A DNA stretch of 64,000 bases from Macrostomum hystrix (Eukaryota; Animalia; Platyhelminthes): assembly GCA_950097015.1 (NCBI GenBank), contig CATNEN010000014.1:930001-994000 (forward strand). The letters run 5' to 3'. Of the stretch, positions 1-64,000 are shown one piece after another. Position numbers and translations under genes: made by a program. The notes under the pieces are model-generated. The model was not told the origin of the DNA. It did no database searches and saw nothing but the letters and a program-made list of their open reading frames with translations. Position 1 is the first letter of the stretch; each line of letters begins with the position of its first letter.

Positions 1-1003
1 GGCTGCACAAACAGGCTGCTGGTGATGGGCAAGCGGATGTAGTAGGGGTAGGACGCCTTGTCACTCAGCGCTGGAGACGTGTTGGACATGCCGATCTATC
101 AGGGTTTGTATTGGCGAATTGCGAACGTAAAGTAATATGCAACAGCACTAACTGACTTACGCTCCGTGTATACTCCTCACTTTTTGTCCTTCAATCCACA
201 GGGGCATGTCCTTCAATTGACGAAACTAAACCCTGCCATGGTCTATAAATAGAGAAGGAAAAATACATCTATGCTCCATCAATGAATAAAGGGAAATCCT
301 CCATGGTCCAGGGTAAACCCCTCCATGGTTCATCCATCGATAAGGTAAACCCTCTATGGTTCATCCATCAATAAGGTAAACCCTCCATGGTTCATCCATC
401 GATTGTGGAGAATCCCTCCCATGGTCTATCAAGCGATTGCCGAAAATCTCTCCCTCGGTCCATCAATCAATTGTGGAAAACCACTCTATTTTCAATCAAT
501 CGATAATGTAAAACAATATATTTCAGTCCCTCTTCAGGTCCCCCTCCTGAGCCGTCTCAGCTCACCTCGGGCAGGAAATAGTATTTTCCAATGTCCGCCA
601 CGATCTGTGACTGGTGCGAATAGGCCGCGCCCAGCACCAACGCCTTGTTGGGCGGCTGCAGGTAGCCGTCGATGAGCGCCTTGGCCGCGCTGAACATCCC
701 ATCCTGACAAGCGGAGGCCATTTTTTAAATCGCCTGTCACAAGGCACAGCAAGGAAGTCAGTGATTGGTGCGTTAGTGATAGATTCTCACCGCTTGTGCT
801 GTAAGCAGCGTGTACTTCATCTCGAATGCCGGGAACCGGTCGCTGATGTTATTTTTAATGTAGTTGAAGCTGAAATTCAACTAGTCTTCGTCCTTGACGA
901 AGGCGGGCGCGTTCGAGCTGATGCAGAGCACGTTGACCACCTGCCTGGCAGAGGCTGGGGCCGCGGCCAGCTGCAGGATCAGGCACAGGACGATCCAATG
1001 CAT
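1..1003 (-). CDS. Class C GPCR/ANF-receptor-type (GABA-B-like) periplasmic-binding-fold ligand-binding protein, 5' exons only; in-frame TAG in exon 1 (possible pseudogene allele)
   Basis: Manual splicing of exons 1003-791, 703-566 and 95-<1 (all GT-AG, phase 0) gives signal peptide MHWIVLCLILQLAAAPASA, then DGMFSAAKALIDGYLQPPNKALVLGAAYSHQSQIVADIGKYYFLPE|IGMSNTSPALSDKASYPYYIRLP. This resembles the [23 protein letters not shown] region of GABA-B receptors. TAG at 883-881. Confidence 0.7.
225..480. repeat. Degenerate 31-bp intronic minisatellite (TAAGGTAAACCCTCCATGGTTCATCCATCGA)
   Basis: Unit starts at 341 and 372; lies in intron 2 of the receptor gene. Confidence 0.75.
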
Positions 1004-1789
1004 TGTTACTACGAGTATAGTTACTATATATACCTTATACGAGTATAGTATAATTACTATAAGCCCTGTGAAAACACTGTCTGCGCTGTCCGAGCTCAAG
1101 GTCAAGCACTCGGCAGGGGAGGCCCCGCCGGTCGGTGAGTTGCACCCGCGCCTGCCGCTCTCCCTTGCACAGCTGCCAGACGCGGTGTCGCGCACCGTAA
1201 ATATTGCTGAACCATGTATTATGTACTATGAATAATGTAAATAACCATGCTGAACTGACAGCATCTCAGAGTGTTCGCCCACCTACGTGAGTCTGAGGCG
1301 GGAATGGGAGCACTCGGGTCTGGTCCGACTTGGGAACCAGCAGATCCGGTCCCGGCGAGCAGTTCCGTACGCTCATTTGCAGGGAAACCGGCGTGCCCAG
1401 GGATCCAGTGGAACTGGCACAGTGTTGCTCTGCGCAAGCCCATTGAGCTGGGCGTTGCAGTCCAGAACAGAAGTAGAGCATGTGGTGCTGTGGCAGAGTG
1501 CCTACAAGGCCGCTTGGCTGTCCGAGTGAAAAAGTATACTCCAGCCACCGAGCAGCCAGACCTGAAGCCTAATATGCAAACAGAACATGCACAAAGTGCT
1601 GAACGGAAGTAGAGAACGAAGCTCTTTTGAAATGTAATTCGACATCAACTCTCATACAGTCCAGTTTTAGATAAATGTATCAAGGAAATAATAAAAATGG
1701 TCACCTACATTTCAAACCTTACACCTGAGGACAAAGCTTAATGGAAAAGGCAATGAAGTGCTGTCATGTGCTGTTCAAACAGTTATTAA

Positions 1790-2390
1790 CAGTAGAACTA
1801 CCAAGGGGGGAATTCCCCCCTTGACAATGTTTTTTGCTGCACCCGAACAGAACAATGCAAGCACACGAAACTCAAGAACACGGGCCAACTTTTTGTTGCG
1901 CATCTTCTGAAACAAGAAACAAGTCACCAGCTCTTCAGACCGTCAAGATATTCAATGTTTCTGGCCGAAGGTCCGATTTTCCCATAAGAGCTAGTGTATT
2001 TCATACACCCCTATACACGAATTTGCACTGCGCCTCAGTGCGGCCTTTCCAGACCTTCAAACTTTATGAGCATGTCACCCGAATGTGCCTGCATCATCTC
2101 CGTCTTTGGTGGTCACCTACCTTTATCTAGACGGACTGCGGGACCTTCAAATTCAAAAAATGTGGAAATAGGCCACTCTGGGCACCCTGACGCGAATTTC
2201 TAAAATTTCACTGCTGAAGCCTAAAGCCTTCGTATTAGGCGCAGCTAAACTACAGTACACCATCGCCTAGTCTGTCAACCAATCAGTCACCACCCTACGC
2301 GGTTAGCTTTCAGGCGCTGCCAAAAAATGTTCTGCCTGCTAAGTGGGTCAGGCGCTGCCAAGGGGAGGGGAAATTTCCCTCCCCTTGTTA
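1790..2390 (+). mobile_element. Dispersed non-coding repeat, copy 1, bounded by G/C hairpins (probable non-autonomous element)
   Basis: 1790-2330 aligns in reverse orientation to 35535-34985; the track ORFs 1834..2130 and 35308..35493 both start MLHPN..QAHET.EHG..CCASSET. Palindromes at 1802-1823 and 2359-2387. Confidence 0.7.
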
Positions 2391-2559
2391 TAAAAACGGG
2401 CGGCAAAATGGCTTGGTAGTCCTACTGTTGAATTCATAAAAGTACTTTAGCGCATGCAGCTAAGTTCTTATTCTCCCCTATAAGTTTTACTTTTGAATTT
2501 CAGTTCGCATCTTTTTTCCTCGTTACCTTACTTTTCTTTCGAGTTTTCTTTAGGATGTA

Positions 2560-3263
2560 ATAGACTCTTCCGGTGCCACGCCGGAGCTTCCGCCACGGCG
2601 CTGTCCCTCTGCCTGCTCTCGCGTACGCCGACGACACCGCTCTGCTGTGCCGCAGTCCGGCTGCCGCCCAGAGAGCGCTCTCAAGACTGTGAGGAGAGCG
2701 CTCGAGTCGGACTGCAAATCAACGCGCGCAAGATGGAGGTCCTGCACGTCGGCACCGATACAGCACCAATCCTGACCCTGCCAGATGGGGAAGTCATCTC
2801 GGTCTGCCAAGACTTCTGGTACGTGGGCTCCCTCGTGCTGAGTCCTGACTCCATCATCGCTGACCGGAGGTCGCAGGCCTGGCGCGCGGGGCATCTCCTC
2901 AGGAAGGTTTTTAGCTCCGCTGCCAACGACAACCTGAAGATGCGCCTGTTTCGCGCTGCCGAAGAGCCAATTCTCCATTACGGACTGGAGGCAGTGCTGA
3001 TGACCGACTCGAGGTCTCGAGTGCTTGACGCTGCCTACCGATCGCTGCTGCGGCTCGCCCTCGGCATCCGCTACACAAAGCGGCTGCTGATGACGTTGAG
3101 ATGACGGACCTGCCTCTGCTCAACGTCGCCCTCCAGCGGCGCCGGCTGATGCTTGTCGGCCACTGCCTCCGCAGCTGCGGCAGAAGGGAGCAAAACCCGC
3201 TGGCGCTCACCCTACAGCTGACTGAGTGTCTCCGACGGGCCAAGGCCAGGCTTGACGCAGAAC
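2560..3263 (+). mobile_element. Non-LTR retrotransposon (RTE-like) reverse transcriptase fragment, frameshifted and truncated at both ends
   Basis: LPALAYADDTALL (YADD at 2624-2635), then after a frameshift ESARVGLQINARKMEV..DFWYVGS..LKMRLFRAAEEPILHYGLE..LQRRRLMLVGHCLR, matching RT palm/thumb motifs of RTE-clade LINEs. Confidence 0.85.
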
Positions 3264-3464
3264 CTGGGGAGTCGCCGAAGATGAAGACAAAGTCGGCGAC
3301 CCCAATCGGACACGGGAGTCCGCCATCCAGTGCGTCCACAGAGTCGTTGAGCAGACTGAGGTCAACTGCAACGAGGCGAGAAAAGCCGTCTTTGACAGAT
3401 TGTAAAAACAGTACGAAGATCGGGAAAAGAAAGTGCTCACTCATCTTGGAAATGTCAAGGACTT
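3264..3464 (+). pseudogene. About 200-bp degenerate fragment of the repeat module of the giant ORF
   Basis: TGGGGAGTCGCCGAAGA...GGAAATGTCAAGGACTT aligns with 11340-11540 at high identity; a CAA>TAA change puts a stop in the coding frame. Confidence 0.9.
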
Positions 3465-4307
3465 TCTCACAGGCAGTATTGATAAAATAAATTTTATGAA
3501 TCTCTTTTTTCAACAGAAAATGCTGATTTAGTTCCAGGAGTGATGAAGTATTTCAAAGTACTCGTAGTTTTCAGAGAAAAAATATAGACTGTTTATCGAG
3601 TGCATAGTAATTCATTAGTGAAGAATCAACCGTCTTTATTGTAAACGAGGCTTTCAACTATATCCAATTTTACCTATTGTGACGTTGTCACTTGTTGTAG
3701 GCGCCCCTGCGATATTACTCTGTGCGTTGATTTGCATGCTTAATTTACGAATTCCTAATTATGTACTAGCTTGGGCCGTTTTAACTCACCGTATAATGTC
3801 ATCCACTTCTGTTAATTCATATTATTAAGTCAAATGACTAGGGCACTACTGTTAGTAACCGTAAACGCATAACGCGCCATTCTAGCTATTTCCTACGCGT
3901 ATCTTAATGTATTTCCCCCCCGGCCAATGAGCGTGCGAGCTCTGTCTGCCTGGTTTACTTAAGCAAGGGCTTCAGGCCCGCTCGCGCCCCATTCTCTCCG
4001 CAGTCCTGTCCGCCAGTCTCTCCCCCCCGGTCATTGTCATTGTTCAGTCCGCCACACTCCACGCCTCGCTGTTCTGTTATTGTCAAACACTCACCATTAA
4101 CGAGCTCCTACGCCTTACATAACGCCCTGCTTGTCGACGTCCCAGTGCATCCAGAATAAAAGTGCTACCGCTACACCACAGACATTACTGACTCTAAGTT
4201 GCCATTAAATTACAATCGCCGCCGCTCTGACTTCGACTTCGTCTTCTTTTAAATCGTCACACTATGGTTAGCTTCTAAAAACGAGTGAAGGAGAAGTCAT
4301 ATCTACG

Positions 4308-4631
4308 ATGATGTATCCAATTGTTGCGTTGCATGAGGCAGATTTGAGAGAGCGAGATTATTTCAATCAGAGAAAGGGTGAAATAAAGGCAGCATTGAAT
4401 GTATTACCAAAGTTCAAGCGTCAGAGTAAAATTATAAATTGGTTTAACATTGTGACAGGAAGTGTAATTATTTTGACTGCTACAGGAATTGGCAGAGCAA
4501 CATCAATACTGACATTAAATCCACTAGTCATTGGAATTGTCGTTGGAGCTATGAGTGGGTTCGAAGCGATAAAATCAATGTCATTGTTTGCTACTGTAAA
4601 AATGCATTGTCAAAAGCAGAGAGCAAAGTAG
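4308..4631 (+). CDS. Small intronless ORF (107 aa) with two predicted hydrophobic helices, unknown function
   Basis: ATG-to-stop ORF with a charged helical N-terminus, hydrophobic stretches IINWFNIVTGSVIILTATGIG and LNPLVIGIVVGAMSGF, and a basic C-terminus. No recognised family. Confidence 0.35.
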   Translation: MMYPIVALHEADLRERDYFNQRKGEIKAALNVLPKFKRQSKIINWFNIVTGSVIILTATGIGRATSILTLNPLVIGIVVGAMSGFEAIKSMSLFATVKMHCQKQRAK

Positions 4632-4908
4632 GAAAAGAGATGAACTTTCTCCGTCAAACTTGAATGGGTTTGTTTCTTCGAGTTATATCGTGCAATGGGA
4701 GGAGTTTATTTATCCATGGAGTTCACTCATTAATGTACGCTCCGAAGCAAAGTGTCGAATGATACGGACGTTAAAATGTGTAAAGAGCTGTACAGTTGCT
4801 TGCCTCATTGTGAGGGTTTTTATACACCGGCAGGGATCATTGGACGGCTCTAGTTTCAATCTTTTTTTCTTTATTTTAATATCCACACAGCGTTATTGCA
4901 TAGTAAAA

Positions 4909-7796
4909 ATGCCAGACAAATGCTTGGTTTTCGGGTGCAAATCTGGCTTCGACTCAACACGACTCGTCCCAACGAATGGAATTTCCTTCCACCGATATCC
5001 AACTGAAGCCGATCCAGGGACTACTATATACTTAGTCACAGTATTTAGTAATCATCTGGCAAAGTGGCTGCGAAATCTGTTCAGAGAGTCAACATTTCAA
5101 CCCACCAAGCATTCCCGAGTCTGCTCTCTGCACTTCCTAGCCTCCGACTTTGTCACCGAATACAAGGGCAAAAGACCCAGGCCAGCGCTGCTCCTGCAAA
5201 GAAGCGACTTAAGGAAGATGCTGTTCCGACGCAATTCAGCACTACTATAATGCCAAGCTATTTCACCAAAGCGCAACCGGCTGTCCGATCTGACAAAGCT
5301 AGTTCAGTACGACGTCATGAAGCGAGTTTGGCGCAGCAGGAGCAACGGAGGCAAGATTTCTTTGCGAGTGAGGCCCTAATTTCGTGCATTCAACAAATAT
5401 GACTCAGTTTCGTTAAATAATCTAGTAGCCGGACTTGCCGCTGAGAATATGCCATTGGGATTTGCTATTTTCAAATCGGCGGGCTCCTTTAGCCTCATGT
5501 TGATGCTCCTGGTCCTCCTCCATCCGTTAAAAGCAGCATTGTGGTGAATGAAACACTGAACGTTGCCGTTTATCATGGCAATCGAATTGTGCCTCCAAAA
5601 AAGTACTGTCACATAATTCCAACCGAGACTTCAGCGCTCAGTTCGTCTTCGCAGCTGGCAAATTTGATCGCGTTTGTAAAGCACGCAGCCGAATCGGACA
5701 TTCCTGTGCTTAATCACCAGCAAGACGCACTCGGTAGTCTTAATTTACTTCAACAAGAAGACCACTTGACTGACCACTTGTCGTCAACCTGTCTCTCGTT
5801 CCTGATAGAGCAGCTGAAGTTGTTAAATGTGGAGAAACATGCACGAAGGTATTCACCTGAGCTGCTGGTTTTTCCTACATTTTGTTTGCAGCTAGTCCTG
5901 CTGCTTATGAACGGCTACTCGAGACGAATTCGTTGATTTTGCCGTCAGTCAAGACCTTGAGAAACGTTACAAAGAAGATTGGCTCTAGTGCAGGTCTCAG
6001 CAATTTCGAGTATCTAAAATTGCGCTACGATTCTATCCAAGCCTATGAGGCAACCGTCATTCTGCTGATCGATGAGATATATGTCAGCAAGCGGGTCGAG
6101 ATGAGCGGAGGAGAACTACATGGTTTAACGCAAACAGGAAACCTTGCACAGACCGCCCTCTGCTTTATGATAAAATCCGCAATGACCAAGTACCGTGACT
6201 TGGTCGGAATATTTCCAATGAACAATCTGAAGGCTTGCATGAGTGCTATTTGAGTATCATGCCTATGCTCCACAAGATTGGATTCAGTGTGGTTGCCATC
6301 AGCGTTGACAATGCGGCTGCGAACAGGCGCTTCTACACCCACTTTTTGTGCTCTGGCCGCCTCGATATCAGCGTGACGAATCCGTACAACGGACAAAGAC
6401 TGTTCCTCATATTCGACCCAACTCACAACATGAAGAACTAGTATAACAACTTCTTGACGCGAGGTGAGTTTGTGTGCCCGGGATTTCCTTCTATACTAGA
6501 CAAGCCAACCCGTGCTGCTTTCGCCGACGTCGAGAGAGTATATCGCTTGGAAGCCGACAAGCCGGTAAAATTGGCGCACAAGCTTATCAACGTCGTTCTA
6601 CATCCGTCAACCATCGAGAAGGTCAACGTTCAGCTGGCTCTCGCTCTCTTTCACGAATCCATCATCAATGCATTGCAACACTGTGGGTTTCGACAGACAG
6701 CCTCTGTTCTGACAGTATTTCTCAAGCTCTGGAATGTCGTAAATGTGCGCACGAACAATCGGAAAGCACAAAAGAGACAAAACGCGCGACACCGTCCGGT
6801 CTTCCTTGGACTGGAAGCTAGCATACCTGACGAACTTTGCGGACTTCCTGGAGATGTGGGATGGCCAAATGCAGACACCTTATCAAGTGGAAAGGCTCAC
6901 ACTTACCTTGCTGTGCGCCAGACCCGCCGAGCCATGGCCGAACTGGTTCAATACCTGCTAGACTGTTGTGAATTCTCCTTTGTTCTGATGGGAAAGATCA
7001 GAAATGCTGTCACCTCTGTCACCCTCTGACAGCATTGAGGCTCGATTTGGTTGGATTCGTCAGCTGAGTGGTGGCAATTATTACATCTCGATGCGCCAGC
7101 TGACAGAAAGAGACCGAAAAATCAAGGCCATCTGTTTGCTTAAGTACTTCGGACTTACAGTGAACGATATTGACAACGCACTGCAGCAGATGAGGCCCAG
7201 ACCCGGCTTACGTGAAGCTGGCGGAGGAGATTCACAGCGAGCTCCTTTTCAACATTGTTCCTGATAAAAACGATTTTGTTATCGTTTATTTCGTGTGCGG
7301 TTTCTGCGCCCGCTCTGTGATTGGGACGAAAAGGTGCGAATCATGCAGGGAGACCCTCGTCTGCGATGCTCCATCAGCAGAATTTTACTTTAAAGAGGAC
7401 GGAGCTCAGAACATCAAGGATGCTTCGGACTTTCTCGCTGAAGTCAATCGAGGAGATCTTCTCTGGCCACAGGAGCACTTGTTCCAGATTGGCATACTAT
7501 GCTGGCGTGCCTTCGTCGAGATTAAGAGCACACCAAGATTGAAGGACAGGTTTCTGTCAGCCTCGAACCAGAGAGCCGTGTTTCATCAAGTCATGGATTT
7601 TGTGCTCGCGGACAACCCGACGTTCCTGTTCGGCCGGACGCAATGCACGGATGGCCACGACTTGGTGCCGGAGATTACTAAGAGGTTTTTCAATTGTATG
7701 GCCAAAAACGTGGCTCGGCAGATTAACCAAGCTGATGCCACTGCAGTACTGCAAAGGAGGCTCCAGAAGCCGACCGGTTCCAGTAGCAGAATTTAA
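4909..7796 (+). mobile_element. Decayed P-element (THAP9-like) DNA transposase
   Basis: THAP C2CH finger (MPDKCLVFGC..FHRYP..KWLRNL..RVCSLHF..RLKEDAVPTQF), LPSVKTLR, catalytic LLIDEI and VDNAAAN, DPTHNMKN, GTP-binding insertion KLAHKL..HPSTIEKVNVQLA, and DSIEARFGWIRQLSGGN. Broken over at least 7 ORFs by stops and frameshifts. TIRs not found. Confidence 0.9.
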
Positions 7797-9702
7797 ATGG
7801 ACTTACTACTTAACTAAGGATACTATAGTTACTGTTTTACTGTTAGACTATTAATTCCTTTCACTTTCAGTGAAAGTAGTGAGTACTAGTTTTGATCATG
7901 ATTGCTCGTTCTTATAGGAATTTTAATGTTTTTGTGTTTGCTACGAAATTTATATTTTCTTTTGCTATTGCTATATTGCTATTTGTATTTGCTATTCAGC
8001 AATTGTTTCGAAAGCAATGTGTATGGATCATAATATTAATTTTCTATTTTCTCTTCAGTTTACTGTACCAGCATAGTTAATACTATATTTGATTCTACTT
8101 AGTGCACTTGCAAAATAAACTCTAGTTACAAGTACATTTGTATATTTCCATATTGTATATTTGTATACTTGTGTAGTACCTGTGGTAGCGTGGCACACAC
8201 AATTGGTAAAATGACCAAGACAGGACACTGGATTCCGAGAGGATTTTACCGGCCTCACACTCTGATGCTTCGTTGCAGTGGATGCAACCTGGTATTCAGG
8301 CTTAGATTGTACAAGCTTTCTCGTATCCCACAGTGTTAGCCTATAGTTAGCTAGTTTCTGTGACTCTGTCCTGAAACCGACGGTATACTAAGCTTCTAAA
8401 TGCAGTATACGGTCTGGTCTCTCAATATGTTGCAGAAGTCTCGTGAGATGAATAAGTTCTCAAAGGCTCGAACGATGCAAAACGCATGAAGACTGGAGAC
8501 AAGAAAGTGCCATCAATATAAAGAAATAGTGCTACCATGACACTAACACCATCTCAAGGATTCGTCGGACTGTGCTCTACTTATAGTAGGAGCATTTGAG
8601 CGTTGTTCTGCCAGTCTTCTTCCGAACTTAAGCGATTGCACCATGGTGTGCAATGTGACTCAGTGCGCAGACAGAGCTGGAAAGAGAGAGAGAGAGCGGA
8701 GGGGGTGGCGAGCGGAGGTGACAGTGCACGGGAAACACTAACTACCAACCCTAGCCCTCCCACAGACCTAGAACAGCCTGACTCACAGATTGCCTGGAGG
8801 CTGCTCAGCAGTCTACAGCACATCACTTGTATATTTCCATTTCGCAGTGGCTAGAAAAAGCCAGCCGTGTTGGGTATGGCAGTCAATGGAAGTTTCCATT
8901 CCAGATACTGTACTCAGAGTTCCTTGCTCAAACCCTGCGGGCTGCGGGCTCTGGAACTTCACATAGATAAGAGATCTGGAAGGCGGAGTGGGAGAAAGAA
9001 GCAGTGAAGGAAAAACTATTGTTTGAGGGAAAAGCGCTTCAGTTTGGCCAGCCGTGCATGCTATGAATTCCTGCCTATCCGAAGTGAGTTTCCATTCCAG
9101 ATAGTGTATACAGCTCCTTGGACAAGGCATTCAAGGCAAGGCGAGGCGACCGACAGGGTCCACTGTTTAAGAGCCGTCACTTTTTCACGGGCTTCCTTTA
9201 TGGAGACTAATATTTGCACCCAAAGCCCCTTCTTCCTTACTACTCAACCAGCATGCTGTGCCCGCTTGCAGGGGGTTGATGCTGATCTCAACTCAACCGT
9301 TATTAGGAACTCGTGAGCAGACTTACGGCTCCAAGACTTGAGCATTGTAGAAACGAAAAGCTTCATACTGGAGGTAAAATTTCTCTGTCCAGAAATCAAT
9401 AAACCCCCTCCCCACAATAGCCAGCTCATTCGCTGGCTCAGCGCAGCTCAGCCTTACACAGCTTGAATCACTTCACCCGCCCCACCGCCCCTCCCAAAGC
9501 CGCGCATTATAAAACCCAGACATCAAACATCAAAGCCACCTTACTGACTGACAGCGGTATGGAGAACATGAAGCTGTCGATTTTAAGAGCTTGCCAGGCC
9601 TGACGCAAAGTCCCAAGTGAATAGAATCGAGCTCGAGTCCACTTCTCGAGCTCTTTGTTCTCTTCGCCGGTCCGCCGCTCTCCGCTGGCGCAGACGAGCG
9701 CG

Positions 9703-12700
9703 ATGAGTCTCGAGCAAGCAGCGGGTGGCCAACAGATGGAGCTGCGACTCCACTTTCGCATTCAGGGATTGCAACATGACGAAGATGTCGGAAATGTAAT
9801 CGTCTCGTTGGCAGGTAAAAATTACCAGCTGCATGAGAGATTTATTCGCCAGAAAGCAGGATCGGGTAGATCGAGTAGATCGGGTAGATTACCCTATAAA
9901 GTTTTTGCCACTGGCAAATTTGAAGTCAATGATTTCGCTACTGACCTTGAATTGGTGGAGGATGCCAAGTCTGAAAAGTCAGAAACACTTGAAAAGCTGA
10001 AAACTATCTCTGAGGCCAGAGTGTCCAAAGAGGCACAGCTAGAGGATGAGTCCGACTTTCCCTGCATACAAGCAGAACTGACATCGGGTGGAGAGTTTCA
10101 GCTTCTTCCTGATAAGCAGCCACTGGAGTTCAGTCTGACCTTACGCGACGCCCACCTGCACTTCTCAAAGGAGTTTGTGGCAGAACTGCTCAAAATGAAG
10201 CACATTGTGGACAACATTGTCGAGTATCTTGTGTTGCTGCGCGTGGGAGAGACGGAAGTGTTCGTGTCAGCGCATCCAGTAACGCCTGTGAAGCTGGAGT
10301 TCCGAGCTGTCGCTCCCTCCGGAGTTGCGGCAAACGTGCTCGGAAACTGCGAGGAGCTGCGGGAGCGGACAGAGGAGAACAGAATGGTTGGTGACAGCGG
10401 CAGCGGTGCGCAGCTGAAAGCGGGGATCTACTTAAGGCTCGCACATCTGTTTGTATCGATCAGCTCGTCCAAAGGTGACCCTAAAGTAGATCCTAAAGGT
10501 GAACATGCGAGAATGTCAGGAAAATTTCGCACGCCCGATGGAGACCTCCTTAAAGTCCAGTTGAAGGTAAGAGACGCGGTAAACGAGCTCTGCTTTGACA
10601 GGCCGATTCAAACAGTACCACTTTCCTGCGAATCTCTTGAGCTGCAGATGCAGGAGATTGACGGATTCATAGTGGACTTCGAATATATAGGAACCAATGT
10701 GCGTGAAATCCTGAACTGGAAAGTTAAGTTCTTTGTAGACGACCTTGATGGCATATGTGCCGACATAACTGAAATCAGGCTGGAGGGTCTACCTGGAAGC
10801 AAATTTCTGCATAGTTGGAAAATATCTGATTCGGGATGGCAAACTGACGGAGAAATTGTGCTGTCTGCCAGTGCTGAGTACTGTGGCGACGAATGGCTGC
10901 TCAGGACCCTGGATGGTGAGGACTTTGATTTTGATTTGATTTTGAAGATGAAAGGGCAAGAGAGCAAGCTAAACGTACGTCTGTATCCTCGAATGAGCGC
11001 AGTCTGGCTGGACACTGCCTTCGAGGCTCGAGTGACTCTTTGGAAGAGCAGAGCTCGAGAATCTAAGTCATCTCTGCCGTCGGTGCCAGAAATCTGTTTC
11101 AGTTGTGACCTGCGTCGTCAGTGCGACTGTCCCTTCCTAACTCATCGGCGTGACTCGGTGCTGAGGCAGTTGGAAGAAGGTGTTATTAAAAAAAAACTGC
11201 AGGTGAATGGAAAGCCAATTGAGTTTCAAGCCGTCAAGGACACGTACGCCCAGCTGCTTGTGCCGCTCATCACAAAGGACGGCAGGTACGACGGCAGAAC
11301 AAAGGAGACCTCAGGAAATCCTTCAAAGTGGCACGACATCTGGGGAGTCGCCGAAGAAGAAGACAAAGTCGGCGACCCCAATCGGACCGGAGAGTCCGCC
11401 ATCGAGTGCATGCACAGAGTCGTTGAGCAGACTGAGCTCAACTGCAACGAGGCGAGGAAAGCCGTCTTTGACAGGTTGCAAAAACAGTACGAAGATCGGG
11501 AAAAGAAAGTCCGCACTCATCTTGGAAATGTCAAGGACTTGGAGTCGGTGACAGACGAGCAGCTACCGTCAGCAGAGCAGGATCTGAAGTTGCTCCTGCA
11601 GCACTCGGCTGCAATCGTTCGCGGTCGAATGGAGGCAGCTCTGGTGCTGGCTGAAGGAAGTGCAGAAAGTCACATGCAGGACTCCACTGCCAGGTTTGTG
11701 TTCCTCATGCGAGTGTGGTGCAGATTCAGGGAGCAGCATCGTGCTGGAGATGTGAAGAAAGTGTTCCGTGAGTCAATCTCAGAACCACAGCCGACATCGA
11801 GCTCTGCTCCAGATTCTTCTATTGACGTCTCCACTGACTTTTTATTCGCATCAGGCGTCTCGCATCGAGACGATATTTTCAGTCGCTTCAGCAGTGCTCT
11901 TAGCAGATTCGGACTTTGTAGGGCTAGCAGACCTGTCGGCTTCGTCGATGTCAAGGACACGTACGCTCAGCTGCTTGTGCCGCTCATCACAAAGTACGGC
12001 AGGTACCATGGCAGAACAAAGGAGACCTCAGGAAATCCTTCAAAGTGGCACGATATCTGGGGAGTCGCTGAAGAAGGAGACAAAGTCGGCGACCCCAATC
12101 GGACCGGAGAGTCCGCGATCCAGTGCGCGCTCAGGCTCAGCAAGCAGATGAACTGGAAGAATGCTCGAAAGGCAGTCTTCGACAGACTGATGAGGAAATA
12201 CGAGGCCCGAGAGGATGCTGTGCTGAAAGATCTCGGCTTCAACGGTAGCGAAATCAAGAACCTCCAAGTGGCAGCATATTGCCAGTTCCTGGAGTCGCTG
12301 GCAGATAGGGCAATGTCAAGTGAAGCAGAACTGCAGCTGCTGCGGCAGGCGGCCGCAATCGTTCGCGGTCGAATGGAGGCAGCTCTGGTGCTGCCTAAAA
12401 GAAGAGCAGAAAGCCACATGCAGGCCGCAACAGCTTGGTTTGTGCTCCTCATGCGAGTGTGGTGCAGATTTAGGGAGCGGTTTAAAGCTGGAGATGAAAA
12501 GTTTCAACTTAAGGAATCGATTAGAGAGGATTCAACATCACTGCAAGCTGCAGCTGATGTGAAAGTCCAAGGCTCCACCCAACTGCTGTCTCACTTTGAT
12601 TCCCCGTTTGTTGTTTCACGAAGAGACTCGGTGCTGAGGCAGTTCGAAGAAGGTGTTATTAAAAAAAAACTGCAGGTGAATGGAAAGCCAATTGAGTTTC

Positions 12701-15700
12701 AAGCCGTCAAGGACACGTACGCTCAGCTGCTTGTGCCGCTCATCAGAAAAGACGGCAGGTACGATGGCAGAACAAAGGAGACCTCAGGAAATCCTTCAAA
12801 GTGGCACGACATCTGGGGAGTCGCTGAAGAAGGAGACAAAGTCGGCGACCCCAATCGGACCGGAGAGTCCGCCATCGAGTGCATGCACAGAGTCGTTGAG
12901 CAGACTGAGCTCAACTGCAACGAGGCGAGGAAAGCCGTCTTTGACAGGTTGCAAAAACAGTACGAAGATCGGAAAAAGAAAGTCTTCACTCATCTTGGAA
13001 ATGTCAAGGACTTGGAGTCGGTGACAGACGAGCAGCTACCGTCAGCAGAGCTGGATCTGAAGTCGCTCCTGCAGCACTCGGCTGCCATCGTGCGCGGTCG
13101 AATGGAGGCAGCTCTGGTGCTGGCTGAAGGAAGTGCAGAAAGTCACATGCAGGCCTCCACTGCCTGGTTTGTGTTCCTCATGCGAGTGTGGTGCAGATTC
13201 AGCGAGCAGCATCGTGCTGGAGATGTGAAGAAAGTGTTCCGTGAGTCAATCTCAGAAACTCGTGACACGTCACTTCTACCCGCTTCTTCGCCGAAGGAAT
13301 TCGCGAAGAAGCTGCAGCTAGTCTTCTGCATCGACGAGAGTGTTCTCGGCGGCACAATTGAAGTAAACTTTGATGGTGATACTTTCACGCAGTCGAAAAT
13401 GAAGACAGTTGAAGGCGTTCGGCTGGAAGGATCAAAGTTTATGAGAAAAGAGGAAGTGTTGACATTCAAAGCGAGGCTAATACCCGACCCTGAGTTCACT
13501 GACTTTCAGTTGCTGCGAATTGAGCATGATGACGCAGAGGTGGACGAGTATAAGATTCGAATATTTATCACGAGTCGACAGCGTTCTAATGATACAAAAA
13601 TACACGTGCACGTTTTATATGCAGTGCCCCATACCGTGTACCCACGAGTCTGTGATTTCTATCTGGATACTCCACGCAGCCAGTGTCATCTCGGTGAGAT
13701 GACTCTCACCGAGACCTCACAACACCCAAGTACATGCCAGTCCTCTTCCTTTACTCTGCTGTTTAGAGTTAAACACTGTGAAGGCATGTCAGCGGTGAGA
13801 GTCACCAACTTGAGTGTCAGTGACCTTCAGCTAGACCTGAATGAGGGTGAGTGGTCGTCACGGACTCATGTTCCAATCGCTTGTTCTGACTCAGGTTCTG
13901 ACTCTGTATTGAACCTGCAGCCGTGTGTTCAGGCAGTCATTGACGGCAGACAATACGACTGCAGCCTCAGTCTGGGAGATGACAAACCAAAAGGAGCAGA
14001 TCTTGTCACTAATGGAGCTGAGCTGATTGCAAATGTGACTCAAATACCAACGGATGCCAATAAAAACGTAAAGGTGTGGAGCATCAGCAAGTGCCCGAAT
14101 GAGCTGGACGACTCAGACCTGCAGGTGCAGGTGCATCTCAGAGTGAAGGGAAAGCTAGAAAACCGATCAGCCAAACTCATTAGCAACGGCACGTCAGTAA
14201 CAGTCGATGAGTCCATGACAGTCGCTGCCCGAGTTCTGCCGGATAACACCGTCAGGGGACTCAAGGATTTGAAAGTTGAGATCGATGGCCAACAACTGCC
14301 AGTCGAGCAGATTTCGCCAGCGGAGACAGTGGCGAAGGCCGTGGTTCTTGTTGACGGTGACAGGGAGAAGCCGACGGCTCGCCTGTACGCAGTGAAGGAT
14401 GTGCCGATGCTGTTCGCGGCAGGCGAAGCTGGCATTCACGTCCTCAGCAACTGTCCTGAGATTGGAGACACAGTTTTGGAGTCTAACGAGCTGGTCAAGG
14501 ATGAAAACTCGGGTCAGTGGGTCAAGTGGCTCCGACTTGAGTTGGCGATGATCAACGGGGAGTTCCGACTTCTTGACGGACAGCCTGTGAAGGTGTGGAG
14601 ACGAAAAAGAGAAAAGAGACTGCATCGCTGGCCCCTGCAGCTGATGTGTCACAACGAAGGACAAGTCGGTTTTTGTGTCACCTTCAATGACGGGGAGCCT
14701 GTCGTCCACAGATCTGTTCGCGCCCTCCTACGAATTCGCGTTGGACACCAGGTGGGCATGACGTCACTCTGGGCTGAGGGTGACGGAGTGCCGGTCACTC
14801 CATTCACGCGTGAATGCGAGCCGTGTGCCATTCACAGCTTGATGAATGCAGAATGCAAGGCTTGTAGCAGCGAGTTCTGGGACGGCCTCGTGGAGCTGCC
14901 TGTGGCGATGCCGATGCCAACAGCGCTGAAAGCATTTGAGCTGAGGCTTCCCGCTGGTGGACAGGTGAAATTCAACCTCCGAGCGGTGAAGAGTGAGAAG
15001 CCAAAGTGCATGCCAGTCCAATATGCGCTGACAGTGCAGCAGCTACAGAGTCCCTTCGTCTTGTTTCACGCCGAAGTTGTTTACAAGAATCCGCCAAAAA
15101 AACGACAATCCAAAGAACTGCGCGCGGTAGGTAAACCAAATTCTGTGTACTCGAAACTAGAAAATGTTTTCTCCAAAAGATTTAAAACTGTATTTCCATT
15201 ACTGGTTCCGCAATTTGATTCGTACGGCGCATATACATCTGTCGAATCTGGCAAGTTTTATATCTGGGCATCGCACACTGATAAAGAAGTCCAAAGAGCG
15301 CTTGAGAAATTACAAGCTTGCCTTGAGAAGGCAAGAAATAATCAAGAAGCAAATAAAATAAAATGTGAGATAGACAAGCTCGAAGGCCTTAATCGATTCA
15401 TTCAGGCTGAGATCGAATTAGAGGGTCAAATAAAAGCGCCTACACACCGGGTTCATGCATATACTGCTAATAGCAGACACATAAGCTGCATACAATACTT
15501 TAACAGAAGAGTTCTGCCCCCATTCGACAATAACCCAGGAGGCGTTTTTAATATTGTCAGGAGACGCTTAAGAGTAATTTATCATCTCCATAGACAGCCG
15601 CTAGTAGAAAGTATTATGCAACAGGCTAATGTTGATGTTAATCTGGAAAATCAAGGCCACGACTATTTTACAACAGTGCGAAAACTGTGCCAGATATTTT

Positions 15701-15978
15701 GTCAAAGGAACGATCAAGCAGGACAGGAGCGCCGTAAAGCTGCGCTGGAGAAACTGCTCAAACATTCGGCCGCCATCGCCCGGGGTCGAGCTGAAGCCCT
15801 CCTCATGCCGCATCCTAATGGAGTGAAACCAGATGACCAACATTGTAAAGCAGCGGTCGCGTGGCTGACGCTGACAGTAAATATTCTGCAGAAACTAAGT
15901 AAGAAAAATGCGGCCGAATCAATGAAGGAAAGCAATTTTCCAGAACCCAACTTCTACCGGTGGCCGAAAAGAAACTGA
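9703..15978 (+). CDS. Giant intronless protein of about 2,090 aa, unknown function, with internal repeats and a CxxC-x9-CxxC motif
   Basis: 6.3-kb uninterrupted ORF of complex, non-satellite sequence. First ATG at 9703, preceded by a pyrimidine-rich ...GCGCAG at 9692-9693. Repeat copies differ by substitutions that keep the frame open. CEPCAIHSLMNAECKAC at 14815-14865. Confidence 0.85.
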   Translation: MSLEQAAGGQQMELRLHFRIQGLQHDEDVGNVIVSLAGKNYQLHERFIRQKAGSGRSSRSGRLPYKVFATGKFEVNDFATDLELVEDAKSEKSETLEKLKTISEARVSKEAQLEDESDFPCIQAELTSGGEFQLLPDKQPLEFSLTLRDAHLHFSKEFVAELLKMKHIVDNIVEYLVLLRVGETEVFVSAHPVTPVKLEFRAVAPSGVAANVLGNCEELRERTEENRMVGDSGSGAQLKAGIYLRLAHLFVSISSSKGDPKVDPKGEHARMSGKFRTPDGDLLKVQLKVRDAVNELCFDRPIQTVPLSCESLELQMQEIDGFIVDFEYIGTNVREILNWKVKFFVDDLDGICADITEIRLEGLPGSKFLHSWKISDSGWQTDGEIVLSASAEYCGDEWLLRTLDGEDFDFDLILKMKGQESKLNVRLYPRMSAVWLDTAFEARVTLWKSRARESKSSLPSVPEICFSCDLRRQCDCPFLTHRRDSVLRQLEEGVIKKKLQVNGKPIEFQAVKDTYAQLLVPLITKDGRYDGRTKETSGNPSKWHDIWGVAEEEDKVGDPNRTGESAIECMHRVVEQTELNCNEARKAVFDRLQKQYEDREKKVRTHLGNVKDLESVTDEQLPSAEQDLKLLLQHSAAIVRGRMEAALVLAEGSAESHMQDSTARFVFLMRVWCRFREQHRAGDVKKVFRESISEPQPTSSSAPDSSIDVSTDFLFASGVSHRDDIFSRFSSALSRFGLCRASRPVGFVDVKDTYAQLLVPLITKYGRYHGRTKETSGNPSKWHDIWGVAEEGDKVGDPNRTGESAIQCALRLSKQMNWKNARKAVFDRLMRKYEAREDAVLKDLGFNGSEIKNLQVAAYCQFLESLADRAMSSEAELQLLRQAAAIVRGRMEAALVLPKRRAESHMQAATAWFVLLMRVWCRFRERFKAGDEKFQLKESIREDSTSLQAAADVKVQGSTQLLSHFDSPFVVSRRDSVLRQFEEGVIKKKLQVNGKPIEFQAVKDTYAQLLVPLIRKDGRYDGRTKETSGNPSKWHDIWGVAEEGDKVGDPNRTGESAIECMHRVVEQTELNCNEARKAVFDRLQKQYEDRKKKVFTHLGNVKDLESVTDEQLPSAELDLKSLLQHSAAIVRGRMEAALVLAEGSAESHMQASTAWFVFLMRVWCRFSEQHRAGDVKKVFRESISETRDTSLLPASSPKEFAKKLQLVFCIDESVLGGTIEVNFDGDTFTQSKMKTVEGVRLEGSKFMRKEEVLTFKARLIPDPEFTDFQLLRIEHDDAEVDEYKIRIFITSRQRSNDTKIHVHVLYAVPHTVYPRVCDFYLDTPRSQCHLGEMTLTETSQHPSTCQSSSFTLLFRVKHCEGMSAVRVTNLSVSDLQLDLNEGEWSSRTHVPIACSDSGSDSVLNLQPCVQAVIDGRQYDCSLSLGDDKPKGADLVTNGAELIANVTQIPTDANKNVKVWSISKCPNELDDSDLQVQVHLRVKGKLENRSAKLISNGTSVTVDESMTVAARVLPDNTVRGLKDLKVEIDGQQLPVEQISPAETVAKAVVLVDGDREKPTARLYAVKDVPMLFAAGEAGIHVLSNCPEIGDTVLESNELVKDENSGQWVKWLRLELAMINGEFRLLDGQPVKVWRRKREKRLHRWPLQLMCHNEGQVGFCVTFNDGEPVVHRSVRALLRIRVGHQVGMTSLWAEGDGVPVTPFTRECEPCAIHSLMNAECKACSSEFWDGLVELPVAMPMPTALKAFELRLPAGGQVKFNLRAVKSEKPKCMPVQYALTVQQLQSPFVLFHAEVVYKNPPKKRQSKELRAVGKPNSVYSKLENVFSKRFKTVFPLLVPQFDSYGAYTSVESGKFYIWASHTDKEVQRALEKLQACLEKARNNQEANKIKCEIDKLEGLNRFIQAEIELEGQIKAPTHRVHAYTANSRHISCIQYFNRRVLPPFDNNPGGVFNIVRRRLRVIYHLHRQPLVESIMQQANVDVNLENQGHDYFTTVRKLCQIFCQRNDQAGQERRKAALEKLLKHSAAIARGRAEALLMPHPNGVKPDDQHCKAAVAWLTLTVNILQKLSKKNAAESMKESNFPEPNFYRWPKRN
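11149..13260 (+). repeat. Three tandem intragenic copies (A, B, A') of a module of about 170-200 aa
   Basis: VKDTYAQLLVPLI starts at 11233, 11950 and 12706. A and A' are 1473 bp apart and near-identical, including the RDSVLRQ.EEGVIKKK lead-in; B is more diverged in its 3' half. Confidence 0.95.
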
Positions 15979-16123
15979 CGTATCAAATTGCCTGACTATA
16001 GTAACTTTCTCTGCGCATGCACGATCTAGATCTAGATGCGTGCAGCCTCTCAATGCTAATGAATTGTGCTTAATCGAGTTATCGTGTTATCGATAATAAC
16101 TCGTCTTTTCGTGCTTTACCACC

Positions 16124-18790
16124 TGTGCGTATCTTTTCATTGTTATCCCAATTGCTTTACTCTATCAATATCTAAGCGTATCTTTTCATTGTTATCCCAA
16201 TTGCTTTATTCTATCAATATCTAAGCGTATCTTTTCATTGTTATCCCAATTGCTTTACTCTATCAATATCTAAGCGTATCTTTTCATTGTTATCCCAATG
16301 GCTTTATTCTATCAATATCTAAGCGTATCTTTTCATTGTTATCCCAATGGCTTTACTCTATCAATATCTAAGCGTATCTTTTCATTGTTATCCCAATGGC
16401 TTTATTCTATCAATATCTAAGCGTATCTTTTCATTGTTATCCCAATTGCTTTACTCTATCAATATCTAAGCGTATCTTTTCATTGTTATCCCAATTGCTT
16501 TACTCTATCAATATCTAAGCGTATCTTTTCATTGTTATCCCAATGGCTTTATTCTATCAATATCTAAGCGTATCTTTTCATTGTTATCCCAATGGCTTTA
16601 TTCTATCAATATCTAAGCGTATCTTTCCATTGTTATCCCAATGGCTTTATTCTATCAATATCTAAGCGTATCTTTTCATTGTTATCCCAATGGCTTTATT
16701 CTATCAATATCTAAGCGTATCTTTTCATTGTTATCCCAATTGCTTTACTCTATCAATATCTAAGCGTATCTTTTCATTGTTATCCCAATGGCTTTACTCT
16801 ATCAATATCTAAGCGTATCTTTTCATTGTTATCCCAATGGCTTTATTCTATCAATATCTAAGCGTATCTTTTCATTGTTATCCCAATGGCTTTATTCTAT
16901 CAATATCTAAGCGTATCTTTTCATTGTTATCCCAATGGCTTTATTCTATCAATATCTAAGCGTATCTTTTCATTGTTATCCCAATGGCTTTACTCTATCA
17001 ATATCTAAGCGTATCTTTTCATTGTTATCCCAATGGCTTTATTCTATCAATATCTAAGCGTATCTTTTCATTGTTATCCCAATGGCTTTACTCTATCAAT
17101 ATCTAAGCGTATCTTTTCATTGTTATCCCAATGGCTTTACTCTATCAATATCTAAGCGTATCTTTTCATTGTTATCCCAATGGCTTTATTCTATCAATAT
17201 CTAAGCGTATCTTTTCATTGTTATCCCAATGGCTTTACTCTATCAATATCTAAGCGTATCTTTTCATTGTTATCCCAATGGCTTTATTCTATCAATATCT
17301 AAGCGTATCTTTTCATTGTTATCCCAATGGCTTTACTCTATCAATATCTAAGCGTATCTTTTCATTGTTATCCCAATGGCTTTATTCTATCAATATCTAA
17401 GCGTATCTTTTCATTGTTATCCCAATGGCTTTATTCTATCAATATCTAAGCGTATCTTTTCATTGTTATCCCAATGGCTTTACTCTATCAATATCTAAGC
17501 GTATCTTTTCATTGTTATCCCAATTGCTTTACTCTATCAATATCTAAGCGTATCTTTTCATTGTTATCCCAATGGCTTTACTCTATCAATATCTAAGCGT
17601 ATCTTTTCATTGTTATCCCAATTGCTTTACTCTATCAATATCTAAGCGTATCTTTTCATTGTTATCCCAATGGCTTTATTCTATCAATATCTAAGCGTAT
17701 CTTTCCATTGTTATCCCAATGGCTTTATTCTATCAATATCTAAGCGTATCTTTTCATTGTTATCCCAATGGCTTTACTCTATCAATATCTAAGCGTATCT
17801 TTTCATTGTTATCCCAATGGCTTTATTCTATCAATATCTAAGCGTATCTTTTCATTGTTATCCCAATGGCTTTATTCTATCAATATCTAAGCGTATCTTT
17901 TCATTGTTATCCCAATGGCTTTATTCTATCAATATCTAAGCGTATCTTTTCATTGTTATCCCAATTGCTTTACTCTATCAATATCTAAGCGTATCTTTTC
18001 ATTGTTATCCCAATGGCTTTATTCTATCAATATCTAAGCGTATCTTTTCATTGTTATCCCAATGGCTTTACTCTATCAATATCTAAGCGTATCTTTTCAT
18101 TGTTATCCCAATGGCTTTATTCTATCAATATCTAAGCGTATCTTTTCATTGTTATCCCAATTGCTTTACTCTATCAATATCTAAGCGTATCTTTTCATTG
18201 TTATCCCAATTGCTTTACTCTATCAATATCTAAGCGTATCTTTTCATTGTTATCCCAATGGCTTTATTCTATCAATATCTAAGCGTATCTTTTCATTGTT
18301 ATCCCAATGGCTTTATTCTATCAATATCTAAGCGTATCTTTTCATTGTTATCCCAATGGCTTTACTCTATCAATATCTAAGCGTATCTTTTCATTGTTAT
18401 CCCAATTGCTTTATTCTATCAATATCTAAGCGTATCTTTTCATTGTTATCCCAATTGCTTTATTCTATCAATATCTAAGCGTATCTTTTCATTGTTATCC
18501 CAATTGCTTTATTCTATCAATATCTAAGCGTATCTTTCCATTGTTATCCCAATGGCTTTATTCTATCAATATCTAAGCGTATCTTTTCATTGTTATCCCA
18601 ATGGCTTTATTCTATCAATATCTAAGCGTATCTTTCCATTGTTATCCCAATGGCTTTATTCTATCAATATCTAAGCGTATCTTTCCATTGTTATCCCAAT
18701 GGCTTTATTCTATCAATGTCTAAGCGTATCTTTTCATTGTTATCTCATTATTTATTCTAGCAAATCTGTGCGTATCTTTTCAATGCCGCT
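16124..18790. repeat. 49-bp tandem array, about 54 copies
   Basis: Unit GCGTATCTTTTCATTGTTATCCCAAT[T/G]GCTTTA[C/T]TCTATCAATATCTAA; period confirmed at 16861 and 16910. Confidence 0.97.
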
Positions 18791-19089
18791 ATCATTTGAT
18801 CGGTATCTGCTGTCTGTACCTTTAAATTTTACCCTCGGAATAAACAAAATTATTTAATTCGGTTACTTTCTCTTTAAAGGTGGTCTTCAGTAGTTACCTT
18901 TAGTAAAACTAGAACTCGCGAGTAAAATTTTGGCACATTACTTACCTTACGCGAGTCAGGTTATTCTGTAAGCACAGCTGAGCGGACAGGTTCGTGCAGC
19001 TGCTCCCACAGGTGATCCCACAGGTGATCCCACAGGTGCCTACGCGGATGCAATGTGTAAAGCGAGGCCCAACCGGCAGTTTGCCTACT

Positions 19090-19198
19090 TTAGCCTAGCT
19101 ATTCAAGGGTTTAGCCTAGCTATTCAAGGGTTTAGCCTAGCTATTCAAGGGTTTAGCCTAGCTATTCAAGGGTTTAGCCTAGCTATTCAAGGGTTTAG
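19090..19198. repeat. 21-bp tandem repeat, about 5 copies (TTTAGCCTAGCTATTCAAGGG)
   Basis: Directly visible; a 12-bp CCCACAGGTGAT repeat (about 3 copies) lies just upstream near 19005-19040. Confidence 0.9.
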
Positions 19199-19967
19199 GT
19201 CTATAAGCTAATTCTGAATCATGGCTGCCTGGAGGTCACTGGTCTCCCTCAGTTAATTCTTTTTTTAGCCTAAAAACAAGTTCATAGTTTTTTATCCGTG
19301 TCAAGAGTAGCAGAATTACTTGGATTATCCCATGGGAAAATAAACTAAACCAATGGAAGTTGACACGTTTAGAAGGAATAGAAGGACGGAAAACGACGTT
19401 TCTTAGAAAATGTTTTGGATGCTGGTTGTCGCCGCAAAATACACAGGACAGGTAAATTTTCAGCGAATGTGCTTGATTGATGGCGGAAGGAAGGCATAGC
19501 ACCAAATAGAACCAGACAAACTGCAGGAAAAGGCCGCGCCCCTTACTAGAACAGTTCCTATTCTGCACATCTCAAATTCTGTCTCGATCACGAGGAATTT
19601 GTCATAGAAAAGCTGTTACTATATCAGCGAGGACTTCATAGACTTATTGTGGGATCCAAACACGCGGGGCAGACTGAGACTGGCAGGTTGTGGGATTTTT
19701 TAACCGCGTCAGTCTGTCATACGGCCACACGAGGTCAGCGGCTCCACCTCTAGCTAGCTCGCACGTGGCGACATTTTCTAGTCTGCCATGTTAACTGAGC
19801 GCTACTGTTAGTAGGCTATCGCTTACAAGTTCTAAGCTAATGAAGTTCTGCTTGTGGTCCTTGGCTATTAAAAGACAAAAAATAAATACAAAGTTTCGGT
19901 TTGTCAGATTCCTAGAATATTTCGCTTGGTCCGTGTACACGCATGAATATCCACGTGAGTTAAGCGC

Positions 19968-20440
19968 CTCTCTAATGACTCAAACGCCTCTGCAATGACT
20001 CAGACGCCTCTCTAATGACTCAAACGCCTCTGCAATGACTCAAACGTCTCTATAGTGACTCAAACGCCTCTGAAATGACTCAGACGCCTCTCTAATGACT
20101 CAGACGCCTCTCTAATGACTCAGACGCCTCTCTAATGACTCAAACGTCTCTATAGTGACTCAAACGCCTCTGAAATGACTCAGACGCCTCTCTAATGACT
20201 CAGACGCCTCTCTAATGACTCAAACGTCTCTGAAATTACTCAAACACAACTCTAATGACTCAAACGTCTCTATAATGACTCAAACGTCTCTATAGTGACT
20301 CAAACGTCTCTGAAATTACTCAAACACAACTCTAATGACTCAAACGTCTCTATAATGACTCAAACGTCTCTATAGTGACTCAAACGCGTCTGCAATGACT
20401 GAAACTCCACTGTAATGACTCAAACGCCTCTCTAATGATT
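19968..20440. repeat. 20-bp tandem array, about 23 copies (AATGACTCAAACGCCTCTCT)
   Basis: Directly visible; most units contain TGACTCA. Confidence 0.95.
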
Positions 20441-20905
20441 CAGACTCGAACCCCAGTGCTTTACCAGGATATCGAGACAGAGTGTGCTTATATTGAAAAT
20501 TCGTAGAATGATACATTTACATTAGAATTATTACTGGATCACGATTATTAAGTCCTTAGTGCAGTGCATTATGCGTACGCCAGTTTAGTTCACGAGGTAA
20601 AGTTTTTGAATTGGCGCGTTTCTGAAAGACGCTTTATCACATAATAAGGCGATACTAATTAAGTAAAACTGAAATAAAATAAAAAAATCCGGAAACCACG
20701 AACCCGGTGCCAAAACGCGACCCGAAACCCGAACACCCCTAGTCCCTCCCAACATTTTCGCTAGACCTAAAGGTCGCCACTTGGTGTCCTCGCTATTAAT
20801 ATTGGTCTACGCAGCTAAGAAACGCGAATTAGACAAAGGGGAATGTTCAGGTGCAAAGAGCATGAGCAGGCTCGCATGCCACAATCGTTTGAACTCCGCC
20901 TGCAG

Positions 20906-21529
20906 CTCTGGTCAGCGGAGTCGCGTTCCAGACCGCTGCCGGCTGCCGCGGCCTGTTGCGGTAGGAGACGCCTCTCTACCTGGACGCCGGAGTCAGCAGT
21001 GCCCTCAGCGAGCCGGGGTTCGCCGCCAGCCAGCTTGACTGCGCCGCCAGGTGCGGGGCGGTCAGCGGCTGCCGGCTCGTCGTTTTCAACAGCCGCAGCC
21101 GCCTCTGCGCCGCCCTGTGCCTGTTCGACGCTTCTGTTTCGCCTGGCCCCGAAGGTACCCACGGGACCCGGCTGCTTGGCTTCGAGGCCGACGACGAGCT
21201 CTGGATTGCCGAGGACTTTCGCGATGCCGTCGACAAGATGAAACAACCGGGAAGCTGTGAGTCCTCTACTCAACTCTGAGTCTTCTGCTCCGCTTTCAGT
21301 CCTCAATATGAGTTCACATTATGAATTCTACTAAGCACTGAATCCCCTGCTTGTACTCAGCTTGTACTTGCACTGAGTCCGCTTCGAGCAGTGAGTTCTC
21401 TTCTGGTGAGTTCTCGTCGAAGGGGATAGCCTACCCACGCTGTTGATGCCTCGCAATTTTCAGCTGGAGCCCAGTTCGGCCCATTCGCAACCGACTCACC
21501 CGGCGCAACAGTTGACAAAGACATTGCCA
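20906..21529 (+). pseudogene. PAN/Apple-like domain gene, partial or disrupted
   Basis: A frame not listed in the track gives LVSGVAFQTAAGCRGLLR*ETPLYLDAG..SQLDCAARCGAVSGCRLVVFNSRSRLCAALC, which has PAN-type Cys spacing. Phase-compatible GT-AG exons: ..21256, 21361-21407, 21465-21529. TAG at 20962-20964; no clear start codon. Confidence 0.5.
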
Positions 21530-22017
21530 AGTACCTAACTTTGATCAAGTACTGGTAGCAGAAACAATGCCCATCATTAGCTCAGCTAATGAATCAATGC
21601 ATGAAACGTCGCTTGTGAATATTCGCTTCGTCTCGCCTTGGTTCGACCACGAGCGATGGCGGCAGAAATTGTTTTATTGTGGACACTGAATTCTATTTTC
21701 TAAGCATTGCAAGCATTCCAATTGTGATGCACCTGTCACCATACCGGCTTTCTTGGACATCCAGTTTAACAGAATGGAACTTTCATAAGTGTATTTCTTA
21801 AGAAAAGCGAATTCACAGCTTCATTCCAAGGACAACTGAAGTGCTCTTAATTAAGTTGTCCTTGCTTCAATCAACGAGGCTCAGATGCTGACACCAAAAA
21901 TTTCAAAATCGTAAGCATCGTTTTTTATTTCCGCATTATCTAAATGTCAACGACAGCTTTTCGGTATTTGCCTTCGTTTTGTTGTTTTCCATGTTGGACT
22001 GGAGCAAGCGGTTTTTA

Positions 22018-22430
22018 GTCACTCCATTCACGTGTGAATGTGAGCCTATGCCATTCACACATTCGTGAATGCAGAATGCAAGGCTTGTAGCAGCGAGTTC
22101 TGGGACGACCTCGTGGATAGCCCTGACTCGGAAACCGTCTGTCTGTGACGGCAGCGGTGTGGAGCGTGACCCCGCTGATCAGAGCTGCAGGCGGAGTTCG
22201 AACGATTGCGGCATGCGAGCCAGCTCATGATTTTTGCACCTGAGCATTTCCCCTTTGTCTAATTCGCGTTTCTTAGCTGTGTCGAGATGCCTGTGGCGAT
22301 GCCGATGGCACGGCTTTGAAAGCGTTTGAGCAGATGCTTCTGCGGGTGGACAGGTGCAGAAATTCAACCTCCGAGCGTGAGAATAAGTGCATGCCGGTGC
22401 ATAGGCCAATTCGTTGTTGACCAGTGCCTG
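22018..22430 (+). pseudogene. Second degenerate fragment of the giant ORF (zinc-motif region), split by an insertion
   Basis: 22018-22117 matches about 14794-14893 and 22288-22430 matches about 14896-15035, with indels. The intervening segment contains the reverse complement of 20812-20941. Confidence 0.85.
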
Positions 22431-24398
22431 AGCCCGGATACAAGCTTACAGAAACGTCCTAAAGCGATAGAGTTTTTTAAGGCTTTTAAGGCTAAAAGAG
22501 ATCTGTGCGATAAAAAACAAAGGCTAGCTGTGGCAGCAAAAACTTCTTTAGTTGGTACTTAAATTCAAAATAAACTAACAGTTTATACGAAAAAGGGCGT
22601 CAATTAACTCAAAAAAGGAATGTTTGTTAACTTCAAGAAAAATCAGAAATCATTAGCTGCCACAATGTGAAAATCCTTTAAAAAGTCATCGCGTCATGTA
22701 AATTACGTACAATTTTGAATAGCTAAAATATAGTACAATATAATTTATATGGTATTCAACTATAATGGTATAGTTAATTTGAGTCATCGCGCAGTGGTAT
22801 ATGTAATTAACTTATTCTATACATTTTGTATAGATAATATACAGCATTACATGTACACAATACATACTACATATACTATAGCATATATATATATGCGAGC
22901 GTACATATCGTCTTAATTTATTGAATAGTGGTACTAACTACTGAATTATGAATCCTTGGTACTTAAATTGAAATAAATATGTTTAAATTCAAAGCCGATT
23001 TAAAGTAGAAAAAAAATTTTGTTCCATTTCAATTTAATTAGGAGCTATTTCACCGAAATATTTTACCCAGAGCTATGAAATTCAAATTTTCGGGACTATT
23101 AATTTAAATAGCTAACGATTCCGGAACACAAAGACAGCATAACAAAAAAATAAATATATATATACTAAAATGCGTAAAACTTTAGTCTTTTCATTTTAAA
23201 AATAAGTTTTAAATGGTTTTCTATATTTTCCAAATTAACACAGCAAAGTTTGTGACACGTCAGTGATTGCTACAGTCAATATTCGTTTAAAATATTTTCG
23301 GAAACTTCTTTTCTTCAACTTATTATATTCCCAGATTTGCAGTAAAAGAGCACATATTCAACTCGTATTAAAAGTTTCCTATAACAAACAAGGCAGCTTC
23401 AAAACGTTGTAATAAAATAACAGGCATTACAATTATTTATTTTTAAGCACGGATTATTAATCCTATTGACTTTTCATCCCTGATGAGACCGTCCGTGCTC
23501 TGCGTAAAAGAACTTGAATACGAGAAAACCGCGATAGATGTTTAATGTTAAGCTCCTTTAGCACATCTGCGTTGTTCGCTTGTTTAAACTCCTTTATTAT
23601 GATTATGGTTTTATTGTGTTTCGTGATATATTTTATTTTCCTTATATCTATTAGTACCTTACCAATACCAAGGTACTTCACTTGTGGACAAGCGACGTCA
23701 TGTAACCAATTGCAATAAAACTTGTCCACGTATGATTTATAGTGAGCTCAAAAAATCTCTTATCTTTTTTAACTTACTAGTGATTTACCTTGATTGAAAT
23801 TTTTCACAAAGTAATATGTTTTATTTAGCTTTGTGGTAATAATTATTTACTGTCGAGCTTTAGTTGGATTAGTTTAGTTTTGAGTTTTTTTATGCAATCT
23901 CAGCAGTATTTTCATATCTATAACTAAAAGAAAAAAAATTGTGTTGTATAGTTCACAGTAATGCACATAAAACTATGCGTCTAGAGCCTTAAAAAGATTT
24001 GTCACAAACTGATTTTAATTGACCCACCTAAATTCCCTTTAATTATTAGAACAAAAACCTTTACAATTCCAGTTAGTCTTGCCTTGATTTGGCTCAGATA
24101 TGATCATTTTCGTGAAGGAATCGTTAACTTTTCATATTTTTATATACAGTAAATGAATAGCCATCAGTATTACATCAATCAATTACTAGTAAATATCCCA
24201 TGTTAATAAACGCCAGCTGTCGAGCCTTGACTGCTCCTACATGCAATACAAGTCAATGGCGTTTCACAAAATTGCAGCCTGCAATCGGTAGCCGTCATCA
24301 AATATCAACGGCTTTAGCAGGCCCCGAGTCCCAGTATCCTGCTACCACGCCAGCAACTCGCCCGAAGCTAGCTGCAGGGCTCAACTCCGCCTTGTGGC

Positions 24399-26872
24399 AT
24401 GTTCGCTCAGGTGCATCAGCAGCAGCAGCAGCAGCCGGCATCCCGGCTGCCACAAATCGGCGACTCCGCGCTCAGTTCGCGTGGCAGCGGCGGCGGCAGT
24501 GGCGGAGGTCCTCGGATCCAACAACTCTACGGAAATCACGACGGTCCGGCCTTTGGAGCCCGAGCCCGTGCAGGGCAGCAGCAGCAGCAGCAGCTGGTTA
24601 GCCAGTTAGGACAACGGGAGGAGTCTGCCGTGGCCCTCCCAACTGTATCCGGCGGCAGCGGCAGGCAGCAGGCGGCCTCGACTGCGGGTGCGGCGAGTTT
24701 GGTCGACTCGGCCAAGAGCGCAGCCGTTGGCGGCGGTGGGCGTGGCGCCCAGGCGATCAGCCCGGAGGCGGCGATGAAGCTGTACGGGCACAAGCTTAGC
24801 GACTTTGAGCAGCAGGAAATCTTCAAGTAGGCGACAGGTTTCTTGGAACATCTTTGAGCGAAGGAAAAAATTCGCTTTCAATATTCCTTTTTGTCCGCCT
24901 TCTTTTCTCCTCTGTCTTTCTGTCTGTCAAGTCCACAAATCCACAGTTCACCTTCAACAGATCCATCGCCCTCCGCAGCTACCCGCAGGTTTTCTTTGTC
25001 GGTCCATCGGCCAAGAAGCGACCGGCCGTGGCCGGTGGCGCCAACAACTCCGGCTTCGACGACGAGCACGGCTGCTACATGCACACGGCGCACGACCACA
25101 TTGCCTATCGATACGAAGTGCTCAGGGTTATCGGTGAGTACGCATACTCATACTCATACTCACACTTCCGAGTTCGTTTTCATTTTGTGCATCTGAAAAA
25201 TATGAATTAACCATCGTGGTTTGCACAGAGCAATGTTAGCTGTCCTTGTCACCAGGGTCTTCGTCAAGAATCGCTGAATATCTCGACGATGCTGAAGTCG
25301 AATCGATTTGAAAGTTCGGGAAGGGGCGGAAAACTTGAATCCATTTGGTGGACTTTCACAAAAGTCGGTCATTCGGTTTAGGAGCTATCGTGAAGTAGGC
25401 AGTGTGTATTCGAAATACCCCGCAGGGAAAAATAACTTCGTCTTTCTACTGCTAATGAGTGCTCTCGTAGTAGTGCGCATTTCACATCAGATTGCTGTTT
25501 GCGGTGGTTTTAGAGGGTTTCCTGACAAGATTATCTAAAAATAGCAACATGGCTTCCCCTCTCTCTCTCTGTTTGGCCAATCAAAATTGGAATGCTGAAG
25601 TCCAGCTTTTGTATCTGTGGCAATCCATTGTACATCCAATGGCATACTGAATTAGCATTGTCTATGGTAACAGCCCGAGTCACCCACAACTGCCTCGCGC
25701 AGGCAAGGGCAGCTTCGGCCAGGTTGTGAAGTGCCACGACCACAAGACCAACGCGCAGGTGGCTCTGAAGATGGTGCGCAATGAGAAGCGCTTCACGCGA
25801 CAGGCCGGCGAGGAGATCCGCATCCTTGAGCAGCTGCGGCGTCAGGACCGGAACAACACCAACAACATTGTGCACATTGTGGAGCACTTCACCTTCAGGA
25901 ATCACGTCTGCATCACATTCGAGCTGCTGTCAATCAACCTGTACGAGCTGATCAAGAAGAACAAATTTCAGGGCTTCTCGCTGCAGCTGGTGCGCAAGTT
26001 CGCCCTGTCGATCCTGCAGTGCCTGGACTTGCTCAGCAGGAATAAGGCAAGCTGCCGGCTGATGGGTTGAGTGAGTCAGCGGGTGATTCTGTTCTCATGC
26101 CTTGGCTCACCCACAACTGCAGATAATCCACTGCGATCTGAAGCCCGAGAACATCCTGCTAAAGTGCCAGGGCCGCAGCGGCCTGAAGGTGATCGACTTC
26201 GGCAGCTCCTGCTACGAGCACCAGCGAATCTACACGTACATTCAGTCCCGGTTCTACCGAGCGCCCGAGGTCATCATGGGCGCCAGGTACGGCCTGCCCA
26301 TCGACATGTGGAGCTTCGGCTGCATCCTGGCTGAGCTCTACACAGGTGAGTTGAGCAGCGTACTCATCCACTGCCTCTGGGCTCTTCCCTGCTCAGCCCG
26401 CTTCTCCTCTCTTCCCCTCCCAGGTGTTCCGATCTTTCCAGGCGAGGATGAGTCGGACCAGCTGGCCTGCATCATGGAGATCTTCGGCCAGCCGCCCGCC
26501 CGCCTCCTGGAAGCCTCCAAGCGCTCAAAGCTCTTCTTCTCCTCGCGCGGCCTGCCCCGCTACTGTCACTGCGACACCGATGGCGACGGTAGCGTCCAGC
26601 TGAAGGGCGGGCGCTCAAAACGCGGCAAATTCCGCGGCCCGCCGGGCAGCCGCGATTTAGCCGCCGGCGCCCTCAATGGCTGCCCAGACGCCGCCTTCAT
26701 CGATTTCCTGGCGCGCTGTTTCGCCTGGCAGCCGGAAGAGCGGCTGACACCGCGAGAGGCCGTGCGGCACGACTGGCTCAAGCGCCGCCTGTTGCCGCAG
26801 CCGGCGTCTGGAAAGTCGACTGCGGCCACCTCTGCAGCTGTCGCCGCTGCTGTGGCCACTGCAGGAAGATGA
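24399..26872 (+). CDS. DYRK2: Dual-specificity tyrosine-phosphorylation-regulated kinase, class 2 (DYRK2/3-like)
   Basis: Exons 24399-24826, 24979-25133, 25703-26046, 26123-26345, 26424-26872. DH box and [69 protein letters not shown]. The start codon is tentative. Confidence 0.92.
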
Positions 26873-26949
26873 ATTTGGGGAGTGTGGCGTAATTTGGGGA
26901 CTGCCTTAGGTATCGACAGTTAGAATTGCATAAATCACTATTTCCGCGG

Positions 26950-29010
26950 CGACACTCAAACCCCACAGCCAAACCCATCCCACTCCAGTGACACTGAAAC
27001 CCTACAGCCGACACCCACCTCACTTCAGTGACACTGAAACCCTACAGCCGACACCCACCTCACTTCAGTGACACTGAAACCCTACAACCGACACCCACCT
27101 CACTTCATTGACACTGAAACCCTACAGCCGGCACCCACCTCACTCTTGTGATACTCAAACCCCACAGCCGACACCCACCTTAATCCAATGACATTCAAAC
27201 CCCACAGCCGACATCCACCTTAATCCAGTGATATTCAAACCCCACAGCCGACACCCACCTCACTCCAGTGACTCTTAAATCCGACAACCGGCACCCACCA
27301 CACTCTAGTGACATCCAAACCACACAGCCGACACCCACCTTACTCCCATGATATTCAAACCCCACAGATGACACCCACCTCACTCCAACGACACTCAAAC
27401 CCCACAACCAACACCCATCTTACTTCAGTAACATTCAAACCCCACAGCCGGCACCCACCTAACTCCAGTGACACTCAAAGCCCACAGCCGGCACCCACCT
27501 CACTCTTGTGACACTCAAACCCCACAGCCGACAAACACCTCACTCTTGTGACACTCAAACCCCACAGCCGGCACCCACCTTACTCCAGTGACATCCGAAC
27601 CCCACAGCCGAAACCCACCTCACTCTTGTGACACTCAAAACCCACAGCCGGCACCCACCTTACTCCAGTGACATCCGAACCCCACAGCCGAAACCCACCT
27701 CACTCTTGTGATACTCAAACCCCACAGCCGACACCCACCTTAATCCAATGACATTCAAACCCCACAGCCGACATCCACCTTAATCCAGCGACACTCAAAC
27801 CCCACAGCCAAACCCATCCCACTCCAGTGACACTGAAACCCTACAGCCGACACCCACCTCACTTCAGTGACACTGAAACCCTACAGCCGACACCCACCTC
27901 ACTTCAGTGACACTGAAACCCTACAACCGACACCCACCTCACTTCATTGACACTGAAACCCTACAGCCGGCACCCACCTCACTCTTGTGATACTCAAACC
28001 CCACAGCCGACACCCACCTTAATCCAATGACATTCAAACCCCACAGCCGACATCCACCTTAATCCAGTGATATTCAAACCCCACAACCGACACCCACCTC
28101 ACTTCATTGACACTGAAACCCTACAGCCGGCACCCACCTCACTCTTGTGATACTCAAACCCCACAGCCGACACCCACCTTAATCCAATGACATTCAAACC
28201 CCACAGCCGACATCCACCTTAATCCAGTGATATTCAAACCCCACAGCCGACACCCACCTCACTCCAGTGACTCTTAAATCCGACAACCGGCACCCACCAC
28301 ACTCTAGTGACATCCAAACCACACAGCCGACACCCACCTTACTCCCATGATATTCAAACCCCACAGATGACACCCACCTCACTCCAACGACACTCAAACC
28401 CCACAACCAACACCCATCTTACTTCAGTAACATTCAAACCCCACAGCCGGCACCCACCTAACTCCAGTGACACTCAAAGCCCACAGCCGGCACCCACCTC
28501 ACTCTTGTGACACTCAAACCCCACAGCCGACAAACACCTCACTCTTGTGACACTCAAACCCCACAGCCGGCACCCACCTTACTCCAGTGACATCCGAACC
28601 CCACAGCCGAAACCCACCTCACTCTTGTGACACTCAAAACCCACAGCCGGCACCCACCTTACTCCAGTGACATCCGAACCCCACAGCCGAAACCCACCTC
28701 ACTCTTGTGATACTCAAACCCCACAGCCGGCACCCACCTTACTCCAGTGACATCCGAACCCCACAGCCGACACCCACCTCACTCTTGTGACACTCAAAAC
28801 CCACAGCCGGCACCCACCTTACTCCAGTGACATCCGAACCCCACAGCCGACACCCACCTCACTCTTGTGACGCTCAAACCCCACAGCCGGCACCCACCTT
28901 ACTCCAGTGACATCCGAACCCCACAGCCGACACCCACCTCACTCTTGTGACACTCAAACCCCACAGCCGGCACCCACCTCACTCCAGTGACATTCAAACC
29001 CCACAGCCGC
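26950..29010. repeat. 40-bp C/A-rich tandem array, about 51 copies, with higher-order duplication
   Basis: Unit GACACTCAAACCCCACAGCCGACACCCACCTCACTCCAGT; identical track ORFs at 27195..27407 and 28194..28406. Confidence 0.95.
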
Positions 29011-29924
29011 TTTGCGTGCAAGTGTTTCTGTAGCCCGCTTATCTTTTCTAAGCTACAGATCTGGCGGCTGTCCTTCCTATCTCCTCTTATCAGACTAAAA
29101 TTGTTTTATAAGCAATAAAGAATTTTCTATCAGTTTTGTTTAAATTGAACGCTGTTATGACAACGATGACGCGGCAGTCGCCAGTTTGACTGCTTAGGCC
29201 TGCTTTACCGTGAGCAGAAGCTCAGGACTGCTGTAGATTTTCTCGCTTCTACCAGTCGATAGATAGCAATCATTTCAGATTCCTGATTATTAGGGACCTT
29301 GGCAGAGCGGCCAGGTTTGCTCTTCGACTTTTGTAATCATGTCTTTGTGAGTCACTCGCTGCTTAAAACCACCCTGTTGATAACTATTTTCTCTTCGCTT
29401 CTATATTTCAGTGCCTTCAACTTTGTACAGTATTGAAGTCTGCTCGCTTTTATTAGAATTTCTTTCCGCTTTCCTGTCTGATTTTTGACGCACTTTTAAT
29501 TCTTCAGCACTTGCCCAAAACTTTTAGCTGCAAAAAATGCAGTCAGCGATTTCAGCCGGATGTCCTGTTCAACAGGTGGGCTGAGACTTCTACGACTCAT
29601 TTTGTCACAGAGAAATATACTTTCTGCCATTGGCTCCCCTGAAACTGGCACAAACAGTCAGTCAGGCTCAGGCAGTGAGCATAGATTGTGTGAGATCTGC
29701 GTTTTTTCAATACAATTGCTTGTGCTTTGTAGCGTTTTTGCTTTAAAACAGAAAAGGTAGCATGAGAGTTGAGTAATAACCCGCGCCAAAGCTTTTGGCC
29801 ATAGACATAATGGACCCGTCAACTGTGAGCGCCTCAGTCTCAATTCGGTCGAGCCCGTCGAGACTATTTCTGGGTTATTTTTTAACACCAAACACCCGGC
29901 TCGCAGTTGTTTATTTCACGACAG

Positions 29925-32567
29925 AAAACTGCTCACTGTGCTCAAAACATGCAGCCAACCTTGGCATGCCCGCTGGCTGTGAACTCACGATTCTGCCTCA
30001 GCAGCACCAGCGTGCAGCGCAACAGCAACGCCAGCACGAACCTGCGGGCTCTGGACGAAAGCGAGGAGCTGGTGAGTCAATTCTGGAGTCGTTGCTGCAA
30101 AGCAATAATGCAAATGAAAATGCTATCAGCACTGATGCGCTGTGAGTACAGTGAGCACAGCTTCATCCTGTGAGCATAGCTGCATTCTGGGAACATAACT
30201 GCATCCTGTGAGTGCAGTGAGTAGGCTGCGTCCTGTGAGTGCAGTGAGTAGGCTGCATCCTGTGAGTGCAGTGAGTAGGCTGCGTCCTGTGAGTGCAGTG
30301 AGTAGGCTGCATCCTGTGAGTGCAGTGAGTAGGCTGCGTCCTGTGAGTGCAGTGAGTAGGCTGCGTCCTGTGAGTGCAGTGAGTAGGCTGCGTCCTGTGA
30401 GTGCAGTGAGTAGGCTGCATCCTGTGAGTGCAGTGAGTAGGCTGCGTCCTGTGAGTGCAGTGAGTAGGCTGCGTCCTGTGAGTTCAGTGAGTAGGCTGCG
30501 TCCTGTGAGTGCAGTGAGTAGGCTGCGTCCTGTGAGTTCAGTGAGTAGGCTGCGTCCTGTGAGTTCAGTGAGTAGGCTGCGTCCTGTGAGTGCAGTGAGT
30601 AGGCTGCATCCTGTGAGTTCAGTGAGTAGGCTGCGTCCTGTGAGTGCAGTGAGTAGGCTGCATCCTGTGAGTGCAGTGAGTAGGCTGCGTCCTGTGAGTG
30701 CAGTGAGTAGGCTGCGTCCTGTGAGTTCAGTGAGTAGGCTGCGTCCTGTGAGTGCAGTGAGTAGGCTGCGTCCTGTGAGTTCAGTGAGTAGGCTGCGTCC
30801 TGTGAGTTCAGTGAGTAGGCTGCGTCCTGTGAGTGCAGTGAGTAGGCTGCATCCTGTGAGTTCAGTGAGTAGGCTGCGTCCTGTGAGTGCAGTGAGTAGG
30901 CTGCATCCTGTGAGTGCAGTGAGTAGGCTGCGTCCTGTGAGTGCAGTGAGTAGGCTGCATCCTGTGAGTACAGTGAGTAGGCTGCGTCCTGTGAGTGCAG
31001 TGAGTAGGCTGCGTCCTGTGAGTGCAGTGAGTAGGCTGCGTCCTGTGAGTACAGTGAGTAGGCTGCATCCTGTGAGTGCAGTGAGCACAGCTTCATCCTG
31101 TGAGCACAGCTTAATCCTGTGAGCACAGCTTCATCCAGTGAGCACAGCTTCATCCAGTGAGCACAGCTTCATCCTGTGAGCACAGCTTCATCCAGTGAGC
31201 ACAGCTGTATCCTGTGAGCACAGCTGTATCCTGTGAGCACAGCTTCATCCTGTGAGCACAGCTTAATCCTGTGAGCACAGCTTCATCCAGTGAGCACAGC
31301 TTCATCCAGTGAGCACAGCTTCATCCTGTGAGCACAGCTTCATCCAGTGAGCACAGCTGTATCCTGTGAGCACAGCTGTATCCTGTGAGCACAGCTGTAT
31401 CCTGTGAGCACAGCTGTATCCTGTGAGCACAGCTTCATCCTGTGAGCACAGCTTAATCCTGTGAGCACAGCTTCATCCAGTGAGCACAGCTTCATCCAGT
31501 GAGCACAGCTTCATCCTGTGAGCACAGCTCCATCCAGTGAGCACAGCTGTATCCTGTGAGCACAGCTGTATCCTGTGAGCACAGCTGTATCCTGTGAGCA
31601 CAGCTGTATCCTGTGAGCACAGCTGTATCCTGTGAGTACTGAGAGCGCAATTAAATCATGTAATTTGGAGCATTTCTGTGTCTTCCTCCCCCACAGCCGA
31701 CCAGCGAAGGTGACGGGTGTAGCGTCCACCTGGACAACTCAAATCAAGCCCAATTCAAAGAAAAAGACAGCTGCTTCGCTGATCAATACGCTAATTTTTC
31801 AGGTATTTAGGTGCATTTTTGTTGCTTTAGAGTTGAGAGATTCGCACTAATACCCTATAAACACCGTTTCCGCAGCCGTCGCATCGGGTAGCAGATCAAA
31901 GCAAGGCCGCAGTTTGCTGCAGAAGAATCGGCAGCAACATCTCCGGCAGCGCCCCGATTACTTGATCCCGCTGGCTCTCAGTAGCAACCAGTCCAACTTT
32001 TTCCAGCGGTTTCTGGGAAATAACTGCAAAAATGTTCACGTGAGAGCAGTTCTCAATGCGGTCACGCTATGACCAATCAGGGAACCCCTACAGTATTGTT
32101 GGTCTTTTTGACCAATCAGGGAATCCCTATAGTATTTTTGGTACCCTTGACCAATCAGAGAACTCCAAAGCTGATTGGCTTAGCGCTTTAATACAATGAA
32201 AGAATTGCAAATTTCTGTTGTTGCCATGGCAAAGTTATAAGCTTGCGATGCATCATTACGATGAAAAGTTGAACTCCGCCTGCAGAATGTCAGCGAACAG
32301 CCGCAACCACCTCAGAAACCGGCTGCCAACTCAGTCAACAATGTCCCCGCCAGAGGCGGAGGCGAGTTGATGCCGAACTCGGGCGTGCCCTATTGGAATG
32401 TGTACGAGTACCATGACTTCCGCCAGGTCGATAGCTGCTATTCGCACATGTTCGATCCGCAAGTTGAGCCTTGTTGGCACAGGGAGACCATCATCCAGGA
32501 CTGCTACAACCGACTCCGCGTCAGCACTTCCAAATTCCGACCGCCGCCCCCGTACCACCTTCGGTGA
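29925..32567 (+). CDS. Uncharacterised multi-exon protein (at least about 230 aa; 5' end uncertain)
   Basis: Four GT-AG exons, 29925-30071, 31697-31802, 31876-32039 and 32286-32567, join in phase (0/1/0) without stops. Ends YWNVYEYHDFRQVDSCYSHMFDPQVEPCWHRETIIQDCYNRLRVSTSKFRPPPPYHLR*. Confidence 0.6.
30140..31635. repeat. Compound intronic array: 27-bp unit (about 33 copies, 30200-31085) followed by a related 19-bp unit (about 29 copies, 31080-31635)
   Basis: Units TCCTGTGAGTGCAGTGAGTAGGCTGCG and GTGAGCACAGCTTCATCCT; periods seen as 9-aa and 19-aa repeats in the ORF track. Confidence 0.95.
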
Positions 32568-33551
32568 AGTGTGCTCGGGTGAGCATACATGAGTGCGTGC
32601 GTACTGTAACCCTGGTTTCTAGCCCAGCTGATGCCTTACAGCTGGCTAAACTAAAGCACTAGAGGGTTAAGCATCTTGCTAAATGGTACGAGCTACAAAT
32701 GGTCTCAAAGCAGGCTAACAAACTGTACTCTTCATTGCAGGCATTCTCAAAGCAGGCTAACAAACTTTACTCTTCAAGCTATCAAAAATTTTCTTGCTAT
32801 GAACGCGCGAACTTTGGGACTGTGCAGTTGAGTTTAGGTTTTTTTTCGCAACGGAATGCACATACGCGTATATGCTCATGGTTGACAATCCCTTGAGTGC
32901 AAAATGCTTATTTGCCTTTTTTGTTTTCCTATTTCCATAAAGTCAAAGCCGTATAGACTATAGCCATAATACCTTGAGTCCTGCATCCAGCAACAGTGTT
33001 TTTTTACTAAGGAGATGGACTGAACATCCAATGCTCAAATATTTAATTTCAAATATTTTGGACCGAATCGATGGGCAACTGTGAGCTAGATAGAGATTTT
33101 TTTCTTTGCTAAAATTCAGTTTTTGAAGCAAGATTCTTACACTAAGATGTTAGACAACCACAAAACCTTTCAAACTGACGCTCTGTGACGCCGCGCGTGA
33201 ACTTGACAGCGTGCAAGTTAACAAGTAAAGAAAATGTTGCGATCTCGGCTATGGAATTTTATATCCATGTTTTTTACCTGACTTGAAAAGTGTTTTTAAG
33301 GGCAAGATACAGTTGAAATATAAAGTTCGCGTCCCGGTCTACCAAAGAGATTATAGCCGTGTAGATTTAAATTTCTTTTTTTAACGCAAATTTGTTTAAA
33401 AAAGGATGTCCCTTAAAATCGTTGCGTTTAAGAGGCTTGAAAACTCTCTTTAATCTTCTGACGAGAATGGAAAAATTAGACAGTGGTGACAATTAATTAC
33501 AATATGTGACGACAGAAATTTTTTTATCCAAGCTCACGAGAAACTTAAGAT

Positions 33552-34605
33552 GGTGATCCCTGACCTGTCAGCAAAGCCAAATATAATGGCACTGATACTG
33601 ATGCTGATCCCTGACCTGTCAGCAAAGCCAAATATAATGGCACTGATACTGACGGTGATAATGACCTGTCAGCAAAGCCAAATATAATGGCACTGATACT
33701 GACGGTGATAATGACCTGTCAGCAAAGCCAAATATAATGGCACTGATACTGACGGTGATCCCTGACCTGTCAGCAAAGCCAAATATAATGGCACTGATAC
33801 TGACGGTGACAATTGACCTGTCAGCAAAGCCAAATATAATGGCACTGATACTGACGGTGATATAATTGACCTGTCAGCAAAGCCAAATATAATGGCACTG
33901 ATACTGACGGTGATCCCTGACCTGTCAGCAAAGCCAAATATAATGGCACTGATACGGACGGTGATCCCTGACCTGTCAGCAAAGTCAAATATGACGGCAC
34001 TGATACGGACGGTGATCCCTGACCTGTCAGCAAAGCCTAATATGACGGCACTGATACGGACGGTGATCCCTGACCTGTCAGCAAAGTCAAATATGACGGC
34101 ACTGATACGGACGGTGATCCCTGACCTGTCAGCAAAGCCTAATATGACGGCACTGATACTGACGGTGATAATTGAACTGTCAGCTAGCAAAGCCTAATAT
34201 GACGGCACTGATACTGACGGTGATAATTGAACTGTCAGCTAGCAAAGCCTAATATGACGGCACTGATACTGACGGTGATAATTGAACTGTCAGCTAGCAA
34301 AGCCAAATATGACGGCACTGATACTGACGGTGATAATTGAACTGTCAGCTAGCAAAGCCTAATATGACGGCACTGATACTGACGGTGATAATTGAACTGT
34401 CAGCTAGCAAAGCCTAATATGACGGCACTGATACTGACGGTGATAATTGAACTGTCAGCTAGCAAAGCCAAATATGACGGCACTGATACTGACGGTGATA
34501 ATTGAACTGTCAGCTAGCAAAGCCAAATATGACGGCACTGATACTGACGGTGATAATTGAACTGTCAGCTAGTATAGCAAAGCCAAATATGACGGCACTG
34601 ATACT
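33552..34605. repeat. 51-bp tandem array grading into a 55-bp variant (CTAG insertion), about 20 copies
   Basis: Unit GATCCCTGACCTGTCAGCAAAGCCAAATATAATGGCACTGATACTGACGGT; 17-aa period in ORF 33892..34197. Confidence 0.95.
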
Positions 34606-34984
34606 TCAAGAGGTCACATTCATTTGGGGCGCAGCTGCGTAGAAAAATGTTTGGGGCTTGTACAATAATTACGCCCTTGAGGTACAGTGAAAGTGTACAC
34701 TGCCTGGCGATGAGAAAGTCACATGTTACCTGCGTTGAGGGAACTTATGCCTGCTTACGGCATCTGTGTGCGTGTGCTCAGGAGTCAGTGAAATGGGCAG
34801 AATTGCCTCCTCGCTGGCTGCGGGTCTAGTGTCACCGATGTCAGCCAAGGTACTGCGCTCCTGCAGCCGTTTGCTGGTTGCCCGACTGATTACTCGACGA
34901 TATTAGACATAGTAAATTCCACAAATTGAGCAGTAGCAGCTGGGATGCACCATCCCATTGCCAGCAGCGCTCTTGTTGTTTTCA

Positions 34985-35535
34985 CATAAATTTTTTTTGG
35001 CAGCGCCTGAATGCTAATAGCGTTGGGTGCATGGTGACTGATTGGTTGACAGACTAGGCAATGAGGAACTGTGGTTGAGCTGCTCATTGAAATTCATTTC
35101 AATGGAAGGCTTGATCATTGAAATTCGAGAAATTCGCGTCAGGGTGTCCAAAGTGTAGCATAGTTCCATGCCTATCATAGCTTTTGAAGCTCCATCAGTC
35201 CGTCTAGATAAAGGTAGGTGAACACCGAAGACGGATATAATGAAGACACATTTGGTGACATGCTGATAAATTTGAAGGCCCTGGCAAGGCCGCCTTGAGG
35301 TGCAGTGCTAATTCGTGTATCGGGGTGTATGCATAACACTAGCGCTTAAGGGAAAAATCCGACCTTCAGCCAGAACCATTGAATATCTCGATGGTCTGAA
35401 AGGCTTAATTCTTGTTTCAGAAGATGCGCAACAAACAGTTAGCCCGTGCTCATCAGTTTCGTGTGCTTGCGTTGCTCCGTTCGGGTGGAGCACAAAATGA
35501 TCATGAGGAAACCCCCCTTGGTAGTTGCAGTACTG
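34985..35535 (-). mobile_element. Dispersed non-coding repeat, copy 2 (inverted relative to 1790-2330)
   Basis: Shared blocks include AACTACCAAGGGGGG, CACCCTGACGCGAATTTCT and GCCTAGTCTGTCAACCAATCAGTCACCA..CAGGCGCTGCCAAAAAA. Confidence 0.7.
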
Positions 35536-36388
35536 TTATTTGTATATTTTATTCATACTTATTTTTGAAAAATATATAAATAGGAAAAAAATTTATAGTC
35601 ATTGATACATACGTATTTTTTTCTTTAAGAAAATTTACAGCCACAAAACACTTTTCTTTGCTTTACCTGTTTAAAGCTTGCTTTGATTTCCGTTTTGAGT
35701 TGCTTTTCAGTACGATATGAATTTCTAAGGAGGCTCTGCACCTTTACCGGTTAAGCTATGTCTTGCTGTAACCCTAACCCTGAAATTATTTCCTATCTCT
35801 ATTCATAAAAATACATATTTTTGTTTAGAAGTCGCACAAAAACTGAGTGTTATTCAAAATTTTCGTTATTAATATATTAATAGGGTATGTCAATCATCTT
35901 GTTGCGGACTTATAAAAACCAACTTCGTCCATATATTAGGGCATATGCATTTTGGCAATTGAGCATATTTTGTTAAATTCTTAACATGATTCGAATGCCA
36001 GTTTTTATGTAACTGATTAAAATAAAATAAATTTTCAAACAAACTTTCCTACTACCCTACTTGGCAACAGACGAGTTGACTTATTTTGTAGGCAAATAAA
36101 ATTCATGGACAGACAAATTAGTAGGCCAACTTATCCTTAAATGAAATGAGAAAAAATAGCCATCATGCCAGTGTCGTGATCTTGCCTGTGTGTGAGTGGA
36201 AGATTTGCATATTTTTTAGTTCTTTGACTATTTTGAATGGTTTTGTATAGGCTATACTTTTTGTTCTATCTGCAGTGACGCCCTGGCATGCACTAGAGAG
36301 AGCTTGCTTGCTAAATAACAAATTGTGAATATGAACAGTGAGTTAGCTAGATGAGTATAATACATAACACAATTAGCTCATAAATTTT

Positions 36389-36858
36389 ATTGGTAGTTGT
36401 TATTTGTCCAGTTAGCCGGACAAATAGCCGTTTGATTATTTGTCCGGTTAACCTGTTAACCATCCAAGGACTTAATTTCTTCCTTTTCAACAAGCAGGAG
36501 CAATGATCCTCCCAAAGACCACGCTTGCCCTGCTGAGAGCCATCTTGAGTCTTGACCTTGCAAAGACCAAACTATACCCATGAACTAAGTTAGTCCCTGA
36601 AACAACCAATTTTCTGGAAAAGGTTTTAATTTTTTTAATTAGCTGATAAGCGAAAATAATTTGAGACACAAACTTCAAATCTGAATGACTGTCCTTTTGC
36701 AGCTTGTTAATTATTTTATCTTACAAATGATAGAGGTTCTTGTGGTAGTGCTACAACCCCTTATAACTTAGTTAGGCCTATAAGTTATAACTCACTTAAC
36801 CGGACAAATAATCAAATGGCTATTTGTCCGGTTAACCGGACAAATAACAACTGCCAAT
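36389..36858. mobile_element. MITE-like element of about 470 bp with 63-bp terminal inverted repeats
   Basis: 36389-36451 is the reverse complement of 36796-36858 with about 4 mismatches; non-coding interior; no clean TSD. Confidence 0.8.
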
Positions 36859-39499
36859 TTTATTTGATGGCCATGAGAACAAGCCTTTAAATGAGTAAAA
36901 TTTTTGAGTGAGTGACTAGAATAAATATTAAAATGCTATTTTAACCATTGTTTACATATGACAGACTAAAGTGGCAAAGACACAAAAGCACCTGATCAAT
37001 ATAAACTTGTGCATTGCATGTACATTTTTATACTATCTTTTATTTTGTGATGATAAAAGCCATGGCAGACAACTTCGTTTTAATTGTCCTTACGCCATTA
37101 TGGCAGACAAGTTTGTAGGGGGGCCTATGAAGTTTATTTTAAAGAACAAGCTAATAGTAGAGTTGATAAAATGGCAGCAGATGAAAAGACCAGTAACCTT
37201 TGACAGTATCTATTTTAAATTTAATGTTCATGGGTTTGACTATCAAACATATAGCTAACTTATTCTGCATAACTTTCTGTACACTTTCCTATACTTTTTT
37301 CAAGAAAACTTTCAGCATTTGTAGTATATGGGAAATCACCTATATAAAAGCTACCCCTCAAAGTGCAATATAAACAAAAATAATTTTTTAATGACATTTA
37401 ATCACAATAGTTTAATGTTGGCCTTCTTCTATCCATCAACACCACTCAGTTTTTATTCATATCATATATTGTGTCTTGTTGTAAGTATTAATAGATAAGC
37501 AAGTAACTGCTTTGACAAGAAGCTTTTACTCTGGTTGTAAAAAATGTATTTAATAATTTTCAGAAAAACTACAGAAAGCAATGCAAGGAATTATGCCAAA
37601 AACTAATTGGGATAAGTTAAATACATATATATCTATAAGACTATGTACTAGCTGATCATATCTAGCTAATGCCAATGAAAATATTGCTGGCAATTTGCTT
37701 TATGCCTTCATTATTGTGGCTCTTGTTGGAGCCTTTTAATATATATTTAAATTCAGTTATGTAAAGGCCTACTAATACTAGTGCTAATATTGATTGTTAC
37801 AGGGCTTACCATACCACTCTATCTTACTCTCTACTGGTAGCATATCACTTGGCACAAGTGGTCTCTATCTAAGGCTCTTTGAATACCAGTCTTCATTGGG
37901 CATTTTCCATGGATCAGAGGGCCAGAGCCTCAAACAACCAACTCAATACTTTAACACTCTTTTGACCTTTTTACTCAATTATAGCTTATTTGCTTTTTGC
38001 TGCATTGGCAAGTTGTCTTGTTGCACAGAAAGAGCAACTACTTATATACACAGAATATATTTTGTTAAAATGAGTAAATTTCACAGAATACTCAATATTT
38101 TACATATAAACAATATTATTGGTACCAATTCAATTTACAAAAAACATCCATACTACATGGGTAAATCTCACCAAGCAACATCGGAATTTGTCCTCTTAAA
38201 AAATTCTCGAAAACAACACATGTAATAGCTCTAAAATATTTATTTCCACCAACAGAATGTAGTTTGCATACTAAAAGCACAAAATATTAAAGTCTTATGC
38301 TTGAAAATTATTTTTTGTTTTTCTGGAGAAACGTACATCACGACTGTTACAAATAAATTATAAATCGTCCTTTTAGCAGATATTATCAATGGTATAACTA
38401 ATTTGCACTTAAAAAGACTAACTAAACCTTTTTGTTGCTAAAGTTTTTTCTGATTACTAGTTTTTTTGTTTTTCTCCTTGATCTATGGACTCAATATTTT
38501 TTAACGTTGGTAGTTCGCACAAGCTAATTATGGCTTACATCTTAATTATGGCTACTAAGATGAAAGCAGATATGCCAACTCAAAGCCGAACAGAAGTCTT
38601 TTAGCTTAATGAAATACATTTTACCTCTGTTAGATTACATAGATAAAATGTTTCGAGAGAATATTATTGTTTGTTCTATCTGCAGAAAAAGATAAAAATC
38701 GATTATTAAAAGAAAGTAACCATCCTAGATCCTATAGGCTATAGATGGAAGACTTTAGATTTTTCTGTTCTAAAGTGTAAAGCTGAAGCATAAGCTTTGC
38801 AAATGAATTATTGAAATTATTTTATAGAAATTATAATGGTATTGAACAGAAGCGGGACAGATCGTGATTAGAAAAATTATTAATTACATACAAAAATCGC
38901 AAAAGCAGCATTTATATCCGTAGAACAAATCAAAGGAACAAAGTTTTCAGTTCTCTAGAAATTGAGAGTATATTCAGAATATTGGGAATATTTAAAAGCA
39001 AACAAATAATGTCATTGTCTACTGATGATTACAAATAGAGAGAAGGGAAATGGACCTATAAACTAGTTCATGTTTGTGCTGAAGAAATCCACTATAAATG
39101 TGCTTTATGACATAAATCAAAATTGGACGTGTCTATCAATTAGACTGATATAAAAGTGATATAAAATCTACATACTGTACTAGGACATTCACTGAATGAT
39201 TATGCTCAATAGATTCATTTATTTGGATAAAATAAATGCACGAATATAAATTACTATGAAACCCAAAACAATTTACCTGTTTAAATAATATTTAAACAGG
39301 CAGCACCAGCTACGGAACGAGACTACACTCATTGCAGGGAAAGAACTACGGGAAAGCCCCCGAGGGAAAATATCGTAGACCTGGTGTAACCCATAAATAC
39401 AAATAGCAGTGCTCATGTGTGACAAGTCTATGACATCATTTTTTCAGTATCGAAATTGTTATTTAAAATCATGGTTATTCTACTAGACGCAAGAGACAG

Positions 39500-42055
39500 T
39501 TAACTTTCTCGAACGACACAGGCAGGTGTGCAATAGAAACTCGAAGGCACTGGAGTTCCGGGCTCAATGCCGATACACACGCAGTGGTACCAACGCAAGC
39601 ATCCTTCGCACTCAATCCACGTGATGGTGCCGATTGGCTTTGAACAGTCGTCAGCCGCACACGAGTCACTCGCTTCAAAGCCACTTCGGCGGCCGCGACC
39701 AAGACCTCGACCACGACTTCGGCCACGACCTCGACCACGGAAACTGCCGCTACAAATGGAGCTTGATGACGGCTCTTGTGGCGGTCTAGGATTCCAATGT
39801 GCTGTGCAAGAGCTGGTCGCCGTCACATGAAACATTGAAAGATTAGACCCTTCTCATTGCGGCAAACGTGATGGGCCTTAGCGATTCCCAGCATCGGAGT
39901 CAGCTGCGTCAAAGAAAGAACAGTGCGGAACTCGTCTATCTGTGTCGGATCAATGAGGAAAAGCAGCACATTGATGGGTTTCCGTCCAGAAACAGCCGCC
40001 AGGACATCTTCCGGCTCCAACACGCTTCTACCGGTAGCCACCACCTCGTCACACCGCCGCTTAATAACTGCTCCAACGCCGTCTGCTGCACTTTTTCCAT
40101 GTCCGGCTTCTGTGTACAGCCATTGCCACTTGTCAATTCCACGCTTTCGCAGCAGCCGATCGATGATGAAAACCGAAAATCGATTGCGATACTGACTGCT
40201 TGGGGAGTCTGAAATGACAGTGACTCTTTCTAGGCAACCTGGTGTCAACGTTTCGAAGTGGTTGAGTACAGGCTGCAAATGAGCGGCGACGGCCTCAGCT
40301 GTCTTTCTCCTATCTGCAGAGAGTGTCGCAAAGCAGCGTGGTGGCTGGTTGTACATGTACGCGACTCCTTGGTGGATGGTCACCTCCTTATGGGATCCGA
40401 AGTGCGCCCCCTGTGAGATGTGCATTTTAGAATATTTAAATTAGCATTTTCAATGCTATTAATTATTCGTCTAGACTTGCCATCCAATGCATCTGCCTCA
40501 AAGCATTACCTCCTTTATGCCTCCAACATAATTGTAGACGCTGACCACAGGATTAAAGCGACCCTATCAATATCTACAATTCGCCACACGACCATGACGC
40601 TAAGCATTGAAATATTTCTCATTCACACCTGTATAACATGATTGCCCGCAGTGTTTGGCACCAGTCCGTTAATAAGCGGTAATGAGCGTTAATGAGCGTT
40701 AATAACTTAAACGAAACACCGTCATTCATTTCTATAAATAACGGAATATGTTTTTTGTGTTAGCGAAATTCTCTGTGAATGAGCTTAGCCAGGGTTCCCA
40801 TCTAAAGCCAATCAAAGACAGAGACTCGAAGCACATATTAATTTTTTTTCACCTGTACCTCCGAGCCGTGCTTGCCAAGGTAACTTTCAGAGAAATCGAT
40901 GTGAATGACTAGATGTCCAGGTTCCAAATTCGATTTCACGTGCCTGATAGCTCGAAACTGGTGCCGAATTCTCATGTTATGTTGACAGAAGTGCCAGAAG
41001 TCGTCTATAAACTTTGCAACAACGACAGCTCTCTCCTCCGTGACTCGCACTAATTCCATACCACAAAAGGCATCCGACTTCTGCAGCTTCCATGCGCGGT
41101 AGGTGATGCTCGGTCCTGTGGCACCAGCCTTGTTAATTGGCACTTTATCCCTGCACTTCACACACTTCTGCATTAGGCACTCTGAGTTATAGTCGGAGCA
41201 CAGGACACGCTTCAACAACGATAACTTGTTCGCTGCCGGCACCAACTTCTTGGCCCAGAGAGCTTTCACTAGAAGATCGAAGTTAGTGCACTCCATGCAG
41301 AGACACTGGTCACGATCAGAGAGCCGTGGACGCACAATGTGCCACGGGCGCCAGCGGTAGAAGGTCGCTCTGCTGACGTTGAGGTGCAGGTTCGGGTTCT
41401 CAGACAGAAACTTCGCGTATAGCCCTTGTATACTATCCAGCAAGTAGCGTTTCTGCTTCCTCTGCTTCCGCATTGTGCACGTGTCCTTTTTAGATGCCGA
41501 CGCTCGTGAGTTGTCATCGCGGCAGTAGAAGGCAGTTACAGTGCCGATTAGCGACGGCAGTCTCTTGCGTGCTCTATGTCGGTGCTGGTGCTTTTTCCTG
41601 TGCAGCGAAGCCTTCGCAGCAGATGGGACGGATGCAGATGCACTAGCAAAGCCAACAGTGCCAGAAGTAACAGCAGCCCGCTGTGATGTGCGTCGCCGAT
41701 AGTCAGCTTTTTGAAGGCAGCTCAGCTGCCGTTTTAACTTTTCTAATTCGCTCAATTTTGCAGCGGCAGCAGCTTTTCGGCGGCAGGCCTCTCGTTTTTT
41801 GGCAGCCTCAGACTTAGTCTTCGTCCTTTTCGTCCTCGTAGGTTCAGCGTGAGTCTGCCGTTTAAGGTCGTTTACCTGCAGCCTCCTAAGCGACTCCGCC
41901 TCTGCGTCCTCTCTTGAAAGCCCATGCTGCCTATGTAATTGGCACTTTGTTACTAGGAAGCACTGGCGACGATGGTAGCCGTCAGGATCTTCCTTCAATT
42001 TCTGGGATCTATAGGCCCTCATCTTTATACGACGCGTGGCTATTTTGCTTGGCAT
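39500..42055 (-). mobile_element. Sola-like (probably Sola2) DDD DNA transposase with one intron and a frameshifted C-terminal PHD finger
   Basis: Exons 42055-40853 and 40410-about 39830 join as HIDFSESYLGKHGSEVQ|GAHFGSHKEVTIH. Further motifs SRATFYRWRP, DQCLCMEC, ISDSPSSQYRN, EAGHGKSAADGVGAVIKR. PHD: C-x4-C..WIECEGCLRWYHCVCIG..FYC..C. The superfamily assignment is from motif recall; TIRs not found. Confidence 0.7.
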
Positions 42056-44287
42056 GCTCCTGCAACTCGTGCAAAGCATGCATGAAAAAAAGTTATTTTT
42101 TATTTGCAATTTTTTTCTACATTTTCTTGTCTTACAAACTTACAAGTCTAGCTACATCCATTCCTTATGAATATGTATGCTGACAATGAATGTAGCCACG
42201 CTGCATCATTTATTAGCAATGATAATAAAGTAATATTACAAGCTGAAGATAATTTAAAGATGTGTAGCTGTCCATGTTCATTTTTATATTCTCTTATAGC
42301 AATAAATTAAACTTGACTTTAAATTTCCATTCAATTCATAGACTAAAAGTATCACAATATAAGAAAAAAATATATTTTTGCAGCACACACAAAAAATGTA
42401 AGGTTTACTGCGTTACTGTGTACAAAAGTTTCATTATCTATATATCAGCTTTCAATTTGTTAAACAAATTCTCAATTATAAAGAGTCCTTGGTGCCATTA
42501 TATGATTTATTAAACAAAAAAACAACTATTTTGCTACAACCGGTGTCACTAAAAAAATACAGTTACGTTATTCAAAGAAAGAATGGCAAAGGATCACGGG
42601 CCTATGACATATTGGCATTTATAAATAGCAGAAAGGTCTTTATTTTCTTTGGATGTCTTGACGTGTGTGTTATTAAAGTCTGTTTTGTGCTCATAAAGCA
42701 GCACTCAATATATACATTAATTAGAAATTCTTGGCTTACATTATATGTGGTGTGACAATTTTTTTGTCAAAGACTCTCCAAGAGGTTGTGAAGCTGTAAA
42801 TAAAAACTATTGCGCATTTTAAAAAAATTCTCTTGTTTAATGCACTTTCAGATTGGTAATTTAGAAGAGCAATTTTCATTTAGCAATTTCGTATAAATGA
42901 CACCGATGACTAATAACAGTAGAACCAAGTAATTTAATTAATGTTTTATGGTAATCTGGTTTCTTCTCACATATTCCCGTATACATACTTTATCATTAGA
43001 CTCGTTATCATTACAAATTTCCTGCCTAAAGTCCAAAATCGTGGCTCGGACACGCGTCGCTTATTAATTTTTCTGTTGAATTTTCGCAAAATGTGTCACT
43101 AATATCGAGCAGATTAGGAAAAATTAAATGCTTTGACATTAAAAACATCAATTTAGATTTTTAACAGTAAAAATATACCCATTTGACATTTACTTGCCGT
43201 TACATCATAAGTACTGTTACATCTGCAACTTTGTTATAATCTTCGGAAATGCAATTTGAGATTTACCCACATGATTAATTAGTGAATTTGTTTTTATTAT
43301 AGTTATTACAAGCAAGAATTTCTTACTTTTATTGGAGTAATGAATGATGCATTTTAATTGTTTAATATGTTAAAAATTGGTTGTAAATTTTTTATTTAAT
43401 ATTTATTATAATATCAATTATACTATTAGTCTATTGTAAAAGTCACTGTGGACTTCAGTAGTGTAGCTAATCATGAGTCAAGTTAAGACTCAAATCACAA
43501 CAACAAGCTTAGGGTTCTCAAACAGACAAGCAAATATATGTATACATAGAAATAAAGGAGAAAATATACTTAAAGAAAACTGGATAGTACAATCCAACCA
43601 ATCAAATTTTATTGTCTTGAAAATAGAAGTAAAACATACACAATCAGCTTCATGTTTGGTTGCTAGGCAAATCCTTAACTTGGTGAGAGGGAGGCCTTTG
43701 AATAAAATACTTGCTCAGTATTGATGCTTGTCAGTTCGAAATGTTTCTGTGACTAGAATGTAATTTCCAGCCCTGTAGTTAGTCCAATGAATTTTAGCCT
43801 CTCAATCCTAGGAAATTTGCCCCTTTTATATTTAGGGATTTTTTCCTTGAAATTCCTTTGTTTCCAGGAAACCATAGTCCCTATTATGTACCAACCCAAA
43901 ATTGTGACCTTTAAACAAGTAGCCAGTGCTCCACAAGTGAAGTCGCCAATAGTGATATAAAGTAGTGTAATGTTCTTTAGTTTTCTGTTGATTTTTTTCA
44001 TAAAATAATGTTTAATGTCTTACATTGCATAAAAATATAAATGCTGAATACTCCCCTTAGTTATTGCAATTTCTGACTCCGAAATTCCAGGTTGAACACA
44101 TAGGCAGTTAGTTCCATTCACATTTAACAAGTCAGTGTGCATTATTTGCTTTCAGATCTAGAAGTCTGCTTCCTGGTTGCATTCAGAATTAAAATTCTGT
44201 ACCCAGGAACTCATAGCTGAGTCCTGACTGTTGCACTCGTAGTGGATCAGGCCAAATTGCTAATTGTCCCAACAACTCACAGTTAAG

Positions 44288-47200
44288 ATGACATCGCTGG
44301 GGCATCGGTCCAGGACTGACTCTGGGTGAGTATTTTTCTCTCTCTCTCATTCTCTAAGTTTATTTCTACTCAAGAACCCAAAAAACCTAATAGACGAAGG
44401 TAAAATTGCTAAGCGTCCCCGCCTCCCTCACCGGCAGCACCGCGGCAGGCTCCGCCGGAGCGGCCCCAGCCGCGAACGGCCCACGTCAATTGGATTTCTA
44501 CGAGGCCATGTCGGACTTTCAGACAATGTTCCCCAGCCTGGACCCGCAACTCATCGAGTGCGTGCTGCGTGACAACAATGGCGTGGTGCACACTACAGTC
44601 GACAGCCTCCTGCGTCTCAGCGAGGGCCCGGCCGCGGCAGCCGCCGTACCCGGCGAATCGGGCAGCGCCGCATCGGCTCATTTTAAGAGGCGGCAGGCCG
44701 ACGGCGGTGGAAAGGCGGACTCCGCTGCCGTCGCCTCTGGCAGCATGGCTGGCGTCAAACCTGACGATCTGCCACCGTCATATGAACAGGTGCGAATTCC
44801 CATGTAGCACTCCGCACAGGGAGATCAGGAATGATCAGTTATAACACGAGACGCATTCTTGGGATTTCCCGAAAGCAGGCTGCATTCTTTCAAACTGGGA
44901 ATTCCCATAGATAGGCTGCGTTGTTGTAAACGGGCATTGTTAGGGAAATCCCAAGGTGGGACTCCATCCTTGTAAACGGAATAGTTTGGGAAATCCCAAG
45001 ATCGGACTCCATCCTTGCAAACTTAATAGTTAGGGAAATCCTAAGCTCGGACTCCATCCTTGTAAACTTAATAGTTAGGGAAATCCCAAGATCGGACTTC
45101 ATCCTTGTAAACTTAATAGTTAGGGAAATCCCAAGATGGGACTCCATCCTTGCAAACTTAATAGTTAGGGAAATCCCAAGGTGGGACTCCATCCTTGCAA
45201 ACTTAATAGTTAGGGAAATCCCAAGATGGGACTCCATCCTTGCAAACTTAATAGTTAGGGAAATCCCAAGATGGGACTCCATCCTTGCAAACTTAATAGT
45301 TAGGGAAATCCCAAGCTCGGACTCCATCCTTGCAAACTTAATAGTTAGGGAAATCCTAAGCTCGGACTCCATCCTTGTAAGCTTAATAGTTAGGGAAATC
45401 CCAAGGTGGGACTCCATCCTTGCAAACTTAATAGTTAGGGAAATCCCAAGGTGGGACTCCATCCTTGTAAGCTTAATAGTTAGGGAACTCCCAAGGTGGG
45501 ACTCCATCCTTGCAAACTTAATAGTTAGGGAAATCCCAAGGTGGGACTCCATCCTTGCAAACTTAATAGTTAGGGAAATCCTAAGCTCGGACTCCATCCT
45601 TGTATACGGGGAATTGCTATGGAAATCTCTAAACAGTCTGCGTCCTTGTGAACTTTAATCCGTTCACATCCTCTAAAACTGGGAACTCCCAGGAAAACTC
45701 CAATAGCCTTACTGGGACTGAGAGTTGCTGGTGAAATCTCTCACGATTTGCAAAGTGGGAGCTCCTCGGTGAATCAAGTAAAATTCTAAGAAATGCCGAG
45801 CATCTTGCTTCACCATGCTGATCTTCGCGATAATCGCAACTGCCTCTTCGTGGCAATCTATTTATTTTAGGAAATCAGCTTCTACACGCGTGGAGAAAAC
45901 ATACTTGTTGCAATTCTATCACCCTTCCTTTGCATTTTCTGCCATCAAAGGCCCTGCGCGCAAGCCAGCAGCCTTCGGCTGGTGGCAGCGGGAGTAGCGG
46001 CCAGTCCGCTGACCGGCACCACACGCATCCGCCCAAGCACTCCAGGCAGGGCGGCAGCAGCAACGGCGGTGGCAGCGGCAGGCACGGTGGCATCCGCCAC
46101 GGCCTTTCCTCACTGCAGCCGCAGCCACCACAGGCAGCCGCGGCTCCTACTCACAGCCTGGCGGCAGCTGGTACCACCATCGGCCATCACAGATCGCACT
46201 CGCAGCCGTCGGCGACAACTTTCAGCAGCTACAGCTTCCGTGCCACGGCAACTGCTGCCCCGGATGCTGCAGCGGTTGTGGCCGCTTCTGCAGCCGGCGC
46301 AACTGCGTCTACTTCAGCCACGACTTCGGCCTCCGCGTGCGGCTACCGTCGATGGAATCCGCCGCTCCTCGGTGCTCTGCCCGATGATTTCCTGCGCATC
46401 TCTTTTGTACCGGCAACCGCCGCTGCCGCCACATCCTCTGCCGTTGCGGTCTCTTCGGCCGCCTCGGTGGCCTCCTCCGCTTCTGTCGCCGCCACGGCTG
46501 GCTCCTCGGGTCGTCAAGGCGGCGGACGCAGCGGCGGCGGCTCAGGACGCAGCCGAAGTCACCACCACAAGTGCAGCAACTGCGGCCGATATCACCATCA
46601 TCACAGAGCCGGCGGTGGAGGCGGCAGCGGCGGTGGTCACCGGGGCGGCGCCGGCGGAGGCAGCGTCGGGAGGCCGCGCGATCCGAGCGACCAGCTGCCG
46701 GAGACGCCGCATCAGCCCGCGTCCCATCTCGTTCAGCCGCCGGTTCCACCACCCTCGGCGCAGCCTCCGCCACAGCCGCCGCGCCAGAGACCGAGCGGCG
46801 TTAATTGGCAGCAGCAGCAGCAGCAGCAGGCGCAGGCGATTTCGCCATCGTCCAGTTACCATAGCAACAGTTCTCACCCGAATCAGCCGCAGCACAGCCA
46901 TAGCGCTGTCTACAATCAGATCCTGGCCGACGAGCGCCTCGCCATCGCCCTGCAGAACGAAGAGTTCCTCTCACTGCTGCGCAACGACAGCGACTTCATG
47001 CGCACTCTGCAGCGCGACACCAGCCGGCGCACCCGCCGACTCATGCTCACGCAGTCCTCCGGGCACTGGCCGCAGCCTCAGCCGCTGCACTCGCGCTCCT
47101 TTTCGCAGCCGGCCGCCCCCCCGTCTATGCAGCCGCCGCAGCCGGCATTTCCGCCGCCGCCGTTTCTTCTGCCACCACCGCAGCCGCGGCCGCCGATGCC

Positions 47201-48337
47201 GATGTCGTCAATGGTTGAGACTGGACACCTTGTGCCCGGCAGCCTTGTGCCCACAGGTGAGCAAAATCGAGTTATTGCTTTTTAGCGATTAAAGTTTTAT
47301 ATTTTCTTTGTAATAATTTTGGTACTCCTTAGCTTTGGCATGCTTGGTACCGAATCCACCTGCCGTTCTTACAGAGGGCTACGGGCAAGACCAGTCGCCG
47401 GTTGAGCCAGCCAGGCCGGATGTCGGCTGCGGCTCCTCGGCTGCCGCCGCTGGAGTCGGTGGCAGCGACGAACTGAGCAGCCAGTTGCGGCATATGGGAA
47501 AGCGTGAGTGCAGCTCTATGGGACTTTATGCCTCATCGAGGTAGAGGCTGTGCAGTTCAGGGGTAGAGGCTGTGCAGTTCAGGGGTAGAGGCTGTGCAGT
47601 TCAGGGGTAGAGGGTGGGCAGTTCAGGGGTAGAGGCTGTACAGTTCAGGGGTAGAGGGTGAGCAGTTCAGGGGTAGAGGCTGTGCAGTTCAGAGGTAGAG
47701 GGTGGGCAGTTCAGGGGTAGAGGCTGTGCAGTTCAGGGGTAGAGGCTGTGCAGTTCAGGGGTAGAGGCTGTGCAGTTCAGGGGTAGAGGCTGTGCAGTTC
47801 AGGGGTAGAGGCTGTGCAGTTCAGGGGTAGAGGCTGTGCAGTTCAGGGGTAGAGGCTGTGCAGTTCAGGGGTAGAGGCTGTGCAGTTCAGGGGTAGAGGC
47901 TGTGCAGTTCAGGGGTAGAGGCTGTGCAGTTCAGGGGTAGAGGCTGTGCAGCTGTATCGCCGAGGCAGAGGTGGTTGCTTGAAAAGTTCCCTGAATTCCC
48001 TGTACAGTTTGGTATTGCTCCCTGGTTCCTCCGTCCCGCAGTGTCCGGCCGCCGGTTCGCCGAGATGGCGCGCAAGTTCTTCGGCATGGCGCGGCACTAT
48101 CGTCAGCGCCGCCAGCAGCACCTGCTGCTGCATCAGCCTCAGCTGCTGACCATGAGCGCCCAGACTGAGAGCACACTCAACCTGCTGGAGAATGGCGACT
48201 TTGACGCAGAGGATGATGGCGAGGTCAATCCAGCAATCGGCGGCGGTGGCGTCTTCTGCGGTCGCGACGTCCTCGAAGAAGAGGGAGCAGCGATGGCGGC
48301 CGAGACTCAGGAGGTGCACGAAGTCGATCGAGTCTGA
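44288..48337 (+). CDS. CUEDC1: CUE domain-containing protein 1 orthologue
   Basis: Exons 44288-44325, 44414-44789, 45951-47256, 47375-47503, 48042-48337. CUE domain LDFYEAMSDFQTMFPSLDPQLIECVLRDNNGVVHTTVDSLL, plus WNPPLLGALPDDFLRI, DERLAIALQNEEF and LRHMGK|LSGRRFAEMARKF, all matching CUEDC1 blocks. Confidence 0.9.
44925..45605. repeat. 45-bp intronic array, about 15 copies
   Basis: Unit TAGGGAAATCCCAAGATGGGACTCCATCCTTGCAAACTTAATAGT; period confirmed at 45183 and 45228. Confidence 0.95.
47540..47951. repeat. 22-bp intronic array, about 18 copies (GTGCAGTTCAGGGGTAGAGGCT)
   Basis: Directly visible in the last CUEDC1 intron. Confidence 0.95.
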
Positions 48338-48409
48338 TGCCTCGATGTTTTTTTTTACTTTTTATCAGTTTTTTCGGGTTACTTTTTAACTAACCGGGCA
48401 TCTGTTTCG

Positions 48410-48860
48410 GAATCTCTTCATTTTCACTCGGATTCTCCTCAGACAGTGAGAATTCCCTTCATTTTCACTCGGATTCTCCTCAGACAGTGTGAATTCCCTT
48501 TATTTTCACTCGGATTCTCCTCATACAGTGAGAATTCCCTTCATTTTCACTCGGATTCTCCTCAGACAGTGGGAATTCCCTTCATTTTCACTTGGATTCT
48601 CCTCAGACAGCGGGAATTCCCTTCATTTCGACTCGGATTCTCCTCATACAGTGGAAATTTCCTTCATTTTCACTTGGATTCTCCTCAGACAGCGGGAATT
48701 CCCTTCATTTCGACTCGGATTCTCCTCATACAGTGGGAATTTCCTTCATTTTCACTCGGATTCTCCTCAGACAGCGGGAATTCCCTTCATTTCGACTCGG
48801 ATTCTCCTCAGACAGTGCGAATTCCCTAATTTTCACTCGGATTCTCCTCCGGCAGTGGGA
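48410..48860. repeat. 41-bp array, about 11 copies, just 3' of CUEDC1
   Basis: Unit ATTCCCTTCATTTTCACTCGGATTCTCCTCAGACAGTGGGA; period confirmed at 48421 and 48462. Confidence 0.92.
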
Positions 48861-49599
48861 ATCCTCTTTTTTCAATAGGACTCTCATTATGTATTGCGGG
48901 AACTCCCGGTGTTTGCCTGGGTTTTCCATATGAGAGAACATTAGGGTCGGGAATTCCCAGAGTCAGTTCAGATTGATGCAGCTCTGTTTCTCAGCTGCTA
49001 CATGTAGATATCGCTAGTGCGCAGGATGCTCTTGTAGAATGGCCATATTTTTATAAGCTCGTGTCTGCACGGCCTACTTTACTCGGTCTGCAATGATTTT
49101 TGTGGCACAACTAGCTGTACAGTTTTAAATGATGCACTCGCTTTTTTAACTGACAGGACTTTAGATGTGTTTAAATTTAACATAACATTTTTTATATAAA
49201 AAATTTCATAAAACTTTCTTGTTTTTCTACTATCATTGTTAATCTATAGTTTATCTTCTCTGCTTGTGATATGCGACAATGGGTTTCTCTCCTTTGCGTC
49301 GCAGGTTTTGCAAATTTTTGTTATTCTGCAATTGCTTCTGAACCGTTTTTATTAGTCTGCACAGCTAGTTGTTGATTTCTACTTTTTATAAGTTGATTTA
49401 TTGTTTAGCGGGGAAGCGGCGTGCCTTCTCACCTTGGCTGCCAGCGCCTCACCTGCTGGCACCGTTGCGTGACTGTCATCCTGCTCTACAGCTGCATCTC
49501 CATGAGGTCCCATTGGGGCTTCGCGATTTACTGGTTTTGTGTCTGTGCTTTAGCTTTGACTTGTCCTCTGGCGTTCTGGACTGTCAGCTCGCTGTGTGT

Positions 49600-50385
49600 C
49601 CCTGCTTCCCTGCTCCGGAACCAACAGCTTGCCGGCTTTCCCTGCTCCGGAACCAACAGCTGGCCGGCTTTCCCTGCTCCGGAACCAACAGCTTCCCGGC
49701 TTTCCCTGCTCCGGAACCAACAGCTTCCCGGCTTTCCCTGCTCCGGAACCAACAGCTTCCCCGGCTTACCCTGCTCCGGAACCAACAGCTTCCCGGCTTT
49801 CCCTGCTCCGGAACCAACAGCTTCCCGGCTTTCCCTGCTCCGGAACCAACAGCTGGATGGCTTTCCCTGCTCCGGAACCAACAGCTTCCCGGCTTTCCCT
49901 GCTCCGGAACCAACAGCTTCCCGGCTTTCCCTGCTCCGGAACCAACAGCTTCCCGGCTTTCCCTGCTCCGGAACCAACAGCTTCCCGGCTTTCCCTGCTC
50001 CGGAACCAACAGCTTCCCCGGCTTACCCTGCTCCGGAACCAACAGCTTCCCGGCTTTCCCTGCTCCGGAACCAACAGCTTCCCCGGCTTACCCTGCTCCG
50101 GAACCAACAGCTTCCCGGCTTTCCCTGCTCCGGAACCAACAGCTGGCCGGCTTTCCCTGCTCCGGAACCAACAGCTTCCCGGCTTTCCCTGCTCCGGAAC
50201 CAACAGCTTCCCGGCTTTCCCTGCTCCGGAACCAACAGCTTCCCGGCTTTCCCTGCTCCGGAACCAACAGCTTCCCCGGCTTACCCTGCTCCGGAACCAA
50301 CAGCTTCCCGGCTTTCCCTGCTCCGGAACCAACAGCTTCCCGGCTTTCCCTGCTCCGGAACCAACAGCTTCCCGGCTTTCCCTGC
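49600..50385. repeat. 32-bp array, about 24 copies (CCGGCTTTCCCTGCTCCGGAACCAACAGCTTC)
   Basis: Period confirmed at 49921 and 49953. Confidence 0.95.
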
Positions 50386-50864
50386 CAGAAATCAACTGAT
50401 GGCTACTCAAAGACTTTGGAAAAGATGACGTGTTGGGAAAAGTCAGTTTAATTTATTATCTAGTGGGTTAGTTATTCGCTTATTTGCGTTGACAATTTTT
50501 CAACCTCGCGTTTCCCGCCGCGGCTGCCTCTTGTTAATTTTTTTACACTGCACAGGTGCAAATCACATTTGTACATAACGCCCAGCGCTACACAAAATAA
50601 CACCTGCCTGCACCTGAGAGCCTGCCCCAGTCATGACCGCTTTCAGGACCCGTCATCTCTCCTACCTCAAGCAGCTGTTGTTATATTTATATACATAACA
50701 TATATACAAATACATCTTATCTGGACTCGATTTTACCAATACAAACTGTGTTGTTTTTTACACCGAGCTGTGAGCTCGAATGTTTCTACTGCGCACCGAC
50801 ACGGCAAGCCAGGTCTGTCCCGCATCTCCGTGATGTCCGTCAGCTGCGGTTTACTGATCTCCCT

Positions 50865-51630
50865 ACCCTGGCATCCTTTCTGCTTACCAACTATCCATTC
50901 TGCCTACCCTGGCATCCATTCTGCCTACCCTGACATCCATTCTGCCTACCCTGACATCCATTCTGCCTACCCTGGCATCCATTCTGCCTACCCTGGCATC
51001 CATTCTGCCTACCCTGGCTTCCATTCTGCCTACCCTGGCATCCATTCTGCCTACCCTGACATCCATTCTGCCTACCCTGACATCCATTCTGCCTACCCTG
51101 ACATTCATTCTGCCTACCCTGGCATCCATTCTGCCTACCCTGACATCCATTCTGCCTACCCTGACATCCATTCTGCCTACCCTGACATCCATTCTGCCTA
51201 CCCTGACATCCATTCTGCCTACCCTGGCATCCATTCTGCTTACCAACCATCCATTCTGCCTACTAACCATCCATTCTGCCTACTAACCATCCATTCTGCC
51301 TACCCTGACATCCATTCTGCCTACCCTGACATCCATTCTGCCTACCCTGCCTATCAACGCATCAACACTGCCTATTCTGACATCAATCTGCCTACCCTGA
51401 CATCCATTCTGCCTACCCTGCCTATCAACGCATCAACACTGCCTATTCTGACATCAATCTGCCTACCCTGGCATCCATTCTGCCTACCCTGCCTATCAAC
51501 GCATCAACACTGCCTATTCTGACATCCATCTGCCTACCCTGCCTATCAACGCATCAACACTGCCTATTCTGACATCCATCTGCCTACCCTGCCTATCAAC
51601 GCATCAACACTGCCTATTCTGACATCCAGA
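50865..51630. repeat. 21-bp array (CATCCATTCTGCCTACCCTGA) grading into a longer composite unit
   Basis: 7-aa period IHSAYPD in ORF 50569..51522. Confidence 0.93.
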
Positions 51631-52397
51631 CATGCTGGAATCCGGTATGGACCTCGGTTGCCAAATCCGATCGGTTTTTTATAATCCTCATGTTTGAACT
51701 TTTATCTCAAGCAGATGGTTGCTTTCCTGTTAAAGCTACCCTCCTCTCACCTCGCTTGAGGCCTGTTTTTGCAGTCTGCTTCTTGTCTAACCCACCCACC
51801 TGCAGAATTGCAGCTTTACCTGCGTCTCCCTTCGGTTATTTTGGTGTACAAACCGGTCCCAGCTGCCCTATTTACTGCTGCTGTGAACTGCAACAAAACC
51901 TCCGCTATCTGTCTCCCCTTTGGCTTAGCCATAGCCAACTTTATACATTTATTCTATGATAAATAGACTTGCAATTTATCGATGCCCGGCACCCCAGTCA
52001 GTGGCTGCCGTGGCCTGAGTGACTCGCCAGACATGCATAGACCGACTCCTCCGTCCGCTTCATTCTGAACTGACTGCCCCAAGGGAGCCGGCTCACCCCG
52101 CTGCTCATCCGTCAGCTCATGCGCCCAAAATTCTGAATTTCAAATTCTAAAGTCAGCCATGGATTTTTATTGCTCACTTCGAGTGCGGACTTTCGATTGC
52201 ACACAGCTCTGGCTAATCTATTGATTCTGATTCTGACTATTCGGTTCTGAAGACTGCTGTCGAGACTAAATCCTTTTTAACACCCTTTCCACAACTGGCC
52301 CGATACTGACGTGGTGCACGCCCCGTCTGCCGCATTGTACCCGATGGAAACAGTGCTGTTCTGCACTCGTGGCAATGGTCGCTTCAAGTGCCCCGTT

Positions 52398-52580
52398 TAC
52401 GACTCAAACACTTCTCTAGCGACTCAAACGCTTCTCTAGCGACTCAAACACTTCTCTAGCGACTCAACCACTTCTCTAGCGACTCAAACACTTCTCTAGC
52501 GACTCAAACACTTCTCTAGCGACTCAAACGCTTCTCTAGCGACTCAAACGCTTCTCTAGCGACTCAAACGCTTCTCTAAC
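52398..52580. repeat. 20-bp array, about 9 copies (GCGACTCAAACACTTCTCTA), related to the 19968-20440 array
   Basis: Same period and the same GACTCAAAC...CTCTA core. Confidence 0.9.
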
Positions 52581-53144
52581 GGCTAAACTGTACGAGCTCC
52601 CACGATGATAATGAAGCCCCGGCTGCCACGGAATTTTTTATCTAACCTTCATGCAGATTGTGCTCACATGCAGATTGTGCTCACATGCAGATTGTGCTCA
52701 CACGGTTCATTTGTCCGCTGCGCTTTGTAAAAGCTTCGCATGTTAAAATCATCGTGAGTCTTTGTTCAATGACTGACAGCAGAGTAGCAGAAAGCAGAGT
52801 AAAAACGCAAAAGTACTTTAGATTAGGTGCTTAGATAAGGCTTTATAAAAACTAAGTAATTATTTATTCATAGTAATTTGCGTTGAAGACAAATCGCGCG
52901 ATAGATTGTCTGGGGCTTGTCAAAATGTCAAACAGGCAGGAGGAAGTTGCGCACGGGGCGTGGACAGCGAAGGGCTTACATCTACATTAAATCAAAGCTT
53001 CAATTGAAGCAAATCGAACAATATGGCCACTCTACAGGGCTACAATGGAAACTCTTGATAGCACACACAATGGGAGCGATGCAGTCTAAGTCTAGCTAAA
53101 AGAAATTAATCAGTTAACAAAAAGTTCTGTTCCCTGCGCTGTGG

Positions 53145-55076
53145 TCAGTCGCGGCCCCAGGGCAGCCCCGGCACCAGCAGGGGGGTCCGCCTGACGTACT
53201 CGCGGTAAGCCGGGTCGGAGCCCCAGCGCCTCTCGGCCGACTTCTCCAGCAGAGGCACGCCGGACACGAACAGCACCAGGCCGGCGTTGAGCAGCGGCCC
53301 GGCCAGGCTGGCCCAGTGCAGCGGCTGGCTGAAGCTGGCCGAGGCCGAGGCGGCCAGGCCCGCCCACAGGCACAGCTCGCCAAAGTAGTTCGGGTGCCGG
53401 CTTAGCGACCACACGCCGCTGGAGATGAAGCGGCCGGAGTTGTCCGGATCGGAGCGGAAGGCCAGCTTCTGCCAGTCCGCCACTGTCTCGATGGCCAGGC
53501 CCAGGCAGAACAGGCCCCAGCCCAGAGGCTCCCTCAGCGACATCGGGCGGCGGGCGACGGCTGCGGATGACAGGCAGGCCAGGGCGGTGAGGGTCGGCGC
53601 CAGGTTGCCAAGAGCCCAAGCGCCCTGCATGGTCCAGGCCGCCAGGAATGCGCTCGGGCTCGTCTGCGGATGGGATCGGGGTCAGCCGATGTGAAAATTC
53701 TCATGTCTGAGAGGGGATAATACTCGTGTCTGAAAGGATTGACCGACGGACCACCCTGAGCGGCACCGCCTCGCTGGAGGCTGTCTGGCTGCCAGGGGTT
53801 AGCGATATGGGCGGCATCAGCCGCCTCCTCGCTGCGTCCGTCATGGAGGCTCCCTGCCGCTAAGTCAAAAGTAAGTCAAAGTCTGAAAGGATAATTCTTA
53901 TGTCTGAGAGGGGATAATTCTCATGTCTGAGAGGGGATAATTCTTATGTCTGAGAGGGGATAATTCTCATGTCTGAGAGGGGACAATTGTCATGTCTGAG
54001 AGGGGATAATTCTTATGTCTGATAGGGGATAATTCTTATGTCTGAGAGGGGATAATTCTAATGTCTGAGAGGGGATAATTCTTATGTCTGAGAGGGGATA
54101 ATTCTTATGTCTGAGAGGGGACAATTGTCATGTCTGAGAGGGGATAATTCTTATGTCTGAGAGGGGATAATTCTAATGTCTGAGAGGGGATAATTCTTAT
54201 GTCTGAGAGGGGATAATTCTTATGTCTGAGAGGGGATAATTCTTATGTCTGAGAGGGGATAATTCTTATCTCTGAGAGGGGATAATTCTAATGTCTGAGA
54301 GGGGATAATTCTTATGTCTGAGAGGGGATAATTCTCATGTCTGAGAGGGGATAATTCTCATGTCTGAGAGGGGATAATTCTTATCTCTGAGAGGGGACAA
54401 TTGTCATGTCTGAGAGGGGATAATTCTAATGTCTGAGAGGGGATAATTCTTATGTCTGAGAGGGGACAATTGTCATGTCTGAGAGGGGATAATTCTAATG
54501 TCTGAGAGGGGATAATTCTTATGTCTGAGAGGGGATAATTCTTATGTCTGAGAGGGGATAATTCTTATGTCTGAGAGGGGATAATTCTCATGTCTGAGGG
54601 GATAATATTCGTGTCTGAGAGGGGAAAATTGTCATGTTTGAGAGGGAATAATTCATTTTTGAGAGGGGATAATAATTGTGACTGATGGGACATTTTCATA
54701 TCGGACAGGGGGTATTTGAATGCATGAGAGAGGATAATAAATAGAGTTGAGGTCGAATATGACAAATTTAGTTACTTCAGGATGATTCCGGGCTAACCTT
54801 GATCTTGTTGAAGCGGCGGTCACCGGAGAGCAGGCCCCGGTAGCCCAGGTAGCAGCCGAGCCGCACGGCCCAGATGGCAGCCAGGTACACGGGCACCCAG
54901 CCGCGCATTCCTGTGGGCGGGAACAGCCGCTTCGAGGCGTAGCCAAGCAGGGCCAGGTGGGTGACGGAGCCGGCCAGATCGTAGAATTTCTCAGTGCCCA
55001 GCATGTAGGCCACGGGGAAGCAGGCCCACTGGATGCCCAGGCTCAGGCCCGCAAGCTTGAACACTGCGTTGCCCAT
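53145..55076 (-). CDS. DUF1295 / steroid 5-alpha-reductase-like membrane protein
   Basis: Exons 55076-54798 and 53663-53145 (phase 0). Motifs TEKFYDLAGS, WAVRLG..DRRFNKIK, ETVADWQKLAF, FISSGVWSLSRHPNYFGE, VSGVPLLEK, YREYVRRTPLLVP. Confidence 0.9.
53700..54660. repeat. 23-bp intronic array, about 35 copies (GTCTGAGAGGGGATAATTCTTAT)
   Basis: Period confirmed at 54181 and 54204; fills most of the DUF1295 intron. Confidence 0.95.
53740..53880 (+). mobile_element. 5'-truncated non-LTR retroelement 3' end (141 bp) with a 12-bp target-site duplication
   Basis: GC-rich insert flanked by GTCTGAAAGGAT at 53728-53739 and 53881-53892; an open frame ends at TAA followed by a short AAGTC-type repeat tail. 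Confidence 0.6.
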
Positions 55077-55204
55077 GGCGACTATGTGGGTGAGCTGAAG
55101 TCACGTATTAATGAGCTTGTTTCAGTCATGCTTAATAAGCACCCAGCTGTTTCCTTAGTCATAACTATTTTTTCACTCTCTTGATACTAGTTGTATCCCT
55201 GTAC

Positions 55205-55815
55205 TTTGCACACCCACTTGTCACTCTGATCTTCACTCCAGCTGTCACTCTGATCTTTACTCCAGTTGTCACTCTGATCTTCACTCCAGCTGTCACTCTG
55301 ATCTTCACTCCAGCTGTCACTCTGATCTTCACTCCAGCTGTCACTATGATATTCACTCCAGCTGTCACTCTGATCTTCACTCCAGTTGTCACTCTGATCT
55401 TCACTCCAGTTGTCACTCTGATCTTCACTCCAGCTGTCACTCTGATCTTCACTCCAGCTGTCACTCTGATCTTCACCCTAGCTGTCACTATGATATTCAC
55501 TCCAGCTGTCACTCTGATCTTCACTCTAGCTGTCACTCTGATCTTCACTCCAGCTGTCACTCTGATCTTCACTCCAGCTGTCACTATGATATTCACTCCA
55601 GCTGTCACTATGATCTTCACTCCGGTTGTCACTCTGATCTTCACTCCAGCTGTCACTCTGATCTTCACTCCAGCTGTCACTATGATATTCACTCTAGCTG
55701 TCACTCTGATCTTCACTCCAGCTGTCACTCTGATCTTCACTCCAGCTGTCACTCTGATCTTCACTCCAGTTGTCACTCTGATCTTCACTCCAGCTGTCAC
55801 TCTGATCTTCACTCT
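55205..55815. repeat. 24-bp intergenic array, about 25 copies (GTCACTCTGATCTTCACTCCAGCT)
   Basis: 8-aa period TLIFTPAV in ORF 55181..55867. Confidence 0.95.
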
Positions 55816-56401
55816 AGTTTTCTCTCTGATTTTGTCACTCAAGTTTCGCGCATTTTCACCTCCCTAATGTTCCTGCTGAAATGCAAGTATAGGCAGAGAA
55901 GAACACAGATTGAGAGCAAAAGAGCAGACAGAAAATGAGTTCAGATTTTTATTTCCCATGGTTGCTACAGCGAGTGACATTGCCGTAGGGCAGCATTGAT
56001 TCACACAAGGGCAAAGTAGTAACTGACAGCATCGCAGACATGAAAGTGTGAGATCGCGAATGAAAATGTTAATTCCGACACAGCTCCAGATGTTGGTCTG
56101 AGAGTTCAATGTGAAAATGCAATGCCGCTACATCTAAGAGTGCAAAAATTAACACAGGAAAGTTTTTAACAGTCTTTGTACAACAATTGCTGCTTCTATT
56201 ATAACTGGCGCTGATGAGATCGAGTAAGCATCTAAGAAAATAACATTTTTAAGTAAAAACGCAGAATGCTACTCGCAGTAGGCTTGACGCAAATTTTTCA
56301 GAAACAAAAAAACCTTGTTAGTAAAACTTTAAGAATCGAATACGGAATTAATTACACAATCACGATATTGATCTGCAACAGGAGCGTATTGGAATTCAGT
56401 T

Positions 56402-58273
56402 TTAGCTGGAGGTGAAGCGATTGGCCAGGAAGTTGCGCCCCATTGAGTAGGGCATGCAGCCCACCTGCTTGGCATACTTGCCCCACGAACCGAAGGGCAG
56501 GATCACGGCCGTGCTGTTGTCCTCGCTGCCGAACTGCATCGCCTGGTCAACGATGATCTCTGCGGCCTCCTGCGGTGTGGCGCAGGTTGACGCAATGTCC
56601 ACCATCTCTTTGACGTTCATCACGAAGGCGACCCCGTCTGTCACCAGCAGCAGGAAGGCGTCGCGACCGTGCCGGACCTCCAGGGTGCGCAGGTGGGGCC
56701 GGGCCGTCACGCCGAACGGCTTCATCTCGCAGTCCCCGATGGACCTGGTTGGGGAAATCAGTAGAAGCGGATTAGGACAGGAGGCGGATAAGGACAGGGG
56801 GCGATAATCCGCTGGGGGCGGATAAGGACAGGTGGCCGATAATTCGCTGGGGGCGGATAAGGACCGGGGGCCGATAATCCGCTGGGGGCGGATAAGGACA
56901 GGTGGCCGATAATCCGCTGGAGGCGGATAAGGACAGGTGGCCGATAATCCGCTGGGGGCGGATAAGGACAGGTGGCCGATAATCCACTGGGGGCGGAAAA
57001 GGACAGGTGGCCGATAATCCGCTGGAGGGAGCGGGTTAGAAATAGGGGATCAGGTGGGGCGGATAAGGAGGAGCGGGTCAGGAAGGACGGAACAGGAGTG
57101 GGTCAGAAGGGGCGGAACAGGAGGGGCAGAATAGGAAGGGCGGGTCAGGAGGGGCGGAACAGGAGGGGCAGAACAGGAGGGGCGGGTCAGGAGGGGCGGG
57201 TCAGGAGGGGCGGGTCAGGAGGGGCGGGTCAGGAGGGGCGGAACAGGAGGGGCGGGTCAGGAGGGGCGGGTCACGAGAGGCGGGATCGGCAGATGGTAAA
57301 TACCTGGTCATGCTGAGCCTGCCGTTAACCACCGGGTTGCCCAGACTGTTAGAGGTGACCACGCCGCCCCGAGCGTGAATTCTTTCCTGTTCCTCCTCCA
57401 GCGCCGGGTCGTGGTCCATCGACAGCAGCTCGGGCCGGCCGGAGCGGCAGAGCACGGCTTTAGAATCGCCGACATTGGCCACAGCCAGCTCGGTTGAGTT
57501 GCGCAGCAGGCAGACGGTGGCCGTTGAGCCGCTGGCGAATCGTCCTGCCTGACCGCTGCTGCGCCGCTGCAGGCTGCGCTGGAACAGATTGTTGGCCTCC
57601 ACGAATGAGCGGCGCAGAGCCACATCCAGGCGGGGCTGCTGGCGGCACCAGAAGTGGGCCAGGTCCGGCAGGCGCTCCACGAGGAAGTCGGCGGCGGCCG
57701 AGTCGCCGTGCCCGTCGAATACGCCGATGAACAGCAGGTTGTCCTGGCAAACCGCGAGAAACAAAACGTTTACGGGATATAAGACTAAAATATGGGCATT
57801 ATGGACTATTTTAGAGACTACGAAGTCTTATGTTGCACCTGCAGGTCTTTGTAGACCAGGCGGTCCTCCTGGTACTGCCGTCGGCCCTGGGCGGTGCAGC
57901 TGCCCACGTACTGGCAGGTAATGCGCGGCACCAGCTTGCCCTGGCGCATGCTCTGCTGCTCCAGGATGGGATAATTAATGCGCGTCTTCCAGCTGCCCAG
58001 CCCCATCAGCGAGTTGGTGAGCAGGCGGCTGGAGCGGACAACGTCGGGAGACGGAGTGGCACCAACGGCTGCGGCGGCGGCGGCGGAAGCGGCCGCTGCT
58101 GCCGCCGCTGGCGACTGGCGGCGAGGGCGGGGCTCCGGGGTCGGGGAGGCTGCGGCAGGAGCGGCGGAGGAAGAGGAGGAGGAAGACGACGAGCTGGCGA
58201 GCCGACGCCGCAGAAGCAGCCAAATCGGCTGGTAGGCCAACGCCACCAGCTGCCTTTGCTGCCGCGGCTGCTG
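56402..58273 (-). CDS. PPM1K: Mitochondrial PP2C phosphatase, PPM1K (PP2Cm) orthologue; no genomic ATG at the expected N-terminus
   Basis: Exons 58273-57839, 57743-57304, 56744-56402. LGSWKTRINYPIL..GKLVPRI..VGSCTAQGRRQYQEDR, VFDGHG, SGSTATVCLLR..VANVGDSKAVLCR, NSLGNPVVNGRLSMTR|SIGD, LVTDG, FGSEDNSTAVILPFGSWGKY are collinear with PPM1K. Confidence 0.92.
56780..57280. repeat. G-rich intronic arrays: 35-bp unit (about 6 copies) and 14-bp unit GGGTCAGGAGGGGC (about 12 degenerate copies)
   Basis: Periods confirmed at 56821/56856 and 57185/57199. Confidence 0.9.
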
Positions 58274-58321
58274 CTGCAAACAGAAAGCGATATTGCACTT
58301 TGCAGCAGAGCAAGCCAGAGC

Positions 58322-59170
58322 AGACTGGGACAGCTGAAGCACCTGAGGAGGTTGGGACAGCTGAAGCACCTGAGGAGGTTGGGACAGCTGAAGCACCTGA
58401 GGAGGTTGGGACAGCTGAGGCACCTGAGGAGGTTGGGACAGCTGAAGCACCTGAGGAGGTTGGGACAGCTGAGGCACCTGAGGAGGTTGGGACAGCTGAG
58501 GCACCTGAGGAGGTTGGGACAGCTGAGGCACCTGAGGAGGTTGGGACAGCTGAAGCACCTGAGGAGGTTGGGAAAGCTGAAGCACCTGAGGAGGTTGGGA
58601 CAGCTGAAGCACCTGAGGAGGTTGGGACAGCTGAGGCACCTGAGGAGGTTGGGACAGCTGAAGCACCTGAGGAGGGTTGGGACAGCTGAGGCACCTGAAG
58701 AGGTTGGGACAGCTGAGGCACCTGAGGAGGTTGGGACAGCTGAGGCACCTGAGGAGGTTGGGACAGCTGAAGCACCTGAGGTTTGGGACAGCTATGGCAC
58801 CTGAGGAGGTTGGGACAGCTGAAGCACCTGAGGAGGTTGGGACAGCTGAAGCACCTGAGGAGGTTGGGACAGCTGAAGCACCTGAAGAGGTTGGGACAGC
58901 TGAAGCACCTGAGGAGGTTGGGACAGCTGAGGCACCTGAGGAGGTTTGGGACAGCTGAAGCAACTGAGGAGGTTGGGACAGCTAAGGCACCTGAGGAGGT
59001 TGGGACAGCTGAAGCAACTGAGGAGGGTTGGGACAGCTGAGGCACCTGAAGAGGTTGGGACAGCTGAGGCACCTGAGGAGGTTGGGACAGCTGAAGCACC
59101 TGAGGAGGTTGGGACAGTTAAGGCACCTGAGTAGGTTAAGAATTACTGAAGGAGGGGCTGGGACAGCTGA
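58322..59170. repeat. 27-bp intergenic array, about 31 copies (GGGACAGCTGAAGCACCTGAGGAGGTT)
   Basis: 9-aa period GTAEAPEEV in ORF 58300..58689; occasional single-base indels. Confidence 0.95.
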
Positions 59171-59424
59171 AGCAGCTGATGATTGCCTTAAAACAGTTTC
59201 AAAAAAGTTTCGAACCGAAAAGCTAAGATGAACACTAGCAATTCCAATTCGTAAGTAATCAAAATTAGCTCCGTTAAAGATTTGATGAACCAGAAAGAAT
59301 ATAAATAACAATAAACTTATTAAAATCATTAGATTGCAGACAAAAATGCGTATATTTCGAATCAACCTACTCATAGTAGGCCTAATTGAATTTTAAACAG
59401 CGAAAACTGCCTGTCAGAAGGAAT

Positions 59425-60774
59425 CTATGACGGCGAGTAGTCAGGCGGCCGGCACTCGATGTCGAATACGAGGTGCGCCACCCGGGGCGCGTACCACTTC
59501 ACAAACTGGATGCGGTCGGCGCGCACCCGCCAGCCGGAAGGCAAGTGGCGCCGAAGCTCGCGCCGTATGGAGGCGGCCATGTCCAGCCAGGCCGGGAGTG
59601 TCCGAGACCGGCTGCAGGCGGGCGGCGGTTCCTCCGCCTCCTGTTCGGCATCTGCGGGACATTCAACTGGCGACTCGTTGTCGGCCCCGATGTTAGCGCC
59701 AGGCGGCGACTCCTCGACGGCCGCCTCTGCCGGCGGAGCGTGCGGGCTATTCAGGAAGGCATTCAGGTGCGCGGCAGCGGCTTCTCTGTTCTCGAATGTT
59801 GCACTGGTGTCTTTGTCGCCAAGAACAGGGCAATCCTTGTTGGCGTCTTTGTTGCTCTTATCGCCTGGCGAGTCGCAATTCTCGTGCACGTGCAGCCAGC
59901 CTCCACGGGGCCCAAGGCAGCGGCAGGCAGTGGACCAGGACAGGCGGGAGCTGGGCACCAGGCCAAGCAGCACCCTGTCCGCCAGGCCCACCGGTGCCAC
60001 CAGGCGGTTGTCACCCGAGACGACGCGGCAGCGCGACTGGTCGATGCGATTCTTGGCCACGTTGCGTCGCAGCCAGTGCAGCGCTGTTGGATTCCAGTCC
60101 ACGGCGATGACCAGGGGAATCTGGGTGCGGGCCAGCAGCGGCAGGGTGAAGTAGCCAATGCCTGCGGAGCCGGTGTGTCAAACAGAATGAGTTTTGTTCC
60201 TGTGTGCTTAAAACTGAGGCATCCTCGGGGCTCACAACTGACCGGCGAACAGGTCCACAATGCAGCTCTCCCGTCCGCTCCTGACGGCCTCGGCAACAGG
60301 CGCCACCAGGCGATGCCGCTCGGCCGCGTTGCCCCGGCTGAACATGCAGTCGCTGACGTCCCAGGACAGGGAGACGCCGTGCTCAACACAGGTGGCCACG
60401 GTGGCCTCCGCCGGATCGTCAAAGCTGCCGGCTTCAGCGTACAGCAGGTGGCTGCGCGAGCTGCGAATGCCATCCCTGGCGACGCGGCGAACGATGGCGA
60501 GCCGGCGAACTCGCAGGAGGCGACAGACCGCTGGCCAGAGGCGGCCAGACGCGGCCAGCTGGGCGAAGCTGGAGTGGTCCAGGCTGCCCTCCGGGAACAG
60601 CGCCAGGTCGCCGTAGCGGCTGTAGCTGCGGGGCAGGTGGGGCAGCCAGGCTGTCTGGGCTGAATCGCCGCCGCAGTCGGCATCGACTGCCAGGAGGCTC
60701 AGCTGAAGCTGCTCACGCCACGACTGCAACAGGCAGTTGTTCGGAGATGTAACACAGCGTATAGCGCAGTGCAT
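59425..60774 (-). CDS. TRMT12: tRNA wybutosine-synthesizing protein 2 (TYW2/TRMT12); 5' end uncertain
   Basis: Exons 60774 (or acceptor at 60723)-60243 and 60161-59425. LPRSYSRYGDL, WDVSDCMFSRGNAAER, VDLFAG|IGYFTLP, DWNPTAL, GDNR..ADRVLLGLVPSS, GGWLHVHEN, VKWYAPRVAHLVFDIECRP. Confidence 0.9.
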
Positions 60775-60864
60775 TTTAAATCTCAACTCAACTCTAGCTA
60801 TTTATGCCTTCCAATGCAGGAGGCAAATGGTAGATAAATACAATTTACACCAGATGGCCCAGAT

Positions 60865-61980
60865 GTGCAGCTATTGCATGTCAGCTGTTGCATGTCAGAT
60901 ATTGCATGTCAGATATTGCATGTCAGATATTGCATGTCAGCTATTGCATGGCAGATATTGCATGGCAGCTACTGCATGGCAGATATTGCATGGCAGCTAT
61001 TGCATGTCAGCTACTGCATGGCAGATATTGCATGTCAGATATTGCATGGCAGATATTGCATGTCAGCTACTGCATGGCAGATATTGCATGGCAGCTATTG
61101 CATGTCAGCTACTGCATGGCAGATATTGCATGTCAGATATTGCATGTCAGCTATTGCATGGCAGATATTGCATGGCAGCTACTGCATGGCAGATATTGCA
61201 TGGCAGCTATTGCATGTCAGCTACTGCATGGCAGATATTGCATGTCAGCTATTGCATGTCAGCTATTGCATGGCAGATATTGCATGGCAGATATTGCATG
61301 TCAGCTATTGCATGGCAGATATTGCATGGCAGATATTGCATGGCAGCTATTGCATGTCAGCTACTGCATGGCAGATATTGCATGTCAGCTATTGCATGTC
61401 AGCTATTGCATGGCAGATATTGCATGGCAGATATTGCATGTCAGCTACTGCATGGCAGATATTGCATGGCAGCTATTGCATGTCAGCTACTGCATGGCAG
61501 ATATTGCATGTCAGATATTGCATGGCAGATATTGCATGTCAGCTATTGCATGGCAGATATTGCATGTCAGATATTGCATGTCAGCTATTGCATGGCAGAT
61601 ATTGCATGTCAGATATTGCATGGCAGATATTGCATGTCAGATATTGCATGTCAGATATTGCATGTCAGCTACTGCATGGCAGATATTGCATGTCAGATAT
61701 TGCATGTCAGATATTGCATGTCAGCTACTGCATGGCAGATATTGCATGGCAGATATTGCATGGCAGCTATTGCATGTCAGCTACTGCATGGCAGATATTG
61801 CATAGCAGATATTGCATGGCAGATATTGCATGGCAGCTATTGCATGTCAGCTACTGCATGGCAGATATTGCATGTCAGATATTGCATGTCAGATATTGCA
61901 TGTCAGCTACTGCATGGCAGATATTGCATGGCAGATATTGCATGGCAGATATTGCATGGCAGCTATTGCATGGCAGATGT
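60865..61980. repeat. 14-bp array, about 80 copies (A[T/C]TGCATG[T/G]CAG[A/C]T)
   Basis: Directly visible, with variation at a few fixed positions. Confidence 0.95.
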
Positions 61981-64000
61981 TAATTTGCACATCTAAGCGC
62001 TGCATATTGCTGCTCAATCCATAGACTAGGAGGTTGCCACATCTATGCAAATTTATACCCAGCTCTTGCCAGTACCAGTTAGGTTAACAGTGAACTTACT
62101 AGAGCACAATGGAATTGACTGCTTTGCTCAATAAGACAAATTGTCACATTTTGAAGCTGAGTCTCAAACTCTTGAACCAAAGCAGATCCAAAGCAGACTT
62201 GATAAGCTTATTTTTCTGCTTATATGTTGGGTGGTTCTCACAGAGTTGCCACTTTTAGTGTCCAAAGTGTTTTTTTGCCAATTTTGATTGTTTTTTCATC
62301 TATTACTGCAGTATATTATATAAGCTACAGTAAAAAGTGGTTTAAAGCAGTTTTTAACACTTCATTGACAAATTCATCATTCTTCATTAAAATTCTTCAT
62401 TCATCACTCATCGGATCTATGCTTTTGAGGGCTGTAGATCCGATGAGTAAAACTGCTATTAAATGCAAATATTAAGGAATCCATTGGGGCTAGAATAAAG
62501 TGCCATATGTCATTAGAGACATCTATGTACCCTTCATAATATGATATAGCATTTGCGGTTTTACAGAATACACATCCTGAGAATTTTACATTTCCCCGAC
62601 GTAGATCCGATGAGTCAAACTGCTTACTCAAAAAAATCTGTTTTTTACATTTTTGTTTTTCGGTAGTTGAATAGAGATAGTATGCAGTGTGCCTATAGTT
62701 TTATGAAAGCACATAAATATATATTTTGTTTGCAAGAGGATTTAGCACTGAATATGCTACCACTAATTTTTTACTGACAAATTTAGGTCAAGAGGTCTGG
62801 CGTAGATCCGATGAGTTAAGTTTTGTGAGACACTTATAAAAGCCACAAAGTAAGTAGATATAGCTGAATTATAATAGAAATTATGTTTCCTAATGCTTAT
62901 TTTAGTTATATATTGCCATATAAAAGAACAACAACGTCTTGAACACAAACGCTTTTGACAAGGGAAAGTCTTAATCTTTGACTAAAATGTGTGAGACACG
63001 GTGCTTTTACAGACTTTCATGATTTCTAGTGATTTAAAAATATGCAAACAAATGGAATTTATAACATAGCTTTAGTGCCCCACATAGGGAAACATCGATA
63101 GAACACAAATGGTTCAACAGGACAGCTTCAAATTACATTATAAAATATATTTTTTGAAAAGACACATTTTTTCAGTACTGTGGCAATCCCGTGAGAATCA
63201 CCCTGTTCTTTTTTAAATAGATAAGCATTATCTAGGGAATACAATAAACTTGTATTTGGCTTGGTTAACATAGTAACCTAAAATTAAATATATGTGGACT
63301 TTGTCCTAAAGACTTGACAAAGACTAAGACAAAAGTCTAAGCATAGACAAAACAAAGCATTTTTCATACACTAGCTAGTAGATAAGAATTTTTTAAATCA
63401 GATTTGCATCTTTAAGAATTAAGATTGGAGTTATAAATTTGATTGAATAAATTGACATTGAATCTTGGAAATTGAAATAAGCTATTTAAATAAAACATTA
63501 CCACACAAAATATCAAATCAAATAATTCCCTAACATTTCAATATGCTTGTACTTTGAAATTTTAGTCAATAAAAATTTATCTAAAAAAGAAAGAAACAAA
63601 AATTTAGTTATTTAGGTGCTAATAAATACATGTACTAGAATTCATTAATTATTTAAGTCTGAATTGCAAAATTGTTTTATTCATGCTAGATATAATTTTT
63701 TTCATCTTGATATCCCAGACAAACCCCAGACCTTGATTTAGGTTTACCCAGGCAGCTGTCCCTTGGTTTTGCATCCCTAATCACATATGTATATGTACAT
63801 CTGCCTGTTGTGATTGACAATGCTTGCGTATATGCTTGAAAACTGACAATGAACGAGTCGAGTCATTCTCGAACGACAGAAAACTGTTTTGTCTTTCAAA
63901 ATAGTATCTGCTTAATTACAATTTTGTCAAATAGAAAAAAGTTATTCATGTTTTTCATCTAAAACCAAACGATGATTTTCATGTATCTTCAAACCAAACA

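Follow-up and report, generated by a model that had tools for sequence, protein, structure and literature searches.

A 6.3-kb open frame without introns, lying among transposon remains in the genome of the flatworm Macrostomum hystrix, raises the question of whether it is a gene of the animal itself or a passenger of other origin, and of what kind of protein it encodes. The locus is considered here within a window of 64,000 nucleotides (contig CATNEN010000014.1 of assembly GCA_950097015.1, forward-strand positions 930,001 to 994,000), to which all coordinates below refer.

The giant gene and its surroundings

The frame is open from 9655 to 15978 on the plus strand, the ATG nearest its start lies at 9703, and there are no internal stops. 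Read directly, this gives a single-exon coding sequence at 9703..15978 (+) of 2,091 aa plus the stop codon, which bears out the intact and intronless gene of the preliminary description and corrects its length of 2,090 aa. Macrostomum lignano possesses two full-length counterparts of 2,111 and 1,848 aa, with 48-49% identity across the entire length; counted over aligned residues in steps of 100 aa, identity ranges from about 29 to 71%, with the minimum at aa 1201-1300. These hypothetical proteins, P0001 (BOX15_Mlig011933g1) and P0002 (BOX15_Mlig018956g1), are true orthologues in which the domain order is that of the giant protein, although P0002 has two helical modules versus three in P0001, and each has duplicated the stretch that matches giant aa ~1762-1860. 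Because M. lignano has two full-length counterparts, the giant gene must go back a long way within the genus and be subject to constraint. The preliminary description had named a full-length match to a characterised family as counter-evidence; the two full-length orthologues are uncharacterised. The region 9703-15978 is a real, intact and ordinary gene of the flatworm's own nuclear genome.

Searches with the whole protein returned little. Nothing came near the cut-off in Pfam (best E 0.014, 15.9 bits versus a cut-off of 26.7), no PDB entry matched by sequence, and when the giant and the paralogues were scanned with PADLOC, PHROGs and Pfam, no meaningful match emerged apart from the CBM_20 of paralogues described below. 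There is no transmembrane segment, the Kyte-Doolittle mean staying at or below 1.23 in every 19-residue stretch, and the N-terminus has no signal-like character, both as originally described. The N-terminal region (aa 1-160, 10182 being its last nucleotide; 9703..10182, +) has its only relatives in the two orthologues, and aa ~47-92 are absent from M. lignano; the regions of aa 290-482 (10570..11148, +) and aa 1195-1533 (13285..14301, +) are likewise matched by orthologues only. A CxxC-x9-CxxC motif is present, as had been noticed, at aa 1705-1721 (14815..14865, +), but it is unlikely to represent a conserved four-cysteine zinc site, because the first cysteine is replaced by serine in both P0001 and P0002. 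A possible short coiled coil covers aa 1861-1905 (15283..15417, +), where there is a weak match to DUF2205 (E 0.014).

The surroundings are rich in transposon remains, in agreement with the first account. On the upstream side, 4660-7029 holds pieces of THAP and TNP-like ORFs, broken remnants situated 2-5 kb from the gene, and dispersed repeats occupy 2573-4265. A TATA-like box (TATAAAA, 9508..9514, +), read from the sequence as a candidate core promoter, lies ~190 bp 5' of the ATG. The satellite reported 3' of the gene is also there: 54 copies of a 49-bp unit with 97% matches extend over 2.66 kb (16127..18782, unstranded), beginning ~150 bp past the stop codon. The two broken relatives that had been described nearby turned out to be merely scraps of about 200 bp, and not gene copies. 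One is a 201-bp module fragment (3264..3464, +) corresponding to aa ~547-613, with 93.5% nucleotide identity and TGA and TAA stops, which sits between two dispersed repeats. The other (22018..22401, +) comprises two short fragments of ~100 and 120 bp, split by a local repeat, that match 14794-14894 (91%) and 14890-15020 (78%).

A helical module almost confined to Macrostomum

The repeated helical module of the preliminary description is indeed present, in three tandem copies and a diverged fourth, and is as unrecognisable as had been stated. It spans ~215 aa, contains LLVP, HDIWG and AAIVRGRMEAAL, and carries the signatures YAQxLVPxI, HDIWG and AAIVRGRxEAxLV. Module 1 occupies aa 484-696 (11152..11790, +) and module 3 aa 975-1187 (12625..13263, +), the two sharing 97.3% nucleotide identity over 633 bp. 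Between them, module 2 (aa 723-944; 11869..12534, +) is a mosaic: two patches match modules 1 and 3 at ~93-95% nucleotide identity, the remainder at ~55%. Module 4 (aa 1914-2082; 15442..15948, +) is diverged, lacks the HDIWG part and retains mainly the C-terminal helices (LLKHSAAIARGRAEALL). A protein was counted in the module family if it matched the profile significantly and had both the D-I-W motif and the R-G-R-x-E helix, which is invariant; the giant qualifies, with four profile matches of E 2.9e-77 to 2.3e-52.

In a tree of the modules, those of giant type cluster by species and those of the chromosome-1 paralogues cluster by position. The likeness of the three tandem modules within each species would most simply be explained by gene conversion, which would have homogenised them; the giant would then be a case in which conversion keeps tandem protein modules alike within one gene, whereas the same modules have diverged freely in paralogues. 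The dN/dS among modules is 0.39-0.46.

The module profile found no sequence match in the PDB. Modelling had been suggested as a check and was applied to module 1 and to aa 1540-1700 (see below); the AlphaFold2 model of module 1 is confident (pLDDT 85, pTM 0.87), yet it has no specific structural relative. Dynamin GED/stalk clusters retrieved from the ESM Atlas for the module were rejected as helical-bundle noise, because recognition was low (1344) and the features in common were few. The module belongs to no described family.

Copy number and taxonomic range were also among the checks that had been called for. The giant is single-copy in this genome and is the largest member of its family, the module itself being matched 16 times in about 7-9 genes here and present in ~10 proteins of M. 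lignano. A profile built from 12 modules and searched against 1.84 billion proteins recovered 12 cluster representatives only; nine of these have a traceable source, in every case M. lignano, and nothing prokaryotic or viral showed up among the 12. The family accordingly appears small and almost confined to Macrostomum. In every member the module lies C-terminally, and in relatives of the giant it is placed behind Pfam-positive CBM20 domains. Paralogues located on four further chromosomes consist of long single open frames as well, so that the intronless state can be regarded as an old family trait. When the M. lignano gene identifiers were sought for expression in the accessible full text and supplements of published work, none was found.

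The interest of the module is that it constitutes a domain family absent from Pfam and without a PDB relative, repeatedly coupled to CBM20 and essentially restricted to Macrostomum, a flatworm model with RNAi and transgenesis in which the function of an orphan domain can be tested. The giant gene does not define a new class of system, nor does it touch a long-standing open question.

Diverged CBM20-like domains

The statement that the protein has no known domain holds for the giant as far as direct Pfam and PDB matches are concerned, but its relatives carry CBM_20 and the giant itself has two diverged CBM20-like domains. The N copy covers aa ~163-285 (10189..10557, +; hhalign P 4e-5, probability 70%; HMM match at aa 207-232) and the C copy aa ~1534-1646 (14302..14640, +; hhalign P 9e-6). 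Both fall below the Pfam gathering cut-off for PF00686, which is 23.3 bits: CBM_20 gives nothing on the giant at E <= 1 and nothing on its orthologues at E <= 0.1. A genome-wide scan with PF00686 had the chromosome-41 paralogue as its sole match. Above the Pfam CBM_20 cut-off are paralogue L015 (74.9 bits, in four stretches), paralogue L017 (40.9 bits) and the M. lignano proteins P0003, P0004 and P0007, with up to six Pfam-significant CBM20 domains per family protein; in P0006 and the paralogues of chromosome 1, CBM20 leaves no signal whatever.

A separate HMM, whose training set comprised only the CBM20 domains of paralogues and excluded the giant, selected these same sites in all three proteins, the giant and its two orthologues. 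When 30 segments of the giant were scanned by hhalign against the paralogue CBM20 profile, these sites stood out, with P 4e-5 for the first (aa ~197-220) and 9e-6 for the second (aa ~1578-1623); overlapping neighbours gave 3e-4 and 4e-5, and every other segment had P > 0.04. The signal for remote homology is modest, with hhalign probabilities of 70-83%. The N and C sites are also homologous to each other (internal homology to aa 1534-1631). In the predicted model of aa 1540-1700, CBM20 and CBM48 domains make up nearly all of the top ten structural matches; the ESM Atlas returned no match for the CBM20-like stretch.

Site 1 of CBM20 binds glucan through aromatic residues, a pair of tryptophans. 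The tryptophan of the ELGxW motif is missing in both copies of the giant; the C copy has the tryptophan of QWVKW, and the N copy has neither. Given that several family members have Pfam-significant CBM20 domains, glucan binding is arguably still in use in the family.

Proposed role, alternatives and known systems

The layout of the family is at least one CBM20-type (starch/glycogen-binding) beta-sandwich followed by one to three helical-bundle modules, and the giant represents two such units in tandem, probably built by internal duplication. Its first unit has a beta region that bears one of the diverged CBM20-like domains and is followed by three modules; in the second, the beta region bears the other such domain and is followed by the possible short coiled coil and a single diverged module. 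We are highly confident that the gene is intact, that a second species conserves it, and that it has this architecture and family membership. We propose that the protein, which is soluble and probably intracellular, may sit at glycogen (alpha-glucan) particles as a multivalent scaffold or adaptor. The CBM20-derived domains would provide the glucan anchor, at present or in the past, and the work, or the binding of partners, would fall to the helical modules. The whole reading, of a host gene with a two-unit architecture of CBM20-like domains and modules that serves as a glycogen-particle scaffold, is in our view slightly favoured; the mechanism taken by itself, with its glucan binding, scaffold role and cellular location, is a tentative suggestion. 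A more specific idea, which we consider rather unlikely, is that the module, with its R-G-R-x-E helix packed against D-I-W, would be a new ligand-binding or catalytic domain for glycogen or a glycogen-bound partner; if true, the family would be a genus-specific invention for glycogen handling and the giant its four-headed version.

The absence of the ELGxW tryptophan from both CBM20-like copies of the giant, the lack of any CBM20 signal in the chromosome-1 paralogues and P0006, and the variable number of modules (three in P0001, two in P0002) would also fit a lineage-specific structural or reproductive protein, in which the CBM20-derived domains are mere beta-sandwich spacers unconnected with glycogen, and in which the helical modules assemble a Macrostomum-specific structure, e.g., of sperm or the copulatory apparatus. 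The restriction of the family to this genus points the same way, as reproduction-related genes of Macrostomum are reported to evolve rapidly (PMC7336406). However, Pfam-significant CBM20 domains have been kept by several members, up to six in one protein, and we regard this alternative as unlikely, if deserving of attention.

The preliminary description had seen a fit with a fast-evolving family such as an effector of immunity or conflict, with cargo of a mobile element, or with a gene acquired horizontally or by retroposition. It rightly recognised a multi-copy family, which proves to be restricted to the lineage and to have all its named relatives in M. lignano, and such an origin would accommodate the variable module number, the transposase remains and dispersed repeats upstream, and the small gene fragments scattered nearby. 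It would also suit an intronless gene among neighbours described there as intron-rich, of which the single exon-like ORFs were checked here. Nonetheless, there is no sign that the giant travels with a transposon, comes from another organism or serves as a weapon of immunity. Transposon cargo is contradicted by a single-copy gene with no inverted repeat inside either flank (7500-9800 and 15900-16200, each scanned separately). The marks of a processed retrogene are also missing: the 150 bp past the stop contain neither a poly(A) tract nor an A-run, the genome holds no second copy or parent, a TATA-like box precedes the gene, and the intronless state is common to paralogues on four other chromosomes. 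PADLOC, PHROGs and viral folds yielded no relatives, nor did viral and metagenome contigs scanned with the module pattern, and the full-length M. lignano orthologues, the 12 profile hits, among which no prokaryotic or viral protein was recognised, and a dN/dS below 0.5 between modules weigh in the same direction. The cargo, horizontal-transfer and recent-retrogene versions are thus largely refuted, and this group of explanations as a whole is improbable. That the frame is a dead or never-expressed gene, intact by chance, is hardly credible, since a stop-free 6.3-kb frame kept in two species at 48% protein identity is incompatible with neutral decay.

Among known systems, the Mlig-sperm1 family is flatworm-restricted and multi-copy and has a Pfam-negative domain in which a single beta sheet is combined with several helices, with a range that reaches planarians (PMC5816591). 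The module family differs in having no named profile-search match outside Macrostomum, and none of its ten M. lignano identifiers, compared as such, occurs in the supplementary files of that study, which hold its family table. In the animal CBM20 proteins STBD1, laforin and GPCPD1 the domain is partnered by a phosphatase, a phosphodiesterase or a membrane anchor, whereas its partner in the giant is an undescribed helical bundle. Compared with these proteins the giant is 5-10 times larger, has four modules, and carries CBM20-like domains that lie below the Pfam threshold and lack the ELGxW tryptophan. Plant scaffolds of the PTST and FLO6 type combine a coiled coil with CBM48 and recruit partners to glucan granules. 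They have no sequence or family relation to the giant, contain CBM48 instead of CBM20 and show the reverse order of parts, so that any analogy is functional only; like the giant, they unite a glucan-binding module with helical protein-interaction parts, and it is in the manner of these scaffolds that the giant may work.

The intronless gene and its surroundings

The frame is uninterrupted from 9655 to 15978 on the forward strand, and its first ATG, at 9703, opens a protein of 2,091 aa without an internal stop, as expected from the large, intact, intronless ORF of the preliminary description. This start is plausible because the alignment with the Macrostomum lignano orthologue begins at residue 10 of the giant protein. 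The reported lack of a signal peptide or transmembrane segment also holds, since the N-terminus is not signal-like and no 19-residue window is sufficiently hydrophobic for a membrane span. Downstream, the 2.7-kb satellite is formed by 54 copies of a 49-bp unit (16127-18782). Minisatellites abound in the window, with around 20 further arrays; units are 12-110 bp and arrays 0.2-2.7 kb long, and many give long spurious ORFs in several frames (e.g., 30077-31153, 49369-50451 and 60737-61996). Two exon-like ORFs belong to neighbouring host genes: that at 26102-26872 (+) carries a protein kinase domain (E 2e-28), that at 57201-57764 (-) a PP2C phosphatase domain (E 3e-28).

Upstream of the giant gene, a tract of ORF pieces (4660-7796) includes one with a THAP domain (4660-5250, +) and one with a weak TNP-like GTP-binding insertion domain (6454-7029, +). 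The pieces at 4660-7029, 2-5 kb 5′ of the gene, look like the remains of a P-element/THAP9-type transposase. The two broken relatives postulated nearby turned out to be scraps: a stop-containing 201-bp fragment with a partial module (3264-3464), and two further pieces, ~100 and ~120 bp long (22018-22401). The 201-bp fragment lies between two dispersed repeat families (2573-3247 and 3675-4265) that have tens of copies genome-wide at 71-92% identity, which suggests that it was moved or trapped through repeat activity.

A helical module restricted to Macrostomum among traceable relatives

The layout of the protein was derived by chunk-wise self-BLAST combined with an iterated HMM. A mostly non-helical region (aa 1-482) is followed by three tandem helical modules, M1 (aa 484-696), M2 (aa 723-944) and M3 (aa 975-1187), a second non-helical region (aa 1195-1860), a possible short coiled coil (aa 1861-1905) and a diverged fourth module (aa 1914-2082), so that the repeated helical module noticed at the outset was recovered. 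As aa 163-285 of the first region are homologous to aa 1534-1631 of the second, the protein looks like two tandem units in which the helical part comes after a beta region, with one module in the second unit and, by triplication, three in the first. About 1,100 aa (1-160, 290-482, 1195-1533 and 1647-1860) have relatives in the two M. lignano orthologues only.

These orthologues, P0001 (2,111 aa) and P0002 (1,848 aa), were found by a word-index search and share 48-49% identity and an identical domain order with the giant protein, P0002 having one module fewer. Identity per 100-aa window ranges from about 29 to 71% of aligned residues (raw counts 27-71 per window), and the first 100 residues of the giant contain an insertion of ~45 residues missing in the orthologues. 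The stretch matching aa ~1762-1860 is present in tandem duplicate in P0001 (aa 1565-1862) and P0002 (aa 1311-1602), a duplication not found in the gene of the window. A 6.3-kb frame would not stay open at this level of divergence without selection, and dN/dS among modules is 0.39-0.46 (Nei-Gojobori); the giant is a conserved host gene. The CxxC-x9-CxxC motif singled out earlier is present in the giant protein but is not conserved.

With a profile of 12 helical modules (A1) as input, AlphaFold2 predicted module 1 confidently, with a pLDDT of 85 and a pTM of 0.87; in the model, a helix and a small hairpin precede an extended conserved segment bearing P42, Y50 and D66-I67-W68, after which comes a long-helix bundle. 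Invariant residues are I67, L113, R120, L152, A157, R161, R163 and E165, the last three forming an R-G-R-x-E signature. Even in a Pfam scan with a threshold of E <= 5, no family is matched by more than one of the 12 modules, and the module is therefore an undescribed domain family.

Searches of the assembly (220 Mb, 42 contigs) with the giant protein and the A1 profile gave 16 module matches. Besides the four in the giant (chromosome 14) and the 201-bp fragment, these lie in two neighbouring frames on chromosome 1 (977 and 1,278 aa; two and three modules), two adjacent frames on chromosome 2 (554 and 1,272 aa; one module each) and one on chromosome 41 (561 aa; one module), with three weaker matches on chromosome 8. 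On chromosomes 1, 2 and 41, every paralogue is a long single open frame, and therefore the intronless state is a family trait and not the mark of recent retroposition. Both pairs are on the same strand, ~13 kb apart on chromosome 1 (10462000-10486000) and ~1 kb apart on chromosome 2 (4698000-4707999). At the chromosome 41 locus (2550000-2559999), frames of 700-1,150 aa on both strands and in several frames, one with a marginal DUF6743 match (28.9 bits), lie at 886-4653 of the locus, directly 5′ of the 561-aa paralogue; they probably represent a long repeat that resembles coding sequence.

Within the giant, M1 and M3 share 97.3% DNA identity over 633 bp (6 synonymous and 10 non-synonymous codon differences), while M2, at ~59% protein identity overall, holds two patches with 93-95% DNA identity to the neighbouring modules. 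A maximum-likelihood tree built from 26 modules places M1-M3 and five M. lignano modules in a single clade (100/99) that divides by species (the three of this genome, 86/58; the five of M. lignano, 99/98), whereas modules of the chromosome 1 paralogues and of their M. lignano counterpart P0006 cluster according to position in the protein (M1 with M1, M2 with M2). This difference, together with the near-identical patches, argues for gene conversion within the giant, although independent triplication of the module in each lineage is also conceivable.

In a full HMMER search of 1.84 billion representative proteins, A1 gave only 12 matches. The nine with a traceable source are all from M. lignano; eight bear its name, and the unnamed MetaClust entry P0008 is tentatively assigned to it by an accession series that agrees with a known M. 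lignano entry. P0011-P0013 (Logan, ENA assemblies) carry the module signature ARIVRGRLE.NLVS, with 46% mutual identity and 21-30% identity to Macrostomum members over the module, and P0011 has a weak CBM_20 match (22.1 bits); their source organisms would fix the true taxonomic range of the family.

Probable CBM20 ancestry

Pfam CBM_20 scores well above cut-off in several relatives, in each case N-terminal to the module: the 1,272-aa chromosome 2 paralogue (74.9 bits, four stretches), the 561-aa chromosome 41 paralogue (40.9 bits), and P0003, P0004 and P0007 of M. lignano. The four chromosome 2 repeats are near-identical, with a period of ~127 aa. A Pfam scan of the giant itself gave no match. 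A jackhmmer search seeded with the chromosome 41 CBM20 extends to its aa 190-252 and 1569-1646, and an HMM whose training set excluded the giant and both orthologues matches the two sites in each of these proteins at 5.7-10 bits, the best of 200 shuffles reaching 7.2. When the three-orthologue alignment was cut into 30 overlapping windows and each was compared with the paralogue CBM20 profile, the two sites gave P values of 4e-5 and 9e-6 and their overlapping neighbours 3e-4 and 4e-5, all others exceeding 0.04. Among the ten best structural matches to the predicted model of aa 1540-1700, nearly all are CBM20/CBM48 domains, the input alignment of the model having included true CBM20 domains. 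Each line is weak; judged jointly, they make it likely that both diverged domains derive from CBM20. Given that the ELGxW tryptophan, kept in the chromosome 2 repeats, is absent from both copies in the giant, present-day glucan binding is doubtful.

Possible roles of the giant protein

Although the observation of an unusual gene was confirmed, its proposed interpretation was borne out only in part. A role as a conflict effector finds no support, as neither PADLOC, PHROGs nor viral-fold searches gave relatives, and none were found in viral and JGI metagenome contigs. Transposon cargo is likewise unsupported: the transposase remains do not bracket the gene, which is single-copy in its genome, and its upstream flank contains no inverted repeats. 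The M. lignano orthologues, and the lack of any prokaryotic or viral protein among the 12 database matches, speak against horizontal transfer. A retrogene origin is disfavoured by the intronless paralogues, by a TATAAAA read from the sequence ~190 bp 5′ of the ATG (9508-9514), and by the lack of an A-run in the 150 bp 3′ of the stop. The present family was judged distinct from the published Mlig-sperm1 family (PMC5816591), as the supplementary files of that publication contain none of the ten M. lignano identifiers of the former. Quite possibly, the protein instead has a structural or reproductive role specific to the lineage, in which the CBM20 relics act only as spacers.

The giant is a real, conserved, essentially genus-restricted orphan-domain protein of probable CBM20 ancestry. 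STBD1, laforin and GPCPD1 are intracellular CBM20 proteins that tether a working domain to glycogen. By analogy, and from domain association, the family would bring its helical module to glycogen particles, and the giant may represent a multivalent scaffold version of that design. Its plan is of a known kind, a CBM20 fused to a partner domain.
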